NCBI GenBank assembly: GCA_024224155.1
Contig: JAAENP010000114.1
Coordinates: 2,014 to 66,013 of the forward strand
Length of the DNA: 64,000 nucleotides
Direction: 5' to 3'
Source: a bacterium
GTDB taxonomy: Bacteria; Acidobacteriota; Thermoanaerobaculia; Multivoradales; JAHEKO01
In this document: piece by piece, positions 1 to 64,000 of the stretch
Position numbering within the stretch: the stretch's first letter is position 1
How the letters are laid out: each line of letters opens with the position of its first letter
The notes under the pieces: model-generated
Told to the model about the DNA's origin: nothing
The model's database searches: none
What the model saw: the letters and a program-made list of their open reading frames with translations, nothing else
Program-made: the position numbers and the translations under genes

Positions 1-411
1 GGGCGAGTGCCGTCTGCCCAGGAAACCGAGCTCGCCGGCATCGAAGGACTGGACTCCCAGGCTGAGTCGGCCCACGCCGAGGCCCACCCAGCCTCGAACC
101 CGAATCTCGGTCACGTCCTCGGGATTGGCCTCGATCGAAACGGCGGCATCCTCGGCGATCTCGAAGCTCCGCCGGGCCGCCTCCAGAAGTCTTCCGAGCT
201 GCTCCTCGTCGAGGGCCGTGGGTGTACCGCCGCCGAAATACACCGTGTCGAAGGTCTCCCAAGAACCGTGATCCATGGCGATCTCTTTGATCAGCGAACG
301 TGTGAACCGCTCTCGCCTCTCCTCGCCACCGGTGGTGACCGCAAAGTCGCAATAGGGACAGATCGCGGAGCAGAACGGTATGTGGAGGTAGAGGCCCGGG
401 CTCTTCGACAT
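1..411 (-). CDS. hemW: Radical-SAM coproporphyrinogen III oxidase family protein (HemW/HemN-like), N-terminal 137 codons; C-terminus lies beyond the window edge
   Basis: Absent from the ORF track because there is no stop in the window. Reverse complement from ATG (411-409) reads MSKSPGLYLHIPFCSAICPYCDFAVTTGGEERRERF...VYFGGGTP. This carries the HIPFCxxxCxYCDF 4Fe-4S radical-SAM motif and the GGGTP motif of HemN/HemW. The frame stays open to base 1. Confidence 0.8.
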   Translation of the reverse strand, partial: MSKSPGLYLHIPFCSAICPYCDFAVTTGGEERRERFTRSLIKEIAMDHGSWETFDTVYFGGGTPTALDEEQLGRLLEAARRSFEIAEDAAVSIEANPEDVTEIRVRGWVGLGVGRLSLGVQSFDAGELGFLGRRHSP

Positions 412-417
412 CGCAAC

Positions 418-457
418 CAGAATAGAACAAGAGCGGCCGGCTCCAGGCCGGCCGCTC
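418..457 (-). terminator. Rho-independent terminator after the exported hypothetical gene
   Basis: Perfect 11-bp stem GAGCGGCCGGC (431-441) / GCCGGCCGCTC (447-457) with a 5-nt loop. On the minus strand it is followed by the U-rich run TTGTTCTATTCTGG. It sits 29 nt after the stop at 486. Confidence 0.6.
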
Positions 458-485
458 TCGGGAAACTCTGCCAGAAAAGAGACTC

Positions 486-1331
486 CTACTCTTCCTCTCC
501 CATTCCTTCCTTGTCGTCCGTCATCTCTTCGTCGTCGTCATCCATGCCGGGCATGTAGGAGAGCTCCGGTTCGAAACGCCAGTCGGCGGTCTTGTAGTCG
601 GTGATGCACTCGCGCCACTGATCGAATATCGCCTTGGCCTCCTCGGGCCCATAGGCCTCTGCGAGTATCGCGCCGACCGAAGTCGCCGAGTAATACTCCG
701 CCGCGTCCTTGGCGAGGGTCGCGAACTGATAGGAGCCGTTGCCGAACTGGACCTCCGAGCCACGCACCGCCAGGCCGCCACCGACCTTCTTCCTGGCCTC
801 GGTCACCTTGGCCACCAGCTCTTTGAACTGCTCGGCCATGCCGGGCTTGACGTAGTGCGTCGAGAGATGGACCAAGCCAAACTCGCCTATGCCCCCCTCG
901 GGCGTATAGCTGAATTCCGGCATGTCTTTGGTCAACTCGTGCCGATGCCGGCTGGAACCGCCGCCACCGGCGGAAAGCTCGGCGATCTTCTCGGCGCCGA
1001 TGGCCTCGACCATTACTTTCTCCCGTTCGGCCTGCATGTCCATGAAGGCATAGTTGGGTACGTCGGTGAGGAAGGCATAGCTGAAATTGGGGCCGGAATA
1101 GGTCTGCCATCCCCATTCCTCGCCCATGCCGGCCTCTTTGAATGCCGCCACCCAGTCCTTGGCGTTCTCTTCGTAGGCCGGGGCGTTGGCCGGGCCGACG
1201 TCATCGTAGTGGATCATCGTGTATTGCGGCGCCGCCTCCTCGTGGTGCTCGGCAACGACAGTCTGCGGAACTGCCGCGAGAACCAGTACCGTTGCGACCA
1301 CGGCGAAGACACATCTGGTGTCAGGTTTCAT
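486..1331 (-). CDS. Exported hypothetical protein with two similar halves and a poly-acidic C-terminal tail
   Basis: ORF track, 281 aa. AGGAGGAGG RBS lies just upstream of the ATG. Signal peptide MKPDTRCVFAVVATVLVLAAVPQTVVA, two roughly 110-aa halves of similar pattern, and tail DDDDEEMTDDKEGMGEEE. No family recognised. Confidence 0.6.
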   Translation of the reverse strand: MKPDTRCVFAVVATVLVLAAVPQTVVAEHHEEAAPQYTMIHYDDVGPANAPAYEENAKDWVAAFKEAGMGEEWGWQTYSGPNFSYAFLTDVPNYAFMDMQAEREKVMVEAIGAEKIAELSAGGGGSSRHRHELTKDMPEFSYTPEGGIGEFGLVHLSTHYVKPGMAEQFKELVAKVTEARKKVGGGLAVRGSEVQFGNGSYQFATLAKDAAEYYSATSVGAILAEAYGPEEAKAIFDQWRECITDYKTADWRFEPELSYMPGMDDDDEEMTDDKEGMGEEE

Positions 1332-1352
1332 CGAAAGGACCTCCTCCTAATG

Positions 1353-1374
1353 AAGAAAAACGGCTTTGAAGCCG
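1353..1374 (-). terminator. Weak terminator-like hairpin downstream of lepA
   Basis: On the minus strand, CGGCT-TCAA-AGCCG is followed by TTTTTCTTC. The stem is short (5 bp), so this is tentative. Confidence 0.35.
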
Positions 1375-1447
1375 CTCGGACCGGTGCGGCCCGAGTGAAA
1401 TATTCTGTTTAATCTACCAGATGAATGCGAGAAACCCGAAGCCCAAC

Positions 1448-3247
<1,800 letters not shown>

Positions 3248-3312
3248 GCTGGGGAGTCTATCGGGATCCTCTCTCGTCAAGCGAAGTGTCGGCGGCGATT
3301 CGGCAGCTGATT

Positions 3313-3348
3313 CGGTCGAGACCCTTCGCTTCGCTCGAGGGCAAGCGG
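3313..3348 (+). repeat. Intergenic repeat family B, copy 1 (36-nt core)
   Basis: CGGTCGAGACCCTTCGCTTCGCTCGAGGGCAAGCGG is identical to 56559-56594. Weaker similarity continues for about 15 nt downstream (TGATCGACTCCGCT vs AGGTCGAC-CGCT). Confidence 0.85.
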
Positions 3349-3393
3349 TGATCGACTCCGCTGAGCCTCCGAGGCTTCGAAAACCAGTCGGTA

Positions 3394-3418
3394 GGGGACA
3401 CGAAGGAATCGTGTCCCC
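3394..3418. other. Perfect 9-bp hairpin in the lepA / M16 peptidase divergent intergenic region
   Basis: GGGGACACG-AAGGAAT-CGTGTCCCC. A degenerate version of its loop and 3' arm (CGAAGAATCGTG) recurs at 56534-56545, next to the second family B copy. Confidence 0.6.
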
Positions 3419-3557
3419 GATGCCCGAGAACACTCCGGGTCCTCTTGCGTATCAAATCCAGAACCGAGCACAACATGCCCCGCTATACTCGAACCTCTCG
3501 GCGTTCGCCGGCTGCGCCGGTTCCCGGCGCCCCTTTCATCCAAAGGAGACTCTCGAT

Positions 3558-6299
3558 ATGCGCAGATTACTGGGACTACTGACCGTGGCCGCTCTGAGCT
3601 TGAGCGGCACCATGGCGCCTGCGGCCGACTTCGAGATCCCCGACGTGCCCTACGAATCGTTCACTCTCGACAACGGCATGACCGTCATCGTTCACGAGGA
3701 CCACAAGGCGCCGATCGTGGCGGTCAACATCTGGTACCACGTCGGCTCCAAGAACGAAAAACCCGGCAAGACCGGCTTCGCTCACCTGTTCGAGCATCTG
3801 ATGTTCAACGGCTCGGAGAACTACAACTTCGACTACTTCAAGATCATGGAGCGCATCGGCGCCACCGAGCTCAACGGCACGACCTGGTTCGATCGAACGA
3901 ACTACTTCCAGAATGTGCCGACCAACGCCCTCGATCTGACACTCTGGATGGAGTCCGATCGCATGGGACACTTGCTCGGCGCCATAGACCAAGAACGCCT
4001 GGACGAGCAGCGCGGCGTGGTTCAGAACGAGAAGCGACAGGGCTTGAACCAGCCCTATGGCGAGGTTCGCGTGCTCATACCGCCCGCGGCCTACCCCGCC
4101 GCACACCCCTACTCCTGGTCGACCATCGGTTCGATGGAGGACCTGAAAGCGGCTTCTCTCGAGGACGTCCAGGAGTGGTTCAAGACCTACTACGGCGCCG
4201 CCAACGCGGTGCTGGTTCTGGCCGGAGACATCGACGTCGAGACCGCCAAGCAGAAGGCCAGTCTCTACTTCGGTGACATTCCCTCCGGACCTCCGGTTAC
4301 CAAGCAGGAGGCGTGGATCGCCAAGCGCAGCGCTGATCAGCGCATTGCGCTCCAGGACCGCGTTGCCCAGGCTCGCATCTACAAGCAGTGGAACGTGCCC
4401 CAGTGGGGCACGCCAGAAAACGAGCACCTCGGTCTCGTCTCCAGCATCCTGACCGAAGGCAAGAACTCTCGGCTCTTCAAGCGCCTCGTATACGACGACC
4501 AGATAGCCACCGACGTCGTCTCCTTCGTCTGGCCTTTCGAGATCTCGGGGCAGTTCCGAATCTACGCCACGGCGCAACCCGGTGGTGACCTGGCGGCTGT
4601 GGAGAAGGCCGTCGACGAGGAGATCCGGCGCTTCATCGAAGAGGGGCCGACCGAGGCCGAGCTCGAGCGCGTCAAGACGCAGCAGTTCGCCGAATTCGTT
4701 CGCAACATCGAAGGTGTGGGTGGCTTCGGCGGCAAGTCCGACCTCCTTGCTCGGCATCGGGTCTACGGCGGCGACCCCGGGTTCTACAAACAGCGTCTCG
4801 AGTGGATGAAGACCGCGACCGTCGGCGACGTGCGCACAGCCGCGGCCGACTGGCTTTCGGCGGGCCAGCTCGCAGTCGAAGTCCATCCGTTCGACGACTA
4901 CCAGGTCGCCGAGACCGGCGCCGACCGTTCGGCCCTGCCGGACACGGGTGAGGCCCCGGCCGCGGACTTCCCCGACATTCAGCGGACGGCGCTCGACAAC
5001 GGCCTGGAGATCATTCTGGCCGAGCGCCACGCGGCGCCGCTGGTCGAGTTTCGGCTGCTCGTCGACGCCGGCTATGCCTCGGATCAGCATGCTGTGCCGG
5101 GCACCGCCCGCCTCGCCATGGACGTTCTCGACGAAGGCACCGCATCGCGTTCGGCACTGGAGATCTCGGACGAGCTGGCGATGCTCGGAGCCGAGCTCTC
5201 GACCTCTTCGAACCTGGATCTCTCGGCCGTGCAGCTCTCGGCGCTCAAAGCAAACCTCGCCGAATCACTCGATCTCTTTGCCGACGTAGTGCTCAACCCG
5301 GCCTTTCCCGAGACCGAGTTCGCCCGTCTGAAGCAGCAACAGCTCGCCCGCATCCAGCGCGAGAAGAAGACGCCGATCCAGATGGCCCTGCGCGTGTTTC
5401 CTGGGCTTCTCTTCGGCGAGGGTCATGCCTACGCGACGCCGTTCACCGGTTCCGGCACTGAAGAATCGGTGGCCTCGATCTCGCGGACGACCCTGACCGG
5501 TTTTCACGGCTCTCTGTTCAAGCCCAACAACGCCACCCTGGTGGTCGTCGGCGACACGACGATGGACGAGATTGTGCCGATGATCGAGAAGCGATTCAAG
5601 AAGTGGAAAACTGGCGAAGTCCCGACCAAGGATCTATCCGAGGTTGCGATCAGGAAAGGTCAGTCGATCTATTTGATCGACCGGCCCGGCTCCGAGCAGT
5701 CGGTTCTACTGGCCGGGCACCTGGCACCGCCCAAAGCCAATCCCGACGAGGTTGCCATCGAAACCATGAACACCGTTCTGGGTGGCGACTTCACCTCGCG
5801 CGTCAACATGAACCTGCGCGAGGACAAAGGATGGTCCTACGGTGCCGGCACTTTCATCCCCGGAGCGCGCGGACAGCGTATCTTTCTCGCTTTCGCGCCG
5901 GTGCAAACCGACAAGACCAAGGAATCGATTCAGGAACTGACAAAGGAGCTTGCCGGCCTGATCGGCGACAAACCGGCCACCGAAGAAGAAGTCGCGCGGG
6001 CCAAAGACAGCCGCACGCTGACCCTTCCCGGTCAGTGGGAAACGGTCGCCGATGTTGCCGGCTCGCTCTCCGAGCTGGTGCGATTCGGGTATTCCGACGA
6101 TCATTTCGACAGCTACGCGGGCAAGGTTCGAGGCCTGTCACAGGCGGCTGTGGCCAACGCCGCAAAATCGGTACTGCACCCGGACGACGTGGTGTGGGTA
6201 ATCGTCGGGGATCGTTCGGAGATCGAGGACGGCATTCGTGAGCTCGGCATCGCGCAGATCGAGCTGCTCGACGCGGACGGCAATCGAATCGGGGAGTAG
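3558..6299 (+). CDS. Exported M16 (pitrilysin/insulinase) family zinc peptidase, double-unit (PqqL-like) architecture
   Basis: AAGGAG RBS at 3544-3549, then ATG. Signal peptide MRRLLGLLTVAALSLSGTMAPAA and the inverted zinc motif HLFEH (HxxEH). About 913 aa, i.e. two M16 active/inactive unit pairs. The ORF-track start at 3063 is an upstream extension. Confidence 0.9.
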   Translation: MRRLLGLLTVAALSLSGTMAPAADFEIPDVPYESFTLDNGMTVIVHEDHKAPIVAVNIWYHVGSKNEKPGKTGFAHLFEHLMFNGSENYNFDYFKIMERIGATELNGTTWFDRTNYFQNVPTNALDLTLWMESDRMGHLLGAIDQERLDEQRGVVQNEKRQGLNQPYGEVRVLIPPAAYPAAHPYSWSTIGSMEDLKAASLEDVQEWFKTYYGAANAVLVLAGDIDVETAKQKASLYFGDIPSGPPVTKQEAWIAKRSADQRIALQDRVAQARIYKQWNVPQWGTPENEHLGLVSSILTEGKNSRLFKRLVYDDQIATDVVSFVWPFEISGQFRIYATAQPGGDLAAVEKAVDEEIRRFIEEGPTEAELERVKTQQFAEFVRNIEGVGGFGGKSDLLARHRVYGGDPGFYKQRLEWMKTATVGDVRTAAADWLSAGQLAVEVHPFDDYQVAETGADRSALPDTGEAPAADFPDIQRTALDNGLEIILAERHAAPLVEFRLLVDAGYASDQHAVPGTARLAMDVLDEGTASRSALEISDELAMLGAELSTSSNLDLSAVQLSALKANLAESLDLFADVVLNPAFPETEFARLKQQQLARIQREKKTPIQMALRVFPGLLFGEGHAYATPFTGSGTEESVASISRTTLTGFHGSLFKPNNATLVVVGDTTMDEIVPMIEKRFKKWKTGEVPTKDLSEVAIRKGQSIYLIDRPGSEQSVLLAGHLAPPKANPDEVAIETMNTVLGGDFTSRVNMNLREDKGWSYGAGTFIPGARGQRIFLAFAPVQTDKTKESIQELTKELAGLIGDKPATEEEVARAKDSRTLTLPGQWETVADVAGSLSELVRFGYSDDHFDSYAGKVRGLSQAAVANAAKSVLHPDDVVWVIVGDRSEIEDGIRELGIAQIELLDADGNRIGE

Positions 6300-6310
6300 G
6301 CAGGAGCGAG

Positions 6311-7795
6311 ATGAGGCTAGTCCCTATCCTGGCCGCCGCCGGAATGGCGATCTTCGTGAGCGTCCCGGCCTGGCCCAAGGCCATCGAGGCGGTCCCTGAC
6401 GGCATCTTCGACGAATGGGACGGCGCCAAGCTCGCCAAGAACGATCCATCGGGAGATGGCGCGGCCAGCGGGCTGGACCTCGGCCGGCTCTGGGTCGGCG
6501 ATGACGGCGAAGCGCTTTACCTCAGGCTCGAGGTCGGTCGCGAGACCATTCTCCAGAACCCGCCCTCGGGCGACATCGGCAACGATCTGCGCCTCTATCT
6601 CGATCTCGACCGGAAGAAGTCGACCGGGTTTCCTGTCGAAAACCTGGGGGCCGACCTCGAGATCCGCTTCGGGCTTCGCTCGGTGCTTCGCTACGACGGA
6701 GCCGGGAATCAGGAGAGCGTGGCACCCGGGACCGGTGTCGTGATGGGTCTTCCCACCCATTCCTCGGACGAGTTCGAGATCCGCGTCGAGCTGCCCGAGA
6801 GTCTCAGGCCCGGAAGCGCGCGCGCACCCAAGGCGAAGCGCAAGCGAATCAAACTGGTCTTGCGCGACGTCGCGGGAGGCGACCGGTTGCCCAATGGGGG
6901 CGCAGTCAAATACAAACTCGTCAAGAACGCGGTGGCGCCTCCCGAGGCGATCGATTTCGGGCGGGCTCCGGCAAGTGGAGTCGTCCGGATCCTGAGCATG
7001 AACGTCGAGGCATCGACGCCGGCCATCAGGCCGGACGTCTACCGCCGGCTGCTCGAAGCGGTCCAACCGGACATCGTGGCCTTTCAAGAGTTGACTACCT
7101 GGAACGCCGAACAGGCTCGCGACTTCGTCGAAAGCGTGCTCTCCCCCGAGGGTGATATCGCTTGGCATGCCCGACAGCAGTTCGACTGCGTCACCGTGAG
7201 CAAATTCCCGATCCTGAATTGGGCACCGATCGACGACAACCTGTTGACTCACATCGACCTGCCCCAAGAAAGAGACCTTGTGCTCTTCAACATGCATCCG
7301 CCCTGCTGCGATAACGAGGACGGTCGGGACGCGGAGTTCGACAACCTCGCGGCGGCCTGGCGCGACCTCCTGCAGGGTAGTTTCTCGTTCGCCATCGGTG
7401 ACGGGGACGCGGCCGTTTTCGCCGGTGATTACAACCTGGTCGGCTTTCGCCGTCAGCTCGAGAGCATCCGCGATGGGGTCTTCGTCGGTTCCTCCAAGGG
7501 TGCCGACTTCGCGCCCGGCCGCGGCGAGGGGTCGCTCCTCGACCCGCCGCTTCGCCACACCCACCGACGCATGGCCTATACCTGGAGACAAGCCGGTTCG
7601 AGCTTCGCGCCCGGGCGCCTCGATCTCGTTATCTTCACCGGCGACGCCCTGACGCTGGAGAAGGGGTTCGTCGTGGACACCGGCTCGATGCCGAGCAAGG
7701 CGCGCAAGAAGCTCGGCCTCAACCGCCGGGATTCGGAACTGGCTTCCGACCACCTCGGCCTGGTGACCGACTTTTCGGTCCGCGATATGGACTGA
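6311..7795 (+). CDS. Exported endonuclease/exonuclease/phosphatase (EEP) family protein with an N-terminal beta-sandwich-like domain
   Basis: AGGAG RBS and a signal peptide. The C-terminal half carries EEP motifs (RILSMNVE, PDIVAFQELT, SDHLGLVTDF). Confidence 0.8.
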   Translation: MRLVPILAAAGMAIFVSVPAWPKAIEAVPDGIFDEWDGAKLAKNDPSGDGAASGLDLGRLWVGDDGEALYLRLEVGRETILQNPPSGDIGNDLRLYLDLDRKKSTGFPVENLGADLEIRFGLRSVLRYDGAGNQESVAPGTGVVMGLPTHSSDEFEIRVELPESLRPGSARAPKAKRKRIKLVLRDVAGGDRLPNGGAVKYKLVKNAVAPPEAIDFGRAPASGVVRILSMNVEASTPAIRPDVYRRLLEAVQPDIVAFQELTTWNAEQARDFVESVLSPEGDIAWHARQQFDCVTVSKFPILNWAPIDDNLLTHIDLPQERDLVLFNMHPPCCDNEDGRDAEFDNLAAAWRDLLQGSFSFAIGDGDAAVFAGDYNLVGFRRQLESIRDGVFVGSSKGADFAPGRGEGSLLDPPLRHTHRRMAYTWRQAGSSFAPGRLDLVIFTGDALTLEKGFVVDTGSMPSKARKKLGLNRRDSELASDHLGLVTDFSVRDMD

Positions 7796-7837
7796 TTTCC
7801 GCGCCCGCGCCCGCGGCTGTAAAATACCCGACAAGTC

Positions 7838-8542
7838 GTGAAGATCCAAGGCGAGTACTCATTTCAGGTGCCGCGAGAGAAGGTCTGGGAGGCCGTTCTC
7901 GATCCCAAGGTACTCTCGTCCAGCCTGCCCGGGTTTCAGAGACTCGACACCATCGGTGAGAACGAGTACGAAGGGGCTCTCGAGATCAAGGTCGGACCGG
8001 TACAGGGCGACTTTCAAGGGACCTTGAAGCTCAGCGATCTCCAGCGCCCATCCAGCTACCGCTTCAGCCTCAACGGCATGGGGGCCGCCGGCTTCGTCGA
8101 CGGCGACGGTCTCCTGGTGCTCGAAGAATCCGGCGGCGGCACAAAGCTCCACTACGATCTGGACGCCAGGGTCGGGGGCCGGATCGCGGGAGTCGGCCAG
8201 CGTCTCCTCCACAGCTCGGCGAAGGTCATGGCGCGCCAGACCTTGGAAGGCATCGAGCGCCAGTTCCCGCAGCCGGCACAGGTCAAAGTCGTGACCAAAC
8301 AGGACGCCGCTTCGGCGGCGCCCGAGGAACCGACTGCTGGAGAGACGACCGGTTCCGCGCCGGCCCGGGAGGCCGCCCCGGCCGCACCCGCGCCCCCGAG
8401 CCAGGCCAAGTTCGCCTATACCTTCGCCAAGGGGCTCATGGGCGAGCTGATTCCGCCGTCCGCACGACCCTGGGCCATCAGTATCGCGGTGGTCGCTTAT
8501 ACAATCGTCGTCATTCTGCTCACACGAGCTTGCAGCGGTTAG
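7838..8542 (+). CDS. CoxG/SRPBCC family protein with a C-terminal membrane anchor
   Basis: GTG start. [33 protein letters not shown]...[11 protein letters not shown] is typical of the carbon monoxide dehydrogenase subunit G family. Ala/Pro-rich linker and hydrophobic tail [17 protein letters not shown]. Confidence 0.8.
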
Positions 8543-8571
8543 GCCCCTCGGGCCCGAAAGGAGATCTGCCC

Positions 8572-9045
8572 ATGGGGGTCAACATCTCGGTTGAGATCAA
8601 CGGCACGCTTTACGAAAGACAAGTCGACGCTCGCACTCTGTTGGTGCATTTCCTGCGCGAGGAGCTGAGCCTTACCGGTACCAATGTCGGCTGTGAGACC
8701 AGCCTGTGCGGCGCCTGCACGGTCCACATGGACGGGCTGGCGGTCAAATCCTGTACGCAGCTGGCGGTTCAGGCAGACGGCGCCAAGATCACGACCATCG
8801 AGGGACTGGCCGAGAACGGCAACCTCCACCCAATGCAACAGGCATTCTGGGACGAGCACGGCCTGCAGTGCGGCTACTGCACGCCGGGGATGATCATGGC
8901 CGCAACCAAACTGGTCGAAAACAACCCGCAAGCGAGCGAGCGCGATATCCGCGAGGGTCTCAAGGGCAACCTGTGCCGCTGTACGGGATATCAGAACATC
9001 GTCAAGGCGGTGGCTGCCGCGGCCAAGGCCGGGGGCGCATCATGA
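8572..9045 (+). CDS. Molybdenum hydroxylase small subunit, two [2Fe-2S] clusters (CoxS-like)
   Basis: AAAGGAG RBS. Motifs [19 protein letters not shown] and CRCTGY. The stop overlaps the next start (ATGA). Confidence 0.92.
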
Positions 9046-11402
9046 GCGTGCTCGGAACCTCGATCAAGCGACGCGAGGATCCCGCCCTGATCACCGGCAA
9101 GGGCAAGTACACCGACGACTTCTCGATACCGGGAACGCTCCATGCCGTGATCGTGCGCAGCCCCTTCGGCCACGCCAGAGTCAATCGGACCGATACCTCG
9201 GCTGCTGCGCAAGCAGTGGGCGTTGTGGCAATCTACACCGCCGCGGAACTCGAGGCCAGCGGCACGCCGGGAGTCATACCGACCGCCTGGCTGCTCCCCG
9301 ATCTCAAGACCCCGGTCCACACGCTGTTTGCCACCGATCGGGTGCGCTACGTCGGCCACCCCGTGGCGGTTGTCGTCGCCGAGAGTGCGCCGGCCGGCCA
9401 CGACGCCGCCGGCCTGATCGAAGTCGACTACGAACCGCTACCGGCGGTGGTCGACCCGAAGGCCGCGGCGGCCGATGGAGCACCCCTGCTCTACGACGAG
9501 GCCCCCAGCAACGTCGCCTTCGACTGGGAAGTGGGCGACAAGGAAGCCACGGATGCGGCGTTCGCGGCAGCGGCCACGACCGCGACCGTGACGCTGCGCA
9601 ACAACCGCACGCTGCCCCACGCCATCGAGCCGCGGGCGGCCCTGGCCCAGTGGGACGCCGAGAACGGCAAGCTCACCCTGACCATGACATCCCAGAATCC
9701 CCACGTGCATCGGCTGCTTATGACCATCGCCTCCCTCGGCCTTCCCGAGCACAAGATCCGGGTCATCGCTCCCGAGGTCGGTGGCGGCTTCGGCTCCAAG
9801 ATCCACCACTACGCCGACGAGGCAATCACCGCCTGGTGCGCCATGCAGACCGGGCGGCCCGTCAAATGGACGGCAACGCGGTCCGAGACCAACATGACCG
9901 ACGCTCATGGCCGTGACCACTGGTCGACCGCCGGAATCGCGATCGACTCCGACGGCAAGATCGTTGGCCTTCGCATCGATACCCACGCCGCGATGGGAGC
10001 GTACCTCTCGACTTTTGCGCCGGCGGTGCCGACCTATCTCTATGGAACTCTTTTCTCCGGCCAGTACGACATCCCGGCGATTCACGTTCACGTTCTCGGT
10101 ACCTTCACCAACACGGCACCGGTCGATGCGGTTCGCGGTGCCGGGCGGCCGGAGGCGACCTATGCCGTCGAGCGGCTGATGGATGCCGGCGCGGCGGCGG
10201 TCGGGCTCGACCCGGCCGAATTCCGCCGCCGGAACTTCATCCAGCCGGATGCCTTCCCGTACCAGACCCAGGTCGCGCTGGCGTACGACAGCGGTGACTA
10301 TCCACAGGCCCTGGAGAAGGCCCTCGAGGCGGCGGGCTACGATGACCTGCGGGCAGAACAAGCCAAGCGGCTTGACGACCAGAGCGGTAAAGCAAAGATC
10401 CTCGGCGTCGGGCTTTCGTCCTACATCGAGGCCTGCGGCATCGCGCCCTCGGCGGTGGTGGGCTCGCTCGGCGCCCAGGCGGGATTGTGGGAAAGCGCCA
10501 AGGTCAGGGTGCATCCCTCGGGCAGCGTTACCGTCTACACCGGCTCGTGCGCCCACGGGCAGGGGCACGCGACCACCTTCTCGCAGATCGTCGCCGATCG
10601 GCTCGGAATCGACGTCGACCAGATCGACGTGATCCACGGCGACACCGAAGAGGTGCAGTTCGGCATGGGCACCTATGGCTCGCGCTCGGCGGCGGTCGGT
10701 GGCTCCGCGATCGTCAAATCGCTGGACAAGGTCATCGCCAAGGGCAAGAGAATCGCCGCCCACCTTCTCGAGGCCTCGCCGGACGACATCGAGTTCGAGG
10801 GCGGTGAGTTCAAGGTCAAGGGCTCGCCCGGGCACTCCAAGGCATGGGGGGACGTCGTGCTCAACGCCTATCTCGCCCACAACCTGCCCGAAGACATCGA
10901 GCCGGGACTCGAGGAAACCAGCTTCTACGACCCGGCCAACTTCACCTATCCCTTTGGAACACACATCGCGGTGGTCGAGATCGACCGGGAAACCGGCGAG
11001 ATCGACCTCCTGCGTTATATCGGCGTCGACGACTGCGGCAACCAGATCAACCCGATGATCGTCGAAGGTCAGGTCCACGGCGGCATTGCCCACGGTCTGG
11101 GCCAGGCGCTCTGGGAAGAAGCCGCTTACGACGAGTCGGGGCAACTGGTTTCCGGAACGCTTCTCGACTACGCCCTGCCGCGGGCCCATCACCTGGTCCC
11201 CTACGAGCTCGATTACACGGTGACGCCGTGCCCGCACAACCCGCTGGGCGTCAAGGGCATCGGCGAGGCCGGCGCCATCGCGGCTCCGGCGGCGGTGGCG
11301 AACGCCGTCGGTGACGCGCTCAGAAGCGTCGGCGCCGCACCTATCGACATGCCGTTCACCCCGGAGAAGATCTGGAGAACCCTCCAGGGAGGGGGCGCCT
11401 GA
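9042..11402 (+). CDS. Molybdenum hydroxylase large (molybdopterin-binding) subunit, form II CoxL-like / xanthine dehydrogenase family
   Basis: [27 protein letters not shown]-terminus, about 786 aa. The active-site loop reads [11 protein letters not shown] (AYRGAGR-type, not the AYxCSFR loop of genuine CO dehydrogenase). The ORF-track start at 8706 is an out-of-context extension. Confidence 0.9.
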
Positions 11403-12262
11403 TGTACCCAGCAGAGTTTCAATACCACCGCGCGTCGTCCGCACAGGAAGCTCTCGACCTGCTCGATCAGAACCCCGGGGCCAAGTTTCTGGCCGGAGGC
11501 CACAGCCTGATTCCGATGATGAAGCTGCGCCTGGCGCAGCCGGGCGTCTTGATCGACATCGGACGCCTCGACGAGTTCAAGGGCGTGACCCTGAACGGCG
11601 ACTCGCTCTCTATCGGCTCGCTCACCACGCACGCGGAGATCGCCGGCTCCGCGGAAGTCCGTTCGGGCTGTCCGATTCTCGCGGAAGCCGCCTCCAAGAT
11701 CGCCGACCCACAGGTTCGCAACAAGGGCACCATAGGCGGCAACATCGCGCACGCCGACCCGGCGTCCGACCTTCCGGCCGTGCTGGTCGCGCTCGGAGCC
11801 AAGATTCATTTGCGCAGTCAGGGCGGCGATCGGTCGGTCGCGGCCGCGGACTTCTTCGTCGATCTGCTCACCACCAGCATGGCCGAGAACGAGATCGTGA
11901 CCGAGATCGAGGTGCCCAGGCTGGGTGAGGGCACCGGCTCAGCCTATCTCAAGGTCGAGCACCCCGCCTCCGGCTACGCGGTCTGCGGGGCTGCCGCCGT
12001 CATGACCGTCGAAGGCGATGCCTGTACTTCGGCGAGCCTGGTATTCAACGGCGTCACCGCCACGCCGCTTGCGGCTCTGGACGTTGCCCGAGCCCTGGTC
12101 GCTGCCGGAGTCGGTGACGACGCCATCGAGGCGGCCGTCGATTCGCGGTTGTCGGTGCCTCAGCCGTTGAGCGATCTTCACGCCTCGGGCGAGTACCGAA
12201 CGGCCCTGGCGACCGCCTACGGTAAGCGGGCGCTCAAGAGAGCGCGCGATCGGGCGAGCTGA
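11402..12262 (+). CDS. Molybdenum hydroxylase FAD-binding medium subunit (CoxM-like)
   Basis: The start overlaps the preceding stop (TGATG). FLAGGHSLIPMMKLRLAQP and GTIGGNIAHADP are FAD-binding (PCMH-type) motifs. Confidence 0.9.
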   Translation: MYPAEFQYHRASSAQEALDLLDQNPGAKFLAGGHSLIPMMKLRLAQPGVLIDIGRLDEFKGVTLNGDSLSIGSLTTHAEIAGSAEVRSGCPILAEAASKIADPQVRNKGTIGGNIAHADPASDLPAVLVALGAKIHLRSQGGDRSVAAADFFVDLLTTSMAENEIVTEIEVPRLGEGTGSAYLKVEHPASGYAVCGAAAVMTVEGDACTSASLVFNGVTATPLAALDVARALVAAGVGDDAIEAAVDSRLSVPQPLSDLHASGEYRTALATAYGKRALKRARDRAS

Positions 12263-12279
12263 GGCGCCGCAGGTCGACG

Positions 12280-12591
12280 ATGCGCGACATCCTTCCTGAC
12301 CTCCGGACCTGGCAGAGCCAGGGCAAGTCGGTCGCGCTGGCCACGGTGGTCAAGGCCTGGGGGTCGTCGCCGCGCCCTTTGGGCTCCAAGATGGCGGTGT
12401 CGGCGGACGGTGAGATGGCGGGCTCGGTTTCCGGCGGCTGCGTCGAAGGGGCGGTCGTCGCGCAGGCCCTCGCCGTGATCGCGTCGGGCGAGCCGGCACT
12501 GGTCGAGTACGGTGTGTCCGACGACCTGGCCTGGAGCGTGGGGCTCTCCTGCGGTGGCACCCTCGAGGTCTTTATCGAACGGATCGGTTAG
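12280..12591 (+). CDS. xdhC: XdhC/CoxI family accessory protein, N-terminal domain only
   Basis: ALATVVKAWGSSPRPLGSKMAV...GSVSGGCVEGAV...GLSCGGTLEVFIE is the XdhC_CoxI domain. It ends at TAG 12589-12591. Confidence 0.8.
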   Translation: MRDILPDLRTWQSQGKSVALATVVKAWGSSPRPLGSKMAVSADGEMAGSVSGGCVEGAVVAQALAVIASGEPALVEYGVSDDLAWSVGLSCGGTLEVFIERIG

Positions 12592-12595
12592 GGCC

Positions 12596-13327
12596 TTGAA
12601 GCAAACCATCCTCGAAGAACTAGAGCGGCGGCTCGACGCCCATCAGACGGTGGCGGCTGTCACCGTTCTCGCCGGCCCGCTCGACGGTCAGGCTCTTCTC
12701 GACCGGAACGGTACGGTGATCGCGGGCGGCTTCGAATCGGAGGATCTTGCGGCGACGGTGGCGACCTCGGCTTCGAGCTACCTGGCCGAGATGCGTTCCG
12801 GCCGCGAGTCGATCTCGATCGACGGCGAGGTTCACGATGTCTTTTTCGAGGTCTACCCGCCGCCACCGCAGATCCTCGTGATCGGCGCGGTTCATGTCGC
12901 GATTCACCTAGTCGCGTTCGGCAAACGGCTCGGCTACCGCACGGTGGTGATCGATCCGCGAACCGCCTTCGCGACTCGCGAGCGCTTCGCTGCAGCCGAC
13001 GAGCTTCTGATCGACTGGCCGGCCGAAGCACTCGCGAAGATCTCGATAACCGACAACACCTACTTCGCTCTCCTGGCGCACGATCTCAAGATCGATTTGC
13101 CGGCGATCGAGGTCGCCCTGCGGAGCCCGGCCCGCTACATAGGCGCTCTGGGCTCGAAGAAAACCCACGCGAAAAGGGTGGCGGCACTGGCAGAGGCAGG
13201 CTTCTCGACCAGCGACATCGCTCGGATCCGCAACCCGATCGGCCTCGATCTCGGAGGTCGCAAGGCCGAGGAGATCGCGCTTTCGATCATCGCCGAGATG
13301 AGCGCGGTCCGCCATGGCCGCGGCTGA
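12596..13327 (+). CDS. xdhC: XdhC family accessory protein, C-terminal Rossmann-like domain
   Basis: Different frame from the preceding ORF. Candidate TTG start at 12596. ILVIGAVHVAIHLVAFGKRLGYRTVVIDPR is the XdhC C-terminal NAD-like fold motif. Confidence 0.75.
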   Translation: MKQTILEELERRLDAHQTVAAVTVLAGPLDGQALLDRNGTVIAGGFESEDLAATVATSASSYLAEMRSGRESISIDGEVHDVFFEVYPPPPQILVIGAVHVAIHLVAFGKRLGYRTVVIDPRTAFATRERFAAADELLIDWPAEALAKISITDNTYFALLAHDLKIDLPAIEVALRSPARYIGALGSKKTHAKRVAALAEAGFSTSDIARIRNPIGLDLGGRKAEEIALSIIAEMSAVRHGRG

Positions 13328-13931
13328 CACCGATGCCACCCCCCGGGTGACCGGCATCTTGCTGGCCGCCGGACGCTCGAGCCGCTTCGGCGGTCCTGTG
13401 CCCAAGCAGCTTCACCAGATCGGCGGCCAGAGCCTGGTCCATCGGACGGCTCGCGCCGCGCTGGCTTCCAAGCTCCACCAGATCCTGGTTGTCAGCGGCC
13501 ACTCCGCAGCCGAAGTCGGAGCGGTCCTCGCGGGTCTCGCGGTCGAGGTGGTTCACAATCCGGCTTTCGCCGACGGCCAGTCCACCTCGGTCAAGGCTGG
13601 ACTCTGCCGAGTCGAGCCCGAAGCCAAGGCGGCGATGTTCATTCCGTGCGACCTTCCCCATCTCGACGCCGGAGTCATCGACCGTCTGCCCGAGGCCTAC
13701 GGCGCCTCCGCCGCGGCCATCGTGGTTCCCACTTGTGGGGGCAAGCGCCGTGCGCCGGTGCTGATCGATCGGAGCCTGTTCGCCGAGATCCAAGGCATCC
13801 GCGGCGACCGTGGGGCACGGCAGCTGTTTCCGGACTACGAAGACGACCTCCTCGAGGTGGAGTTTGAATCTTCGGCGCCGTTCGAGGATCTGGATCAAAT
13901 CGAGAACTCCGAGCGCCAAGACCGAGACTGA
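13314..13931 (+). CDS. mocA: MobA-like NTP transferase, probable molybdenum cofactor cytidylyltransferase (MocA)
   Basis: GILLAAGRSSRFGGPVPKQL nucleotidyltransferase motif. It overlaps the xdhC end by 14 nt and is the last gene of the cox-like operon. Confidence 0.8.
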   Translation: MAAADTDATPRVTGILLAAGRSSRFGGPVPKQLHQIGGQSLVHRTARAALASKLHQILVVSGHSAAEVGAVLAGLAVEVVHNPAFADGQSTSVKAGLCRVEPEAKAAMFIPCDLPHLDAGVIDRLPEAYGASAAAIVVPTCGGKRRAPVLIDRSLFAEIQGIRGDRGARQLFPDYEDDLLEVEFESSAPFEDLDQIENSERQDRD

Positions 13932-13960
13932 TTCGGCCCGCGTGTCGGAAGCCTCTGGGC

Positions 13961-14132
13961 CGCGCTTCGGCGCCGATCGACAGTGCATCCAGCCCGGGGC
14001 CGCCTCGGGCTTCTCAGCCTGCCGATGCCAGGCCCTCGCCTGCGCGCCGCTACGCGCAAACCGTCAGAGACCTCCGACTCGATCTCCGGTGCGCTTGCGG
14101 CGAGCCCCCTGGCCGGCTGCCTGCCGAATCGG
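13961..14132 (-). repeat. MITE-like intergenic repeat family A, copy 1 (inverted relative to copies 2 and 3; terminal inverted repeat degraded)
   Basis: The reverse complement aligns along its whole length with 49517-49686. Exact shared blocks include GCAGCCGGCCAGGGGGCTCGCCGCAAGCG (29 nt) and TTGCGCGTAGCGGCGCGCAG (20 nt). Confidence 0.85.
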
Positions 14133-14168
14133 CTGGCCTCAGCGCGTCCGCGGCACATCTTCGAGCAA

Positions 14169-14410
14169 GAAGCGGTGTCGGCCTTGCCGACGCGAAGCCG
14201 TTTGAGGCGGTGCGAGCATCCAGCGTGGCGAATTGAGGGGGAGGCGAGGAGCAGCGATTTGCCCGCACCGCAGCGGGTCGCTCGGCAACACGGCTCCTAT
14301 TAGTAGGCCGCAGCGAGGAGACGCGCAAATCGCCCGAGACGACCCCTCCAAGAGCCCGCTGGATCGCACAAACCGAAAGGCTCGAGCGGTGGCAAGGCCG
14401 ACACCGCTTC
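14169..14410. repeat. 242-bp segment bounded by a perfect 20-bp inverted repeat
   Basis: GAAGCGGTGTCGGCCTTGCC (14169-14188) is the exact reverse complement of GGCAAGGCCGACACCGCTTC (14391-14410). Internal partial symmetry: GCGATTTGC / GCAAATCGC, and a central CGGCTCCTATTAGTAGGCCG. The right arm lies 10 nt from the osmC stop and contains a local hairpin GCGGTG-N10-CACCGC (14386-14407). Confidence 0.8.
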
Positions 14411-14419
14411 CGCTCCCCG

Positions 14420-14884
14420 CTACACGAACTCGAGCTCGGTCTCGATCTCCACGCAGTCCTTGAGGGTTCTCGCCACCGGGCAGAAGTCGGCGTGAAACTC
14501 GAGCACACGCGTGGCGGCGGCGCGGTGCTCTTCGCCCAGCTTCAGGTGATAGGTGACGTCAATGCGGCGGATCACCAGAACCTTGCCATTCTTGGCCACC
14601 GTTCCCCGGACCTCCGAGACCAGGTCGCCCTCCTCCAATCGCGGGCCGCGCGCTTCCAGCGCTCCGGCAAAGGTACCGGTCAGTCAGCCGCCGGCGGCGG
14701 CCACGACATAGTCGAGCGTGGTCGCAGTCGCGGGAAAGTCCTCGGGCCCGACGCCGTAGTGCGCCGCGATCTCCGAATGAACGCCGAACATCACCGGCTC
14801 ATCTTCGGCCGGCAGGAAAGCGCGACGAAGCGGCCCACGGATGCGCTCGATGCGGACCCTCGAAGTATAGACGTCGTCACTCAT
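14420..14884 (-). CDS. OsmC-family peroxiredoxin-like protein with an in-frame TGA (14686-14684) at the first conserved Cys position: candidate selenoprotein, or otherwise a pseudogene
   Basis: Track ORFs 14884-14684 and 14638-14420 share one frame. They are separated only by TGA plus 15 sense codons. The joined product (154 aa) reads ...TLDYVVAAAGG-[TGA]-LTGTFAGALEARG...FHADFCPVARTL..., which is the OsmC/Ohr fold pattern with the second Cys (CPV) retained. Confidence 0.7.
14645..14668 (-). promoter_or_regulatory. Candidate bacterial SECIS hairpin
   Basis: The mRNA sequence GCCG-GA-GCGC-UGGAA-GCGC-G-CGGC starts 16 nt after the UGA. The apical loop contains GG and lies about 26-30 nt downstream of the UGA. 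Confidence 0.45.
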
Positions 14885-14905
14885 TCGGATTCTCCCTCCG
14901 GCTCT

Positions 14906-15526
14906 TCATTCTGGATTCTGGAAGCATTCGACCGCACTCTCGTAGAGCTCGCCCAGGGCTCGGCCATCGATGAAAGCATGATTGATCTGGATGCCGACCG
15001 GCACCCAGAGCTCGCCGCGCTCTTCGTAGGGCTTGCCGAATGCAACTCGCGGTGCCGCATCGGTGGGATCGTCGGTGGCATGGGTAAACGTCCGAAACGG
15101 AACTCCCGGGATCGCGGTAAAGAAGATGTAATTGTCAGAGTCTTCCTTGGTCAGGTTCGGCGGTTGATCCGGATCCGGAAGCACGGCTTCGGCGTTGAAG
15201 CGCTCGACGTCGGGCGTGTACTCGAGGTGGGCGAAGCCGAATAGACCACCGGCCGCCGGCACCGTGATCCCCGGGTGAATCGAGTCGTAGAGGACGATGT
15301 CGCCGTCCTTGAGACGATAGCGGAAGTCCTCGAGCGGCTGCATGGCCCGGGTGAAGAAGTAGCAGAGGTTGAGGTAGGTTTTGAAGCCGCGCTCATCCAA
15401 AAAGGCCTTGAGACGGCTAAACTCCAGCGCGAAGGAAACCGAGTAGAACGGATTCCGGTAACCCCGGAAGAACTCGAAGATTTCCCTCCGGTAGTAGTTT
15501 TCTACGACGCCATACCCCACGAACAA
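14906..15526 (-). CDS. Chloramphenicol acetyltransferase-like (CAT fold) acyltransferase family protein
   Basis: 206 aa. The C-terminal IQINHAFIDGRALG resembles the CAT catalytic HHAxxDG segment. TTG start, so the exact start is uncertain. It lies 21 nt upstream of the OsmC gene. Confidence 0.65.
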   Translation of the reverse strand: MFVGYGVVENYYRREIFEFFRGYRNPFYSVSFALEFSRLKAFLDERGFKTYLNLCYFFTRAMQPLEDFRYRLKDGDIVLYDSIHPGITVPAAGGLFGFAHLEYTPDVERFNAEAVLPDPDQPPNLTKEDSDNYIFFTAIPGVPFRTFTHATDDPTDAAPRVAFGKPYEERGELWVPVGIQINHAFIDGRALGELYESAVECFQNPE

Positions 15527-15546
15527 CAGCCAGTCAGGAAGAAACC

Positions 15547-16365
15547 TTGATCCGAAACAGTATAGGCGAATGTCCCGACGAGTTGCGCGCGCGGCTCTCG
15601 AGCCAAGCCCATCTCTGGATCTCCGAACTGGACGTCTGGACCCGGGAAGCGACCAACGCGCTGCTGACTCCCGAAGAGCTGGCCCGAGCGCAAACCCTAA
15701 GGCATCCCGCCGCGCAACAAAACTATCTAGCCGGTCGTGCCCTCGTCCGAGCCGTGCTTTCCCACTACGCCGAGCTCGAACCGTCCGCCTGGACCTTCAG
15801 CGCCGGCCGCTTCGGCCGCCCCGAGCTCACCGGCCCGGAACCGGTTCCGAGACTGCGCTTCAACCTCACCCACACTCGCGGGCTGGCGGCATGTATCGTC
15901 ACCGCGACCGCCGACTGCGGTGTGGACGTCGAAGAAATCGAGCGCCCTCTCAGGCCCCTTCGAATCGCCGAACACAGCTTCGCGCCCGACGAGTTTCAGG
16001 ATCTGGCTCAACGGTCCGGCACCGAGTTGCGTGAACGATTTTTCTCGTACTGGACCCTCAAAGAGGCCTACTACAAAGCGCGCGGATCCGGCATTCCGTT
16101 TCGGCTGTTCGGCGCCCGTTTCGCCTTCTCCGGTGAGGTCGGACTGGCCTTCAGGCCCGCCGCGGACGAGCAGACCTCTGCCGGGGCCTGGCAATTCGAG
16201 CTCTTTCGCCCCACGGAAGACCACATCCTGGCCGTCGCGCTGGAGCCCGGCACCGAACGCCCTCTCGAGATCATGAGCTTCGGCAACTCGAACGACGGCC
16301 CTGCGACGGTCTTCGGCCGACTCGACCTGCTCGCGGTGCGCGCGACGGGGGCGGTCACGGTATGA
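15547..16365 (+). CDS. 4'-phosphopantetheinyl transferase, Sfp type
   Basis: FNLTHTRGLAACIV...CGVDVEEI...FFSYWTLKEAYYKARG motifs. The start (TTG 15547 or a downstream TTG) is uncertain. The stop overlaps the next start (ATGA). Confidence 0.8.
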   Translation: MIRNSIGECPDELRARLSSQAHLWISELDVWTREATNALLTPEELARAQTLRHPAAQQNYLAGRALVRAVLSHYAELEPSAWTFSAGRFGRPELTGPEPVPRLRFNLTHTRGLAACIVTATADCGVDVEEIERPLRPLRIAEHSFAPDEFQDLAQRSGTELRERFFSYWTLKEAYYKARGSGIPFRLFGARFAFSGEVGLAFRPAADEQTSAGAWQFELFRPTEDHILAVALEPGTERPLEIMSFGNSNDGPATVFGRLDLLAVRATGAVTV

Positions 16366-17273
16366 GCCCGCGGCGACTGGGCGCTCTTGCCATCTGCGCG
16401 GCCGCGGCTCTGTGGGGGCTCGACGGCGTCGTCCTGACGCCCCGGCTCTACAACCTGCCCGTGCTTCTGGTTGTTTTTCTGTTGCACGCGGTGCCGTTTC
16501 TGCTCATGCAACCGGTGCTGGCCAAATCGTACCTGCGGCTCCGTCGCCTGGACGGGGGTCAATGGGTCACTCTCGTCGCGGTGGCGGTGACCGGGGGGGT
16601 GCTCGGAACCCTGGCGATCGTACGGGCGCTTTTTCTTGTCGACTTCAACCAGCTCAGCGTCGTGGTCCTGCTGCAGAAGTTTCAGCCAGTCTTCGCCGTC
16701 GGCCTCGCGGCAATCCTGCTGCGGGAAAGGCTGACCAGAGGATTTCTGGCCGGGGCCGCCCTCGCCGTTCTCGGCGGTTACCTGTTGACTTTCGGCTGGC
16801 GCCTGCCGGACTTCTCGTCGGGTGCACGAACCACCGAAGCCGCGGGAACGGCGCTGCTGGCCGCGGCGTCGTTCGGCGCGGCAACGGTGTTCGGAAAGAA
16901 GCTCCTGGCTTCGCTTGATTTCGGCGATGCCACGTTCGCCCGCTACGGGCTTACCACGGCCCTCACCGCGGTGCTGCTCGTGGTTACCGGCACGGGCTTC
17001 CCCTTCGGCGGGGTCACTCCCGGAAACTGGATGACGATCTCCATCATCGCGGTCACGACCGGAAGCGGTGCGATCTTCCTCTTCTACTTCGGCCTTCAGC
17101 GAGTGCCTGCTCGAATCGCCGCGGTCTGCGAGCTGTGTTTGCCACTCTCCGCCGTTACGTTCGATTACTTCGTCAACGGTTCCGTGCTTTCTCCCATCCA
17201 GGTGGGCGGTGCGTTGCTGATGATCGGTTCGATCACCAGAGTCTCCTCGCTCGAAGAACAGCCCCATTCCTGA
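16362..17273 (+). CDS. EamA/DMT superfamily transporter
   Basis: 303 aa, about 10 hydrophobic segments, two EamA-like halves. Confidence 0.75.
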   Translation: MSPRRLGALAICAAAALWGLDGVVLTPRLYNLPVLLVVFLLHAVPFLLMQPVLAKSYLRLRRLDGGQWVTLVAVAVTGGVLGTLAIVRALFLVDFNQLSVVVLLQKFQPVFAVGLAAILLRERLTRGFLAGAALAVLGGYLLTFGWRLPDFSSGARTTEAAGTALLAAASFGAATVFGKKLLASLDFGDATFARYGLTTALTAVLLVVTGTGFPFGGVTPGNWMTISIIAVTTGSGAIFLFYFGLQRVPARIAAVCELCLPLSAVTFDYFVNGSVLSPIQVGGALLMIGSITRVSSLEEQPHS

Positions 17274-17294
17274 GTCACTCCCCGTTTTCCCGAA

Positions 17295-18908
17295 GTGACC
17301 AAGACCGAGATACCCGACAGGACATGGCGCTGGGCACTGATCGGCCTGGGGCTGGCGGCATTCGGGCTGTGCGCCACGATCGGGGTCGTAAGGGGCTGGC
17401 CCGAGCCCGACGTTCCGGACGAGCTCTGCTACCTCCTTCAGGGCGAGACTTTCTCGAAGTTTCACCTGGCCATGCCTCACCACCCCCTCTGGAAGCACTT
17501 TCAGTCGTTCTTCCTGATCCACGATCCCGTCTACGCCTCGAAGTATCCGCCCGGGCAGGGAGTGGCTCTCGCGATCGGCTTTGTACTGGGGCACCCAGCC
17601 ATCGGCCTCTGGCTGAGCATCGGCGCGTTGGGTCTGTCGATGGCCTGGATGCTGGCCGCCTTCGTGCCGAGGCGATGGGCGCTGTTCGGAGGTTGCCTGG
17701 TGCTCTTGGGGTTCGGCTTCGGACACGAATGGGCGCAAACCTACTGGGGTGGCGCGGTGGCCGGCATCGGCGGCGCGCTGCTCTTCGGGGGCTTCAAGCG
17801 CTTCGTCGACGCCTGGCGGCCCATGGACGGTGCCTGGATGGGCCTGGGCCTGGCCGTGCTGGCCAACTCGCGGCCCTACGAGGGGCTGGTCGTCGCGATC
17901 GTTCCGCTTCTGGTCCTGGCCACATTCTTTCTGCTCCGACTCGCGAAGGAGCCGAAGGGACCGGTGCTGCGCTCGATGGTCCCGTTGCTCGGGACCCTGC
18001 TGGCACTGACGGCATGGACAGGCGTCTATAACGCGCGCCTGACCGGAGACCCGATGATGATGCCTTACTCCAAGCACCACGCCGAGTACCCCACCATGTC
18101 GCTGTTCGCCTGGCAGAAGCTACCCAAGTGGAAACACAAGGAAATCTGGGTCTGGAACAGCTATCGCAAGGATGTGGCTCGAGGTCACTTCGCGAAGAAG
18201 AACCCTCCCGGCTTCGACCACCGGCGGGTCGCGCGCAACTGGCGCTACGCCAGGGCCTCGGTCTTGCCCAACTTTCTCCTGGGAGGCCTGCTGCTCGCGC
18301 CGTTCGCCTTTCGGAGACTGGCCGGCCCGGTGGCCGGCTTCACCCTGTTACTCCTGTTGGGGGCTCACCTCGTGGCGGTACCCTATCTCCCCCACTACTC
18401 CGCTCCTGGCCTGGCGGCGCTGGTTCTGCTTGTAGTCGCCGGTCTTTTCGAGCTGACACGGCTCGGGCGCCTACGCTACCTGAGCTACCTGGGCGTGCTC
18501 CTGGTTTCGCTCTCGGCAGCTCACTCCGCCTACTCTTCGGCCGTTACGGAACGCGAGCCGTCCTACCTGCGCCGGATGCGACCGCGAGTTCTCGAACGGA
18601 TTCTGGAACAGCCAGGCCGGCACGTGGTCCTGGTTCGCTACCACCATCGCCACAACCCTCATCTGGAATGGGTATACAACGGCGCCGAAATCGACTCTCA
18701 GGCGGTCATCTGGGCGCACGATCTCGGCGACGACTCAAACCGGCAGCTGCTCGAGTACTACTCGGACCGCACGATCTGGAGGCTCGAGGTCGGTGCTGTT
18801 CCCGAGTTCACCGAGGAGCCGTCGTTGGAGAAGCTGCGTGAAGCGGACTCGGGCTCCGCCGGCACCAAGGCGACAACTCAGGAAGGCGTCATAGCCGCGC
18901 CGGGCTGA
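17295..18908 (+). CDS. Polytopic membrane protein, possibly a GT-C-fold glycosyltransferase-like protein
   Basis: 537 aa, GTG start. The N-terminal two thirds are multi-spanning, followed by a soluble C-terminal domain. The family was not securely recognised. Confidence 0.5.
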   Translation: MTKTEIPDRTWRWALIGLGLAAFGLCATIGVVRGWPEPDVPDELCYLLQGETFSKFHLAMPHHPLWKHFQSFFLIHDPVYASKYPPGQGVALAIGFVLGHPAIGLWLSIGALGLSMAWMLAAFVPRRWALFGGCLVLLGFGFGHEWAQTYWGGAVAGIGGALLFGGFKRFVDAWRPMDGAWMGLGLAVLANSRPYEGLVVAIVPLLVLATFFLLRLAKEPKGPVLRSMVPLLGTLLALTAWTGVYNARLTGDPMMMPYSKHHAEYPTMSLFAWQKLPKWKHKEIWVWNSYRKDVARGHFAKKNPPGFDHRRVARNWRYARASVLPNFLLGGLLLAPFAFRRLAGPVAGFTLLLLLGAHLVAVPYLPHYSAPGLAALVLLVVAGLFELTRLGRLRYLSYLGVLLVSLSAAHSAYSSAVTEREPSYLRRMRPRVLERILEQPGRHVVLVRYHHRHNPHLEWVYNGAEIDSQAVIWAHDLGDDSNRQLLEYYSDRTIWRLEVGAVPEFTEEPSLEKLREADSGSAGTKATTQEGVIAAPG

Positions 18909-20188
18909 CCTCCCTCGACGCAGTAGAGGTGCCCACTCGTCCGAACGATCAAGCACCCGTCGGCGATCGCGGGCGAGGCCACGACCTCTCCTTCGGGCAG
19001 CTGGCCATGGCCCAGCAGCTCGAAGCTGTTGGTCGCCGAAAACACAGACACGCCTCCCGCCAGGTTGATCGCATAGATCTTGCCGTCACCGGCGACCGGA
19101 GATGCGTGGTAGGGACCCTGCGGGAGGCGTGTTCGCCAGAGCCTGTTGCCGGTCTCCGGGTTGTAGCAGCCGACGAAGCCTTTCTCGTGAACCGTGAAGA
19201 AGAGCCCGTTGTAGAGAAGTGGCGACGCCGTCGCCGGCACCATTTTGTTGTCTTTCCAGAGCGCCTTCACCCGTCGCTTGTCATTCTTGAACAACAGGCG
19301 CCAGCAACCCATCTCACGCACGTTGTGTGCCCCGGTTGCCGCACAGAGCAGATCTCCTTCCGCCACGGGGCTCGCCACCGGCTGGTTGACGGTCTGGTCC
19401 CTCTGCCAGATTCGTTCACCGGTCTTCGCACTATAGGAGATGATCTTGCGGGCGTGAGCCACCACGATCTCGGTCTCGCCGGCGAAGTCGACCTTGATCG
19501 GCGTCGTGTAGGAACAACACGAGTTGTCCCACTGGGTGATCCACCGCCGTTCACCGTCTTTCTTGTCGAATGCCGCAATCCAGCCGGCGCCGTCCTCCCA
19601 CAGCTCGAGATCCTGGAAGACGATGACGTCGTCCTCGGTCAGGACGAGAGATGAGCCGGTGCCGTAGCGGGAGTGTTCGAGGTAATCGGCGTCGATCTCC
19701 CGAAGCCAGAGCACCTTGCCGCTCAGATCCACCGCCGCCAGATGAGAGCCCAGGTAGACGTATACCGCTCTGCCGTCGGTCGCCGGCGTGGCGGCTGCGG
19801 CACGATTCAGCCGGTGGAGCTTCTCTTCCGGACGTTGGAGGATCTCCGCCTTCCAACGAATCTCGCCGCTGTCGAGCTCGAGGGCCAGCAAAGACAGCTG
19901 GCGCTCGCTCCCTTCGCCCTCGTCCGCCGTGAGGTAGACGGTACCGGGACCGACAATCGGTGACGAAATACCCTGACCCGGCAGCTCCGTGGCCCACCGA
20001 ATTCCGTCATCTTCGGTCCAGGAGACCGGCAGGTCGGTCTCGTTCGAAATCCCGCGCCCCTCGACGCCTCGCCACTGCGGCCAGGGACCCGCTTCTCGAT
20101 CGGGCTCGGCGCAAGCCAAAGCCGTCGCCAGAAGCAGCACCGATCCCAGGGCTTTCCCTCGCTCCGAATGTCTGCATGCAAATCTCAT
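18878..20188 (-). CDS. PQQ-like beta-propeller repeat lipoprotein
   Basis: Lipobox LATALAC. WPQWRG...ISSPIV..GTVYLT and repeated G.VY/L.A.D..GK..W propeller blades. Paralog of the next gene. Confidence 0.75.
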   Translation of the reverse strand: MRFACRHSERGKALGSVLLLATALACAEPDREAGPWPQWRGVEGRGISNETDLPVSWTEDDGIRWATELPGQGISSPIVGPGTVYLTADEGEGSERQLSLLALELDSGEIRWKAEILQRPEEKLHRLNRAAAATPATDGRAVYVYLGSHLAAVDLSGKVLWLREIDADYLEHSRYGTGSSLVLTEDDVIVFQDLELWEDGAGWIAAFDKKDGERRWITQWDNSCCSYTTPIKVDFAGETEIVVAHARKIISYSAKTGERIWQRDQTVNQPVASPVAEGDLLCAATGAHNVREMGCWRLLFKNDKRRVKALWKDNKMVPATASPLLYNGLFFTVHEKGFVGCYNPETGNRLWRTRLPQGPYHASPVAGDGKIYAINLAGGVSVFSATNSFELLGHGQLPEGEVVASPAIADGCLIVRTSGHLYCVEGGQPGAAMTPS

Positions 20189-20210
20189 CTAAGGCTCTCC
20201 CAGACTGTCG

Positions 20211-21533
20211 TCAGGCCGCTTCCGATTGGGATGGTCCGTCGGTTCCGTTAACGCAGTGCAGCTCGCTCGCACTTCTGATCAGGAGGCATTCTCCGGCGAC
20301 CGCCGGCGAAGCCACGTAGCGTGCCTCAGGCAGGTAGTTGACCGCAATGGTCTGTCCATCATCGAGAGAGATCACCGATACCGCGCCGGTTTCGCCGGTG
20401 GCGTAGAGCTTGCCGGCACCCGCCAGGAGGGAGGCGCGATAGCCCGATCGTTCGAGGCGTTTCTGCCAGAGCATCTTGCCGGTCCGTGCGTCGAGACACC
20501 GCAGAATCCCCTTCTCGGTCAGAAGATAGAGCCGCCCGTTCAGCAGGATCGGAGACGAGGTGTCGGGCACCCACTTCGAGATCTCCCAGAGCAGTTTCCA
20601 GCTGGTCTTGCCCCCCTCTTCGACCACCTCCCAGCAACGCGCCTGGCGATGGGCGTGGGCGCCGCTGGCAACGCAAATCAGGTCGTCTTCCACGACCGGA
20701 CTCGCCACCGGCTGGGCGATCACCTGGTCTTCGCGCCGAAGCGCTTCACCCGTCTTCGGATCGAACGACACCACGTATCCCGCCAGAACGACAAAAAGCT
20801 CCGCAGCCTCCGATTCACTCCCGCCGCCGATCGCCAGCGGCGTAACGTACGAGCAGCAGCTGTCGTCCCACTGGTTCTTCCAGACCAGCTCACCGGTGGC
20901 CTTGTCGTAAGCCGTGATCCAACCGACGAGCTCTTCGGCTACGCGCTCACGGTCTCGAAGGACGATCACCAGGTCACCGGCCAGGATCAGCGACGACCCG
21001 GCCGCGTACCGCGCTTCCTTCAGGTAGGCCGGATCTATTTCGTTGACCCAGACCGGTTTGCCTCCGGCATCCAGCGCCGCGAGATGGGATCCGAAGTAAG
21101 CGAACGTGTGGTGCCCGTCACTCACCGGAGTCGGACCCGCCGAGCTGTTCATCCGGTGCATCTTCTCCCGCTTCCTGCGCGCCACCGTCGTCTGCCAAAG
21201 GCTCTCACCGCTGTTCAAGTCGAAGCTGTGCACCTGAAGCTCGACCCGATTGCCGACGGCCTTGGCGCTGGTCAAGATGACTCGGTCACCGACCGCGATC
21301 GGTGAAGACGTGCCGGTACCATCAATCCGGGCGCTCCACTTGATGCCTTCGCCGTTGCTATCCCAATGAACCGGCAGCTCCTCGGCGCTGGAAATACCCA
21401 GCCCGCCAGGACCGCGCCACTGCGGCCACGAGGCTCCGCCATCGCTCGATCCACAACCCACAAGCACGAGCCCGGCGCCCAAGGCAAGCAGCCGCAGCAT
21501 CAACAAAGGTCTCATCGCAAACCTCATGGTCAA
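20211..21533 (-). CDS. PQQ-like beta-propeller repeat lipoprotein (tandem paralog)
   Basis: Lipobox LVLVGC. It has the same WPQWRGPGG...SSPIAVGDRVILT layout as 18878-20188. Confidence 0.75.
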   Translation of the reverse strand: MTMRFAMRPLLMLRLLALGAGLVLVGCGSSDGGASWPQWRGPGGLGISSAEELPVHWDSNGEGIKWSARIDGTGTSSPIAVGDRVILTSAKAVGNRVELQVHSFDLNSGESLWQTTVARRKREKMHRMNSSAGPTPVSDGHHTFAYFGSHLAALDAGGKPVWVNEIDPAYLKEARYAAGSSLILAGDLVIVLRDRERVAEELVGWITAYDKATGELVWKNQWDDSCCSYVTPLAIGGGSESEAAELFVVLAGYVVSFDPKTGEALRREDQVIAQPVASPVVEDDLICVASGAHAHRQARCWEVVEEGGKTSWKLLWEISKWVPDTSSPILLNGRLYLLTEKGILRCLDARTGKMLWQKRLERSGYRASLLAGAGKLYATGETGAVSVISLDDGQTIAVNYLPEARYVASPAVAGECLLIRSASELHCVNGTDGPSQSEAA

Positions 21534-21563
21534 ACCTGACTCCAGGTCGAGGTCATCCGGACG

Positions 21564-23903
21564 CTAGTCCTGCTGGGCCCGGGTCAGCTCCCACAGTCGA
21601 CAGGGCTTCAGCGGGATCTCCAGGATCTCGATTCCGCTCTCGGCCAGCGCATCCTCGACAGCCTGGGCAAACAGCGGGCCCACCGGAATGGCACCGGCCT
21701 CGCCGGCCCCCTTGATGCCCAGGGGGTTGAGCGGCGAAGGTGTGGTCTGGTGACCGCTCTCGATACGTGGCACATCGAGCGCCGTCGGCAGCAGGTAGTC
21801 CATGAACGAAGCGTTCATGATCTGACCGTCTTCACTGAATACGACTTCTTCATAGAACGCGTTGCCGATTCCCTGCGCGACGCCGCCGTGGATCTGACCG
21901 TCCAGAATGAGCGGGTTGATGACCTCGCCACAGTCGTGCACGACGACGTAGCGCTGGATCTCGACGTCCAGACTCTCCGGGTCGATCTCGATAATCATGG
22001 CGTGTACGCCCGCCGCGGTGGCGCCTCGCTCCGGTCCGAAGTAGTCGGTAGCCTCCAGACCGGGCTCGGTTCCGGGTTCTACCGCTCCCCTCATCGGATT
22101 GGCCTTGAGCGCCAACTCGCCCAGCGGCAGTTCCTTGCCCGGCACGCCCTTGACTCGCACCTTGCCGTCCACGAGCTCGAGATCGGTCTCGGCGACTTCC
22201 AGCTCCCGGCCGGCAAACGCCAGGATCTTCTTGCGCACCGCCTTGGCGGCGGCATGGATCGCGTTTCCAGCGACCACGGCACCTCGAGACGCAAAGGTAC
22301 CGGCGCCCCAATGGAACAGGTCCGTGTCTCCGGTCGTGACTTCGACATCGCGAACATCGACGCCCACCTGGTCGGCGACCACCTGGGCAAACGACGTCAT
22401 GTGGCCCTGGCCCTGAGTGCCGATCCCGGTGGCGACCGCCACCTTCCCGGAAGCCTGGACCTGCACTCTCGCCCCCTCGTAGGGCCCGATTCCGGTCCCT
22501 TCGACGTAGGCGACCACTCCGATGCCGACCAGCTTGCCCTGGGCCCGCAGCGCCGGCTGGGTCTCTTGTATGAACTTCTGGTAGCCGATCTTCTCCAGCG
22601 CCTGGTCCAGAATCGGCTCATAGTTGCCGCTGTCGTAGACCAGCGGAGCGAAATCTTGATAGATGATCTCGTGATTGACCGGAAAAGACTCCGGGGCGAG
22701 GAAGTTGCGCCGGCGAATCTCCGCGCGGTCGATCCCGAGCTCACGCGCCGCGATATCCAGCAACCGCTCCATGACGAAGACGCCGTGCTGGCGCCCCGCG
22801 CCACGGTACGGAGTCACGATCGGCTTGGTCGTGAACACCGCCGTGAACTCGCTGGCGTAGTTGGGAACGTCGTAGCACCCCAGCAGCGTGCACTGACTGT
22901 TGATCGGGACGGTCAGGCCGTAGGGAGCGTAGGCGCCCGTGTCGTGAAGAAACGTGTCCTTGACTCCGAGGATCTTGCCGTCTCGGGTCACGGCGATCTC
23001 GGCATCGTGGATCTGGCCGCGTTCATGGGTGGTTGCGACGAAGTTCTCTTCCCGATCCTCGATCCACTTGACCGGTCGCTGGAGCGCCACCGAGGCCCAC
23101 GGAATCAGCACCTCTTCCGGGTAGAACATCATGATCTTGGGCCCAAAACCGCCGCCGATGAATGGCGCGATCACGCGCACTTGGCTCTCGGAGAGCCCGA
23201 GCATGGCCGCGATCCCGTTGCGGATCGGAATCGGAGCCTGGGTCGTGTCCCACATGGTCAACCGCTGGCCGCGGTCGTCCCAGTCGGCGACGACGCCGCG
23301 ATTCTCCATCGCGGCCGCGACGCCGTGATCGTAGGTGAAGCGACGGGCCAGAACCACGTCCGCCTCGGCCCGCGCGGATTCGTAATCGCCCTTCTGTTGG
23401 AAGACCCTCGCAGCTTCGTTCGTGTCGAGATCATCGTGGACCCGCGGAGCGCCCTCTTCGAGCGCCGCCTCGAGATCCACCACCGCATCGAGCGGCTCGT
23501 ACCTGACGAAGATCTCGGCCACCGCGTCCTCGGCAACGTAGCGATTCTCAGCCACGACCATCACCACGGGTTCGCCGACGTGGTGCACCTTGCCCTTGGC
23601 CAGGGGCACCTGGGTGCGCTGGTTGAATCGAATTCCCTCGATCGGCGGCGGCGGCACGAGAAGCGGCCCCGGCTGCCAGTAGTCCCCCAGATCCTCGGCC
23701 GTGTAGACCGCGATGACTCCCTCCCGCCCCAGGGCTCTCTGGGTATCGATGGCTCCGAGACGAGCGTGAGCGAACGGGCTGCGAACAAACGCCACGTGGA
23801 CCATGTCCTGGAGCTCGACATCGTCCACAAAAAGCGCGCGGCCGGTCAGAAGCCGCGGGTCTTCGTTGCGAGTGATGCGTTGGCCGAAGCTACGAGTCGA
23901 CAT
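21564..23903 (-). CDS. Orphan molybdenum hydroxylase large subunit (xanthine dehydrogenase / form II CoxL-like)
   Basis: MSTRSFGQRITRNEDPRLLTGRALFVDD N-terminus, 779 aa. The active-site loop is TPYRGAGRQHG. There are no adjacent S/M subunit genes. The start lies 4 nt after the upstream peptidase stop. Confidence 0.88.
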   Translation of the reverse strand: MSTRSFGQRITRNEDPRLLTGRALFVDDVELQDMVHVAFVRSPFAHARLGAIDTQRALGREGVIAVYTAEDLGDYWQPGPLLVPPPPIEGIRFNQRTQVPLAKGKVHHVGEPVVMVVAENRYVAEDAVAEIFVRYEPLDAVVDLEAALEEGAPRVHDDLDTNEAARVFQQKGDYESARAEADVVLARRFTYDHGVAAAMENRGVVADWDDRGQRLTMWDTTQAPIPIRNGIAAMLGLSESQVRVIAPFIGGGFGPKIMMFYPEEVLIPWASVALQRPVKWIEDREENFVATTHERGQIHDAEIAVTRDGKILGVKDTFLHDTGAYAPYGLTVPINSQCTLLGCYDVPNYASEFTAVFTTKPIVTPYRGAGRQHGVFVMERLLDIAARELGIDRAEIRRRNFLAPESFPVNHEIIYQDFAPLVYDSGNYEPILDQALEKIGYQKFIQETQPALRAQGKLVGIGVVAYVEGTGIGPYEGARVQVQASGKVAVATGIGTQGQGHMTSFAQVVADQVGVDVRDVEVTTGDTDLFHWGAGTFASRGAVVAGNAIHAAAKAVRKKILAFAGRELEVAETDLELVDGKVRVKGVPGKELPLGELALKANPMRGAVEPGTEPGLEATDYFGPERGATAAGVHAMIIEIDPESLDVEIQRYVVVHDCGEVINPLILDGQIHGGVAQGIGNAFYEEVVFSEDGQIMNASFMDYLLPTALDVPRIESGHQTTPSPLNPLGIKGAGEAGAIPVGPLFAQAVEDALAESGIEILEIPLKPCRLWELTRAQQD

Positions 23904-23907
23904 AGCG

Positions 23908-25605
23908 TTAGCTCGCCGGCGAGAGGTCGTCGGCCTGTGAGTAGATCGGCCGGATGTCCACGGGCACGTCGCCCAGGCGACTCACCGCTGCTACGAGCGC
24001 CTCGGACGCCACGCCGTAGGTATCGAGAAACTCCTTGGTGCCTTCGTAGTCTCCCTTCGCCTGCAGCATGAGCATGGTGTTGAGAAGATCTCGGATTCCT
24101 TCCGGGAACTTGTCCGACACCGCTCGGAAACGGCCCTCTTCATCGACCTCGAGCGCACCTTTCTCGAGCAGGAAGTTGAACTGCGCCACCACGCCGCGGC
24201 CGTGCGCCTCGTTGAGCCCGAATCGCGCAGAGCGGAAGAGTCCGGCAACGTAGGAGGGCTCGAGCGTGGCTCTGAAATCCGCCGCGATCTCGCCCTTCTC
24301 GATCAAGGCCAGCATGTTGTAGACCCCCATGACGTCGGCCTTGGCTTCCTCGAGGGTCGAGTAGACCTCCTTGAGCTCCAGGCGAACTTCGGTCTCGCGG
24401 CCGTCCTTGGTGATCTTGCCCGGGCCGAGCCCGTGACTCAGCTCGTGATGCAGGCTCTCGGCAAAGAAAGCGTCGAACGAGACGTGGTCGACCTGGTCGG
24501 CGGCAATCACTCGCTCGGCGATCGGTACCAAGATCTTCTCGAACTTGGCTCTCAGGACATTGCGCAACATGACCTTTTTCGAACCCTTTTCTTCGCGAAC
24601 CTTCTCGTCGTTGGGCAAGTTGAAGGCGAGCGTCTGCACGCCGGCTTTCGAGTCGCCCCCGACGTAGACCTCGTCGACGACCCGCATCGGGCTATCGGTA
24701 CCCCGTTCGTTCTTGAGCTCGTCCGGAATCGGGAGATTACTCTCGAGCCAGGGCAGCAAGCTCTTGAAGCGATCGAGCTTGGCCGACTCCTCCGGCAGGT
24801 TGACCGTGACGAAGGCTTCGAACGCCGCCTTGTAGCCGAACAGCCCATCCTCGTAGGTTTCATAGGGTCCGATCGTCACCTCGACCGGTGACTCCAGTTC
24901 CATCCAGTCGATGTCGCTCTGGTAGTAGTCGTCCGAGAAGAAGGCGTCGGCGCGCGAGTTGAGAAAGGTCCTGAGCGACTCGTTCTCGGTCATCTCGGCG
25001 GCCCGCCGCAGGTGCCCCGCGGCGGTCTCGAGATGTCCCTTGAAGAACTCCGAATAGGGCACCGCGACCAGCGCGTCACCTTCGCGGCGCACCATGGTGA
25101 AGAGCCCGGTCAGCGCCTCGCGGTCCTGGGGGTGCTCTTCGATCCAGGTCTCGAGCTCTTCCTTGGTCATGTCCTCCGGGTAGTAACCGGCGCCTTCGGG
25201 GTGTTTCGCATCTCCGATGAAGGGCTCGTCTTCGGCCAGGCGGTCCCAGGGGCCGAAGTTGATGTCGAAGAAGGCACGCAGATTCTCGTTTGCATCCGCA
25301 AGGTCGTCGCGCATCGCGGCGTTGCCGGCCCAGACCTGGGCGAGAAAGATTTCGTCCATGACCCGCCCGGCCTGAAGGATCTCCTTCAGGACTTCGATCT
25401 CGCCGTCGGGGACGCCGGAAAGATCCGCCGACAACTCGGTGGGCGCGTACTGTGCCAGGCGCTCGGCGATGTCGGCGGCGACCATGAGCCCACCGACCGT
25501 TTCGCCCGAGCCTGCCGTCGTCGGCTCCTCGGAAGGCGCACATGCCGTAACCAGCGCCATCGGGGCTATCAGGGCCAGGCCCAGCAATATCACCAGTTTC
25601 TTCAT
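23908..25605 (-). CDS. M49 (dipeptidyl-peptidase III)-like zinc metallopeptidase lipoprotein
   Basis: AAGGAG RBS, then MKKLVILLGLALIAPMALVTAC (lipobox). Zinc motifs HHELSHGLGPG (a pentapeptide HExxH) and EEAKADVMG (EExKAD-type). Confidence 0.7.
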   Translation of the reverse strand: MKKLVILLGLALIAPMALVTACAPSEEPTTAGSGETVGGLMVAADIAERLAQYAPTELSADLSGVPDGEIEVLKEILQAGRVMDEIFLAQVWAGNAAMRDDLADANENLRAFFDINFGPWDRLAEDEPFIGDAKHPEGAGYYPEDMTKEELETWIEEHPQDREALTGLFTMVRREGDALVAVPYSEFFKGHLETAAGHLRRAAEMTENESLRTFLNSRADAFFSDDYYQSDIDWMELESPVEVTIGPYETYEDGLFGYKAAFEAFVTVNLPEESAKLDRFKSLLPWLESNLPIPDELKNERGTDSPMRVVDEVYVGGDSKAGVQTLAFNLPNDEKVREEKGSKKVMLRNVLRAKFEKILVPIAERVIAADQVDHVSFDAFFAESLHHELSHGLGPGKITKDGRETEVRLELKEVYSTLEEAKADVMGVYNMLALIEKGEIAADFRATLEPSYVAGLFRSARFGLNEAHGRGVVAQFNFLLEKGALEVDEEGRFRAVSDKFPEGIRDLLNTMLMLQAKGDYEGTKEFLDTYGVASEALVAAVSRLGDVPVDIRPIYSQADDLSPAS

Positions 25606-25682
25606 CTGCTTGCACTCCTTTGAACTCCCTACTCTTCCACACTCCTCGCATGAAATCATCGCTTTTCCAATAGAGTCCCAGC

Positions 25683-26051
25683 GTGCTGCGAATGAGCGTT
25701 CGAGACTTCGAGCAAGCGGTGCGCCAGGCGCTCGAGAGGATTCCCAGCGACCTCCAGGAGGCGATCGAAAACGTCGCGGTGACCGTAGAGAACGAGCCCA
25801 GCGTCGACGACCTGCTCTCCGTAGGCCTGGATCCGGACACCGACACGCTCCTCGGCCTCTACCAGGGGGTGCCGCTACTCGAGCGCGGCCCCTCGACCTA
25901 CGGCCTGGACCTGCCCGACCGCATCGTCGTCTATCGCCGGCCGCTGCTCGAGCTGTGCGCCGACCGCGAAGAGCTCCTCACCGAGATCCGCGACACGGTG
26001 GTCCACGAGCTCGGCCACTACTTCGGGTTGCCGGAGGAAGAGCTGCCGTAG
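25683..26051 (+). CDS. Small zincin-like metallopeptidase family protein (DUF1025/Zincin_1-like)
   Basis: About 120 aa ending in IRDTVVHELGHYFGLPEEEL. Start is either GTG 25683 or ATG 25692. Confidence 0.7.
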   Translation: MLRMSVRDFEQAVRQALERIPSDLQEAIENVAVTVENEPSVDDLLSVGLDPDTDTLLGLYQGVPLLERGPSTYGLDLPDRIVVYRRPLLELCADREELLTEIRDTVVHELGHYFGLPEEELP

Positions 26052-26156
26052 CCTAGCGTTGCTGCGAACTCTGAGGCAGCTCGCAGCGCCAGTAGGCCGC
26101 GCCACTGGGCACCACAGACGAGCGGAGTCCGAGAGGCGTGAGGATTCACGGCCGAG

Positions 26157-26316
26157 CCGGCGTTGGGCTGCGCCAGGGGGCTCGACGCAAGCGCTCGCGC
26201 GGGCGTGTCGGAGGCCACTGGCGGCTTGCGCGAAGCGGCGCGCAGCCGAGGGCCCGACGCCGGTAGTCTGAGAAGCCCGAGGCGTCCCCGGAGCAGCCAA
26301 TACCGGGCGGCCGATC
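26157..26316 (+). repeat. MITE-like intergenic repeat family A, copy 2
   Basis: Aligns with 49517-49686. Shared features: ..GCCAGGGGGCTCG(A/C)CGCAAGCG.., the hairpin core GGCTTGCGCGAAGCGGCGCGCAGCC (26223-26247), GAGGGCC..ACGCC.., and GAGAAGCCCGAGGCGTCCCC. It ends 10 nt from the cyclase gene stop. Confidence 0.8.
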
Positions 26317-26325
26317 CTCACGCGG

Positions 26326-28035
26326 CTACGTTTGTTCCCGGAACGCCACGAACCGGCCCCAGCACGAGGCCAGCTCCATGCCGCGCTGGATGAAGGCGGC
26401 GATGTAGTAGCGGCCGGTCTCGGCATCGGCGATGGCGCCGCCGAGATTCTCGGCGTGGACGATGCCTTTCGGAAAGAGATTGAGGTGCATGTCCTGGTAG
26501 TACTTGTCCTGTGGGTAGACCTCGTCCCAGTCCTTGCCGTACTGGGCCTTGAGCTTGGCGTTCGCGACCGCGAACTGCCCGGGGTGGAAAATCCGCTGAA
26601 TGGTATTCATCGGGTGCTCCATCGCCACGCAGTCAATGCCCAGCCACTTGATCTTGCGCTCCACGCACCAGTCCGCGAACTCGGGCGACGGACCCGGATG
26701 CTGGATCATGTAGCGAAACTCGTCCGAGTCCGGACTGTTCCAGCCGTACTTGTACCAGCCCGCCTTGATCAGCAGGATGTCGCCATCGTGAAGGTCGACC
26801 TTCTCCTCGATCATCGCCGGGGTATAGACGCTCGAGTCGCTGACGTCTTCTGAAATATCCACGATGACTCCGGGGCCGTGCCAGTGGTCGAGCGGCACCT
26901 CGCCGATGGTCCGACCCGCCGCCCAGAAGTGCTTCTCCCCGTCCATGTGGGTGGCGAGGTGGAAGCTGGCGCGGCAGTGCGCGTTGTTCCGGCCCAGACC
27001 CAGATCCTGACCTCCGACCCGCTTGGTGTACTTGATCGACAGCGGCTCGTAGTTCGCCCACTGCGGCGTCTGGACGCTGAACGGCAACGTCATGTCGAGC
27101 ATCTCGACCGCGTTCATCGCGGCAAGAAACTCCGACTCGTCGCCCCCGTCGGCCCCGTCGGCCCCGTCGGCCCCGTCGCCACCATTGCTTGGAGCCAGCG
27201 CTACCACCCGGCTCCAGGCGGACTCCACCTCCATGAAGGGCAGCGGCGGAACGAAGAACCAGGCCCGCCGGTTCAAGAGCTCGTCGATCTCGCCACCGAG
27301 AGCCTCGAGCAGCAGCAGGCCCGCCTTCGGCATGGTCCGATGGGTCAAGCCGTAGTATTCATCGCTCGGAAACAGCTCGTCCCAGCTCTTGCCGGTGGCC
27401 TCGCGAGCGAGAGCCTCGGCCTTGTCGAACTCGGCTTTGTGGAGGCGACGGACGTGGGTGTTCATCGGATGCTCGGCCGAGCCGCAGTCGACGCCCACGA
27501 CCTTGAGTTTCATCTCGAGCGCCCAGGGGAAGAAGTCGGGCGACGGGCCGGGGTGGCGCACGTGGTAGCCGAACTCCTTGTTCTCGATTCCACCCTGGGC
27601 CTCGGCGTTGGCCACGTCCGGCTGGTCATAGGCATAGCGGTGATAGCCGGTATGAACGATGAGGATGTCACCCTCTTTGACCGCCACCTGCTCGGTAACC
27701 ATCTCGGGAGTGTAAAAGCCGTAGTCGGAGACCGCATCCGAAACATCCGCGACCACGCCTTCGCCACAGAGATCGGTCAACGGGATGTCGGCGATGGCTC
27801 GGGCGCCGGAGTGAAAAGCCCTCGGTCCCACCAGATGGGTGCCCGAGTTGTTGCTCCATTCGATGAGCTGACCGTTGGCGCCCTGGCCACCATGCCAGGA
27901 GCCCGTCAGGCGCTTGAAGAAATGGACCTGAAGCGGCATCTCGCCGGGACAGGGCGGCGTGAAGATGGACAGCGGCTGGGTCAAGTCGTACCAGCGAGCG
28001 TCGGCAAGAAGTTCGATGGCGTCGTTACGGTTCAT
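26326..28035 (-). CDS. Tandem-duplicated putative cyclase / arylformamidase-like (kynurenine formamidase fold) protein
   Basis: AAGGAGG RBS, 569 aa. Two homologous halves: FYTPEMVTEQVAVKEGDILIVHTGYHRY...HPGPSPDFFPWALEMKLKVVGVDCGSAEHPMNT and VYTPAMIEEKVDLHDGDILLIKAGWYKY...HPGPSPEFADWCVERKIKWLGIDCVAMEHPMNT. The metal motif is intact in the C-terminal half (FHLATHMDGEKH) and degenerate in the N-terminal half (SGTHLVGPRAFH). Confidence 0.7.
   Translation of the reverse strand: MNRNDAIELLADARWYDLTQPLSIFTPPCPGEMPLQVHFFKRLTGSWHGGQGANGQLIEWSNNSGTHLVGPRAFHSGARAIADIPLTDLCGEGVVADVSDAVSDYGFYTPEMVTEQVAVKEGDILIVHTGYHRYAYDQPDVANAEAQGGIENKEFGYHVRHPGPSPDFFPWALEMKLKVVGVDCGSAEHPMNTHVRRLHKAEFDKAEALAREATGKSWDELFPSDEYYGLTHRTMPKAGLLLLEALGGEIDELLNRRAWFFVPPLPFMEVESAWSRVVALAPSNGGDGADGADGADGGDESEFLAAMNAVEMLDMTLPFSVQTPQWANYEPLSIKYTKRVGGQDLGLGRNNAHCRASFHLATHMDGEKHFWAAGRTIGEVPLDHWHGPGVIVDISEDVSDSSVYTPAMIEEKVDLHDGDILLIKAGWYKYGWNSPDSDEFRYMIQHPGPSPEFADWCVERKIKWLGIDCVAMEHPMNTIQRIFHPGQFAVANAKLKAQYGKDWDEVYPQDKYYQDMHLNLFPKGIVHAENLGGAIADAETGRYYIAAFIQRGMELASCWGRFVAFREQT
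27139..27180. repeat. 9-nt tandem repeat inside the cyclase inter-domain linker
   Basis: GTCGGCCCC occurs as three perfect units (27148-27174) flanked by imperfect units. It encodes GDGADGADGADGGDE. Confidence 0.9.
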
Positions 28036-28053
28036 GGTTGCGAGTCCTCCTTG

Positions 28054-29298
28054 TCAAGAAAGACCGTAGCGGTCGGCGTAGGCTATGAGTGCTTGCTCGA
28101 AAATCTCCATCGGCGGCCTGACCAACCCCGCCCCGACCTGCCCGACACCAGCCTCGCGGTGAGCGATGCCGGTGTTCACTCGCGGAGTGATCCCGAGCTC
28201 GACCACCCGGCGCACATCAATACCGGTCGGTGAGCCGCGAAAGTCGAGCGGCGGGATGGTGAAGTGCGAATGCTCGCCAAATGTGATCTCGTACATCTCG
28301 AGGGTGGCGTCGAGGGCGTCATGGGGCTTGCCTGAGACGAACTGCACGATCGCCGGTGCCGCGGCCATGGCGAAGGCGCCGATACCCGCGGTCTCGGTAA
28401 TGGTCGAGTCGCCGATGTCTGGGTTGGCGTCGGCGGCCGTAAAGCCCGAAAAGTAGAGGCCGTCTGGAGTCGCCGCCGGCGCCGTGAACCACTCGCCCTC
28501 CAGGCCCGAGACGCGGATCCCGAAATCGGTGCCGTTCCGAGCCATGGCCGTGACAATGGTCGAGCCCTCGATCCCGTGGCCGGCGTCGGCCATCGCTTTG
28601 CACGCCGCCATCACCGGGTTCAAGACCGAAAGGGCATTGTCACCGAGGAATTCGATCACCTTGCGTCGAGTCGAGGCCTCGGCCGAGCTCTCCGCGATGT
28701 GCGGCGCCAGGAGCTTGGCGAAAAGAAGCGATCCCGCCTTGTTGCGATTGTGCCCCTCATCGCCCATGTGCAAGGCCTCGGCCAGCAGAGCCCGAATGTC
28801 GAGCCCTCCCGCCGCCTCGATGGCCGTTTTGACGACCGGCCCCATCTCGTCGTTCATCCAGCGGAGCTTGTCGAGGACCTCGGGTGCGTAGGCACCGTAC
28901 CGAAGCACCTTGCCGTAGCCCTCGTTGAGGTTCGAGTAGGCCAAGTTGCCGTGGGTCTCGTTTTCGACCACGTAGACCGCCATCGACGGCGACGTGACAC
29001 CGGCCATCGGGCCGACCGCGCCGTGGTGATGGCAGGGGTCGAAATCGATCGCGCCCGATGAAGCCAACTCCTCGGCCGCGGCCTGGTTGTCGGCCCAGCC
29101 CTCGAAGATCGCGGCGCCGATCACCGCCCCGCGCATCGGCCCCGACATGCGCTGCCACTCGATCGGGGGTCCGGCGTGAAGTAGCCTGCGCTCCTGGAGC
29201 GCTGGAATCACGTCGGAGGCCCGGGCTATTGTCTTGAGAATCGGCCTGGCGCCGATCATCCGCTCGACCGTCTGCTGATTGGCTTGCTCGACGTTCAC
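28054..29298 (-). CDS. ylbE: DUF1116 family protein (YlbE/AllG-like)
   Basis: GTG start, 414 aa. LLHAGPPIEWQRMSGPMRGA, DPCHHHGAVGPMAGV, NLNEGYGKVLRYGAY, TAMARNGTDFGIRVSGL and NTGIAHREAGVGQVGAG match my recollection of E. coli YlbE along the whole length. Confidence 0.8.
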   Translation of the reverse strand: MNVEQANQQTVERMIGARPILKTIARASDVIPALQERRLLHAGPPIEWQRMSGPMRGAVIGAAIFEGWADNQAAAEELASSGAIDFDPCHHHGAVGPMAGVTSPSMAVYVVENETHGNLAYSNLNEGYGKVLRYGAYAPEVLDKLRWMNDEMGPVVKTAIEAAGGLDIRALLAEALHMGDEGHNRNKAGSLLFAKLLAPHIAESSAEASTRRKVIEFLGDNALSVLNPVMAACKAMADAGHGIEGSTIVTAMARNGTDFGIRVSGLEGEWFTAPAATPDGLYFSGFTAADANPDIGDSTITETAGIGAFAMAAAPAIVQFVSGKPHDALDATLEMYEITFGEHSHFTIPPLDFRGSPTGIDVRRVVELGITPRVNTGIAHREAGVGQVGAGLVRPPMEIFEQALIAYADRYGLS

Positions 29299-29331
29299 TT
29301 GAGAACTGCTCCTCTCGACAAGGGAATCAAC

Positions 29332-31020
29332 CTAGCCGATCTTGGCCAGGATCGCCTGAAGTCTCTCGTTGCCTCCCGCCGGCGGCCGCCACTCGACATG
29401 AACCACCGCCGCGTCCTGGGCGACAAGACTGTCGTGAAAGTGCTCGAGCCCGACGTTGATGCACGACACGGGGTCGAGCGGATCGAGCTCGACAGGGTGC
29501 TCCGGCCGAAGAACCGCGGGTGAGACTCGCTCCGCCACGAACCCAACCAGCTCCTCGGTGGAGCGAAAGACCGCGGCGCCGGCCAGCTCCAACTCCTCGA
29601 TCTGCGCGACCAGATCCTGCGGGTCGCTTTCGGTGCCGATCACCACGACTCCCACCTCGACGCCGGAACGCTCGCTCGAATCCCGCAAAGCCTGGCGAAT
29701 CACCGGCGCGAGCTCGGCCGCGGGGTTCGGATGAGCGCCGTCACCGAGCACCAGGTCGAGCAGGATGAGTCGGGTCGCCGGGTCGGAAGCCTCCTGCGCG
29801 ATGCGGCGCTGTCTCAGGTCGGAATCGATCATCGGATGGGGTCGCCCGACGGTGAACTCATCGGCACCCAGGTCCAGAATGGCATGGCCCGCGCTACGCT
29901 CGATCGAAGCGGCCGCAACTCCCTCGACTCCCAGGTTCGACGTCAACGGCGCCAGCAGGAATCTCAGGGCCTGGGTGACCTCGAGAGCCAAGGTACCCCC
30001 GGAGAACAGCCCCCGTACGAAACCTTCATCGAAAGGCTCCCCGCTGCGAGCTGAAACACCCGAGAACGAAGGTGTGTTCGCCAGTAACTCGACGGCCCGG
30101 TCGGCGGCGCCCTTGAGACTGGGAGCAAACCAGAGATTCGAAAGCGTTTCGAGCGGCGGCGCGGTGCCACTCAACGAAACCACCACCGGCTTGCCCGTAG
30201 CGCGTGCCGCCGCCAAGACCTTGGCTGCGACTTCCGGAGCCGGAGGCTTCGAGATCAACACGATGACGCGGGTCTCGGGGTCCCGCGCCAGCAGGTCGAG
30301 CGCTTGCAGCGTCGTCACTGCCGCGACCTCCCGGGACAGATCCCGACCCCCCGTCCCGATGGCTTGTGAAATCCCGGCTCCGAGGTCGTCGATGCGGCTC
30401 GCCACCGCCTGCAGGCCGGTCCCGGAGGCCGCGACAATCCCGACGCCTCCCCGTCGAACCCGATTGGCGAAGCCCAATCCAACGCCTCCGATGGTCGCAG
30501 TACCGCAGTCCGGTCCCATCACCAGGAGGCCCCGCTCTCGAGCCTCGAGTTTGAGCTCGACCTCGTCTTCGCCGGTCACATTGTCGCTGTAAAGAAAGAC
30601 GTGCCGACCGGCCCGAATCGCTTCGCGAGCCACCTGGGCGGCATAGCGACCGGGCACCGACACCAGCACCCAGCGCGAGTTGGGCGATCCTTCGAGCGCG
30701 GTGCGCAGACTCTTGGGCCGGAATGCGGCGACCTCGGAGTCTGCGCTTCTTGACATCAGGCGATCGACTTGTGCCAGAGCTTCGGCGGCAGCGACCTCGG
30801 ACTCGGCGCGCACCACGATCAAGAGGTCGTCCGGCCCGACCCCGGACAAGGCCTCGGGCAGCAGCGCACCGGCTGCCAGCAGCTCGAGGTTGGCCTCGGT
30901 CGCCATCACCACGCCGGCATCCTCGATGCCATCGAGCTTTGCCAGCGCGCTCTGGAGCTGCATCAAGACGATGGAATCAGCGTAGGCGCCACGGCGAATC
31001 TGGTGTCCAACTTGCGGCAT
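29332..31020 (-). CDS. fdrA: FdrA (AllF)-like acyl-CoA synthetase / succinyl-CoA synthetase alpha-like protein
   Basis: An internal Met at 31020 gives MPQVGHQIRRGAYADSIVLMQLQ..., the FdrA-type N-terminus (about 563 aa). CoA-binding and CoA-ligase-like segments are present (VSVPGRYAA, GPDCGTA, GIVAASGTGLQ). The start lies 4 nt after the amidase stop. Confidence 0.8.
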   Translation of the reverse strand: MPQVGHQIRRGAYADSIVLMQLQSALAKLDGIEDAGVVMATEANLELLAAGALLPEALSGVGPDDLLIVVRAESEVAAAEALAQVDRLMSRSADSEVAAFRPKSLRTALEGSPNSRWVLVSVPGRYAAQVAREAIRAGRHVFLYSDNVTGEDEVELKLEARERGLLVMGPDCGTATIGGVGLGFANRVRRGGVGIVAASGTGLQAVASRIDDLGAGISQAIGTGGRDLSREVAAVTTLQALDLLARDPETRVIVLISKPPAPEVAAKVLAAARATGKPVVVSLSGTAPPLETLSNLWFAPSLKGAADRAVELLANTPSFSGVSARSGEPFDEGFVRGLFSGGTLALEVTQALRFLLAPLTSNLGVEGVAAASIERSAGHAILDLGADEFTVGRPHPMIDSDLRQRRIAQEASDPATRLILLDLVLGDGAHPNPAAELAPVIRQALRDSSERSGVEVGVVVIGTESDPQDLVAQIEELELAGAAVFRSTEELVGFVAERVSPAVLRPEHPVELDPLDPVSCINVGLEHFHDSLVAQDAAVVHVEWRPPAGGNERLQAILAKIG

Positions 31021-31024
31021 CGCG

Positions 31025-32323
31025 CTAGCTCGAGCTTCTCGCCAGCGCTCGCTCGATCTCGAGGCCCCAGCTGAAGAGCCGCTCGTCCTGTCGCGACCGA
31101 GCCGCGACCTGGAGACCGATCGGCAAACCACCGGTGCCGGTCCCGGCCGGAATCGCGAGCGTCGGTAATCCGCAGTGCGTCCAGGGAAGATTCATGATCG
31201 GATCGCCGGTGGAGCGGAGTCCGTGGGGCGCGACTCCGGGCGCCGCCGGCGAAATCCACAGATCGAGGCCCCAGGTCGTCATCAGAGACTCGAGCTCGTC
31301 GCGCAACGACTCGCACCCGACGAGCGCGGTCTGCAGCTCGGAGTCCGAGATCCTCGAGCCCTCCTCGATCAAAAGCGCCGTCTTGGGATGGTAGAGATCT
31401 TGAAACCGTGAGTACCATTGTGCGTGAACCCTCGCCGCCTCCGCGGCGACTATGGCGCCATGGCGCACCTCGATCGCCTCGAAGTCCGCCATGACCTCGA
31501 CTCGGCGCACGTCGAAACCGGCACCTGTCAGGTGCTGGCACAGTTCGCGAAACCAACTGCGAGCCTCGCTTCCGGCGCGGCGCAGATAGGGACCGCCGGG
31601 AATTCCCAACACCGGGCGCCGCTCCTCGTAGAGCCTCTCCCAGCCTTCGCAAACCACCGCGGCGACGCGCTCGGCACCGGCAACGTCCGGTGCGAAGAAG
31701 CCGATGTGGTCGACCGACGGCGCCAGCGGAATGACGCCCTCGCGGGAAGCTCGATCGTAGGTGGGCTTGAAGCCCACGACGCCACAGTAGGAGGCCGGTC
31801 TCGAGATCGAACCGATCGTCTGAGTTCCCAGTGCGAGTGGACACAGGCCCGCCGCAACTGCCGCGGCGGAACCGGAAGACGAGCCGCCCGGTGTATGAGC
31901 CGGATCGTGCGGGTTCTTGGTCGAAGCGGGCGCGAAATAGGCGAACTCGGTGGTAGCGGTCTTGCCGAGAATCAGCGCGCCGGACCGGCGCAACCGAGTG
32001 ACCGCTTTCGCCTCCGGCCCCGCGAGCTCCTCCGGTGGCAAGCGGCTGCCGCCGGCCGTCGGAAAGCCGTCAACGTGAAATATGTCTTTGACTCCCACGG
32101 GAAGTCCGAAGAGCGGGGGCCGGGGAGTGCCCTGAGGGAATCGCTCGAGGAGGTCCCGCGCGTCTCGCCGCAGGCGCTCGAAACGTCCTTCCTCCGGGAC
32201 GAAGGCATGCAGCTTGGGCTCGCGCTCCCGGAACAGCGCTTCCAGCTCCTCGAGATAGTCGGTCAGTGCCACGGCCCCGGAGTGCAAGGAAGCGCTGGTG
32301 CTGCCAAGGTCGGTTGTCTTCAT
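31025..32323 (-). CDS. Amidase signature (AS) family amidase
   Basis: GGSSSGSAAAVAAGLCPLALGTQTIGSISRPASYCGVVGFKPT, the Ser-cisSer-Lys AS signature. The start overlaps the upstream stop (ATGA). Confidence 0.88.
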   Translation of the reverse strand: MKTTDLGSTSASLHSGAVALTDYLEELEALFREREPKLHAFVPEEGRFERLRRDARDLLERFPQGTPRPPLFGLPVGVKDIFHVDGFPTAGGSRLPPEELAGPEAKAVTRLRRSGALILGKTATTEFAYFAPASTKNPHDPAHTPGGSSSGSAAAVAAGLCPLALGTQTIGSISRPASYCGVVGFKPTYDRASREGVIPLAPSVDHIGFFAPDVAGAERVAAVVCEGWERLYEERRPVLGIPGGPYLRRAGSEARSWFRELCQHLTGAGFDVRRVEVMADFEAIEVRHGAIVAAEAARVHAQWYSRFQDLYHPKTALLIEEGSRISDSELQTALVGCESLRDELESLMTTWGLDLWISPAAPGVAPHGLRSTGDPIMNLPWTHCGLPTLAIPAGTGTGGLPIGLQVAARSRQDERLFSWGLEIERALARSSS

Positions 32324-32805
32324 GCGCTAGCGCTTCGCATTCGCTCCGCGGCCAGCAGCACCGCATCGACAATGTGCTGATATCCGGTGCATCGGCAGAG
32401 ATTGCCCGAAAGCGCCGCACGCACTTCCGCCTCGGTCGGGTTCTGGTTGTTTTCCAGAAACGGCACCATGGTCATCAGGATCCCGGCGGTGCAGAAACCG
32501 CATTGCAGAGCGTGCGCGTCGCGAAACGCGGTCTGGACAGGGTGCAGCTCGTCGACCGAGGGCGCCAGCCCCTCGACGGTGGCGAGCTTGCGCCCATCGG
32601 ACTGCACGGCAAAGAGCAGACAGGACCGCACCGGCGCTCCGTCCAGAAGCACCGTGCAGGCTCCGCACACACCGTGCTCGCATCCGACGTGGGTTCCGGT
32701 GAGACCCAGCTCGTGGCGCAGAAAATCCGAAAGCAGCTGGCGGGATTCGACCTCGCGCTCGTAGGCTCGGCCGTTGACCTCGGTGGAAACGACGTGCCGG
32801 CTCAT
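32320..32805 (-). CDS. Molybdenum hydroxylase [2Fe-2S] small subunit
   Basis: ATG at 32805 preceded by GAAGGTGG. Motifs CEHGVCGACTV, QCGFCTAG and CRCTGY. Confidence 0.9.
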   Translation of the reverse strand: MSRHVVSTEVNGRAYEREVESRQLLSDFLRHELGLTGTHVGCEHGVCGACTVLLDGAPVRSCLLFAVQSDGRKLATVEGLAPSVDELHPVQTAFRDAHALQCGFCTAGILMTMVPFLENNQNPTEAEVRAALSGNLCRCTGYQHIVDAVLLAAERMRSASA

Positions 32806-32809
32806 GACT

Positions 32810-33688
32810 TCATGCCACCTTCGCTCGATCAAGCGCCGTTGCCAGCACGCGGCGGGTCAGTGCTTCGGCCAGGTGGCGCTTAAAGGCCGCGGTCGCGTGG
32901 ATATCATCGCTCGGATCGACCTCGTCGCGGCCGGCCGTCAATGCTGCCTCCGCGAAGAGCTCCTCGGACGGCTGCTCGCCCTCGAGAATGGCACAGGCCC
33001 GGACGGCGGACATCGGAACCTCGCCGGCGCTCAGATAGACCAGCCGCGCGGCCGAGATCTTGCCGTCATCGCCCAGGGTCAGTCGCGCGGCGACCCCGGC
33101 GTGGGCGTAGTCGCCATGCCGGCGCGCGATCTCGCGGAACTCCCAACCGGTCCGGCGCGGCGTAGCCCGCACCCTGAGCTCGCAGAGCAGCTCGTCCTCG
33201 GCAAGTGCCGTGGTCATCAGGCCCTGACAGAAATCGGCGGCCGGCACGGTGCGCTCGCCGCGATGGCTTCTCAAGACGAGCTCCGCTTCGAGAGCCACTG
33301 CCGCCACCGGCAACTCCCCCGAGGGATCGGCGTGCGCGAGGCTTCCGCCCACGGTGCCACGGTTTCGGATCTGGGGGTGTGCGATGAGCGGCATGGTCAC
33401 CGCCAGCAGCGGGACCTGCCCGTGAACCCGGGTGTCTAGCTCGAGCCGGCGCTGTCGAGCCATCGCCCCGATGCGAACCGATCCATCATCTTCCACCTCG
33501 ATGTAGTCGAGCTCATCGACACCGTTGAGATCCACCAGGAAGGTAGGTTGCGCCAACCGGAAGTTGAGGACCGGAACCAAACTCTGACCACCGGCGAGCA
33601 CCTTGGCCTCGCCTCCCTTTTCGGCCAGAAGCCCGAGCGTCTCATCCAGTGAGCCGGGGGCGAGGTAGTCAAAGGGCGGAGGCTTCAT
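32810..33688 (-). CDS. Molybdenum hydroxylase FAD-binding medium subunit
   Basis: MKPPPFDYLAPGSLDETLGLLAEKGGEAKVLAGGQSLVPVLNFRLAQP and GTVGGSLAHADP. Confidence 0.9.
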   Translation of the reverse strand: MKPPPFDYLAPGSLDETLGLLAEKGGEAKVLAGGQSLVPVLNFRLAQPTFLVDLNGVDELDYIEVEDDGSVRIGAMARQRRLELDTRVHGQVPLLAVTMPLIAHPQIRNRGTVGGSLAHADPSGELPVAAVALEAELVLRSHRGERTVPAADFCQGLMTTALAEDELLCELRVRATPRRTGWEFREIARRHGDYAHAGVAARLTLGDDGKISAARLVYLSAGEVPMSAVRACAILEGEQPSEELFAEAALTAGRDEVDPSDDIHATAAFKRHLAEALTRRVLATALDRAKVA

Positions 33689-33778
33689 GCCGCAACCCGA
33701 GTTCTGAAAAACGATACCGAGACTTGTTTGCTCAAGTGGCTACACTAGCAAAATGTTAGCGTTCACAGGAGGCCTTTG

Positions 33779-34198
33779 ATGCTCCCCGTACGCGACGATC
33801 TGGTCATTCCCGAGCGCGAGCTGACCTATCGCTCGTCCCGGAGCTCGGGTCCCGGAGGACAGAACGTCAACAAGGTAGAGACCCGAGTGACACTTCTGTT
33901 CGACGTCTCGGCATCGACCGTCCTCCACGAGTCCCAGAAGGCGCGTCTCCGGCGCCGCCTGACGACGCGAATCAGCAAAGCCGGCGTACTGAGAGTCGTG
34001 TCACAAAAGCACCGTACTCAGGGAGCCAACCGGGAAGCGGCCAGAGCCAGACTCTCCGAGCTCCTGGCAGAAGCGCTCGAACCCGAACGCCGGCGCCGGC
34101 GCACGAGGACGCCCGAGAGGGCCAGGCGCAAGCGGCTGGAGGAGAAGAAACGGCGGGGTGACCTCAAGCGCGGTCGAGGGCAGGTGCGCGAGCCTTGA
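33779..34198 (+). CDS. arfB: Alternative ribosome-rescue factor ArfB (peptidyl-tRNA hydrolase, GGQ domain)
   Basis: CAGGAGG RBS. SSGPGGQNVNKVETRV GGQ motif and a basic C-terminal tail (RRRRRTRTPERARRKRLEEKKRRG). Confidence 0.9.
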   Translation: MLPVRDDLVIPERELTYRSSRSSGPGGQNVNKVETRVTLLFDVSASTVLHESQKARLRRRLTTRISKAGVLRVVSQKHRTQGANREAARARLSELLAEALEPERRRRRTRTPERARRKRLEEKKRRGDLKRGRGQVREP

Positions 34199-34620
34199 GC
34201 GGCCAAGATCGGGAGACCCACGTCGTCTTCTACGATGGGGTCTGCGGTCTGTGCGACCGCACGGTCCAGCTGCTTCTGAGAATCGACCGCACTCGTGCTC
34301 TGTCGTTCGCGCCTCTCCAGGGTAAGGCGGCGGCGGAGCTGAAGCGCAGACACCGAATCACCCGGGACTTGAAAACCCTGTTGTTCGTCGAGAGCTACGG
34401 CACCGACCGGGAGCTCGTCTCCTCTCACTCGACAGGAGTGCTTCGAATACTCGCCCGGCTCGGGGGCGTCTGGGGCGCCGTCTCGTGGTTGAGAATCGTA
34501 CCGCGACCGCTACGAGACCTCGTCTACCGAACCGTCGCCCGCCATCGCTATCACTGGTTCGGCCGATTCGACCACTGCAAGCTGCCCGACGCCGACCTCT
34601 CGGATCGTTTTCTGGACTGA
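34195..34620 (+). CDS. Thiol-disulfide oxidoreductase DCC family protein (DUF393)
   Basis: VVFYDGVCGLCDRTVQLLLRIDR (DxxCxxC). The TTG start overlaps the arfB stop. Confidence 0.8.
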   Translation: MSGQDRETHVVFYDGVCGLCDRTVQLLLRIDRTRALSFAPLQGKAAAELKRRHRITRDLKTLLFVESYGTDRELVSSHSTGVLRILARLGGVWGAVSWLRIVPRPLRDLVYRTVARHRYHWFGRFDHCKLPDADLSDRFLD

Positions 34621-34632
34621 ACCTAGCGACGA

Positions 34633-36561
34633 TTACCGTCGAGGCCCGACGCGAAGAGGTTCGGAACCGGCCGGCAGTGCGCCGATATCGGACTCTCCCG
34701 AATCGACCGACCTGAGTGGGTCGGGCCACTCCGCGGGAAGTCTCACGCCCGCGTCGACGGCCGCGCTGCCCGCCCCCAGGCGGTAGTCGTTGCCGGCCGC
34801 GGCCGCATCGAAACGAACGAAAGCCGGGTCGCCATAGACGCTGTCACTTTCCCAGCCCGGTGGATAGATGGCGCGGCTGTCCTCGAAAGCCTCCGAGGCG
34901 CGGTACCGAGCAAAAAAATCCGTCTCGCTGTCTTCGTCCCGAGTCGCGCTCCAGAACAGATTGCCGTCCGAGCGGAAGTCGACCCCGGCAGCCGGCACGT
35001 CCAGACTCGGCGTATCCTCGATATGCACGACGATGTTGTTGAACACGTCGCGAGTGGTCTCATGGAGATGGCTCCCAAGCCCCAGCAGGTAGGTCCACAT
35101 CCAGCGCTCGGCCCGGCGGGCGACGAAGGTGTTCTGATAGATCTTCATCGGCTCCCAGATCGGGCTACCATGGTCCCTGACCAGATTGCCGTACGCGGCA
35201 CGCGACCCTGAACCGCCCCGAGGTTCTTCGTAATACACCCTGGTCAGGTGCTCGATCACGTTGCGGTAGACGTACACGCCCTCGCCTGGCACGTTTCGCC
35301 GACCGCGGCCCCAGCCAAACACGATCGACGATAGGCAGCGCGAGATCCGGTTGCGGAAAACTCGAATCGGTCCATTGCCGCCGCTCCTCGAGGTCAAGAA
35401 GATCCCGTCGTCGTTGAAGTTCTCCACCAGATTGTGATGGAAGTCCGCGTTCCGGGCCTCGCCCAGAAAGACTCCGTCGTGGCCATCGGTGAACTCGTTC
35501 CAGGCGACTTCGAGATCGAGGTTCTTGGTGAGGACCCCAGCGGTTCGCAGCAGCACCCCCGCCGTGCCCTTGTACTTCAAACTGATCCGTGAGGACCACG
35601 GCGCCGACGGTCCGCGAAAGCGGGAGTTGATGACCCGCACCGCCCTCGTGTTCTCGAGCACCAGGGCGTGGTAGCCCGAATAGGCGGTGACCCCATCGAG
35701 CCGAATGCTCTCCGAGCCGATGATCTCAACGGCCGAGCGACCCGCGCCTCGAATCACGAGATCCTCAATCACGAGGTGGCTGGAGCCGAGGATGCGCATC
35801 GGCAGACGACTGCTTCCGGTCACCACCATCGGCACCTCTCTGGGATCGGTGGCGCCTCGATACCGGCTCTCGAGGGGATAGTAGTCGGCTCGGTCGTGAG
35901 CCAGCCGCACATGGATTCTCCGCGTTCTCGGGTTGTACCAAAGCCCCGGGCCGCAGTAGAGCGGCGCGGTCCTGCTCGTGAAAACTGTTTCGTCCGAGCG
36001 CAGATCCGACAGCCAGGTGTAGCTGTGCAGAGGCACCATCGAATCTCCGAACAAGCCCTGTGCGCCGCTCAAGCCCGGGTACACTCGAGTCGATCGGTAC
36101 TCGCCCTCCGCGCCGTCGCCAACCGGTTTCCACGCGCTCCGAGGGGTTTCGAAGAACTCCCGGAAGCCGCCGTCAATGATCACCAGCTCGTTCGGGTGCG
36201 GACGGATGGTGATGGGCCGGCCGGCCACGGCTGCGAGCCGGATCTCGATCGGCCCGTAGTAGACACCCTGCCTCAGAACCAGCGTATCGCCGGGCGCTAA
36301 CTGGCGAATGGCATGGGCGACGGTGCGCCAGGGTTCGGCCTCGGTCCCGGCCGCTCGGTCGCTGCCAGCGGGCGCGACGTATTTGTGCGGACCGTCTCCG
36401 AGCGGTCGGCTCGATGCCTGAGGCAAGGACCGCATCGGCGCGTGCGAGAGAAAGACCGGCGCGGAGGGCGGCATCGCCCCGGCATGTCCCCGGGGGGCAG
36501 AGATCCAGAGGAGGGCACACAAGCTCACCGCAACCAGTCCTCTGCCGCGCTCCGACGTCAC
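34633..36561 (-). CDS. Exported right-handed parallel beta-helix repeat protein
   Basis: A GTG at 36561 gives the signal peptide VTSERGRGLVAVSLCALLWISAPRGHAGA. Periodic beta-helix-like repeats are visible (IRGAGRSAVEI.., VLENTRAVRVINSRF, NLVENFNDDGIFL). The longer ORF-track start at 36831 is unlikely. Confidence 0.6.
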   Translation of the reverse strand: MTSERGRGLVAVSLCALLWISAPRGHAGAMPPSAPVFLSHAPMRSLPQASSRPLGDGPHKYVAPAGSDRAAGTEAEPWRTVAHAIRQLAPGDTLVLRQGVYYGPIEIRLAAVAGRPITIRPHPNELVIIDGGFREFFETPRSAWKPVGDGAEGEYRSTRVYPGLSGAQGLFGDSMVPLHSYTWLSDLRSDETVFTSRTAPLYCGPGLWYNPRTRRIHVRLAHDRADYYPLESRYRGATDPREVPMVVTGSSRLPMRILGSSHLVIEDLVIRGAGRSAVEIIGSESIRLDGVTAYSGYHALVLENTRAVRVINSRFRGPSAPWSSRISLKYKGTAGVLLRTAGVLTKNLDLEVAWNEFTDGHDGVFLGEARNADFHHNLVENFNDDGIFLTSRSGGNGPIRVFRNRISRCLSSIVFGWGRGRRNVPGEGVYVYRNVIEHLTRVYYEEPRGGSGSRAAYGNLVRDHGSPIWEPMKIYQNTFVARRAERWMWTYLLGLGSHLHETTRDVFNNIVVHIEDTPSLDVPAAGVDFRSDGNLFWSATRDEDSETDFFARYRASEAFEDSRAIYPPGWESDSVYGDPAFVRFDAAAAGNDYRLGAGSAAVDAGVRLPAEWPDPLRSVDSGESDIGALPAGSEPLRVGPRR

Positions 36562-36631
36562 CGGCACCAGCTTAGCCGAGCCGCAGCAGCAGCTGGACCA
36601 GATCCTGCTAGGGTCGGCGCTAGCTACCGAG

Positions 36632-39600
36632 ATGAGTTTCCTTCTACGCGTCGGCCTTTTCCTTTTCGGTTCCGGTTTCTGCGCTCTCGTGTACCAGATC
36701 GCCTGGTTGCGTTTGTTGCGCCTGATCTTCGGCGGCTCGACACCGGCATCGGCCACCGTCATCGCGATCTTCATGGCCGGACTGGGACTCGGCGGCCTCG
36801 TGCTGGGAAGACGCAGCGAGCGATCGAGCAACCCTCTCGGTTACTACGCCAATCTCGAGATCGGAATCTCGGTGGCCGCCGCCCTGAGCCCGCTCCTGAT
36901 ATCTCTGGTGCGGACGATGTACATCGGCCTGGGCGGAACCGCCGTACTCGGATCGTTCTTCGGAACCCTGGCGCGACTGGTCTTTGCCGCGGTGGTCCTG
37001 GGTGTCCCGACGTTTCTCATGGGCGGAACGCTGCCGGCAATGGTGCGCGCCGCGACTCGAAAACAGGATCTCGGAAGACACACAGTCGGACTCCTCTACG
37101 CGGTCAATACGGTCGGTGCCGTTGCCGGCGCCTTGGTCACCACTTTCTTCCTGGTCGAGCTCCTCGGTATCCGTCAGACAATCTGGCTGGCCGCGGCCCT
37201 CAACCTCCTGATCGCGCTCATGGCCCGGTCGCTGTCGCGCGAGCGTGGAGCCCGCGAGCCCATCGCCGGCGCCGAGGCTGGCGAGACCACCCGCGCTTCG
37301 GAAGAGATCAGCTCGACGCTGTATCGGCTGGTTCTGATCGCGGCCGCCGGCGTAGGTTTCGTCTTCTTCCTTCTGGAGCTCGTCTGGTATCGAATGATGG
37401 CGCCGATCTTGGGCGGCTCGACCTACACCTTCGGGGTAGTACTCGGGGTAGCTCTCGCGGGTATCGGCATCGGCGGATTCCTCTACGGACTCGCGGCCCA
37501 GGGTCGACGTCCCTCACCGCTCGAGTTTGCCGCCACCTGTGGCCTCGAAGCGCTGGCCATGGCCATCCCTCTGGCCGCCGGCGACCGCATCGCCTTCGTG
37601 GCTCTCAGGCTTCGGGACTTGTCCACGGCGGGCTTTGGCGCGCTGGCTAGCGGCTGGGCCGCGGTCACCTGCCTCGTCGTGCTGCCGGCGGCGATCGTCG
37701 CCGGGTACCAGTTCCCGCTTCTGATCGCGCTTCTGGGAAGCGGGCGCGAGCGCGTCGCGTCCCAGGTCGGCCGCACCTACGCTTGGAACACTTTCGGCGC
37801 GATCGTCGGATCCATCGCCGGTGGCTTTTGGCTGATTCCGGCCCTCTCGGCTCCTACGGTCTGGCGCTTGTCGATCTGGGCTCTCTGCGTCCTGGCCGCG
37901 GTTTTCCTGCTGCACGAGCTCAAGTCGGCGCCGCGGCGAGTTGTCCTCTTGGCGGTCCTCGCAGCAACCGCCGTCGCTCTTACGTTCGCCGAAGGCCCCA
38001 CGGGCTTCTGGCGGCATGCCGGAATCGGCGCGGGTCGAATGAAGACGATCATGAAGAGCCCGAACGCCCTTCTCGACATTCGTCGAGGTATCAACCGCAC
38101 TCTCGCCTGGGAAGTCGATGGCCGGGAGAGCAGCGTTGCCCTCTCCAATGGCGCCGGCTATGCCTTCATGGTCAACGGTAAGGCCGACGGCAGCGCGCGC
38201 GGCGACGCGCCGACCCAGGTCATGAGCGGACTGATCGGCACCGCGCTTCATCCCAATCCGCGCACGGGCCTGGTAATCGGACTGGGCACGGGCTCGAGCG
38301 CCGGCTGGATGGCGCAGGTTCCGACCATGGAGCGGGTCGTGGCCGTCGAGCTCGAGCCGGCGATTCTGCGGGTCGCCGAGGCCTGCGCGCCGGTCAACGA
38401 AAACGTCCTGGACAACCCCAAGGTCGAAGTCGTCATCGCCGACGCCCGTGAGTATCTGCTCTCGGCGAAAGACACCTATGACGTCATCTTCTCGGAGCCC
38501 TCCAACCCGTACCGGGCCGGAATCTCGAGCCTCTTCACTCGTGAGTTCTACCGGGCGGTGACTGAGCGGTTGAGTGAAGACGGCATCTTCGCTCAGTGGC
38601 TACAGGCCTACGAAATCGACGCCCAGGTGGTTCGCACGGCGTATGCAACGCTGGCCTCGGTGTTTCCCTACGTCGAAACCTGGCAGGTGCATCGGAGCGA
38701 TCTCGTATTGATCGGCTCGCATCGGCCGATCGACCACAGCGCCTCCTACATTCAAGCCGCGATCACGGGCGAGCCTTACGATCGAGCACTGGAAAGAGTC
38801 TGGGGGGTCACCGGTTTGGAAGGCTTCTACGCCGGGCATGTCGCCAACAATGACTTCACCCGGGCCGTGGCCGAGCTCGGTCTAGCCGACTTGAACACCG
38901 ACGATCATCCAACCATCGAGTTCGGCTTTGCCCGCTCCGTGGGTCGCACCAGCGGCTTCAAGGTCGCCATGCTGCGGCGCTTGGCAACGGCTCGCGGCCA
39001 GCATCGCCCGCTCCGCCCGCCGCCTATCGATTGGGATCGGGTCGATGAGAGCCACCAGAGCAGCATGGTCATGTTCAAAGGCGTTCCCGAGACCGACGGC
39101 TCAGAAGACGACGGGCAACTCGCGCGAGCCGAGGCCCGAAACCGGTACGCTTCCGGAGACCTGCAGCCGACCTTCGCCGCCTGGGGTCGACAGACCCAGG
39201 CTCCCCTGCAGCCACTCGATCGACTCGCGATCGCCGAAAGCGCGGCCGAAGTCGGCGACGAAACCCTGCCCGACCTGCTCGAGCCGCTTCGAGCCTCGCA
39301 CCCCATCGAGGCCGGCATGATAGAAGCGCGCTGGCTCCTTCGGCGCAGCGAGCTCGAGAAAGCCGCAGACCGGCTGGCGGCCGCGCTGGTCGCCTATCGC
39401 GGCGATCCCTGGCCCCTTCAGAACCTCACCGACAGAGGGCTGCGACTCGCGCATGAGCTCGTAATGGCCTCCCCCGAGAGCGCACCCGGGATCCTCGAGG
39501 CACTGAGCCGGCCATTCACGCTTCACCTCCACGACCAGACCCGTTTGGCGTTACTCGCCGATCTCGCCTATCGCTTCGGCCAGTCCGGGCAGTGCGCGGT

Positions 39601-39838
39601 CGCCCTGCTCGAATTCGAGCCCCACACGCCTTGGAACGAGCGCTTCCTCAAGATGAGACGCAGCTGCTATGAGAGAGCCGGCCACCCGCTCGCTGCCCGC
39701 GCGGCCCTCGACCTGGAGGAGTTCTACCTCGCCGGAGAGATCCCGTTCTGGCACAAGCTGCTGCCGGAGGACCCGGTGGAGGAAGCACCGCTGGAGCCGA
39801 CGGGCGTCCCGGAACAGAGCCTGAGCCCCGGAACCTAG
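36632..39838 (+). CDS. Fused polytopic membrane / spermidine synthase-like protein with a C-terminal helical-repeat region
   Basis: The FGSGFCALVYQIAWLRLLRLIFGGST N-terminus is typical of the fused MFS/spermidine synthase family. Many TM segments are followed by the methyltransferase-fold segment GLGTGSSAGW...YDVIFSEPSNPYRAGISSLFTREFY. Confidence 0.8.
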   Translation: MSFLLRVGLFLFGSGFCALVYQIAWLRLLRLIFGGSTPASATVIAIFMAGLGLGGLVLGRRSERSSNPLGYYANLEIGISVAAALSPLLISLVRTMYIGLGGTAVLGSFFGTLARLVFAAVVLGVPTFLMGGTLPAMVRAATRKQDLGRHTVGLLYAVNTVGAVAGALVTTFFLVELLGIRQTIWLAAALNLLIALMARSLSRERGAREPIAGAEAGETTRASEEISSTLYRLVLIAAAGVGFVFFLLELVWYRMMAPILGGSTYTFGVVLGVALAGIGIGGFLYGLAAQGRRPSPLEFAATCGLEALAMAIPLAAGDRIAFVALRLRDLSTAGFGALASGWAAVTCLVVLPAAIVAGYQFPLLIALLGSGRERVASQVGRTYAWNTFGAIVGSIAGGFWLIPALSAPTVWRLSIWALCVLAAVFLLHELKSAPRRVVLLAVLAATAVALTFAEGPTGFWRHAGIGAGRMKTIMKSPNALLDIRRGINRTLAWEVDGRESSVALSNGAGYAFMVNGKADGSARGDAPTQVMSGLIGTALHPNPRTGLVIGLGTGSSAGWMAQVPTMERVVAVELEPAILRVAEACAPVNENVLDNPKVEVVIADAREYLLSAKDTYDVIFSEPSNPYRAGISSLFTREFYRAVTERLSEDGIFAQWLQAYEIDAQVVRTAYATLASVFPYVETWQVHRSDLVLIGSHRPIDHSASYIQAAITGEPYDRALERVWGVTGLEGFYAGHVANNDFTRAVAELGLADLNTDDHPTIEFGFARSVGRTSGFKVAMLRRLATARGQHRPLRPPPIDWDRVDESHQSSMVMFKGVPETDGSEDDGQLARAEARNRYASGDLQPTFAAWGRQTQAPLQPLDRLAIAESAAEVGDETLPDLLEPLRASHPIEAGMIEARWLLRRSELEKAADRLAAALVAYRGDPWPLQNLTDRGLRLAHELVMASPESAPGILEALSRPFTLHLHDQTRLALLADLAYRFGQSGQCAVALLEFEPHTPWNERFLKMRRSCYERAGHPLAARAALDLEEFYLAGEIPFWHKLLPEDPVEEAPLEPTGVPEQSLSPGT

Positions 39839-39843
39839 GCGGG

Positions 39844-40356
39844 TCAGCGCTGCCGCTCCCAGACCAAGTGCTCGAGCTCGGGCAGGATCAAGCGCTCGAG
39901 CGCCAACTCGACCGCAGCCACCGACCCCGGCAGGGCGAACACGACGATCCCGCGCGCCAGGCCTGCGACCGACCGGCTGAGCATCGCCGCCGGTCCCACT
40001 TCCTGAAAGCTCAGCATGCGAAAGAGCTCACCGAAGCCATCGAGTCGCTTCTCCAAGAACCGCTCCACCACCTCCACGGTCGTGTCGCGTCTTGAGATCC
40101 CGGTGCCTCCGGTAGTGAAGATCACCTGCAGATCCCCCCGGCCCAGCCATTGGGTCAGCACCTTGCCGATCTCCATGGCTTCATCGCGGACCCACTGGCG
40201 ATCGATAATCTCGTGGCCGGCATCTATGAGACCCGCGACAAGGGTGTCACCCCCGCGGTCGTTCTCCGCGGTTCGACTATCGCTTACGGTTAAGAGCGCG
40301 CAGCGGGCTATCTGACCGGCGGCGGCGGTGCGGTGAAAGTCGGTGGATTCGCTCAT
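39844..40356 (-). CDS. moaB: Molybdenum cofactor biosynthesis protein B (MoaB/MogA family)
   Basis: 170 aa. TGGTGISRRDTTVE and FALPGSVAAVE motifs. Confidence 0.88.
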   Translation of the reverse strand: MSESTDFHRTAAAGQIARCALLTVSDSRTAENDRGGDTLVAGLIDAGHEIIDRQWVRDEAMEIGKVLTQWLGRGDLQVIFTTGGTGISRRDTTVEVVERFLEKRLDGFGELFRMLSFQEVGPAAMLSRSVAGLARGIVVFALPGSVAAVELALERLILPELEHLVWERQR

Positions 40357-40414
40357 TCGTGATCCGGTTCGATCGTATCAACCGGACCCGACTCGTCTGC
40401 TACGATCCGGCGCC

Positions 40415-41914
40415 ATGATCGGGAACGGAATGCGAAGGCAACCGCGGCCAACCAGGGCTCAGCCCATCGGCCCGGCGATCGACCTAGTAACCGGGCTGGT
40501 CACCGGCCTGGCAGCCGGCTTGGTAGCCGGACTGCTCGCGATCATCCCCCTCGCCCAACCGGTCTCGGCCGGAATCGCGCTCGAGCCAACCGCCGCCAAG
40601 CTACGCGACCGAGCGCTCGATTCTCCGATCGCCTGGGAGCTACTGGAGTCATTGACCGTAGAGGTCGGCCAGCGGTTTGCCGGCACCCCGGGAGACCGCG
40701 CCGCGGTCGCCTGGGCCGAGGCCAAGATGCGCGAGATCGGTCTTCAGAACGTGCGCGTCGAACCCGTACCCGTGCCGCGCTGGGTGCGCGGACAGGCACA
40801 CGGTCGCATCCTCGCGCCCTATCCCCAGGACCTAATGCTGATCGCGCTGGGCGGCAGCGTCGGTACCCCCAAAGCGGGGATCGAAGCCGAGATCGTCGAG
40901 GTCGCCGGCCTCGAGGCTTTGGAGGAGCTGTCCGACGAGGCCGTGGCCGGCAAAATCGTCTTCTTCAACAAACGGATGGAGCGCCGCCGGGACGGCAGTA
41001 GCTATGGCGAGACCGTCGGCGTGCGCGGCCGCGGACCCTCGGCGGCCGCCAGGAAGGGGGCTGTCGCCACCCTGATTCGTTCGGTGGGAACCGGAACCCA
41101 TCGCTTTCCGCACACCGGTGCGTTGCGCTATGCCGACGATGCGCCACGCATTCCCGCCGCCGCCCTCGCGATCTCCGACGCCGACATTTTAGAGGCTCAG
41201 ATCGGCCGCGGGCATACGGTACGGTTTCATCTCAGCCTCGGCAGTCATTATCTCGAGGACTCCGAGTCGGCCAACGTCATCGGCGAGGTCGTGGGTCGCG
41301 AATGGCCGGACGAGATCGTCCTGGTCGGCGGACATCTGGATTCCTGGGACGTCGGTACCGGCGCCATTGACGACGGTGCCGGGTGTGCGGTCTCCCTCGG
41401 CGCCGCGAAGCTGATCTCAGAGCTGAGCGAGGCACCCAGACGAACCGTTCGAGTGGTCCTCTTCGCCAACGAAGAGTTCGGCCTTTCCGGAGCGCGCGCT
41501 TACGCCCAAGCCCACGAGGCGGAACTCGCCAAGCATCAGCTGGCCATCGAGTCGGATTTCGGCGCCGGGCGAGTGTGGCGTTTCGCGGCCGCGCTCCACC
41601 CCCGATCGATGAGCGCCGCCGAGAAGCTCGCCAAGCTGCTCGAGCCCCTGGGAATCGCTTTCGACGGCAATCGCGCGCACGGAGGAGTCGACCTGCTGTT
41701 CCTCCATCCCGCCCGGGTGCCGGTCGCCGATCTCACCCAGGACGGTACCCACTACTTCGACTACCACCACACCGAGGACGACACCCTGAACAAGGTGGAC
41801 CCGGAAGCGCTGGCCCAGAACCTCGCGGCCTACACGACCCTGGTTTACTACGCCGCGGAGACCGAAACGAGCTTCCCACCGGCTCCAAAGCGCCCCGAAC
41901 GACCCCGGCGATGA
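40415..41914 (+). CDS. M28 family metallopeptidase (carboxypeptidase Q-like) with a membrane/signal anchor
   Basis: GGHLDSWDVGTGAIDDGAGCAVSLGAAKLI and VVLFANEEFGLSGARAY zinc-ligand motifs. ATG 40415 is preferred over the track start at 40343. Confidence 0.85.
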   Translation: MIGNGMRRQPRPTRAQPIGPAIDLVTGLVTGLAAGLVAGLLAIIPLAQPVSAGIALEPTAAKLRDRALDSPIAWELLESLTVEVGQRFAGTPGDRAAVAWAEAKMREIGLQNVRVEPVPVPRWVRGQAHGRILAPYPQDLMLIALGGSVGTPKAGIEAEIVEVAGLEALEELSDEAVAGKIVFFNKRMERRRDGSSYGETVGVRGRGPSAAARKGAVATLIRSVGTGTHRFPHTGALRYADDAPRIPAAALAISDADILEAQIGRGHTVRFHLSLGSHYLEDSESANVIGEVVGREWPDEIVLVGGHLDSWDVGTGAIDDGAGCAVSLGAAKLISELSEAPRRTVRVVLFANEEFGLSGARAYAQAHEAELAKHQLAIESDFGAGRVWRFAAALHPRSMSAAEKLAKLLEPLGIAFDGNRAHGGVDLLFLHPARVPVADLTQDGTHYFDYHHTEDDTLNKVDPEALAQNLAAYTTLVYYAAETETSFPPAPKRPERPRR

Positions 41915-44847
41915 CTCGTCGGAACAACCGTCGACAGGCTCCCGCCCTGCTCGCGACGGCAGCTATCCTGGTGGCGGGCTTCGGGATCCTTCTCGGCTGC
42001 GCGGCCTCCGCTCCGCCGTCATCGCCGCAAGATCCAGCCTCGTCACCCCCGGTTGAATCAGCCATCGGCGCGAACGGAATGCCACACTCCATCAGCGCCT
42101 TCGAGCTCTTGGGCGAAGCGGTCCTGCCGACAAGCACCGGGTTTGATCAGGCGCCCGTGGGTGGCCTCTCGGGCATTGCCTACGACGCCCAGCGTGATCT
42201 CTACTACGCGATCTCCGACGACCCGGCATCGCGGGGACCGGCGCGCTTCTACACGCTCGATATCGAGCTGAGCTCCGGCTCTCCGCGCGTCGAAGTTGTC
42301 GGTGTCACCGAACTGACCGATCGGGGCGGCTCACCCTTCGCGGAGATGACGCTAGACCTCGAGGGGATCGCTCTGAGTCCCGAGCGCACTCTCTATGTCT
42401 CGTCCGAAGGCCAGGTCAAGCGGGGCGTCGAACCCTTCATTCGAGAGTACCGGCTCGATGGAACCTATCTCCGCGACCTTGCGGTGCCGAAGAGGTTCCT
42501 GCCGCGAGCCGGTGACAGCCTGGGGATTCGGCACAACCTCGGCTTCGAGAGCGTAGCGCTCGATCCACGGCGAGACTGGCTCTACACGGCGGCCGAGAAC
42601 GCACTCCGCCAGGACGGCCCCGTAGCCGATCTCGGCGTCGGCAGCCCAGCCCGCATTCTGCGACTGGACCGCGAAAGCGGGCACCGGCTCGCCGAATACG
42701 TGTACCAGGTCGAGCCGGTGCGCGACGCGCCTCTCAGCTCCGAGGACTTTCGCACTCGTGGCCTGGTCGAGCTGATCGCTCTGGGCGACTCACGCCTGCT
42801 GACGCTCGAGCGCGCCTATACCCAGGGAGTCGGCAACGTAATCGAGCTCTTCGCGGTCTCGGTGGACGACGCAACCGACGTTCGAGATTGGAACGGCCTC
42901 GCGGGCAAGAGCTTCCGACCGGTGAGCAAGACGCTGCTCCTGCGGCTCGAGACCTTCGGGCTCGAACTCGACAACATCGAAGGCATGACCTTCGGACCCC
43001 GCCTGGCCGATGGTCGCCGAAGTCTGGTGCTGGTGGCGGACAACAACTTCAGTTTGCGCCAGCGCAATCAGATCATCGCTTTCGCGATCGAAGAGGAGGA
43101 GCTGAGCCCAAGCAGTATCCAGGGAGCGGGGCACATTTCTCCACTCGACGGTGCCTGGGTTCGCCGAGTACAGGGTACGGTGACCTCTCCGGCGGCCCGA
43201 GGTCGAGGCTACTGGATTCAAGGCGCTGGCGATCACGACGAAGCCACGAGTGACGCCCTTTTGGTGGTTCCCTCCGGCGAAGCGTCCGCCAGACCCGGCG
43301 AGGTCGTCCGCGTGGACGGGCTGGTCAAGGAGACCGGATTCCCCAACGGCCTCTCGGTCACGAGACTCGAGGAAGCGCTCTTCGAGGTCGTTGGGCAGGG
43401 CGCACCGCTGCCGGCGCCCGTAGCAATCGGCGCCGGAGGGCGCGAACTGCCAGCGAGCCACATCGACGACGACGGTCTTCGAGTCTTCGAGCCCGCTGAC
43501 GACGCGATCGACTTTTTCGAGAGCCTGGAAGGGATGCGAATCGAGGTCTCAGCGGCGGCGGTTGTGGGACCGACGACGCGCTTCGGCGAGTTCGCGGTGG
43601 TCGCCGGCGACCACGCCGAAGACGAGAGCATTCGCTCCCTCGCCGGCGGCCTGGTGGCCTCGGCGACACAGGTCAACCCACAACGTCTCCTGGTCGTGCC
43701 CCGGCCGGGGAACGATGCTCCCCAGGTGGCGGTCGGTGATCACTTCGAAGACAAGATCATCGGCGTTCTGGACTACGCCTTCGGCGCCTTTCGGGTGCTG
43801 GCCGAGGCTCTGCCCGAGACGGCCTCGCGCGCGACTGCGGCGGCTCACGCCACGCTCGCGGCATCGGACAATGCGATCATCGTCGCCACCTACAACGTCG
43901 AAAACCTGAGTGCGCGCAGCGGGCCGGACAAGTACCGCCGCGTCGCCCGCTCGATCGCGGCGGCTCTGGGCTCGCCGGACATCGTCGCCCTTCAGGAGAT
44001 CCAGGACGATACCGGACCCGAGGACGACGGCACGGTTTCCGCCAGACAGACGCTCGGGCTCCTGGTTGAGGCGATCACCGCGGCCGGAGGTGCCGGCTAT
44101 GAGTCCGTGTCGGTCGACCCCGAGGATCTGGCCGACGGTGGCCAACCCGGAGCCAACATTCGGGTCGCCTATCTCTACCGTCCGGACCGGGTTCGATTCG
44201 TTCCTCGCGGCAGACCGCAAGCTCAGGCCGCGGCCGAATGGCTTCTCGACGAGCGCGGACCGTTTCTCTCTCCCAACCCGGCGCGGGTGGCTCCCGGCCA
44301 CCCGGCACTTGCGGCCGACTCGGAACGAAACGTGGCCGGAGTACGCAAGCCGCTGGCAGCGGAGTTCGAGTTCAACGGTCGCCGTCTCTTTCTGATCAAC
44401 GTGCACTTGCGCTCCAAACGCGGAGACTCGCCGCTGTTCGGAAGCATTCAGCCTCCGGTGCGGTCGACCGAAGAGCTTCGAAGTGGCGAAGCCCGCGTCA
44501 TCCGCGACTTTCTGGATGACCTGTTGGCGCTCGACCCCGAGGCGGCAGCCATCGTTCTGGGAGACTTCAACGAGCACCCGTACCGCGAGCCGCTGGCGAT
44601 TCTGGGCGGCTCGGGACTCCACAACCTGGTCGAACGCGTACCGCAGGCCGAGCGCTACACCTTCAACTATCGCGGCAGTTCCCAGATCTTGGACAACTTC
44701 GTGGTCACCGAGAGTCTTGCGGCCAACGTCGCAGCCGAGATCGTTCACTTGAACGCCGACCTTCCGCATCGAGTACGCGCCGCGGATCACGACCCGATCC
44801 TGGCGAGATTCGAGTTCGTCTCCGGCACGCCGCAAGACGATTCCTAA
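41911..44847 (+). CDS. Lipoprotein fusing a phytase-like esterase domain to an ExeM/NucH-type extracellular nuclease (OB-like region plus EEP domain)
   Basis: The start overlaps the M28 stop (ATGA). Lipobox ILLGCAAS. N-terminal GGLSGIAYD...YYAISDD, FESVALDP, LLTLERAY and DNIEGMTFGP (phytase-like esterase). Middle IQGAGHISPLDGAWV..VQGTVTS...YWIQ (NucH-type). C-terminal IIVATYNVENL, PDIVALQEIQDD and AADHDPILARFEF (EEP). Confidence 0.8.
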   Translation: MTRRNNRRQAPALLATAAILVAGFGILLGCAASAPPSSPQDPASSPPVESAIGANGMPHSISAFELLGEAVLPTSTGFDQAPVGGLSGIAYDAQRDLYYAISDDPASRGPARFYTLDIELSSGSPRVEVVGVTELTDRGGSPFAEMTLDLEGIALSPERTLYVSSEGQVKRGVEPFIREYRLDGTYLRDLAVPKRFLPRAGDSLGIRHNLGFESVALDPRRDWLYTAAENALRQDGPVADLGVGSPARILRLDRESGHRLAEYVYQVEPVRDAPLSSEDFRTRGLVELIALGDSRLLTLERAYTQGVGNVIELFAVSVDDATDVRDWNGLAGKSFRPVSKTLLLRLETFGLELDNIEGMTFGPRLADGRRSLVLVADNNFSLRQRNQIIAFAIEEEELSPSSIQGAGHISPLDGAWVRRVQGTVTSPAARGRGYWIQGAGDHDEATSDALLVVPSGEASARPGEVVRVDGLVKETGFPNGLSVTRLEEALFEVVGQGAPLPAPVAIGAGGRELPASHIDDDGLRVFEPADDAIDFFESLEGMRIEVSAAAVVGPTTRFGEFAVVAGDHAEDESIRSLAGGLVASATQVNPQRLLVVPRPGNDAPQVAVGDHFEDKIIGVLDYAFGAFRVLAEALPETASRATAAAHATLAASDNAIIVATYNVENLSARSGPDKYRRVARSIAAALGSPDIVALQEIQDDTGPEDDGTVSARQTLGLLVEAITAAGGAGYESVSVDPEDLADGGQPGANIRVAYLYRPDRVRFVPRGRPQAQAAAEWLLDERGPFLSPNPARVAPGHPALAADSERNVAGVRKPLAAEFEFNGRRLFLINVHLRSKRGDSPLFGSIQPPVRSTEELRSGEARVIRDFLDDLLALDPEAAAIVLGDFNEHPYREPLAILGGSGLHNLVERVPQAERYTFNYRGSSQILDNFVVTESLAANVAAEIVHLNADLPHRVRAADHDPILARFEFVSGTPQDDS

Positions 44848-44981
44848 TTCGCCTGTCGCGCAGCGTCCGGCGCTCTCGCTAGAATCGCCGGTGACAGAGC
44901 TCCAGCCCGTTTACCCCGCTTGGCGGCCAGCCGGCACAGCCGAGCGAAATATTTATCCATCCTTAGAGGAGGAAACCAGGT

Positions 44982-45404
44982 ATGAGCATGGTGTCCGAGT
45001 TCAAAGAGTTCGCCATGAAGGGCAACGTCATGGACATGGCGGTCGGTATCATTATCGGCGGCGCTTTCGGCAAGATCATCGCCTCCTTGGTGAACGACGT
45101 CCTGATGCCCGTGATCGGAAAGTTCACCGGCGGCGTCAGCTTCGCCGACATGTATACGGCGCTCGATGGCAACACCTATGAATCGCTGGCGGCCGCCGAG
45201 GAAGCCGGCGCCGCGCTGATGAAGTACGGCTCGTTCATCCAGAACATCGTCGACTTCGTGATCATCGCCTTCGTCATCTTCATGATGATCCGAGCGATGA
45301 ACAACATGAGAAAGAAGGAAGAGGAGGCGCCGGCGGCTCCGCCCGAGCCTTCGGACGAAGTCAAGCTCTTGACCGAGATCCGGGATTCGCTCGCCAAGAG
45401 CTAG
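44982..45404 (+). CDS. mscL: Large-conductance mechanosensitive channel
   Basis: GAGGAGG RBS. MSMVSEFKEFAMKGNVMDMAVGIIIGGAFGKIIASLVNDVLMP closely parallels characterised MscL. Confidence 0.95.
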   Translation: MSMVSEFKEFAMKGNVMDMAVGIIIGGAFGKIIASLVNDVLMPVIGKFTGGVSFADMYTALDGNTYESLAAAEEAGAALMKYGSFIQNIVDFVIIAFVIFMMIRAMNNMRKKEEEAPAAPPEPSDEVKLLTEIRDSLAKS

Positions 45405-45431
45405 TCTCGGCGGGCACGGTAGGACGAGGGG

Positions 45432-45464
45432 GTCGGAGCTCGAGCTCCGACTTCCTTTTCTTTG
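45432..45464. terminator. Bidirectional rho-independent terminator between mscL and the metallo-beta-lactamase gene
   Basis: Perfect 20-nt palindrome GTCGGAGCTCGAGCTCCGAC followed by TTCCTTTTCTTTG. Confidence 0.75.
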
Positions 45465-45467
45465 TCC

Positions 45468-46232
45468 TCAAGGTCCCGAGGGGGCGTCTTGTTGTTCCAA
45501 CAAGCCCAGCGTGTGGGCCAGAAGCTCGGGCCCTCCGGGGGAGCCGTGGCCAGGGATCACGGTCTCCGCCTCGAAGGTCTCGGCGGCCCGGAGAGTTGCC
45601 GGCCAGTGCGCCAGATCCGCGTCGGCAAGGTAGCCGAGGCTTTTCCAGTCGAGCGCTTTGACCGCACAGCCCGCGTACAAAATCCGGCGCGCCGGGAGCC
45701 AGACCATGAGACCGTCCGGCGAGTGGCCCGGCCCCAGGTACACCGCTTCCACGCGCTCGTCGCCGAGAGATAGGCCCCAGCGATCCTCGAAGCTCTGCCT
45801 CGGAGCCTCACGGTCTTGCTCGGCCGCAAGATCTCCGGTCAGAGCGTGGCCCCAGGTCATGATCCCCCGGCGGTGCACCTCCGCGATGCCGCCGAACGCA
45901 TCGGGATGGAAATGTGTGCCGACGACTCCAAGAACTGGCGCTTCGAGATTCTCGGTGATCCAGTCCAGAAGCCGCGCGGTCTGGTCTTCCGTCCAAGGCG
46001 TGTCCACGACCATGACCCCCCGGCGCCCGCGCACGATCAGGCCGTTCGCCGGTACGGTCCGCTGCCCCCATTCCGTGTCGGACTCATGGAGCCATAGATC
46101 CTCGGCCAGACGTCTGATTCGCAGATCCTCGCCCAACGGTAACCAGATCTCCGCGGGCTCGGTCGCGGCAAACGTCGCCGCCGCAATCACGAGCAGAGCG
46201 ACCGCGGCACTGCTCGTGAGGCACTTGCGCAC
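45468..46232 (-). CDS. Subclass B1-like metallo-beta-lactamase
   Basis: A GTG at 46232 gives the signal peptide (M)RKCLTSSAAVALLVIAAATFAA. Motifs NGLIV, VVDTPW, THFHPDAFGG (H116-x-H118-x-D120), GPGHSPDGLMVW (H196), LYAGCAVK (C221) and VIPGHGSPG (H263). The track ORF start at 46601 is an extension overlapping the next gene. Confidence 0.85.
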   Translation of the reverse strand: MRKCLTSSAAVALLVIAAATFAATEPAEIWLPLGEDLRIRRLAEDLWLHESDTEWGQRTVPANGLIVRGRRGVMVVDTPWTEDQTARLLDWITENLEAPVLGVVGTHFHPDAFGGIAEVHRRGIMTWGHALTGDLAAEQDREAPRQSFEDRWGLSLGDERVEAVYLGPGHSPDGLMVWLPARRILYAGCAVKALDWKSLGYLADADLAHWPATLRAAETFEAETVIPGHGSPGGPELLAHTLGLLEQQDAPSGP

Positions 46233-46246
46233 TGTCTCGAGTCTAT

Positions 46247-46277
46247 CCAACAAAGGCCGGTGCCCCTCGGCACCGGC
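46247..46277 (-). terminator. Rho-independent terminator after the repeat-protein gene
   Basis: GCCGGTGCC-GAGG-GGCACCGGC (perfect 9-bp stem, minus-strand sense) followed by CTTTGTTGG. Confidence 0.55.
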
Positions 46278-46299
46278 ACCCTCAAGAGAATCGTGGCTC

Positions 46300-46680
46300 T
46301 CAGGCTTTGGCGGTGTCGTCGTCGTCGTCACCGTCGAGCTTGTCGACCACGGCGTCTTTGGCATCGCCGACCTTGTCACCCACGGCGTGAGCGAGGTCAC
46401 CGGCCTTGTGCATGGCCGCACTGGCGGTCCCGACCACGGCGTCCTTGGCATCGCCGGCCTTGTCGGCGACCGCGCCCATCGCGTCTCCCGCCTTGTCCAC
46501 CGCCGAGGAACCCAGCCCGAGGGCCTCATCCTTGGCGTCGCCAGCCTTGTCCATGGCCGCCTCGGCCACATCGCCAGCCGTCTCGACGGCATCTTCGGCA
46601 ACGTCCTGAACCTTCTCGACCGCGTCGCCGGCCAGATCCTTGGCTTTGTCCCAGAGGCTCTGCTTCTCTTCTTCGCTCAT
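46300..46680 (-). CDS. Small hydrophilic repeat protein (LEA/CsbD-like stress protein candidate)
   Basis: AGGAGAAG RBS, then MSEEEKQSLWDKAKDLAGDAVEKV... It has reiterated DKAGDAKDAVV-type units (about 33-nt periodicity in the DNA) and a DGDDDDDTAKA tail. It is masked in the track by longer overlapping ORFs in other frames and strands. Confidence 0.7.
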   Translation of the reverse strand: MSEEEKQSLWDKAKDLAGDAVEKVQDVAEDAVETAGDVAEAAMDKAGDAKDEALGLGSSAVDKAGDAMGAVADKAGDAKDAVVGTASAAMHKAGDLAHAVGDKVGDAKDAVVDKLDGDDDDDTAKA

Positions 46681-46868
46681 CCATCTTCTCCTATCGAACA
46701 AAGGTTGATCGACTCATCCGAACCGGACTTATATCACGCGGTCATTCCTCACCGCGGCCAGGCAACGCTCGACTCGAGTCAACAACCGGCGTACTCTTGG
46801 CGACTACGGCATCTCCGGGCATTCGTTCTGAACGCTCGCTCTCCCGCCCGAACAAGGAGGAAGTTTCA

Positions 46869-48554
46869 ATGAAGAGAATCGGTTCTGTCTTGTCCGTCGC
46901 CGCGCTCGCGGGCGCCGTCGCCTGCGCTCCGCCCGCCGAAGAGCTCGCGTCGACCGAATCGGTCATGGCCGAGGCCGCCGGCGCCCTGGTGCAGATCACC
47001 ACCGACGCACTTCGAGCCCCGATCGCCGAGCTTGCCAGCGACAAGTACGGCGGCCGCGGTCCCGGCAGCGAGGGCGACGCGATGGCACGTCAGTACCTGA
47101 TCGCCGAGCTCGAAGAGATGGGTTACGCCCCCGGTGCCCAAGACGGCTCTTGGGAACAGCCCTTCGACATCGTCGGTGTCGACTCGTCGGCTCCCAAGAC
47201 CTGGACCTTCACCAAGGGCGGCAAGTCGATTTCCCTCGAATGGTGGGACGAGTACATCGCCTCGAGCGGCGTGCAGGAAGAAACCGCCTCGATCGACAGC
47301 GCCGAACTGGTCTTCGTTGGCTACGGCATTCAAGCGCCAGAGTACGGTTGGGACGACTTCAAGGGCACGGACGTCTCCGGCAAAGTGCTCGTGATCGTCA
47401 ACAACGATCCCGACTGGTCGGACGAGATCTTCGAGGGCGTACGCCGGCTCTACTACGGTCGCTGGACCTACAAGTACGAAAAGGCCGCCGAGCTCGGTGC
47501 GGCCGGCGCGATCATCATTCACACGACTCCTTCGGCGGGCTATCCGTTTCAGGTCGTTCAAACCTCCTGGACCGGCCCCCAGTTCGAGATTCCGGCTGCC
47601 GGCGAGCCCCGCATCCAGATCCCCGCTTGGACTTCCGAAGATGCTATGTACCGGATCTTCGAGCTCGCAGGTCTGGATCTGGACGAGCTGAGAGAGGCCG
47701 CCAAGAGCCGTGATTTCGAGCCCGTGCCGCTGGGCGTGACGACTTCGCTGTCGCTCACAAACCAAGTCCAACGGGTCCAGACCGCCAACGTCGTGGCGAC
47801 TCTCACCGGTCGGGATCCCGAGCTGGCCGAGGAGTACATCGTCTACTCAGCCCACCACGATCACATCGGAATCGGCAAAGCGAACGACGAGGGGGACGAG
47901 ATCTACAACGGAGCTCTCGACAATGCTTCCGGTTGCGCCCAGGTCCTGGCCATTGCGCGCGCTTTCGCGGCTCTGCCCGACAAGCCACGGCGCTCGATCA
48001 TGCTGACGTTCGTTGCGGCCGAAGAACAGGGCCTTCTGGGCTCAGCCTACTTCGCCAAGAACCCGCCGGTTCCCGCCGGCCGGTTGGCAGCGAACATCAA
48101 CTACGACGGCGCCAACATCTGGGGTAGGACCGCGGACGTCACCTACATCGGCTACGGCAAGTCATCGCTGGATGCCGTGGTCGAGAGGTTCGCCGCCGAG
48201 CAGGAGCGCACCGTCAAGCCCGACCAGTTTCCGGATCGTGGCTTCTTCTATCGTTCCGATCAGTTCAACTTCGCCAAGGTCGGCGTGCCCGCGATCTATC
48301 TGGACACCGGGACCGAGTTCGTTGACCGGCCGGAAGGCTGGGGCAAGGAGCAGATCGAGGCTTGGGAGGCCGTCCACTATCACCAGCCGTCGGACGAGCT
48401 CGTGGATGACTGGGACTTCGACGGCATGATCCAGGACACCGTGCTCGGATTCAACATGGGCCTGTACCTCGCCGAACAGGACGACCTGCCGACCTGGAAC
48501 ACCGGGGACGAGTTCGAAGCGGCCCGGCTGGAGACCCTGGCGGCGCTCGACTGA
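46869..48554 (+). CDS. M28 family metallopeptidase lipoprotein with a PA domain
   Basis: GGAGGAAG RBS. MKRIGSVLSVAALAGAVAC lipobox. HHDHIGIG, NGALDNASGCAQVLAIARAF and FVAAEEQGLLGSAYFA motifs. The track start at 46260 is an antisense-repeat artefact. Confidence 0.88.
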   Translation: MKRIGSVLSVAALAGAVACAPPAEELASTESVMAEAAGALVQITTDALRAPIAELASDKYGGRGPGSEGDAMARQYLIAELEEMGYAPGAQDGSWEQPFDIVGVDSSAPKTWTFTKGGKSISLEWWDEYIASSGVQEETASIDSAELVFVGYGIQAPEYGWDDFKGTDVSGKVLVIVNNDPDWSDEIFEGVRRLYYGRWTYKYEKAAELGAAGAIIIHTTPSAGYPFQVVQTSWTGPQFEIPAAGEPRIQIPAWTSEDAMYRIFELAGLDLDELREAAKSRDFEPVPLGVTTSLSLTNQVQRVQTANVVATLTGRDPELAEEYIVYSAHHDHIGIGKANDEGDEIYNGALDNASGCAQVLAIARAFAALPDKPRRSIMLTFVAAEEQGLLGSAYFAKNPPVPAGRLAANINYDGANIWGRTADVTYIGYGKSSLDAVVERFAAEQERTVKPDQFPDRGFFYRSDQFNFAKVGVPAIYLDTGTEFVDRPEGWGKEQIEAWEAVHYHQPSDELVDDWDFDGMIQDTVLGFNMGLYLAEQDDLPTWNTGDEFEAARLETLAALD

Positions 48555-48583
48555 GGCCCCGGCAAGGCTTTAGGCGGTAGGTA

Positions 48584-48617
48584 CCCCTCTCTCGGGGTGT
48601 CACCCCCCGGAGAGGGG
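48584..48617. terminator. Strong GC hairpin between convergent M28 and xthA genes (putative terminator, no clear U-tract)
   Basis: CCCCTCTCTCGGGG-TGTCAC-CCCCGGAGAGGGG, about 13 pairs including one wobble and one mismatch. Confidence 0.45.
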
Positions 48618-48651
48618 GATGTATCGAGCAAATAAAGAGCGAGCGTTCGAT

Positions 48652-49425
48652 TTATATATCGAGGTCCGCCCAGACAGGAGCATGATCGGATGGCGTCAGG
48701 CCCTCTTGTTTCTTGCGAAACTCTCGGTCTATCTCGACCTCGCGCACCTCAGACGCTCCCGGGCTCGCCAGGAGAAAGTCGATCCGGAGCCCCTGGTTCT
48801 TGTGAAAAGAGCCGGCGCGGTAGTCCCACCAGGAGAATGCCTGGCGCTCGGGGTGCTCTCGCCGGTAAAGGTCGACAAAACCGAGATCGAGCAAGGCCTG
48901 GAAACTCCGCCGCTCTTCTCGGGTGTGAAAGATCTTGCCGGCTTTGCCGGCTTCGTTGTAGCTGTCGATTCCCTGCGGGCAGATATTGAAGTCGCCACAG
49001 ACGATGGCCGGCAGGGCGGTTATCGAGCTCACCTCGAGGTGGTCGGCCAGAGATTCGAGCCAGGCCAGTTTGCGGCGAAAATCCTCGTGATCGACGCTCT
49101 TGCCGTTCGGGCAGTAGAGGCTGGTGAAGCTCAAAGAGCCGACCTTGGCCGTCAGCAGCCTGGAGCCGAACTCCTCTTGACCGGATAGTCCTTTCTGCAC
49201 CAACTCCGGCTTCGTCCGCGCCAGTACGGCAACCCCGTTCCACGCTTTCTGACCGTGAACGGCGGCAAAATATCCTTCGGACTCGAGCGCGTCGTGCGGG
49301 AACTTGTCGTCCTCCAGTTTGAGCTCTTGGAGGGCGACCGCGTCGGGCTGGCGCTCTCTGAGCCAGAGCTTGACGAAATCCAGGCGCGAGCGCAGGCCGT
49401 TGACGTTCCAGGTGGCGACCCGCAT
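48652..49425 (-). CDS. xthA: Exodeoxyribonuclease III
   Basis: MRVATWNVNGLRSRL...PDAVALQELK...SDHAPVWADL, 257 aa. Confidence 0.93.
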   Translation of the reverse strand: MRVATWNVNGLRSRLDFVKLWLRERQPDAVALQELKLEDDKFPHDALESEGYFAAVHGQKAWNGVAVLARTKPELVQKGLSGQEEFGSRLLTAKVGSLSFTSLYCPNGKSVDHEDFRRKLAWLESLADHLEVSSITALPAIVCGDFNICPQGIDSYNEAGKAGKIFHTREERRSFQALLDLGFVDLYRREHPERQAFSWWDYRAGSFHKNQGLRIDFLLASPGASEVREVEIDREFRKKQEGLTPSDHAPVWADLDI

Positions 49426-49516
49426 GCAGCCATCCTAGCAATCGATACCGTACGTCCAGAGAAGGGTCAACCGAGGCCGAGACCGGCTCTTCGTTTCAGA
49501 ACGCGCTGAGGCTAAA

Positions 49517-49686
49517 ACGATCGGCAAGCAGCCGGCCAGGGGGCTCGCCGCAAGCGTCCGAAAGGACGACTCGGAGACCGCAGAGGCTTGCGCGTAGCGG
49601 CGCGCAGCCGAGGGCCTAACGCCAGCAGGCCGAGAAGCCCGCGGCGTCCCCTGGCCGGCTGCTTACGGATCGGCGCCGAGGCGCGG
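49517..49686 (+). repeat. MITE-like intergenic repeat family A, copy 3 (best-preserved terminal inverted repeats)
   Basis: GATCGGCAAGCAGCCGGCCAGGGG (49519-49542) pairs with CCCCTGGCCGGCTGCTTACGGATC (49648-49671) at 22 of 24 positions. The internal hairpin GGCTTGCGCGTAGCGGCGCGCAGCC is conserved in all copies. Confidence 0.85.
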
Positions 49687-49796
49687 GCCGTCGCCAAGGC
49701 GGTCGAAACGGAGCTCGAGCGTTTGCCTGCAACAACTGCAATGCCACGCTTCGCGAATCCGTTACAGTTCTTGGCGCGCGATCAGAGTCCACGACC

Positions 49797-52070
49797 ATGC
49801 GAGCCCCAACCGACAAGCAAACCAATCTGGTCCTCGTCGGTGGTGGTCATTCGCACGTCCAGGTGCTCGAAGGCTTCGCCATGGAGCCGCCTCCGAACAC
49901 GCGGATCACGCTGATTGTCGACCGGCCGGTGGCAATGTACTCGGGCATGGTCCCGGGGTTCGTCGCGGGCCAGTACAAACAGGAAGAGCTCGAGATCGAC
50001 GTGCTGCCGCTCGCTCGTCGAATTGGTGCGCGAGTCATCATCGCGCGCGCCATCAGAATAGAGGCCGAGGAGAAACGAGTTGTTCTCCAGGGTCGGCCAC
50101 CGGTACCGTTCGAGCTCGCGTCGATCAACATCGGCTCCACCGTTGCCGGCCTCTCGACCCCCGGCGTGCGAGAGCACGCCATCCCGACCCGGCCGATCAC
50201 CGGGTTCGTTTCGAGGCTCGACTCCCTGTTCGACGAGTTCCGTGCAAGCAATGCCACCGAGTGTGTGCGCATTGTGGTTGCAGGCGCCGGCGCCGGCGGC
50301 GTCGAAGTGGCTTTCGCGCTCGACCACCGCCTGCGAGAACTGGGGCGCAAGGTCGACGTCACCGTCATCGAGTCCGGACCCGAGATCCTGGCGGGCTACT
50401 CGGCCGGCATGCGTCGCCGAGCCGAACGCGCCGCAGGCCAGAGAGACATCAAGATCGTGGCCGGCCAACGCATCGATCGCGTCGAGGCCGACCGCGTCTT
50501 CCTGAAGCAAGCCGGCGCAAGCTCCAAATCCGAGCAGCCGTTCGATCTCCTGCTCTGGGTGACGGGCGCGGTCAGCCATCCGTTGTTTCGCGACTCGAAC
50601 CTGCCCACCGACGAGCGCGGTTTCGTCAAGATCCGCTCGACCCTTCAACTCGAGGATCACGACCACATCTTTGCCGTCGGCGATTGCTCGACCCTGACTC
50701 GATATCCCCGGACGCCCAAGGCGGGCGTCTACGCGGTTCGCCAAGGTCCGGTGCTGACCACGAATCTCCGCCGCCTGCTCGCGGGCGAAGCCCTGCTCGA
50801 CAGATACAGGCCACAGCACGACTTTCTGACCCTGATCAACACCGGAGACGGCGGCGCGATCGGCGGCAAGTGGTTTCTTTCCTTCGAAGGTGAATGGGTG
50901 TTCAGGCTCAAGGACCGAATCGACCGGAAGTTCATGTACCGCTTTCAGCCTCTCGACCACCCCGGGAACGAGACGGCCTTCGACTCCGCGGGCATGAACG
51001 CTGGCACGCTCGAGGACGGTGACTCGGAAGTACTCTGCGGCGGTTGCGCCGCCAAGCTCGGCCAGCTCGCCCTGGAGCGTGCCCTGTCGCGGCTGCCACC
51101 GGGAAGCGAGGACAGCTCGGTAGAGCTGGGTATGGCCGGCGCCGACGACGCCGCTTGTTACTCGGCTCCCGGAGGGCAACGCATCGTCTCGAGCGTCGAT
51201 CAGTTCCGATCCTTCACCGACGATGCGTATCTGGTCGGCAGGGTCGCCGCGATCAACGCCGCCTCCGATCTCTTGGCCAAGGGCATCGAGCCTCGATTCG
51301 CACAGGCACTCGTGGCGCTTCCCGAGCGCGATTCCGGCCCGGAGCAAGAGGAGACCCTGTTCCAGCTCCTAGCCGGAGCGCAGGCGGCCTTCGATGAGAT
51401 CGGCGTCACCCTGCTCGGCGGTCACACGATGACCGCCGCCCAGCTTCAGCTCGGCTTTCACCTCGAAGGTTTCGCCGACAACGACCAGCGGCTGCTCGTG
51501 CAAGCCCGGCTCGAGGCCGGACAGCGGTTGATCCTCTCGAAGGCCCTGGGTACCGGAGTGCTCATGCGGGCCGACATGCGCGGCGAGCTTAGAGGTCCCT
51601 GGTTCGAGCAGGCGCTCGCCTCCATGTTGCGGCTGAACCGCGACGCCGTCGCGGTAGCCCGCCGATTCGGCGCTCGCGCCGCGACCGACGTCACCGGCTT
51701 CGGTCTGGCGGGTCACTTGGCGGGCATGCTCCGCGCCGCCGATCTCGCCGCCACCATCGACGTGCGCTCCCTGCCGGCACTTCCCGGCAGCCTCGAGCTC
51801 CTCGAGACCGGCCTGCGCAGCACCTTCCACGAGGACAATGCCAAAGCCGCCCGCGGCATGCAGATCGAGCCGGAAGCCCGCCGACATCCACACTTTCCCC
51901 TGCTCTTCGATCCCCAAACCTCGGGCGGCTTGCTCTTCGGCGTCCCTGCCGACCGCGCCGAAGCGGCTCTCGACGAGCTCCTGGCGTCGGGCCACACGGC
52001 GGCCATCATCGGCACGACCGGCAAGGCCGAGGCCATCCACCGGATCCGTATCTCGACCTCCTTAGACTAG
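49797..52070 (+). CDS. selD: FAD-dependent pyridine nucleotide-disulfide oxidoreductase (NDH-2-like) fused to selenide, water dikinase (SelD)
   Basis: N-terminal LVLVGGGHSH and VVAGAGAGGVEVAF Rossmann motifs. From about residue 400: VLCGGCAAKLGQ (Cys-type SelD active-site loop), DDAACY, LLGGHTM, DVTGFGLAGHL and DPQTSGGLL (AIR-synthase-like SelD fold). Confidence 0.85.
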   Translation: MRAPTDKQTNLVLVGGGHSHVQVLEGFAMEPPPNTRITLIVDRPVAMYSGMVPGFVAGQYKQEELEIDVLPLARRIGARVIIARAIRIEAEEKRVVLQGRPPVPFELASINIGSTVAGLSTPGVREHAIPTRPITGFVSRLDSLFDEFRASNATECVRIVVAGAGAGGVEVAFALDHRLRELGRKVDVTVIESGPEILAGYSAGMRRRAERAAGQRDIKIVAGQRIDRVEADRVFLKQAGASSKSEQPFDLLLWVTGAVSHPLFRDSNLPTDERGFVKIRSTLQLEDHDHIFAVGDCSTLTRYPRTPKAGVYAVRQGPVLTTNLRRLLAGEALLDRYRPQHDFLTLINTGDGGAIGGKWFLSFEGEWVFRLKDRIDRKFMYRFQPLDHPGNETAFDSAGMNAGTLEDGDSEVLCGGCAAKLGQLALERALSRLPPGSEDSSVELGMAGADDAACYSAPGGQRIVSSVDQFRSFTDDAYLVGRVAAINAASDLLAKGIEPRFAQALVALPERDSGPEQEETLFQLLAGAQAAFDEIGVTLLGGHTMTAAQLQLGFHLEGFADNDQRLLVQARLEAGQRLILSKALGTGVLMRADMRGELRGPWFEQALASMLRLNRDAVAVARRFGARAATDVTGFGLAGHLAGMLRAADLAATIDVRSLPALPGSLELLETGLRSTFHEDNAKAARGMQIEPEARRHPHFPLLFDPQTSGGLLFGVPADRAEAALDELLASGHTAAIIGTTGKAEAIHRIRISTSLD

Positions 52071-53935
52071 CGAGCGCGGGGAGTGATCGCGGTCTCTTTC
52101 CTCTCGCCGTCACGCAGGTAGACGACTTTGAGCGGCTCGCCGACCTTGACCGCGTCCAGAGCGTAGGTGTAGTCGTAGACATTCGAGATCTCCTGGCCGC
52201 CGAACTCGATGATGACATCGCCGCCCTCGAGGCCGGCCTCGTCGGCCGGGCCACCCTCGATGACGCCCGAAAGCATGAGTCCGTCGACCTCGGTGCCGTA
52301 ATCGGGAATCGTGCCGGTGAAGGCACGGACGCCATCGCGGCCGCCGCCCTCTTCGACCCTGCGCTCGACCTTGACGAACTCCGGCGGCTTCTCCATCCGG
52401 CTCACGCGGGTCGTAACCAGGGCCCCCAGATGAGCGATTCGCTCCAGATCCTCGTAGTTGATCTTGTCAGCGGTGTCGGAAGGCCTGTGATAGTCCTCGT
52501 GACTGCCGGCAAAGAAATTCAGCGTCGGCACCGAAGCCACGTTGAAGGACGAACTGTCGGTCGGCAGATAGGGATCCTCCTGGAGACTGAGATCGAACCC
52601 GACCGGCACGTTGGACTTCTCGATTAGACCCGACCACTCGGGGCTCGAGCCGACGGCCTGAAGTGACAGCTTGTTGTCTTTCGAGCGCCCGACCATGTCG
52701 AAGTTGATATAGGCGGCGATATCTTCGGGGTCGAGCACCTTCTCCTTGACGAAGTCGGCCGAGCCTAGAATCCCGATCTCCTCGCCGGACCAAAAGGCGA
52801 GCACGATCCGGCGCCCCCCGGCCTTCCCCGCCAGTCTGCCGGCCGCAGCCAGGGCTGCGGCCACACCCGAGGCGTTGTCGTCGGCGCCGTAGTGAATGCC
52901 GTCCGCTTCCTCCTTGTCGGCGAGCGAACCCGCGGTGCGGCCCTTGCCGAGGTGGTCGAAGTGAGCCCCGACCACCACGTAGGGCTTTTCGAAGCCGGCC
53001 TCGGAACCGTCAGAGCCGTTGGAGCCCGACGTCGGCGCGCCCGGCAACAAGCCGACGACGTTGCGACCGATCTTCCGCTCTCGCTTGACGCTGGCCTTGA
53101 CGGTCAGCTCCAGGCCTTCGAGATTGAACCCGGTGACGTGCGGATTGGCGTCGTCGAACGATTTCTGGATCTGCTCCAGGGTCTTGTTGGAGCCGTACGA
53201 GATCAAGCGCTCGGCGATCTCGCCGTTGACGCTCACCGCCAACAGACCCGAGTCGGTCGCCGCGTCGAAAGCCATCGGCACGACCTCGCCGGCATTCGGG
53301 GATCGCGGGCCCGTGAGCACCACCATGGCCTTCGCGCCACGCTCGCGCGCCTGGAGGGCCTTGTAGCGCAGTCCCGAGAACCGCGACAAGCGACCGCGGG
53401 TCTCGTCCTCGGCGTCTTCGGGGAAGTAGCGCAAGGCCACCACGATCTTGCCTTCGACGTCGATTCCGGCATAGCTGTCATAGGAGAACTCGCCGTCGTC
53501 GGGAACCACCATGCCGTAGCCTGCAAAAACAGCCGGCGCCGTTACCGATCCGTCTTCACTGAAGGAGAGTGCCTGCACCAAGCCGGTTCCGGCAAAGCTC
53601 TCGTCCTTGCCGCTGTTCTTCTCCGGCCCGGCGACCACCGACACCGATGACCCGGTGTCGCTGGTGCCCGCGGTGAACTCGAACTCGATCTCAAAACCGT
53701 CCTGACCGGGAAGCGGCGAGGCGCCGAGAGCGTCGAGCTGCTCGGCCAGGTAGTCGGCGGTAGCCTTTGCTCCCTCGCTTCCGGTCATGCGTCCTTGCCA
53801 GGGGTCCGACGCCAGGGTCTCGACATGGTTACGGAGATCCGATTGGGCACCCGAGAGATGGTCCGGCAACGCCAGGATCAGCGCCAGGGTCAGGAGAGCT
53901 TTAACCGCGAGTGTTTGCGTACTTTGCGTGAGCAT
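52067..53935 (-). CDS. Exported M28 family metallopeptidase with a PA domain and a C-terminal PDZ domain
   Basis: An internal Met at 53935 gives the signal peptide MLTQSTQTLAVKALLTLALILALP. GAHFDHLG, DDNASGVAAALAAA and FWSGEEIGILGS motifs. C-terminal PDZ GVIEGGPADEAGLEGGDVIIEFGG. Confidence 0.85.
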   Translation of the reverse strand: MLTQSTQTLAVKALLTLALILALPDHLSGAQSDLRNHVETLASDPWQGRMTGSEGAKATADYLAEQLDALGASPLPGQDGFEIEFEFTAGTSDTGSSVSVVAGPEKNSGKDESFAGTGLVQALSFSEDGSVTAPAVFAGYGMVVPDDGEFSYDSYAGIDVEGKIVVALRYFPEDAEDETRGRLSRFSGLRYKALQARERGAKAMVVLTGPRSPNAGEVVPMAFDAATDSGLLAVSVNGEIAERLISYGSNKTLEQIQKSFDDANPHVTGFNLEGLELTVKASVKRERKIGRNVVGLLPGAPTSGSNGSDGSEAGFEKPYVVVGAHFDHLGKGRTAGSLADKEEADGIHYGADDNASGVAAALAAAGRLAGKAGGRRIVLAFWSGEEIGILGSADFVKEKVLDPEDIAAYINFDMVGRSKDNKLSLQAVGSSPEWSGLIEKSNVPVGFDLSLQEDPYLPTDSSSFNVASVPTLNFFAGSHEDYHRPSDTADKINYEDLERIAHLGALVTTRVSRMEKPPEFVKVERRVEEGGGRDGVRAFTGTIPDYGTEVDGLMLSGVIEGGPADEAGLEGGDVIIEFGGQEISNVYDYTYALDAVKVGEPLKVVYLRDGERKETAITPRAR

Positions 53936-54021
53936 GGGTGAGTCCTCGTTCCTGCTGGCCCGGTTCACGTCACTCGGTGGCGGGACGGCCACACGCGCCG
54001 ACCTCCGAAGCCGGTTTCGTC

Positions 54022-55137
54022 TCACTGAGCGACCGAGCGTAGCGGGCTCTCGGCCAACGCTTCGAGAGCCGCCTGATGGTTCCACTCCGCCATGAAGAGC
54101 TGGCCGCCTTCGCCCTGGTGGCGGCTCGAGGTCCACAACAATCGCTTGCCGTCGGGCGTCGGCACCGGCAGGCCGTCAAAGCCATCGGTAGAGGTGATCT
54201 GCACCGGTTCCCGAAGTCCCTCCACGTCCACCATGTAGATCTCGAAGTTCGAGAACCCCAGCTTGTTCGATGCGAACAGAATGTACCCGCCCGAGGGGTG
54301 CACATAGGGAGCCCAGCTCATGGCACCAAAGTCGGTAATCCGGCGTGCATCGGACCCGTCGGCCGCGGCCGTCCAGATGTCCGCGGTCAGCCCTTCCCGA
54401 TCGAACCGCCGCCAGACAATGCGCTTGCCGTCCGGGAAAAAGAATGGCCCCCCGTCGTAGCCCTCGGCGTCGGTCAAGCGTTCGAGATCGCTGCCGTCGG
54501 AACGCATGCGATAGAGCTCTCCGAAGAAGGACGGCTTGATCTCGAGCGCTTTGGCCTCTTCGGGCGAGAGCTCGCGGCTGTAGGCGTCACGAGTCGAGGA
54601 GAAAACGATCCACTCTCCGTCGGGCGAGTAGCTGGCCTCGGCGTCGTAGCCGCGAGCGTTCGTCAAGCGCCGATACTCGCCGCTCTCGCTCTCTCGCACC
54701 CAGATCTCCATTTCGGGGTCGTAGTCCCAGGCGTAGCGACGCTCCTTGCCGGCGGCGCGGAGCTCCAGCTCCTCTTTCTGCAGGCGCAGGGACTCAGGGG
54801 CGTGGTGAGTCGAGCCGAAGAGCACGTCGTTCGAGCCCGGCCGCAGAAAGGCGCAGGTCGTCTTGCCGTGGCCCGGCGAAACCAGCTCGGTGTCTCCGGT
54901 CTCGAGGTCCATCAGAAAGATCTGGTAGAACGGATTCTCGGGATCGCGCTCGCTCTGAAACACGATCTTCGTCCCGTCGGGTGAAAAGTAGCCTTCGCCG
55001 GCGCGTCGGCCTTCGAAGGTCAAGCGTCGAACACGGGTCAGAAAGCGGGCTTCGTCGGTGTCGCCAGCGGCCGGGCTCGGTCCGAGAGCGCAGATTGTAA
55101 GTGCAAAAACGGCGAGAACTGTCGCTAGCTTCTTCAT
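54022..55137 (-). CDS. Exported TolB-like (PD40/WD40-like) beta-propeller protein
   Basis: Signal peptide MKKLATVLAVFALTICALG. Repeated FSPDG..IVF / YSPDGEWIVFSS / FFPDGKRIVW blades. Confidence 0.8.
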   Translation of the reverse strand: MKKLATVLAVFALTICALGPSPAAGDTDEARFLTRVRRLTFEGRRAGEGYFSPDGTKIVFQSERDPENPFYQIFLMDLETGDTELVSPGHGKTTCAFLRPGSNDVLFGSTHHAPESLRLQKEELELRAAGKERRYAWDYDPEMEIWVRESESGEYRRLTNARGYDAEASYSPDGEWIVFSSTRDAYSRELSPEEAKALEIKPSFFGELYRMRSDGSDLERLTDAEGYDGGPFFFPDGKRIVWRRFDREGLTADIWTAAADGSDARRITDFGAMSWAPYVHPSGGYILFASNKLGFSNFEIYMVDVEGLREPVQITSTDGFDGLPVPTPDGKRLLWTSSRHQGEGGQLFMAEWNHQAALEALAESPLRSVAQ

Positions 55138-55241
55138 GGGGCGCCAATCCTAGCTGAACGTCGACATCAACCGCACACTTTCCGGGCCAGGACCGTCGAG
55201 CCGGCGTCTGGGCCGGGCTCTATCGGCGAAAAGGGCCGCTA

Positions 55242-56354
55242 TTGACGCCCGTGAGTCCGGAGCGCCAAACTCGGACGCCAGTGACAGATTCGCTTCCATC
55301 GCCTCGGGAGATCGCGGCCGCTCTCGAGCGCAAAGTGTTCGGCCAGCAGACCGCCGTGCGCGAGATCGCGGTCGCGATCTCCAAGAAGCTCGCCGGCCTT
55401 CCCGCGGGCAACGTGCTTCTGATCGGCGCCTCGGGCTCGGGCAAGACGACCGTGATGCGCGCCGTGGAGTCCTTCCTGGCCTCCGACCCCAAGCTCGCCC
55501 AACGCTCGACGCAGATTCGGGTTCACGCCAACATCCTGGCCCAGGAAGCCGACGAAGGCGCCCCCGGAGAGCGCTTGTTGCACCGGCTGATGGCGCGAGC
55601 TCAGGAGCAACTGGGAGCCGGCGCCTCGGTGGCCGGGCTTCTCGATCGGGTCGCCCACGGCATCGTCTTCGTGGACGAGGTCGACAAGATCCGGGCTCGA
55701 ATCGGCGAGGACCCTCACGTTCCGGGAATCCGGGCGCAGGAGGCGCTACTGACGATCATGGAGAACGAGCGCTTGCCGCTCGAGCTGCCGTCCTCGACCG
55801 GCGGTGGCCGAGCCTTTCTCGACACGCGCGGCATTCTGTTCGTCGCCGCGGGCGCCTTTGAGGGACTCTACGACGCCGTCTACGACCGGGTCACGGTGGG
55901 CCAGGATCGAGGAGCACTGCAATCCGTCACCGTGCTCGGCGCGGAGGATGTGCGCGAGGAGACTCCATTCTCGCTGCGTGACTGGCTTCGCAGCCAGGAT
56001 CTCTTCGACTATGGGATGTCTCCGCAGTTTCTGTCGCGGTTCGACGGAGTCGTCCTGCTCGAAGACCTGAACGAAGGCGACCTGCTGAAGATCTTCCTGG
56101 GTGCGCCCGACTCCGGACTCCAGAACGCCAAGCAGTTCTTCGCACAGTTCGGCATCGAGCTGGTGCTCTCACCCGAAGCCGCGCGGGAGATCGCGGCCAG
56201 GGCCGCCGGCCAGCCCCGACTGGGGGCCCGCGCGCTCAAAGAGGTTTTCCGCCGAGTGATTCGCGACTATGAGTTCGAGCCGACCGAGCGAGCGAAGGAC
56301 GGCGCCCTGGTGGTCGATCTGGCCGAGGTGACAGAAGCGCTGGCCAGAACCTGA
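55242..56354 (+). CDS. ClpX/HslU-like AAA+ ATPase lacking the zinc-binding domain and the canonical pore loop
   Basis: LPSPREIAAALERKVFGQQTAV, Walker A GASGSGKT, Walker B IVFVDEVDKI, ILFVAAGAF, SPQFLSRFDG and GARALKEVF parallel ClpX. The GYVG pore-1 position reads ADEGAPGE. The start (TTG 55242 or a nearby GTG) is uncertain. Confidence 0.75.
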   Translation: MTPVSPERQTRTPVTDSLPSPREIAAALERKVFGQQTAVREIAVAISKKLAGLPAGNVLLIGASGSGKTTVMRAVESFLASDPKLAQRSTQIRVHANILAQEADEGAPGERLLHRLMARAQEQLGAGASVAGLLDRVAHGIVFVDEVDKIRARIGEDPHVPGIRAQEALLTIMENERLPLELPSSTGGGRAFLDTRGILFVAAGAFEGLYDAVYDRVTVGQDRGALQSVTVLGAEDVREETPFSLRDWLRSQDLFDYGMSPQFLSRFDGVVLLEDLNEGDLLKIFLGAPDSGLQNAKQFFAQFGIELVLSPEAAREIAARAAGQPRLGARALKEVFRRVIRDYEFEPTERAKDGALVVDLAEVTEALART

Positions 56355-56558
56355 GGAGACCATCGTCCAGACTCCGAAGGACAACTCGGACCTGGAGCTG
56401 GTCGACCGTGCAAAGTCACCGCTACGATGACTCCGGCGATCTGCGGCTGGAGGCCGGCCGTGTGCGCCTCGGAGCGAGCCTCTCTGCGCTCCCGGAGAGA
56501 CCGCACCGGTGGCCTCTATCGTTTTGTGTAGATCGAAGAATCGTGGGTGACGAGAAGA

Positions 56559-56594
56559 CGGTCGAGACCCTTCGCTTCGCTCGAGGGCAAGCGG
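56559..56594 (+). repeat. Intergenic repeat family B, copy 2 (36-nt core)
   Basis: Identical to 3313-3348. The surrounding 56355-56638 spacer also carries fragments resembling family A (TCCGAAGGACAACTCGGACCTGG vs TCCGAAAGGACGACTCGGAGACC at 49558). Confidence 0.85.
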
Positions 56595-56638
56595 AGGTCG
56601 ACCGCTACATTTCGAGGCCGCCGATCCACAAACGTCGG

Positions 56639-58402
56639 CTAGAGCGCTGTTACCCGGACGACCTCCTGGTAGGAGGTGGCGCCGCCGGAGAGCTTGCGCA
56701 GCGCCGACTGGCGCAGGGAGCGCATCCCGTTCTTGATCGCTTCCCGCTTGATGCGGGCGGCATCGGCGCCCTCGAGAATCAGCGCCTGAATCGCATCGTC
56801 GACCGGTAGCACCTCGAAAATGGCCGTGCGCCCAAAGTGTCCCGTGCCACGGCACTCCGCGCAGCCGTCACCGATTCTGACCTGAACCCGTTTACCCTCG
56901 GGAACGGCCAGGCGCAGAGTCTTGGTCTCGAGCGGGCTCAGCAGGTGCTCGGTCGAGCAGTGCGGACAGATCTTGCGCACAAGGCGCTGCGCGACGACGC
57001 CGATCACGGTCGAAGAAATCAAGTACGGCTCGACCTCGAGATCCGCCAGCCGGGTGATCGAGGCCGCGGCGTCGTTCGTATGCAAAGTCGAAAACACCAG
57101 GTGCCCGGTCAACGCCGCTTGCACCGCGTACTGGGCGGTCTCGGCGTCGCGAATCTCACCGACCATGATGACGTCCGGATCCTGACGCAGAATGTGGCGC
57201 AGCGCCGTGGCAAACCCGATTCCGGCTCGGCGCTGGACCGCCGTCTGGTTGAGCTCTTCGTCGACCATCTCGATCGGATCCTCGATCGTGGTCACGTTGA
57301 GCTCGCGGCTGGCGACCGTCTTGAGCGCCGAATAGAGGGTGGTGGTCTTGCCCGAGCCGGTAGGCCCCGTGACCAGCACAATGCCGTGAGGGCGGGTGAT
57401 GAAGTCGTTGAAATGGTCGAGCTCGTCGGCGAAGAACCCGAGGTTGTTCAGATCTTGGCTCAGAACCTCGGGATCGAAAATACGCAACACGACCTTCTCG
57501 CCGAAGGCCACGGGCAAGGTCGATGCGCGCAGCTCGATCTCGAGACCGCCGCGAGACGTCTTGACGCGGCCGTCCTGCGGCCGCCGCTTTTCCGCAATGT
57601 CGAGCCTGGACATCGTTTTGATCCGGTTGACCACGGCCTTGTGCACCACTTTCGGAATCGTCTGAATGTCGTGCAAAACGCCGTCGATCCGGAAACGGAT
57701 GAGCGAGACGTCGCGCTTGGGCTCGAGATGAATGTCGCTGGCCCGCGTGTCGTAGGCGTGCTGCAGCATGAACTCGACGGCATTGACCACGTGCTTGTCG
57801 CTCGACTCGATCTCGGCCGAGCTGCGCATCTTGACCAGCTGCTCCAGATTGCCGAGATCGAAGCCCGCCTCGAGGTCGTCCTCGGCCCGCTTGACCGAGT
57901 GCCGCAACCCGTAGAACTCATTGATCGCGCGCAGAATCTCGCGCTCCGAGGCCACCTTGATCTCGAGCTCGCGGCCCACGATCCTTCGATAGGAATCGAT
58001 CGCCTCGATGTCGTAAGGATCGGCGCAGGCCACCTGAAGACGACCCTTCGATAAACCCAGGGGCAGCATGCGATGACGCTTGGCAAACGGGCGCGACATT
58101 CGCGCTTCGATGAAATCGGCGTTCAACTTGAGCGGATCGATGCGCACGAACTCGACGCCGGCGTCACTTGCGATGGCGCGCGCGATATCCATCTCGCCGA
58201 TGGTCCGCTCCGGGTGCTCCCGGCTCGGAAAGCTCAAGTGCTCGATGACGTCGTAGGCCGGCGTCTGCTGCTCGAAGGCGCGCGGGTTGCCAGGGCGTGC
58301 CGGTAGCAGCTTCGCCTCACGGCGGGCCTCTTTGCCCTGCTCGTCACTCAGAACGCCCTGGCGCACCAGGATCTCGGTTACCAGGTCCGGACTCAGCGTC
58401 AT
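56639..58402 (-). CDS. GspE/PilB family type II secretion / type IV pilus assembly ATPase
   Basis: T2SSE N-terminal domain, Walker A GPTGSGKTTTLYSAL, Asp/His boxes and a tetracysteine CPHC...CAEC motif. ATG 58402 is preferred over the track TTG at 58420. Confidence 0.88.
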   Translation of the reverse strand: MTLSPDLVTEILVRQGVLSDEQGKEARREAKLLPARPGNPRAFEQQTPAYDVIEHLSFPSREHPERTIGEMDIARAIASDAGVEFVRIDPLKLNADFIEARMSRPFAKRHRMLPLGLSKGRLQVACADPYDIEAIDSYRRIVGRELEIKVASEREILRAINEFYGLRHSVKRAEDDLEAGFDLGNLEQLVKMRSSAEIESSDKHVVNAVEFMLQHAYDTRASDIHLEPKRDVSLIRFRIDGVLHDIQTIPKVVHKAVVNRIKTMSRLDIAEKRRPQDGRVKTSRGGLEIELRASTLPVAFGEKVVLRIFDPEVLSQDLNNLGFFADELDHFNDFITRPHGIVLVTGPTGSGKTTTLYSALKTVASRELNVTTIEDPIEMVDEELNQTAVQRRAGIGFATALRHILRQDPDVIMVGEIRDAETAQYAVQAALTGHLVFSTLHTNDAAASITRLADLEVEPYLISSTVIGVVAQRLVRKICPHCSTEHLLSPLETKTLRLAVPEGKRVQVRIGDGCAECRGTGHFGRTAIFEVLPVDDAIQALILEGADAARIKREAIKNGMRSLRQSALRKLSGGATSYQEVVRVTAL

Positions 58403-58442
58403 GGTCTTCCAATCTAGCAAACCCAGGGCGCGAAGGCGCGGC

Positions 58443-59510
58443 TCATCGCGAGCCCAGCGGTTGGCGGCTGGCGGCTTCGAGTGTCGCGGAGTCGCCGCGA
58501 TCGCCGGCGAGAAGGCGCTTGCCGGCGGCGTGGGCGATCATCGCGGCGTTGTCTCCGGAGAGGGCCAGATCCACCAGACGCAAATCCACGCCCTTGGCGC
58601 CGGCCCATTCGGGCAGGCGCCTTCTCAACAACCGGTTGGCCGCCACACCACCCGATACCGCGAGCATGCCGAAAGGCTCCAGCCGGTACAGGCGGTCCAG
58701 ACGATCCACAACCTGGCCGACCGCGGCCTCGCGAAAACCGCTCAAGACCTCGCGAACCTCGGCGATCTGAACCAGGTCATCGAGTGACATTTCGTCGCGA
58801 CCGGCGGTCGCGCGGTCGAGAGCCCGCAGGCTCTCGGTCTTGAGTCCCGAGAAGGAGAAGTCCAGGCTGCCGTCGCTGCAGCGCGCGATCGCGAAGGCCG
58901 AGCCCCCGTCGGGCCAGTCTTCGGCGATCTCGTCCACGAGCGGGCCCTGCGGATACGGCAGGCCGAGACGCTTGCCGACCTTGTCGAATACTTCGCCCAT
59001 GGCGTCGTCTCGGGTCTCGGCCAAGGTCGAGATCTCGCCCCGCAGGACCCGGTAGAGCGCGCTGTGTCCACCCGAAACGACCAGGGCCACAAAGCTTTCA
59101 GGCGGCGTGTCGGCTTCCCGGTCGGCCGATTTCAAGAACGGAGAGTAAAGATGCCCCTCCAGGTGATGGACGCCGTAGAACGGACGCTCGAGGCCGCGCG
59201 CCAGGGCCTTGCCCAGCGACAGGCCGACCAGCAGTGAGCCGATCAGGCCCGGAGCCCGGGTCGCGGCGACCGCGTCCATGGCTTCGAGTCCCCGGTCGGC
59301 CCGGCGCAGGGCTTCGCCGAGCACCGCCGGCCAATTCTTGAGATGCTCGCGCGACGCGATCTCGGGGACCACTCCGCCGTAAGGCCGATGTGCTGCGAGC
59401 TGGCTCGAAACGACCGATGACAGGACCCTGCCGCCGGTATCGACGACCGCACACGCGGTGTCGTCGCACGAGGTCTCGATGCCCAGAATCAGGTCTTGCG
59501 AGCTCCTCAT
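58443..59510 (-). CDS. tsaD: tRNA N6-adenosine threonylcarbamoyltransferase
   Basis: An internal Met at 59510 gives MRSSQDLILGIETSCDDTACAVVD... with HLEGHL and GVAANRLLR. The track start at 59774 is an extension. Confidence 0.92.
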   Translation of the reverse strand: MRSSQDLILGIETSCDDTACAVVDTGGRVLSSVVSSQLAAHRPYGGVVPEIASREHLKNWPAVLGEALRRADRGLEAMDAVAATRAPGLIGSLLVGLSLGKALARGLERPFYGVHHLEGHLYSPFLKSADREADTPPESFVALVVSGGHSALYRVLRGEISTLAETRDDAMGEVFDKVGKRLGLPYPQGPLVDEIAEDWPDGGSAFAIARCSDGSLDFSFSGLKTESLRALDRATAGRDEMSLDDLVQIAEVREVLSGFREAAVGQVVDRLDRLYRLEPFGMLAVSGGVAANRLLRRRLPEWAGAKGVDLRLVDLALSGDNAAMIAHAAGKRLLAGDRGDSATLEAASRQPLGSR

Positions 59511-59534
59511 CGCAATCGGATTGTAGCTCTGCCT

Positions 59535-59543
59535 TGATAGAAT
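59535..59543 (+). promoter_or_regulatory. Possible extended -10 element for the gap operon
   Basis: TGATAGAAT (TGn + TAGAAT) lies 29 nt upstream of the gap ATG. There is no convincing -35. Confidence 0.3.
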
Positions 59544-59571
59544 CCCACCTCGCCTCGGAAGCCCACCTGCC

Positions 59572-60588
59572 ATGCCATTACCCTTTGCCATCAATGGCCT
59601 TGGCCGCATCGGGCGCGCGTTGCTGCGGATCGCAACCGAACGCGAGACTCTCGAGCTCGTCGCCGCCAACGATCTCGCTCCCGCCGACCGGCTCGCTCGC
59701 CTCGTAGCTCGTGACTCGCTCCACGGTGTTCTCGAGGGCACCGTCTCGGCGCGCGAAGGAGCGATCGACATCAACGGTCACGCGATCCGAGTTTTCGGAC
59801 AAGCTGAGCCTGCGAGAATTCCGTGGCAGGACACCGACGCCCGGGTTGTGGTCGACGCGACCGGCAAGTGTTTGACGCGCGAATGCGCCGAGTTGCACCG
59901 GCGCGGCAAGGTGCAGAAAGTGGTCGTGTCGGCCAACGCCAGGGGCATGGATCTGACCCTCTGCCGTGCGGTCAACGACGGCGACTACGACCCCGAGCGG
60001 CACCGCCTTCTGAGCGGCGCCTCGTGCACGACCAACTGTCTCGCCCCGATCGCGCATCTGCTGCATAGAGAGTTCGGTCTCCAGCACGCGATGATGAACA
60101 CGGTGCACAGCTACAACAACGACCAACGGCTACTCGAATCGGCGCATGCCGACCCGCGGCGCGCGCGGGCCGCGGCGCTCAATATGATCCCGACCTCGAC
60201 CAGCGCCGTCGACGCTCTGGGCCGCATCCTTCCCGAGCTCGCCGGGCGCATCGAGGGCTTTGCGGTTCGAGTGCCCACACCCAACGTGTCGCTGATCGAT
60301 CTGGTCGCCGAGCTGAATCGGAGCCCCTCGGTTGCGGAGGTCAACCGGCTCTTCGAAACCGCCGCCGAAGGCGAGCTGGCCGGAGTTCTGGCGACGACCA
60401 AGGACGAGCTGGTCTCCTCCGACTTCATGGGTGATCCTCATTCGGCCATCGTGGACCTACCGTTGACGCGACGCGTGGGGCAGAATGGCAAAGGCGGGCT
60501 CTACCGAGTCGTCGCCTGGTACGACAACGAGTGGGGACACGCCTCCCGCTTGGCGGATATTCTCGAGCTCATCGCAGAGCGCGGCTAA
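59572..60588 (+). CDS. gap: Type I glyceraldehyde-3-phosphate dehydrogenase
   Basis: INGLGRIGR and SGASCTTNCLAP (catalytic Cys), WYDNEWG, 338 aa. Confidence 0.95.
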   Translation: MPLPFAINGLGRIGRALLRIATERETLELVAANDLAPADRLARLVARDSLHGVLEGTVSAREGAIDINGHAIRVFGQAEPARIPWQDTDARVVVDATGKCLTRECAELHRRGKVQKVVVSANARGMDLTLCRAVNDGDYDPERHRLLSGASCTTNCLAPIAHLLHREFGLQHAMMNTVHSYNNDQRLLESAHADPRRARAAALNMIPTSTSAVDALGRILPELAGRIEGFAVRVPTPNVSLIDLVAELNRSPSVAEVNRLFETAAEGELAGVLATTKDELVSSDFMGDPHSAIVDLPLTRRVGQNGKGGLYRVVAWYDNEWGHASRLADILELIAERG

Positions 60589-60607
60589 CCGCGAGCTCTC
60601 AAATACC

Positions 60608-61795
60608 ATGTCTAGACTAAGAACACTTGACGACCTCGGACCGATCGCCGGTCGCGTAGCCCTGGTTCGGGTCGACTTCAACGTTCCGTTGGCCGACGGC
60701 CTGGTCGCCGACGATACCCGGATTCGTGCGGCTCTGCCGACTTTGACCGAGCTGCGCGAGCGCGGCGCGCGTCTGGTACTGATGTCGCACTGCGGCCGCC
60801 CGAAGGGCGAGCGTGACCCCGCTTTGAGCCTGGAGCCGGTCGCGCGCCATCTGGCCGGCATTCTGGACACTCCGGTGTCGTTCGCGCACGAACCGACGGG
60901 GGCCGATGCAGCCGAAACCGTGGGCGCGCTTCCCGATGGCGGTGTTGCGATGCTCGAGAACCTCCGTTTCTCGGCCGGAGAAAAGTCGAACGATCCCGCC
61001 TTCGCGGCCGCGCTCGCAGCGCTCGGCGATATCTACGTCAACGATGCCTTCGGCACCGCCCACCGCGCTCACGCCTCGGTGGTCGGCGTCGCCGAGCACT
61101 TCGAACAGCGCGCCGCCGGGCGGCTGCTGGAGCTCGAGATCCGCGCCCTGAGCGGCCTGCTCGAGAGTCCGCGCCGACCCTTCGTCGGCATCGTCGGTGG
61201 CGCCAAGATCGAGGGCAAGATCGAGACCCTGGTCAACCTGCTGCCCGCGCTCGACGCCCTGGCGGTCGGCGGCGGCATGGCCAACACCTTTCTGACCGCG
61301 CAGGGATTCAACCTCGCCCGATCCCTGGTGGAGCACGAGCGCCTCGACCTGGCGCACGACCTGATCGAGCAGGCCGAAGCATCGGGCACCGATCTGCTGC
61401 TGCCACCCGACTTGGTGGTCACGGATGACCTCGAGACCCCGCGCCGCATCGAAACGGTGGTGCCCAACGAGGTTCCGGAGAAAACCCTGGCGGTCGATAT
61501 CGGACCCGACGCTCGCACCGCGATCGGCGACCTGGTCGCGACCGCGGGCACGGTATTCTGGAACGGCCCTCTCGGCGTCTTCGAGACACCACCCGTTGAC
61601 GCCGGCACGCTCGCCGCCGCATATGCTCTCGGCGCTTGTCCGGGCTGGACGGTCATCGGAGGTGGCGAGACCGTGGCCGCCGCCCACCGCGCCGGCGTCA
61701 TCGGCGAACTCGGCCATGTTTCGACCGGAGGCGGAGCCTCACTCGAGCTGCTCGCCGGCAAGCAACTACCCGGAGTCGCCGTCCTGAAGGACTAG
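60608..61795 (+). CDS. pgk: Phosphoglycerate kinase
   Basis: An ATG at 60608 gives MSRLRTLDDL..RVDFNVPL, with SHCGRPKG and GGGASLELL. The track start at 60485 is an extension. Confidence 0.95.
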   Translation: MSRLRTLDDLGPIAGRVALVRVDFNVPLADGLVADDTRIRAALPTLTELRERGARLVLMSHCGRPKGERDPALSLEPVARHLAGILDTPVSFAHEPTGADAAETVGALPDGGVAMLENLRFSAGEKSNDPAFAAALAALGDIYVNDAFGTAHRAHASVVGVAEHFEQRAAGRLLELEIRALSGLLESPRRPFVGIVGGAKIEGKIETLVNLLPALDALAVGGGMANTFLTAQGFNLARSLVEHERLDLAHDLIEQAEASGTDLLLPPDLVVTDDLETPRRIETVVPNEVPEKTLAVDIGPDARTAIGDLVATAGTVFWNGPLGVFETPPVDAGTLAAAYALGACPGWTVIGGGETVAAAHRAGVIGELGHVSTGGGASLELLAGKQLPGVAVLKD

Positions 61796-61821
61796 CGCCC
61801 CGACAAGAGGAGACCACGAGA

Positions 61822-62577
61822 ATGAGCACAGTTCAGCGCCGGCCTCTCTTCGGGGGCAACTGGAAGATGCACAAGGTGACGGCGGAAGCCGCGACCTACT
61901 GCGAGGAGCTCCCCGGCCTCCTCGGCGAGATTTCGGGGGAGGTCGTGATATTCCCGTCGCCACCGCTGTTGCCCGCCGTCAGCGCCGCCCTCAGAGACAG
62001 CTTGATCGCCGTCGGTGGACAAGACGTTCATCCCGAGTCATCGGGAGCTTTCACGGGCGACGTTGCCGCCGCCCAGCTCCTCGGCGCCGGTTGTCGATGG
62101 GCCCTGTGCGGCCATAGCGAACGCCGGCGAGACCACGGCGAGACCGACGAACTGGTCGCCGCCAAGGCCCAGGCGGCCGTGTCCAGCGGTCTTTCAGCAT
62201 TGATCTGCATTGGAGAGAGCGAAGAAGAGCGCGAATCGGGCCGCGCGTTCGAGGTGCTGGAAAGACAGCTCTCCGGGGCCATCTCCGGACGGCCCGAGCC
62301 TTTTGCCCTCGCCTACGAGCCGGTCTGGGCCATCGGCACCGGCAAGACCGCGACCCCGGAGATCGCACAGGAGACTCACGCCTTTCTCCGGGAAGCGCTG
62401 TCGGATCTGATCGGTCAGGCGGCCGCGGCGAGCAAGAGAATCCTCTACGGAGGCTCGGTCAACCCCGAGAACGCCGGCTCGCTGTTCGCCCAAGGCGACA
62501 TCGACGGCTTCCTGGTGGGCGGGGCAAGCCTTGACCCAGGCCAATTCTCGGCTATCATCCACTGTTGCGGTTCGTAA
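61822..62577 (+). CDS. tpiA: Triose-phosphate isomerase
   Basis: An ATG at 61822 gives MSTVQRRPLFGGNWKMH, with CGHSERR, YEPVWAIGTG and GGASL. Confidence 0.95.
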   Translation: MSTVQRRPLFGGNWKMHKVTAEAATYCEELPGLLGEISGEVVIFPSPPLLPAVSAALRDSLIAVGGQDVHPESSGAFTGDVAAAQLLGAGCRWALCGHSERRRDHGETDELVAAKAQAAVSSGLSALICIGESEEERESGRAFEVLERQLSGAISGRPEPFALAYEPVWAIGTGKTATPEIAQETHAFLREALSDLIGQAAAASKRILYGGSVNPENAGSLFAQGDIDGFLVGGASLDPGQFSAIIHCCGS

Positions 62578-62600
62578 GCGCCGCTCCAGGAAGGACTTCT

Positions 62601-63065
62601 ATGCTCTACATCATCTATGCGATTCACGTCGTCATCTGCCTCTTCTTGATCATGGTCGTGCTGCTTCAACAGGGCAGCGGCGCCGATCTTTCGGTTTTCG
62701 GCGGGGGCGGAACCCAAACGGCTTTCGGCGCTCGCAGCGCCACCAGTCTCTTGCACAAGCTGACGGTGGCCGGTTTTGTCGGCTTTATTCTGACCACGAT
62801 TGCCTTCGGTTTCTTGAAGACCGGCGGCGGTAGCGGCGGATCGGTCATGAGCGAGGTCGAGCAGGCGGTTGCATCGGAAGCCGCGGAAGCCACAGAAACG
62901 GAAGAAGCCGCGGAGACCGAGCCGGGAGACACGGCAGCGCCGGTCGCGGTCGAGGACTCCGGCTCTGAGGAGGAAACGGCCACCAGTGAGGATGCGTCCG
63001 CGCCCAGCGACGGCGCCGATGACACCGGCGAGACAACGGACCCGGAAACACCCGACGGTCCTTGA
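62601..63065 (+). CDS. secG: Preprotein translocase subunit SecG with an extended acidic C-terminal tail
   Basis: MLYIIYAIHVVICLFLIMVVLLQQGSGADLSVFGGGG..FGARS...TVAGFVGFILTTIAF is the SecG core. It is followed by about 80 residues rich in E/D/T/A. Confidence 0.88.
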   Translation: MLYIIYAIHVVICLFLIMVVLLQQGSGADLSVFGGGGTQTAFGARSATSLLHKLTVAGFVGFILTTIAFGFLKTGGGSGGSVMSEVEQAVASEAAEATETEEAAETEPGDTAAPVAVEDSGSEEETATSEDASAPSDGADDTGETTDPETPDGP

Positions 63066-63081
63066 TAGAATTGATAAGCAC

Positions 63082-63166
63082 GCCGAAGTGGCGGAACTGG
63101 TAGACGCGCACGGTTGAGGGCCGTGTGGGGCAACCCGTGCCGGTTCGACTCCGGCCTTCGGCACCA
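63082..63166 (+). tRNA. tRNA-Leu (anticodon GAG), type II with a long variable arm and encoded CCA
   Basis: Acceptor GCCGAAG/CTTCGGC, anticodon arm CACGG-TTGAGGG-CCGTG, variable arm GTGGGGCAACCCGTG, T-arm CCGGTTCGACTCCGG, then ACCA. The position after secG is a common arrangement. Confidence 0.9.
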
Positions 63167-63176
63167 CGCATTCAAG

Positions 63177-63200
63177 GCGGGCCATTCGGCCCGCTTTTTC
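63177..63200 (+). terminator. Rho-independent terminator after tRNA-Leu
   Basis: GCGGGCC-ATTC-GGCCCGC followed by TTTTTC. Confidence 0.75.
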
Positions 63201-63222
63201 TTACCTCCGAGCTCCGCGATCG

Positions 63223-63999
63223 CTAGTCCAGGTAGCCGAGGGCTCGGAGCTGCTCCTCGAGCTTCGCGTCGATCTCGGCTTCGCCGGCCCGCAGCCAGTA
63301 CGGCTTGGGGCTAAGCGCCTCTTCCAGAAGGGCATCGAGCGCGTCGCTCATGACTGGATGGTCCAGAGCCTGGTCAATCGTCTCGGCGGGATCGCTCTCG
63401 ACATCCAGGAGCCAGGAGCTCTGGCGCTTGACCTGCACCATGAGCTTCCAGTCGTCTCGCAGGGCGGACAGCTGGAGCGGCCCGTAGTAGTTGAGATAGG
63501 CAAACGACGTCGGCGGCGCGGCGGCGGCAGAAACGGCCAGGTCGCGACCTTCGAAGGCCCCCGGCCAGGGCAGGGCGAGCTCGGAGAGGACCGTCGAGGG
63601 AATGTCGATCTGCTGGGCGAGATCGGCTCGACGCTGTCCTTGGCTCTGGCCCGGCCACTTGATGATCAACGGCACGCGAATGCTCTCGGAGAAGAGCTTG
63701 CGGCCGTGGGTCCAGGAGCCGTGCTCCTGGAACTCCTCGCCGTGATCGGAGACAAAGATGACGATCGAATCCCGCCACAGACCCCGAGCCTCCAGGTCGT
63801 CGACAAACAGGCCGAAGCTCTCGTCGTTGTGGGCAATCTCGCCATCGTAGAGATTGACCAGGTCGTCGCGGTAGCCGACGCGCCAGCGCTCTTTCTTCGG
63901 CAGAGCCAGCAGCTCCTCGGTGCCGGGCGCGAAGCGCTCCCGGAATTCCGGCGGTGGATTGTAGGGATCGTGCGGGTCGACGGTGTGAACATAGAGCAA
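63223..63999 (-). CDS. Sulfatase family protein, C-terminal part (N-terminus beyond the window)
   Basis: [38 protein letters not shown] is the typical sulfatase C-terminal core. The frame is open to the window edge. Confidence 0.85.
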
Positions 64000-64000
64000 G

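What the first reader, a model, noticed from the sequence alone, without database searches (positions are those of the whole stretch)
14420..14884. In-frame UGA at the catalytic-Cys position of an OsmC-family protein, with a SECIS-like hairpin: candidate selenoprotein
Two minus-strand track ORFs (14884-14684 and 14638-14420) lie in the same frame. They are separated only by TGA (14686-14684) and 15 sense codons. Read through, they give a normal-length (154 aa) OsmC/Ohr-fold protein.

The TGA sits in ...LDYVVAAAGG-[TGA]-LTGTFAGALEARG.... OsmC-family proteins carry their first conserved, peroxide-reactive Cys at that point. The second conserved Cys is retained (FHADFCPVARTL).

Sixteen nt after the UGA the mRNA can form GCCG-GA-GCGC-UGGAA-GCGC-G-CGGC (14668-14645). 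Its G-containing apical loop lies roughly 26-30 nt from the UGA, which fits the geometry expected of bacterial SECIS elements.

A SelD gene lies in the same window (49797-52070). From memory, OsmC-like selenoproteins have been predicted in selenoproteome surveys, but they are rare and uncharacterised, and automatic annotation would miss this one or call it a pseudogene.
Basis: partly seen in the sequence, partly recalled or inferred. Interest (0 to 1): 0.72.

Follow-up and report, generated by a model that had tools for sequence, protein, structure and literature searches.

The report
Selenocysteine-containing OsmC-like peroxidase gene
This is a real gene for a small antioxidant-type (OsmC-fold) enzyme whose catalytic cysteine is replaced by selenocysteine, encoded by an in-frame UGA; it belongs to a widespread subfamily that public annotation still cuts in two, although selenoproteins of this fold have been known since 2005.

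Summary
On the minus strand, 14884-14420 is one 154-codon frame with a single TGA (14686-14684), a good ribosome-binding site and a TAG stop.

The joined protein matches Pfam OsmC. A Cys homologue models confidently as an OsmC/Ohr fold. The TGA column aligns with the first conserved (peroxidatic) Cys of solved OsmC proteins, and the CPV Cys is kept.

In 160 homologous loci from species-representative genomes of more than 10 phyla, 159 carry TGA at that column and one carries TAA. A Terriglobia/Bryobacterales clade has TGC/TGT there.

The hairpin after the UGA (14668-14645, loop UGGAA) meets the published bacterial SECIS constraints. Its codons are almost frozen at synonymous sites in the UGA genes (0.06 bits) but vary freely in the Cys genes (1.4-1.8 bits).

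TGA is also the commonest ordinary stop in the window, so the genetic code is not reassigned. A genuine SelD fusion is present. selA, selB and tRNA-Sec are not in the window.

The protein is not a member of the catalogued OsmC-like selenoprotein family (NCBIfam NF041052: 15 bits against a cut-off of 95). It represents a distinct subfamily that no NCBIfam model covers.

Verdict: a genuine selenoprotein gene and a new member of a known kind. Interest is moderate to low.

The parts
14420..14884 (-). Complete selenoprotein gene: 154 codons (ATG to TAG) for an OsmC-superfamily protein with Sec at residue 67.
   Evidence: Single frame. Pfam OsmC PF02566 E 3.5e-12. About 75 full-length homologues of 154-160 aa. 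GC by codon position 0.70/0.45/0.81, like the other genes in the window.
14684..14686 (-). In-frame UGA, read as selenocysteine (residue 67). It sits at the position of the peroxidatic Cys of OsmC.
   Evidence: 159 TGA and 1 TAA at this column in 160 related loci. TGC/TGT in 25 Cys-clade loci. The PDB profile alignment puts the column on the Cys of 1ukk and 1ml8.
14645..14668 (-). SECIS-like hairpin. Lower stem GCCG/CGGC (14668-14665 with 14648-14645), internal loop GA/G, upper stem GCGC/GCGC (14662-14659 with 14653-14650), apical loop UGGAA (14658-14654).
   Evidence: Folds as drawn, -13.3 kcal/mol. 25 nt lie between the UGA and the apical loop. Meets the bSECIS constraints quoted in PMC13188914. 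The codons forming it are invariant at synonymous sites in 146 Sec genes. Covariance model 54.2 bits (the window sequence was in the training set).
14480..14482 (-). TGC codon of Cys135 (FCPVAR), the presumed resolving cysteine.
   Evidence: C135, P136 and V137 are invariant in 35 homologues. They align with CPVSRAL of T. thermophilus OsmC 1ukk.
14892..14899 (-). Ribosome-binding site GGAGGGAG, 7 nt upstream of the ATG.
   Evidence: Read from the sequence.
14906..15526 (-). Upstream gene on the same strand, 21 nt from the ATG: a CatA-like O-acetyltransferase. Probably co-transcribed. No functional link is shown.
   Evidence: NCBIfam CatA-type hits below cut-off (74.6 bits against 270). This neighbour is not conserved across the other loci.
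49797..52070 (+). Selenophosphate synthetase SelD fused to an N-terminal pyridine-nucleotide-disulfide oxidoreductase (Cys form, CGGCAAK). It would supply the selenium donor for Sec synthesis.
   Evidence: TIGR00476 selD 258.5 bits (cut-off 125). TIGR03169 Nterm_to_SelD 393.7 bits (cut-off 310). Pfam Pyr_redox_2 + AIRS + AIRS_C.

Best explanation
The locus is one intact gene for a 154-residue OsmC/Ohr-fold protein in which the first conserved, peroxide-reactive cysteine is replaced by selenocysteine (U67).

How the UGA is read: during translation the UGA at 14686-14684 is not read as stop. The mRNA hairpin that begins 15 nt after it (apical loop UGGAA, 25 nt downstream) acts as a bacterial SECIS element. 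It recruits SelB-GTP-Sec-tRNA(Sec), which inserts Sec. Selenophosphate for charging comes from the SelD fusion encoded 35 kb away.

What the protein does: by analogy with OsmC and Ohr, the selenolate of U67 would reduce a hydroperoxide and become a selenenic acid. Cys135 (CPV motif) would resolve it to a selenenylsulfide. A dithiol donor (lipoyl protein or thioredoxin-type) would then reduce that bond.

Shown here: an intact frame, a conserved UGA, a Cys/Sec pairing at the catalytic column, an RNA-level constraint on the hairpin, the OsmC fold, and SelD.

Inferred: the actual insertion of Sec in this organism, the peroxidase chemistry, and the reductant.
For: 1. One frame, a ribosome-binding site and a proper stop.
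2. Fold and catalytic column. Pfam OsmC E 3.5e-12. The AlphaFold model of the 52%-identical Cys homologue P0055 has pLDDT 95.8, and its best Foldseek hits are all OsmC/Ohr (2onf, 1nye, 1qwi, 1ukk; TM about 0.7). A profile search of the PDB aligns the UGA column with the Cys of 1ukk and 1ml8, and CPV with CPVS.
3. Conserved UGA. TGA is at the same column in 159 of 160 loci from two genome scans covering more than 10 phyla. Database proteins showing W there are TGA in the DNA.
4. Cys counterparts. Homologues with TGC/TGT at the column form a separate clade.
5. RNA-level constraint. Across 49 conserved codon columns with four or more synonymous codons, in 146 distinct Sec genes, codon entropy is 1.2-2.3 bits. 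The exceptions are residues 68 (0.84) and 79 (1.10) and the hairpin codons: residue 74 at 0.75 and residues 75, 76 and 78 at 0.06 each (GCG, CTG, GCG). The same residues in the Cys clade give 1.37 and 1.77 bits.
6. SECIS constraints. The hairpin meets all four published bSECIS constraints (loop 3-9 nt, stem of at least 4 bp, G in the first two loop positions, 16-37 nt spacing, MFE at or below -7.5).
7. Translation continues past the UGA. Against the closest relatives, synonymous differences exceed non-synonymous ones (19-23 against 13-17 in 87 codons) and the stop position is kept.
8. No reassignment. TGA is the commonest ordinary stop in the window (22 of 46 predicted genes).
9. Selenium machinery. 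The SelD fusion passes its curated cut-off. selA is present in five genomes that carry this gene, and lies about 1.8 kb from it in two Chloroflexota MAGs.
Against: - selA, selB and tRNA-Sec are absent from the 64-kb window. The rest of this genome could not be examined, so the organism's ability to decode Sec is inferred from SelD and from relatives.
- The hairpin's stability is not significantly better than shuffled sequence (z -1.75 and +0.9).
- The stem shows no double-sided covariation, because it hardly varies. Support for the structure therefore rests on position-specific synonymous conservation, not on compensatory changes.
- In the 42-nt context a competing hairpin (nt 8-23 after the UGA) can take up the 5' arm of the lower stem.
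- No Rfam family matched.
- No peroxidase assay or Se-labelling exists for any member of the family.
- No conserved redox-partner gene lies nearby.
Confidence: 0.87

Rival explanations
1. Pseudogene or assembly error: an OsmC-family gene inactivated by a TGC/TGT-to-TGA change, or a miscalled base.
For: The window does contain at least one apparent frameshift: an XdhC-family gene split over two frames at 12280-12591 and 12512-13327. Errors or decay therefore do occur on this contig. Raw reads are not available.
Against: The same TGA is present in 159 of 160 independent assemblies from more than 10 phyla. The frame, length and stop are intact. Synonymous differences outnumber non-synonymous ones downstream of the UGA. 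A hairpin conserved at synonymous sites follows it.
Confidence: 0.02
2. UGA is decoded as a standard amino acid (Trp, Gly or Cys), either through a reassigned genetic code or through a suppressor tRNA, and not as selenocysteine.
For: Several database records translate the codon as W, and one as G. No tRNA-Sec, selA or selB is seen in the window.
Against: - The W and G calls are artefacts of gene calling on short contigs: the DNA has TGA, and the record does not translate to the stored protein under table 11.
- TGA ends 22 of 46 predicted genes in this window.
- The carriers belong to phyla that use the standard code.
- Real homologues have Cys, never Trp, at the column.
- A position-specific downstream hairpin would not be needed for a reassigned codon.
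- SelD is present.
Confidence: 0.04
3. Translation really stops at the UGA. The locus would then make a 66-residue N-terminal peptide, and perhaps a separately initiated C-terminal OsmC fragment, as public annotation currently shows it.
For: NCBI records annotate 85-90-residue 'OsmC family protein' fragments or 'hypothetical protein' halves at such loci. A TTG start exists 15 codons after the UGA.
Against: - The 15 codons between the UGA and the TTG are among the most conserved of the protein (LTGTFxGALEAR). In the model they form part of the central helix that carries the active site.
- The TTG has no conserved start or ribosome-binding site.
- Cys homologues are single chains of the same length.
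- Neither half alone is an OsmC fold.
Confidence: 0.04

Closest known systems
OsmC-like selenoprotein of the marine selenoproteome surveys (Zhang, Fomenko & Gladyshev 2005, Sargasso Sea, PMC1088965; GOS 2008, PMC2398784; COG1765/YhfA type; NCBIfam NF041052 'OsmC-related (seleno)protein')
   Same: The fold superfamily is the same (Pfam PF02566). Sec sits at the homologous column, preceded by the small-residue motif (LAYIVAGIGF-U against LDYVVAAAGG-U). A second Cys lies about 68 residues later. A hairpin with G in the apical loop follows the UGA inside the coding region. Cys-containing homologues exist.
   Different: - Only 23% identity over a gapped alignment, BLASTP E 0.006.
- The window protein scores 15.1 bits on NF041052 (cut-off 95), whereas the Sargasso sequence scores 157.4.
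- The motif after Sec is U-L-T-G-T (invariant Gly at +3), not UxxT.
- The resolving-Cys motif is F-C-P-V-A-R, not G-C-F-A-E.
- The protein is 154 aa with a conserved 55-residue N-terminal region (FGVHSE), against 137 aa.
- The SECIS sequence is different.
- The carriers are mostly Acidobacteriota, Desulfobacterales, Chloroflexota and Rubrobacteraceae rather than marine plankton.
OsmC and Ohr thiol peroxidases (E. coli OsmC 1qwi/1nye, T. thermophilus OsmC 1ukk, Ohr 1n2f/1usp/6ebg)
   Same: Same fold (Foldseek probability 1.00, TM 0.65-0.72 for the Cys homologue). Two conserved redox residues at equivalent positions. The second lies in a CPV motif, as in OsmC.
   Different: Sequence identity is 11-18%. 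A single-sequence search of the PDB finds nothing. The peroxidatic residue is Sec. No NCBIfam OsmC or Ohr subfamily model is reached (TIGR03562 14.6 bits against 85.8; TIGR03563 16.6 against 166). The Arg/Glu catalytic partners of Ohr were not mapped here.
Bacterial SECIS elements (E. coli fdhF type; bSECIS consensus model of Zhang & Gladyshev 2005, as summarised in PMC13188914)
   Same: The hairpin lies inside the coding sequence directly after the UGA. It has a small apical loop with GG at loop positions 2-3 and a closing U-A (N1-G-G-N-N2 pattern). There are 25 nt between the UGA and the loop, and the MFE is -13.3 kcal/mol.
   Different: There is no primary-sequence similarity to fdhF. The element here is a near-invariant GC palindrome (GCGCGC-UGGAR-GCGCGY) across phyla. 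In the window's clade, C24 is replaced by A and a different lower helix (GCCG/CGGC) is used. SelB binding has not been tested.

Membership tests
Bacterial selenoprotein gene (general definition) | An in-frame UGA within an otherwise intact, conserved ORF, with conservation continuing downstream of the UGA. | tested here: met
   One frame of 154 codons. The sequence downstream of the UGA is conserved, with more synonymous than non-synonymous differences. TGA at the same column in 159 of 160 loci.
Bacterial selenoprotein gene (general definition) | Homologues with Cys aligned to the UGA. | tested here: met
   P0055, P0072, P0074, P0092, P0100, P0112 and P0116 have GGC-LTGT. All 25 loci of the Cys clade (mostly Terriglobia/Bryobacterales) carry TGC/TGT.
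Bacterial selenoprotein gene (general definition) | A SECIS hairpin downstream of the UGA that meets the bSECIS model: loop 3-9 nt, upper stem 4-16 bp, G in the first two loop positions, 16-37 nt spacing, MFE at or below -7.5 kcal/mol. | tested here: met
   Criteria taken from PMC13188914 Fig. 2. The window has loop UGGAA (5 nt, G at position 2), a 4-bp upper stem plus a 4-bp lower stem, 25 nt spacing and -13.3 kcal/mol. Synonymous-site constraint is specific to the Sec genes. There is no covariation, because the stem is invariant.
Bacterial selenoprotein gene (general definition) | The host encodes the Sec machinery: selA, selB, selC (tRNA-Sec) and selD. | tested here: inconclusive
   selD is present and passes TIGR00476. 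selA, selB and tRNA-Sec are not in the 64-kb window. selA was found in five other genomes that carry the gene.
Bacterial selenoprotein gene (general definition) | Physical incorporation of selenium (75Se labelling or mass spectrometry). | not testable with these tools
   An experiment is required.
NCBIfam NF041052 OsmC-related (seleno)protein (the catalogued OsmC-like selenoprotein, UxxT) | Score at or above the curated cut-off of 95 bits. | tested here: not met
   15.1 bits, E 0.016. The positive control, Sargasso sequence AACY01145085, scores 157.4 bits.
NCBIfam NF041052 OsmC-related (seleno)protein (the catalogued OsmC-like selenoprotein, UxxT) | UxxT redox motif. | tested here: not met
   The window has U-L-T-G-T. 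Position +3 is Gly, conserved in every Sec-form locus examined (Thr falls at +2 and +4). The literature motif is UxxT.
Pfam PF02566 OsmC-like superfamily | Domain score at or above the gathering threshold of 27.5 bits. | tested here: met
   47.1 bits, E 3.5e-12, residues 57-150.
Pfam PF02566 OsmC-like superfamily | OsmC/Ohr fold with the two redox residues at equivalent positions. | tested here: met
   The test used the Cys homologue P0055 (52% identical), not the window protein itself: pLDDT 95.8, and the top PDB matches are all OsmC/Ohr. The Sec column and the CPV Cys align with the two Cys of 1ukk.
OsmC (TIGR03562) / SACOL1771 (TIGR03563) / Ohr peroxiredoxin subfamilies | Score at or above the subfamily cut-off. 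| tested here: not met
   14.6 bits against 85.8, and 16.6 against 166.15. No Ohr model was hit.
OsmC (TIGR03562) / SACOL1771 (TIGR03563) / Ohr peroxiredoxin subfamilies | Hydroperoxide reductase activity. | not testable with these tools
   A biochemical assay is required.

The most novel reading that the evidence does not exclude
This may be an uncatalogued second selenoprotein family within the OsmC superfamily.

- Sec, not Cys, is the majority state.
- It is found in hundreds of species-level genomes of more than 10 phyla, including cultured Rubrobacter.
- Its SECIS core (GCGCGC-UGGAR-GCGCGY, embedded in the GALEAR/GALAAR motif) is almost invariant across those phyla.
- Public annotation systematically splits or truncates it, because no curated model flags it.

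The reviews of 2022 and 2026 list only one OsmC-like family (UxxT). However, the 2007 Olavius Delta-1 survey counted three 'OsmC-like' selenoproteins, and one of the loci found here (L077) is from a genome labelled Olavius-associated proteobacterium Delta 1, so the family may already have been seen and pooled under that name.
Probability: 0.45. Interest if true: 0.45.

Novelty: new member of a known kind. Interest (0 to 1): 0.35.

Why it matters
- Annotation. Hundreds of genomes carry this gene as two fragments or as a 'pseudogene'. A curated model with a Sec exception, like NF041052, would fix this. It would also add a marker of Sec use in Acidobacteriota, Chloroflexota, Desulfobacterales and Rubrobacteraceae.
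- Biology. The family offers a natural Sec/Cys pair in the OsmC/Ohr peroxidase fold, for which no selenoenzyme has been characterised. It also offers an unusually uniform SECIS that could serve as a portable element, or as a probe of SelB recognition across phyla.
- Limits. The finding does not change what is known about how selenoproteins work.

Tried and rejected
- Rfam scan of the whole window at gathering thresholds: no hits.
- Thermodynamics alone. The MFE of 14620-14690 is no better than shuffles (z +0.9), and the 24-mer gives z -1.75. I rejected this as evidence either way in 65% GC sequence.
- Covariation. On 140 distinct sequences there were zero double-sided changes, and the shuffles were uninformative because the stem is invariant. 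Only the Actinomycetota variant L069/L145 forms a different hairpin at the same place (GCCGGGGCC-CUCGC-GGCCCGGC), shifted by one column.
- Single-sequence search of the PDB: no hit. A profile was needed.
The Cys homologue P0055 was modelled instead.
- Exact look-up of the window's SelD protein, to find the source genome: not on record.
- tblastn with E. coli SelA and SelB against the window. The only hit was a weak GTPase-domain match at 2705-3217, next to a DTPGH GTPase motif.
- GC3-based scan for further TGA-interrupted genes in the window: only antisense or adjacent-gene artefacts. The covariance model found no second copy of this SECIS type in the window.
- Test of whether SelD might serve the selenium-dependent molybdenum hydroxylase trait instead, given the two Mo-hydroxylase clusters with XdhC and MocA nearby. 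No YqeB/YqeC was found among the proteins scanned, and the hydroxylases score far below the Se-dependent XDH cut-offs.
- Neighbourhood clustering over 81 loci: no conserved partner gene.
- Supplement of the 2007 Olavius paper, to see whether this subfamily was among its three OsmC-like selenoproteins: not held.

Full report
**1. Observation**

The minus strand of 14884-14420 is a single reading frame of 154 sense codons. It is interrupted once, by TGA at 14686-14684.

A GGAGGGAG ribosome-binding site lies 7 nt before the ATG, and the gene ends in TAG. Its GC content by codon position (0.70/0.45/0.81) matches the other genes of this 65% GC window. The hairpin GCCG-GA-GCGC-UGGAA-GCGC-G-CGGC is at 14668-14645.

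**2. What the protein is**

With Cys written at the UGA, the protein matches Pfam OsmC (PF02566, 47.1 bits, E 3.5e-12).

- A single-sequence search of the PDB found nothing.
- A profile of 35 homologues reached T. thermophilus OsmC (1ukk), E. coli YhfA (1ml8) and Ta0195 (2onf). It put the UGA column on their conserved Cys, and FCPVAR on CPVSRAL of 1ukk.
- An AlphaFold model of the 52%-identical Cys homologue P0055 is confident (pLDDT 95.8). Its best 50 Foldseek matches in the PDB are all OsmC/Ohr-family (OsmC-like) proteins, with TM-scores about 0.7 for the best matches.
- In that model the redox column lies inside the long central helix, and the CPV Cys lies at the kink between the last two helices.

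**3. The UGA is conserved, not accidental**

The protein database search returned three kinds of hit:

- about 75 full-length homologues of 154-160 aa;
- many half-length hits that end at ...AAAGG or begin at (M)TGTF, which is the signature of gene callers stopping at a shared TGA;
- full-length records with W, and one with G, at the column.

The W records proved to be TGA in the DNA: L001 does not translate to the stored protein under table 11.

I kept the best 80 loci of each. Of these 160 loci, 159 carry TGA at the same column and one carries TAA.

The carriers are Acidobacteriota/Thermoanaerobaculia (the closest, 82-86% amino-acid identity), Desulfobacterales, Chloroflexota, NC10, Poribacteria, Acidimicrobiia, Rubrobacteraceae (including the isolate Rubrobacter taiwanensis), Gemmatimonadota, Nitrospinota and Polyangia.

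A separate clade, mostly Terriglobia and Bryobacterales (25 loci), has TGC/TGT at the column. So do scattered metagenomic homologues.

Downstream of the UGA, the window differs from its closest relatives by more synonymous than non-synonymous codon changes (19-23 against 13-17 in 87 codons). The stop codon position is kept. The downstream part is therefore translated.

**4. The hairpin**

The published bacterial SECIS model requires four things (PMC13188914):

- an apical loop of 3-9 nt;
- an upper stem of 4-16 bp;
- G in the first two loop positions (typically N1-G-[G/U]-N-N2);
- 16-37 nt between the UGA and the loop, and an MFE at or below -7.5 kcal/mol.

The window element has loop U-G-G-A-A, a 4-bp GCGC upper stem, a 2x1 internal loop, a 4-bp lower stem, 25 nt spacing and -13.3 kcal/mol. 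It meets all four.

Stability alone does not distinguish it from shuffled GC-rich sequence. The stem also shows no compensatory covariation, because it hardly varies: 91.7% of cells are paired and there are no double-sided changes.

The decisive evidence is the behaviour of synonymous sites.

- In 146 distinct Sec genes, 49 conserved codon columns with four or more synonymous codons have codon entropies of 1.2-2.3 bits.
- The exceptions are residue 68 (0.84), residue 79 (1.10) and the hairpin codons: residue 74 at 0.75 bits, and residues 75, 76 and 78 at 0.06 bits each (GCG 145/146, CTG 145/146, GCG 142/143).
- In the Cys clade, which often encodes the same peptide (GALEAR), the same positions have 1.37 and 1.77 bits.

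The constraint therefore acts on the RNA, and only where a UGA has to be recoded.

Most family members have a continuous stem, GCGCGC-UGGAR-GCGCGY. In the window's Acidobacteriota clade the Gly codon GGC has become GGA, which breaks one pair. Codons GCC (+6) and GGC (+13) are fixed there and provide the alternative lower helix GCCG/CGGC. One Actinomycetota variant (L069/L145) has an unrelated GC-rich hairpin at the same place.

A covariance model of the element scores the window at 54.2 bits. It scores most Cys-clade sites at 10-30 bits, and nothing else in the window above noise.

**5. Decoding capacity**

- TGA terminates 22 of 46 predicted genes in the window, so the code is not reassigned.
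- 49797-52070 encodes a fusion of a pyridine-nucleotide-disulfide oxidoreductase (TIGR03169, 393.7 bits, cut-off 310) with SelD (TIGR00476, 258.5 bits, cut-off 125).
- No tRNA-Sec, selA or selB lies in the window.
- The window's proteins are not on record, so the rest of the genome could not be reached.
- Among other carriers, selA lies about 1.8 kb from the gene in two Chloroflexota MAGs (L070; L163/L190). It is on the same chromosome or in the same MAG in three more (OZ241372.1, JALZCF01, JBFKII01).
- I also asked whether SelD might serve the selenium-dependent molybdenum-hydroxylase trait instead, since two CODH/xanthine-dehydrogenase-type clusters with XdhC and MocA are nearby. No YqeB or YqeC was found among the proteins scanned, and the hydroxylases fall far below the Se-dependent models.

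**6. Mechanism**

Shown: the gene is intact, the UGA sits at the catalytic Cys column, and an RNA element with SECIS properties follows it.

Inferred: SelB-mediated insertion of Sec at residue 67. Also inferred, by analogy with OsmC and Ohr, is the chemistry: attack of the selenolate on a hydroperoxide, resolution by Cys135 to a selenenylsulfide, and re-reduction by a dithiol donor.

No conserved partner gene was found that would identify the reductant. The upstream CatA-like acetyltransferase (14906-15526) is specific to this contig's neighbourhood.

**7. Comparison with what is known**

OsmC-like selenoproteins were reported from the Sargasso Sea in 2005 (3 sequences, motif UxxT, COG1765). 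They appear again in the GOS and Olavius surveys and in the 2022 and 2026 reviews, always as a single family.

I took the Sargasso sequence AACY01145085 from that paper's supplement. It scores 157.4 bits on NCBIfam NF041052 'OsmC-related (seleno)protein' (cut-off 95). The window protein scores 15.1 bits. The two share 23% identity (E 0.006), although their Sec columns coincide.

The motif here is U-L-T-G-T, with an invariant Gly at +3, and F-C-P-V for the second Cys. No other NCBIfam model reaches its cut-off. NCBI records annotate only fragments.

The window gene therefore works like the catalogued OsmC-like selenoprotein but is not a member of that family. It belongs to a sequence-distinct, widespread subfamily that is predominantly in the Sec form.

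Whether that subfamily was already counted is open. The 2007 survey reported three 'OsmC-like' selenoproteins in the Olavius Delta-1 symbiont, and one of my loci (L077) is from a genome labelled Olavius-associated proteobacterium Delta 1. I could not check this.

**8. Verdict**

This is a genuine bacterial selenoprotein gene of a known kind: Sec replacing the peroxidatic Cys of an OsmC-fold protein.

Novelty is limited to the subfamily and its annotation gap. Interest is moderate to low for a specialist, but the finding is useful for annotation and as a Sec/Cys model in the OsmC/Ohr fold.

Noticed in passing
window 12280-12591 (+) and 12512-13327 (+): An XdhC-family maturation factor is split over two overlapping frames. 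The first ORF covers NF045664 model positions 5-100 and the second covers 108-345. This looks like a frameshift (assembly error or pseudogene) near 12512-12591.
   Followed up: partly
window 49797-52070 (+): SelD is fused to an N-terminal pyridine-nucleotide-disulfide oxidoreductase domain (TIGR03169 + TIGR00476, both above cut-off). It carries Cys, not Sec, in the CGGCAAK motif. It scores below the cut-off of the 'fusion_not_SelD' model TIGR04369 (422 against 700).
   Followed up: yes
window 7838-13931 (+); 21564-23903 (-); 32320-33688 (-): There are two CO-dehydrogenase/xanthine-dehydrogenase-type molybdenum hydroxylase gene sets: a CoxG-like protein, an 898-aa large subunit, an FAD subunit, XdhC and MocA on the + strand (7838-13931); and, on the - strand, a second large subunit that just misses the CODH group-5 cut-off (937 against 950) plus separate 2Fe-2S and FAD subunits. 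None reaches the selenium-dependent XDH models. AllG- and FdrA-like genes, a cyclase and an amidase lie between the minus-strand pieces.
   Followed up: partly
L172:255-302 and L183:1699-1746: Two Cys-form homologues (codons TGT and TGC) still carry the GCGCUGGAAGCGCGC hairpin. They score 40.3 and 37.6 bits on the SECIS covariance model, well above the other Cys-clade sites. This may be a fossil SECIS left after a recent Sec-to-Cys replacement.
   Followed up: no
L093 (Rubrobacteraceae MAG DASQSI01; paralogues L084, L091, L093, L142): One MAG carries four paralogues of the gene. One of them has TAA instead of TGA at the Sec column, while the downstream hairpin is intact. It may be a recent inactivation or a sequencing error.
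   Followed up: no
P0001 and many other JGI/Logan records; P0038; L001:449-922: Database proteins of this family show W (one shows G) at the Sec column. The DNA has TGA there. The gene callers evidently switched to translation table 4 or 25 on short contigs, which produces spurious 'Trp' homologues.
   Followed up: yes
L070:1-1092 and L190:2836-4017 (same contig as L163): In two Chloroflexota MAGs, selA (selenocysteine synthase) lies about 1.8 kb upstream of the OsmC-like selenoprotein gene, on the same strand.
   Followed up: partly
window 33776-34198 (+); 63082-63166 (+): Ordinary housekeeping features: ArfB ribosome-rescue hydrolase (148.5 bits, cut-off 100) and the only tRNA in the window, tRNA-Leu(GAG). 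Separately, an ORF at 1448-3433 (-) carries a DTPGH GTPase motif; it explains the weak SelB tblastn hit but was not scanned against any family library.
   Followed up: no

Follow-up and report, generated by a model that had tools for sequence, protein, structure and literature searches.

A conserved cluster of molybdenum hydroxylase, cyclase-fold and AllF/AllG genes in uncultured bacteria, with a possible role in nucleobase degradation

Gene content and organization of the locus

The window (the whole 64-kb stretch of DNA that was analyzed) contains six intact open reading frames (ORFs) on the minus strand between positions 26326 and 33688 (Table 1). Read 5′ to 3′, they encode an FAD subunit and a 2x[2Fe-2S] subunit of a Mo-hydroxylase, an amidase, FdrA/AllF, AllG/DUF1116, and a tandem cyclase, and Pfam and NCBIfam searches returned the same domains that an initial annotation had assigned to all six. 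The five junctions, read straight from the sequence, are in turn 4 nt, an ATGA overlap, 4 nt, 33 nt, and 18 nt. The FdrA-AllG spacer carries GAGAGGAG ahead of the AllG GTG, and AAGGAGG lies within the AllG-cyclase spacer ahead of the cyclase ATG. These short gaps, the overlap, and the intact genes agree with the earlier proposal of one translationally coupled unit. A longer ORF beginning with GTG at 31131 was rejected as the start of FdrA because the alignment of E. coli AllF begins at 30999, and the ATG at 31020 was taken instead.

Beyond the cyclase gene, a Zincin_1 gene on the plus strand runs convergently and ends the operon, forming its 3′ boundary and separating it from a second unit that holds a molybdopterin large subunit gene (MoL) and an M49-like gene. 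Among related loci, the Zincin_1 gene was found in Thermoanaerobaculia relatives only and the M49-like gene in the closest relatives only. The M49-like gene, whose product returned no match in an NCBIfam search, is a lineage-specific insertion.

Table 1. Features of the operon and of the adjoining genes in the window
Feature	Position	Strand	Domain evidence
FAD-binding medium subunit, Mo-hydroxylase (CoxM/QorM type), 292 aa, operon gene 1	32810..33688	-	PF00941 156 bits, PF03450 76 bits
2x[2Fe-2S] small subunit, 161 aa; ATG 4 nt past FAD stop	32320..32805	-	PF01799 and PF00111 match
Amidase-signature amidase, malonamidase-E2 type, 432 aa; ATGA overlap with FeS gene	31025..32323	-	PF01425 237 bits
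FdrA/AllF homologue, 562 aa; ATG 4 nt past amidase stop	29332..31020	-	NF004760 510 bits (cutoff 433)
AllG (DUF1116/YlbE) homologue, 414 aa; GTG start, 33-nt spacer with RBS	28054..29298	-	PF06545 324 bits
Tandem cyclase-fold protein Cyc2, 569 aa, last operon gene	26326..28035	-	two PF04199 stretches
Molybdopterin large subunit MoL, 779 aa, in second downstream unit	21564..23903	-	PF02738, PF20256, PF01315 match
Convergent Zincin_1 gene, not in pathway	25683..26051	+	PF06262, 2e-27
M49-like protein gene, ends 4 nt upstream of MoL	23908..25659	-	PF03571 weak partial match, 3.6e-16

Conservation of the cluster across phyla

Related loci were recovered with three independent anchors, namely the tandem cyclase, AllG, and a single-domain cyclase, giving ~236 loci, and the cluster is carried by hundreds of uncultured bacteria. 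One canonical cluster emerged, FAD-FeS-amidase-FdrA-AllG-cyclase-MoL, in Chloroflexota, Acidobacteriota, and Gemmatimonadota, and its gene order is kept in well over 150 loci from at least three phyla. AllG-anchored loci (n = 105) contained FdrA in 85 cases, a cyclase-family gene in 82, MoL in 59, the FAD gene in 52, and the amidase in 43; around the single-domain cyclase (n = 77), AllG was found in 67 loci, MoL in 64, FdrA in 56, and the amidase in 52. Since the order recurs in loci anchored on three different proteins, the six-gene arrangement is not due to chance. The cluster is conserved as a unit, and the neighborhood analysis that the initial annotation had named as a test of its reading therefore comes out in its favor. 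Together with MoL, the six genes make up the form taken in Thermoanaerobaculia by a catabolic cluster of seven genes that is widely conserved and of which we found no description in the searchable literature.

A predicted three-subunit molybdenum hydroxylase

The product of the first gene combines FAD_binding_5 and CO_deh_flav_C domains, retains an intact AGGQSL motif, and is 46 to 84% identical to the FAD subunits of related clusters. The FeS subunit comprises Fer2 and Fer2_2 domains with all eight cysteines of both [2Fe-2S] motifs (CxxxxCxxC...C and CxxC...CxC), which, with AGGQSL, bears out the view that both smaller subunits are intact. The large subunit had been described as missing from the operon. 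Instead, we find a local rearrangement: MoL lies 2.4 kb downstream of the cyclase gene on the same strand and is 68 to 76% identical to 22 large-subunit genes of relatives that follow the cyclase gene at a distance of no more than 300 nt, while the other large subunit of the window is only 37 to 40% identical to those 22. By sequence identity, MoL is orthologous to those genes and is the predicted catalytic partner of the two smaller subunits.

MoL carries PYRGAGR and GAGE motifs and scores 937 against NF040766, below the cutoff of 950. In the PDB, it matches CoxL (8uem) and quinoline 2-oxidoreductase (1t3q) best, at E values of 1e-150 or better, while true xanthine dehydrogenases aligned over residues 12 to 405 only (E ~1e-43). 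The sequence of MoL does not reveal its substrate; CoxL and the quinoline oxidoreductase are the closest enzymes. The best NCBIfam names, all three below cutoff, are glyceraldehyde dehydrogenase subunits for the small and medium subunits and aerobic CO dehydrogenase group 5 for the large one. These names, and the placement of MoL in a separate unit, might suggest an aldehyde- or CO-type enzyme with unrelated hydrolases as mere neighbors. However, the form-I CO dehydrogenase signature is not present, and given the conservation of gene order across phyla and anchors, we consider such a juxtaposition without functional meaning extremely unlikely.

A tandem cyclase as candidate ring-opening enzyme

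The last gene of the operon encodes two PF04199 domains within a single protein. Of the four residues in the HxGTHxDxPxH metal motif of the family, the N-terminal domain has lost two, and its altered motif is nonetheless invariant (SNNxGTHxVGPRAFH); the motif of the C-terminal domain is intact (FHLATHMDGEKHF). An AF2 model (pTM 0.78) matched only kynurenine formamidase and isatin hydrolase in Foldseek searches, and we propose that the tandem cyclase, 70 to 91% identical across phyla, is a candidate ring-opening amidohydrolase. The duplication noted earlier as unusual does occur in this gene, but it is not a unique oddity, since a single-domain cyclase of 260 aa with an intact motif takes its place between AllG and MoL in most Anaerolineales clusters. 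Approximately half of the tandem-cyclase genes are located outside the cluster, and seven metagenome-assembled genomes (MAGs) with Cyc2 away from the cluster have an AllG cluster elsewhere.

Amidase and AllF/AllG homologues

The best characterized PDB match of the amidase is malonamidase E2 (MAE2; 1ock), at an E value of 3e-48 over nearly the full length, and the two share LGTQT and GS-x-x-R-PA. The MAE2-specific GTQT...GS-x-x-RPA motif was present in 45 of 49 cluster amidases. In MAE2, Arg158 binds the malonamate carboxylate. We propose that the enzyme is a putative malonamate (dicarboxylate half-amide) amidase; its motif resembles that of half-amide hydrolases, unlike allophanate- or ureide-type amidases. 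A CN-hydrolase substitutes for it in 13 related loci.

The FdrA homologue aligns with E. coli AllF over its full length at 38.6% identity and matches the E. coli FdrA structure 3dmy at 2e-96. AllG shares 51% identity with its E. coli counterpart, matches 3clq at 3e-131, and is 69 to 90% identical to 80 cluster orthologues. AllFGH has oxamate carbamoyltransferase activity on an N-acylurea, as shown experimentally; oxalurate is its sole proven substrate, and AllH is required for in vivo activity in E. coli (PMC11326118). Neither AllH nor carbamate kinase was found in the 64-kb window. The initial annotation's remark that FdrA and AllG lack their usual partners thus holds for the window and this lineage but not elsewhere: of the 159 related loci recovered first, 16 contained AllH/DUF2877, as did 25 of 77 additional ones (~40 clusters), and carbamate kinase was found in 1 of ~236, directly upstream of the FAD gene (L222).

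FdrA contains CoA_binding and Ligase_CoA domains, is similar to the alpha subunit of succinyl-CoA synthetase, and belongs to a family named "acyl-CoA synthetase FdrA" in NCBIfam. Classical ureidomalonase is an amidase-signature enzyme. Given these points and the missing partners in the window, FdrA/AllG could instead be an NDP-forming acyl-CoA synthetase-like enzyme that activates or cleaves a CoA thioester of the ring-opened acid, with the ureido group removed hydrolytically by the amidase in the manner of ureidomalonase. We regard this as distinctly improbable, since related clusters contain AllH or, once, carbamate kinase, as well as separate CoA-activating enzymes (below), and since the amidase motif is of the half-amide type. 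Furthermore, the only experimental work on the family found the purified AllF-AllG-AllH complex to be a transcarbamylase (PMC11326118).

Accessory genes and candidate substrates

No transporter, MatB-like gene, or CoA-transferase was found in the window, and clues to the substrate come mostly from Chloroflexota orthologues that are 50 to 75% identical. An NCS2 permease, with uracil permease as its best family, occurs in 13 + 18 loci, and UraA residues F73, E241, H245, and G289-E290 are conserved in the permeases of 13 aligned loci; in UraA, E241, H245, and E290 bind uracil. A cytosine-deaminase-like gene follows the permease in one locus (L230) and is found in four others. For the AMP-ligase of related clusters, malonyl-CoA synthetase is the nearest family (NF005702, 529 bits versus 433 for the next family; MatB 4fuq, 387 bits versus 252 for oxalyl-CoA synthetase), although MatB-like genes occur in only ~25 loci. 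Family-III CoA-transferases are also present in related clusters. By sequence, these accessory genes favor a pyrimidine and malonate, rather than the purine, allantoin, oxamate, nicotinate, and isatin substrates suggested earlier.

Some observations point to purines. Near the cluster, just one permease was found in a close relative of the window (the overlapping loci L002 and L082, on one contig), and its E...D and SQN pattern is that of xanthine/urate carriers rather than uracil carriers; an NCS1 permease in three loci is closest to allantoin permease; and formyl-CoA/oxalate CoA-transferase is among the weaker matches of the family-III CoA-transferase. The Mo-hydroxylase could then act on a purine or purine product (xanthine, urate, or an oxidized ring such as parabanate) and the cyclase yield oxalurate, the proven AllFGH substrate; AllF/AllG would be a true oxamate carbamoyltransferase, and the amidase, whose carboxylate-binding Arg could in principle accept oxamate, would release oxalate. 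However, no AllD homologue was found in 159 loci searched, allantoinase and allantoate amidohydrolase are absent from their recurrent neighbor families, and uracil-type permeases outnumber xanthine-type ones by ~31 loci to 1. Considering also the MatB-like ligase and the partial match of MoL to xanthine dehydrogenases, we think a purine route unlikely.

The enzyme families set the reaction types (hydroxylation, ring hydrolysis, ureido/acylurea phosphorolysis, amide hydrolysis) and not the substrate, which might be some heterocycle that is neither uracil nor a purine product, such as another pyrimidine, a cyclic ureide or imide, a modified base, or a xenobiotic. In keeping with this, transporters of related loci are mixed (UraA-type, NCS1, BMP-type ABC, LctP), a uracil model leaves conserved NmrA-like, thiolase-like, and CoxG genes without a role, and allFGH adjoins biuret and triuret genes in nitrifiers, suggesting a broader acylurea range (PMC12625717). 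The MAE2-type motif, MatB-like ligase, UraA ligand residues, and cytosine-deaminase-like gene nevertheless converge on uracil and malonate, and we view another heterocycle as somewhat doubtful.

Proposed pathway

Altogether, the evidence fits the general idea of an undescribed N-heterocycle or ureide degradation route put forward in the initial annotation. We infer, with about even confidence, that the cluster encodes an undescribed pathway that degrades a nucleobase, with uracil the best candidate, through carbamoyl phosphate; this extends to every substrate and to the order in which the steps occur. The three-subunit Mo-hydroxylase would act on a pyrimidine base, most probably uracil or thymine, and hydroxylate it at C6 to give barbiturate, with electrons flowing to FAD by way of two [2Fe-2S] clusters. 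The uracil/thymine dehydrogenase of Rhodococcus, with subunits of ~91, 36, and 21 kDa, has the composition expected of a Mo-hydroxylase. The cyclase-fold metal hydrolase would then open the cyclic ureide to ureidomalonate, an N-acylurea, much as isatin hydrolase opens a lactam; its intact C-terminal domain would catalyze the reaction, and the degenerate N-terminal domain would stand in for the second subunit of the usual dimer. We know of no cyclase-family enzyme that hydrolyzes barbiturate. In the third step, the AllF/AllG(/AllH) homologue would use phosphate to cleave ureidomalonate, one carbon longer than the oxalurate cleaved by E. coli AllFGH, into carbamoyl phosphate and malonamate. The malonamidase-E2-type amidase, or the CN-hydrolase in some lineages, would convert malonamate to malonate and NH3, and in relatives malonate may be activated by the MatB-like ligase or the family-III CoA-transferase. 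If true, pyrimidines would be degraded oxidatively with carbamoyl phosphate rather than urea as a product, so that part of the ring would be saved in an energy-rich form.

Operon structure and the Mo-hydroxylase subunits

All six ORFs of the minus-strand operon at 26326-33688 are intact, and Pfam and NCBIfam searches identify their products as listed in the table below. In 5'-to-3' gene order, the sequence shows 4 nt between FAD and FeS, an ATGA overlap between FeS and the amidase, 4 nt between the amidase and FdrA, a 33-nt spacer between FdrA and AllG that carries GAGAGGAG, and an 18-nt spacer between AllG and Cyc2 that contains AAGGAGG. Together, these observations bear out the six-gene operon proposed in the initial annotation, gene identities included. 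The start of FdrA is best placed at the ATG at 31020 rather than at the ORF finder's GTG at 31131, since the alignment to E. coli AllF begins at 30999. A 666-nt gap 3' of the Cyc2 stop holds a convergent gene, Zincin_1, and the six-gene unit therefore ends there. A 183-aa ORF at 25875-26426, antisense to Zincin_1 and overlapping the 3' end of Cyc2, was rejected as a gene. A consensus scan of 21000-34300, uninformative for this non-sigma-70-consensus organism, returned no promoter-like sites and two terminator-like sites, both inside coding sequence. An Rfam scan of the whole window found no riboswitch or other RNA family, and its only tRNA is a tRNA-Leu.

Features of the operon, the MoL unit, the second Mo-hydroxylase cluster, and other loci of the window
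Feature	Coordinates	Strand	Remarks
Mo-hydroxylase FAD subunit	32810-33688	-	Pfam, NCBIfam
2x[2Fe-2S] subunit	32320-32805	-	Pfam, NCBIfam; all eight Cys kept
Amidase-signature amidase	31025-32323	-	Pfam, NCBIfam
FdrA/AllF homologue	29332-31020	-	NF004760, 510 bits (cutoff 433)
AllG/DUF1116 homologue	28054-29298	-	PF06545, 324 bits
Cyc2, two PF04199 cyclase domains, 569 aa	26326-28035	-	Pfam, NCBIfam
Zincin_1	25683-26051	+	Convergent with the operon
M49-like gene	23908-25659	-	4 nt upstream of MoL
MoL, 779 aa	21564-23903	-	Molybdopterin large subunit domains
CoxG	7838-8542	+	Second Mo-hydroxylase cluster
FeS subunit	8530-9045	+	Second Mo-hydroxylase cluster; probable ATG near 8572
Large subunit	about 9039-11402	+	Second Mo-hydroxylase cluster
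FAD subunit	11402-12262	+	Second Mo-hydroxylase cluster
XdhC, N-terminal domain	12280-12591	+	Second Mo-hydroxylase cluster
XdhC, Rossmann domain	12512-13327	+	Second Mo-hydroxylase cluster
MocA-like cytidylyltransferase	13314-13931	+	Second Mo-hydroxylase cluster
MogA-type gene (MoCF_biosynth)	39844-40356	-	6 kb upstream of the operon
757-aa fusion protein	49797-52070	+	
tRNA-Leu	63082		

Downstream of Zincin_1 is a second minus-strand unit, made up of an M49-like gene, MoL, and two PQQ_2 beta-propeller genes. In MoL, both the PYRGAGR loop and the GAGE motif with its catalytic Glu are intact, and GGGFG, AGGQSL, and eight Cys are likewise kept among the Mo-hydroxylase subunits. The window's second Mo-hydroxylase cluster (7838-13931, plus strand), with CoxG, FeS, large subunit, FAD, XdhC, and MocA-like genes, is self-contained, so the FeS and FAD subunits of the operon need a partner of their own. 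MoL is 68 to 76% identical to 22 large-subunit genes located at most 300 nt downstream of the cyclase gene in related loci, whereas the window's other large subunit is just 37 to 40% identical to those 22, and on this basis MoL is that partner. The initial annotation had described the operon as having no large subunit; instead, the orthologous gene lies 2.4 kb downstream after a lineage-specific rearrangement, and the FAD, 2x[2Fe-2S], and MoCo large subunits form a full, intact three-subunit set.

The solved structures nearest to MoL are CoxL (8uem, E = 1e-156) and quinoline 2-oxidoreductase (Qor; 1t3q, 1e-149). MoL does not contain the form-I CO-dehydrogenase loop VAYRCSFR with its Cu-binding Cys, reading TPYRGAGR instead, and it scores below the CO-dehydrogenase cutoffs (937 versus 950 for NF040766, "group 5"; 562 versus 991 for TIGR02416). 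It resembles Qor and form-II CoxL in having separate L, M, and S subunits, in its PYRGAGR loop and GAGE Glu, and in the XdhC, CoxG, and MocA-type accessory genes found both with related clusters and at other places in the window. It differs in gene layout, since the canonical cluster splits the subunit genes around five others (M-S ... L) and in the window they occupy two transcription units.

Several other features of these regions deserve mention. MoL is tightly packed at 18878-25659 (minus strand) between the M49-like gene upstream and the two PQQ_2 genes, which are lipoprotein-like, downstream; this arrangement is kept solely in the closest Thermoanaerobaculia relatives (loci L002 and L083), and the M49-like protein has a weak Pfam match and matches no NCBIfam family. 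In the second cluster, an 898-aa ORF at 8706-11402 was considered as a large subunit with an N-terminal extension and rejected, its first ~110 residues being an out-of-frame reading of the separate FeS gene. XdhC in that cluster lies in two frames overlapping by ~80 nt, which may reflect either a frameshift (an assembly error or a pseudogene) or two separate genes. The window also has a MogA-type gene of molybdopterin biosynthesis, which fits its two Mo-enzyme clusters. Elsewhere, a pyridine-nucleotide-disulphide oxidoreductase domain is fused to AIRS/AIRS_C in a 757-aa protein that looks like a SelD (selenophosphate synthetase) fusion.

Conservation of the cluster

We searched one genome per species for related loci, anchoring on three proteins: Cyc2, AllG, and a single-domain cyclase. 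Cyc2 has 249 relatives, the best 80 of which are 70 to 91% identical to it and belong to Acidobacteriota (Thermoanaerobaculia), Chloroflexota (Anaerolineae), "Ca. Uabimicrobium," and a few other MAGs; AllG, FdrA, MoL, FAD, FeS, and amidase genes lie within 10 kb of Cyc2 in about half of these 80 loci. Judged by the closest of these loci, the window would belong to Acidobacteriota (Thermoanaerobaculia). Seven MAGs with a lone Cyc2 carry the AllG cluster elsewhere, either on a separate contig or 570 kb along the contig that holds Cyc2 (locus pairs L025/L084, L026/L085, L004/L090, L010/L107, L063/L108, L017/L124, and L066/L136). The best 80 AllG relatives listed are 69 to 90% identical, and the 105 nonredundant AllG loci, many of them on truncated contigs, include FdrA in 85, a cyclase-family gene in 82, MoL in 59, FAD in 52, FeS in 48, and amidase in 43. 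In Anaerolineales, the slot between AllG and MoL is filled by a single-domain cyclase of 260 aa with 412 relatives. Its 77 new loci contain AllG (67), MoL (64), FdrA (56), amidase (52), FeS (49), FAD (48), XdhC (33), AllH (25), and an NCS2 permease (18). Conservation of the neighborhood had been set beforehand as the refuting test, and from three independent anchors we found the cluster kept together.

In its canonical form, the cluster runs FAD-FeS-amidase-FdrA-AllG-cyclase-MoL. The window's genes follow exactly this order, but an insertion of Zincin_1 and the M49-like gene has displaced MoL; both genes were seen solely in the closest Thermoanaerobaculia relatives, and the insertion is lineage specific. 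The two most informative related loci are those of an Anaerolineales MAG (L222, 3241-14127), with the order AllK-FAD-FeS-Amid-FdrA-AllG-Cyc-MoL-AllH, and of Anaerolineaceae bacterium BD1 (L230, 4052-18530), in which the cluster is followed on one strand by an NmrA-like gene, AllH, a uracil-type permease, and a cytosine-deaminase-like gene.

Not all Cyc2 genes reside in the cluster. About half of those in loci L001 to L080, including those of two "Ca. Uabimicrobium" genomes, sit in unrelated neighborhoods, and such genes (e.g., L007, L013, L018, L069, and L079) are still 70 to 80% identical to the window's Cyc2. Chloroflexota clusters are often broken by small insertions, recognized by reading the sequences (e.g., L019, L041, L047, L052, L053, L125, and L152), that encode PIN-domain proteins, nucleotidyltransferase/HEPN-like pairs, GxxExxY-type proteins, and a 160-aa four-helix protein. 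This suggests that toxin-antitoxin-like cassettes are frequently inserted into these operons.

Relationship to the AllFGH carbamoyltransferase

FdrA aligns with E. coli AllF over its full length (38.6% identity, 567 columns) and matches PDB 3dmy at 2e-96, while AllG is 51% identical to E. coli AllG over its full length. We consider an acyl-CoA-synthetase role for FdrA and AllG very unlikely. In E. coli, AllFGH oxamate (oxamic) carbamoyltransferase and the carbamate kinase AllK form the oxamate branch of anaerobic allantoin degradation; the carbamoyltransferase interconverts oxalurate plus phosphate with oxamate plus carbamoyl phosphate, and AllH is needed in vivo (Kim & Kim 2024, PMC11326118).

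A tblastn search of the 64-kb window with E. coli AllH and four homologues from related clusters found no AllH, and no AllK homologue was found in the window. The initial annotation had noted FdrA and DUF1116 without these partners; this holds for the window but not for all its relatives. AllH (PF11392, 8e-19) was located in ~40 related loci (16 of the first 159, 25 of 77 further ones), and in many Anaerolineales clusters its gene comes shortly after MoL. AllK was found in L222 alone among ~236 related loci: its gene lies 62 nt upstream of the FAD gene, the whole cluster plus AllH follows on the same strand, and the protein is 36% identical to E. coli AllK. The idea that the tandem cyclase substitutes for AllH was rejected because AllH co-occurs with both single and tandem cyclases. 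The partners absent from the window, like the large subunit absent from the operon, are lineage-specific rearrangements.

AllD was found neither in the window nor in the 159 related loci searched. Without AllH, AllK, or allantoin genes, the window does not encode a full AllFGH system, and the cluster is not the E. coli allantoin/oxamate branch, although the enzyme type is the same. The two systems share adjacent AllF and AllG homologues in the same order and, as proposed here, phosphorolysis of an N-acylurea to carbamoyl phosphate and a dicarboxylate half-amide. They differ in that the window's genes sit between Mo-hydroxylase subunit genes together with a cyclase-fold hydrolase and an amidase, in hosts (Acidobacteriota, Chloroflexota, and Gemmatimonadota versus enterobacteria or enterococci), and in proposed substrate. 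For the AllF/AllG of the cluster, the context suggests ureidomalonate, the homologue of oxalurate that is one carbon longer.

The cyclase

The canonical HxGTHxDxPxH motif is intact in the single-domain cyclases found in the cluster. In Cyc2, the C-domain reads FHLATHMDGEKHF, with all four metal-ligand positions kept, and the N-domain reads NNSGTHLVGPRAFH, with the first His and the Asp lost, so just one of the two domains carries the full PF04199 metal motif. The altered N-domain motif, SNNSGTHLVGPRAFH, is nevertheless invariant in 25 orthologues (75 to 92% identity), and we infer that Cyc2 is a fused pseudo-dimer with one catalytic site. The AF2 model (pLDDT 72, pTM 0.78) has low confidence in both metal loops (24-63 and 320-376) and was for this reason left out of considerations of active-site geometry. 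In Foldseek, its significant neighbors were kynurenine formamidase, isatin hydrolase, and other PF04199 proteins only (E about 1e-10; TM 0.6 to 0.74 on the target). Cyc2 shares with KynB and isatin hydrolase the PF04199 fold and, in its C-domain, the HxxTHxDxxxH metal motif, but differs in its tandem fusion (569 aa versus about 210 to 260 aa), its altered N-domain, its very high cross-phylum identity, and its AllG/MoL context in place of tryptophan catabolism. A kynurenine formamidase assignment is likewise disfavored by TIGR03035 (55.8 bits versus a cutoff of 223), and no kynurenine-pathway genes occur among the annotated cluster neighbors. Separately, the inter-domain linker (27123-27189, minus strand) contains three copies of GACGGGGCC, encoding (GAD)3 in a Gly/Asp/Ala-rich stretch, an insertion not found in the orthologues (554 to 567 aa).

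Amidase and malonate-related genes

The best characterized structural relative of the amidase is malonamidase E2 (MAE2) of Bradyrhizobium japonicum (1ock, also 1o9o), matched at E = 3e-48 over residues 66-430 of 432, where LGTQTIGSISRPA aligns with LGTQTGGSVIRPA of 1ock. Both enzymes are compact (MAE2 has 412 to 414 aa), the Ser-cisSer-Lys amidase-signature core is kept, and both have LGTQT and an Arg three residues past the nucleophile Ser (GSxxRPA in the window, GGSVIRPA in MAE2), unlike ordinary amidase-signature enzymes, which have GGSIR-x-PA and GT/SDT. The MAE2-type motif occurs in 45 of 49 cluster amidases. We take this Arg (Arg158 of MAE2) to bind the malonamate carboxylate; a full-text literature search found no supporting account of that role. 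The bit score is moderate, so the window's amidase is a distant relative, and its genomic context differs. It is an amidase of the malonamidase E2 type, predicted to act on malonamate. In 13 loci, a CN-hydrolase between FdrA and AllG replaces the amidase, a non-orthologous displacement of the amide-hydrolysis step. Malonate is also suggested by a MatB-like AMP-forming ligase downstream of MoL or AllH in ~25 loci, which scores 529 bits against malonyl-CoA synthase (NF005702; 433 for the next family) and 387 bits against PDB 4fuq (252 for oxalyl-CoA synthetases). A family-III CoA-transferase is also frequent in related loci.

Pyrimidine-related genes and a proposed route

Alongside the cluster, 13 loci of one set and 18 of another encode an NCS2 permease that scores best against the uracil permease family. 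The permeases of 13 aligned loci conserve F73, E241, H245, and G289-E290, which we take to bind uracil in E. coli UraA; these positions were verified on K-12 UraA. A cytosine-deaminase-like amidohydrolase is encoded next after the permease in L230 and is also found in four further loci, BMP-type ABC nucleoside transporters occur in ~10 loci, and NCS1 permeases occur in 3. In a close relative of the window, the sole permease near the cluster points elsewhere. This NCS2 permease (L002, 17826-19148; L082, 19103-20425), encoded downstream of both MoL and the PQQ gene, is of the xanthine/urate type (E...D, SQN), whereas Chloroflexota cluster permeases have the uracil-type E...H and GEN residues. 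It is a counter-indication to uracil. Either the lineages may use different substrates or the permease may have nothing to do with the cluster. This permease would suit a purine or oxalurate version of the pathway, as would the E. coli AllFGH reaction, but given the lack of AllD in the window and the 159 related loci searched, and the uracil-type residues in Chloroflexota, we consider that version unlikely.

We propose that the Mo-hydroxylase would convert uracil (or thymine) to (5-methyl)barbiturate and that the cyclase-fold hydrolase would open the ring to give ureidomalonate, an N-acylurea of malonate and the next higher homologue of oxalurate. AllF/AllG (with AllH where present) and phosphate would then yield carbamoyl phosphate and malonamate, the MAE2-type amidase or the CN-hydrolase would release malonate and NH3, and, in relatives, MatB or a CoA-transferase would activate the malonate. 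Each gene of the seven-gene core has a role in this scheme, and five independent accessory clues fit it. Uracil/thymine dehydrogenase activity is only inferred, from the uracil-type permeases, the cytosine-deaminase-like gene, and the malonate-related enzymes; the same enzyme logic could act on another heterocycle, but with those clues in hand we regard this as rather unlikely. We give the route from uracil to malonate via barbiturate, ureidomalonate, and malonamate, with release of carbamoyl phosphate, about an even chance. Most of that chance falls to the full reading, which taken by itself we hold tentatively: that this is an unrecognized oxidative pyrimidine pathway widespread in uncultured Chloroflexota, Acidobacteriota, and Gemmatimonadota. 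The interpretation in the initial annotation was borne out in part: its general idea of an N-heterocycle or ureide route was right, while the "missing" large subunit and partners were lineage-specific rearrangements.

Comparison with known pathways and implications

In Rhodococcus, Mycobacterium, and Corynebacterium, the classical oxidative route for pyrimidines uses uracil/thymine dehydrogenase, barbiturase, and ureidomalonase. The activity of the dehydrogenase has been known since the 1950s, but we know of no genes assigned to it so far. With this pathway (mentioned in PMC3758960 and PMC4051656) the proposed route would share barbiturate and ureidomalonate as intermediates, malonate as the end product, a three-subunit Mo/FAD/FeS dehydrogenase for the first step, and the involvement of an amidase-signature enzyme. 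However, no member of the AtzD/TrzD barbiturase family was found among ~40 window proteins scanned against Pfam, and no barbiturase-like protein was found among the annotated recurrent neighbor families of related loci, which argues that the window does not encode the classical pathway. Ring opening would fall to a cyclase-fold hydrolase, AllF/G(/H) would release the ureido group as carbamoyl phosphate rather than as urea, and the amidase would be of the malonamidase type rather than a ureidomalonase.

A full-text literature search found no description of this gene combination or cluster. Besides the E. coli AllFGH papers, the nearest match is a study of nitrifier MAGs with allFGHK beside biuret and triuret genes (PMC12625717), and a paper on a reductive uric-acid pathway concerns unrelated genes (PMC12507026). 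The parts of the cluster come from known families; the cluster itself is real, widespread, and apparently undescribed. Its standing as a robust, conserved pathway unit, apparently new to the literature, does not depend on our guess at the substrate.

In sediments, soils, and wastewater sludge, where the Anaerolineae, Thermoanaerobaculia, and Gemmatimonadota bearing the cluster live, pyrimidine and purine bases rank among the major currencies of organic nitrogen. If the uracil route is correct, it would provide candidate gene identities for uracil/thymine dehydrogenase, show barbiturase replaced by a cyclase-fold hydrolase, and add a fourth bacterial way of degrading uracil to the reductive, Rut, and classical oxidative routes. 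The recently discovered AllFGH transcarbamylase class would gain a second substrate, as a "malonamate carbamoyltransferase," and would become a general acylurea-phosphorolysis module rather than an allantoin-specific one. In E. coli, it has been argued that urease-negative bacteria recover ureido nitrogen by a transcarbamylase route (PMC11326118), and the route proposed here would parallel that case. The ureido group would be saved as carbamoyl phosphate, and hence ATP, instead of being lost as urea, which would explain how organisms without urease gain both ring nitrogen and ATP.
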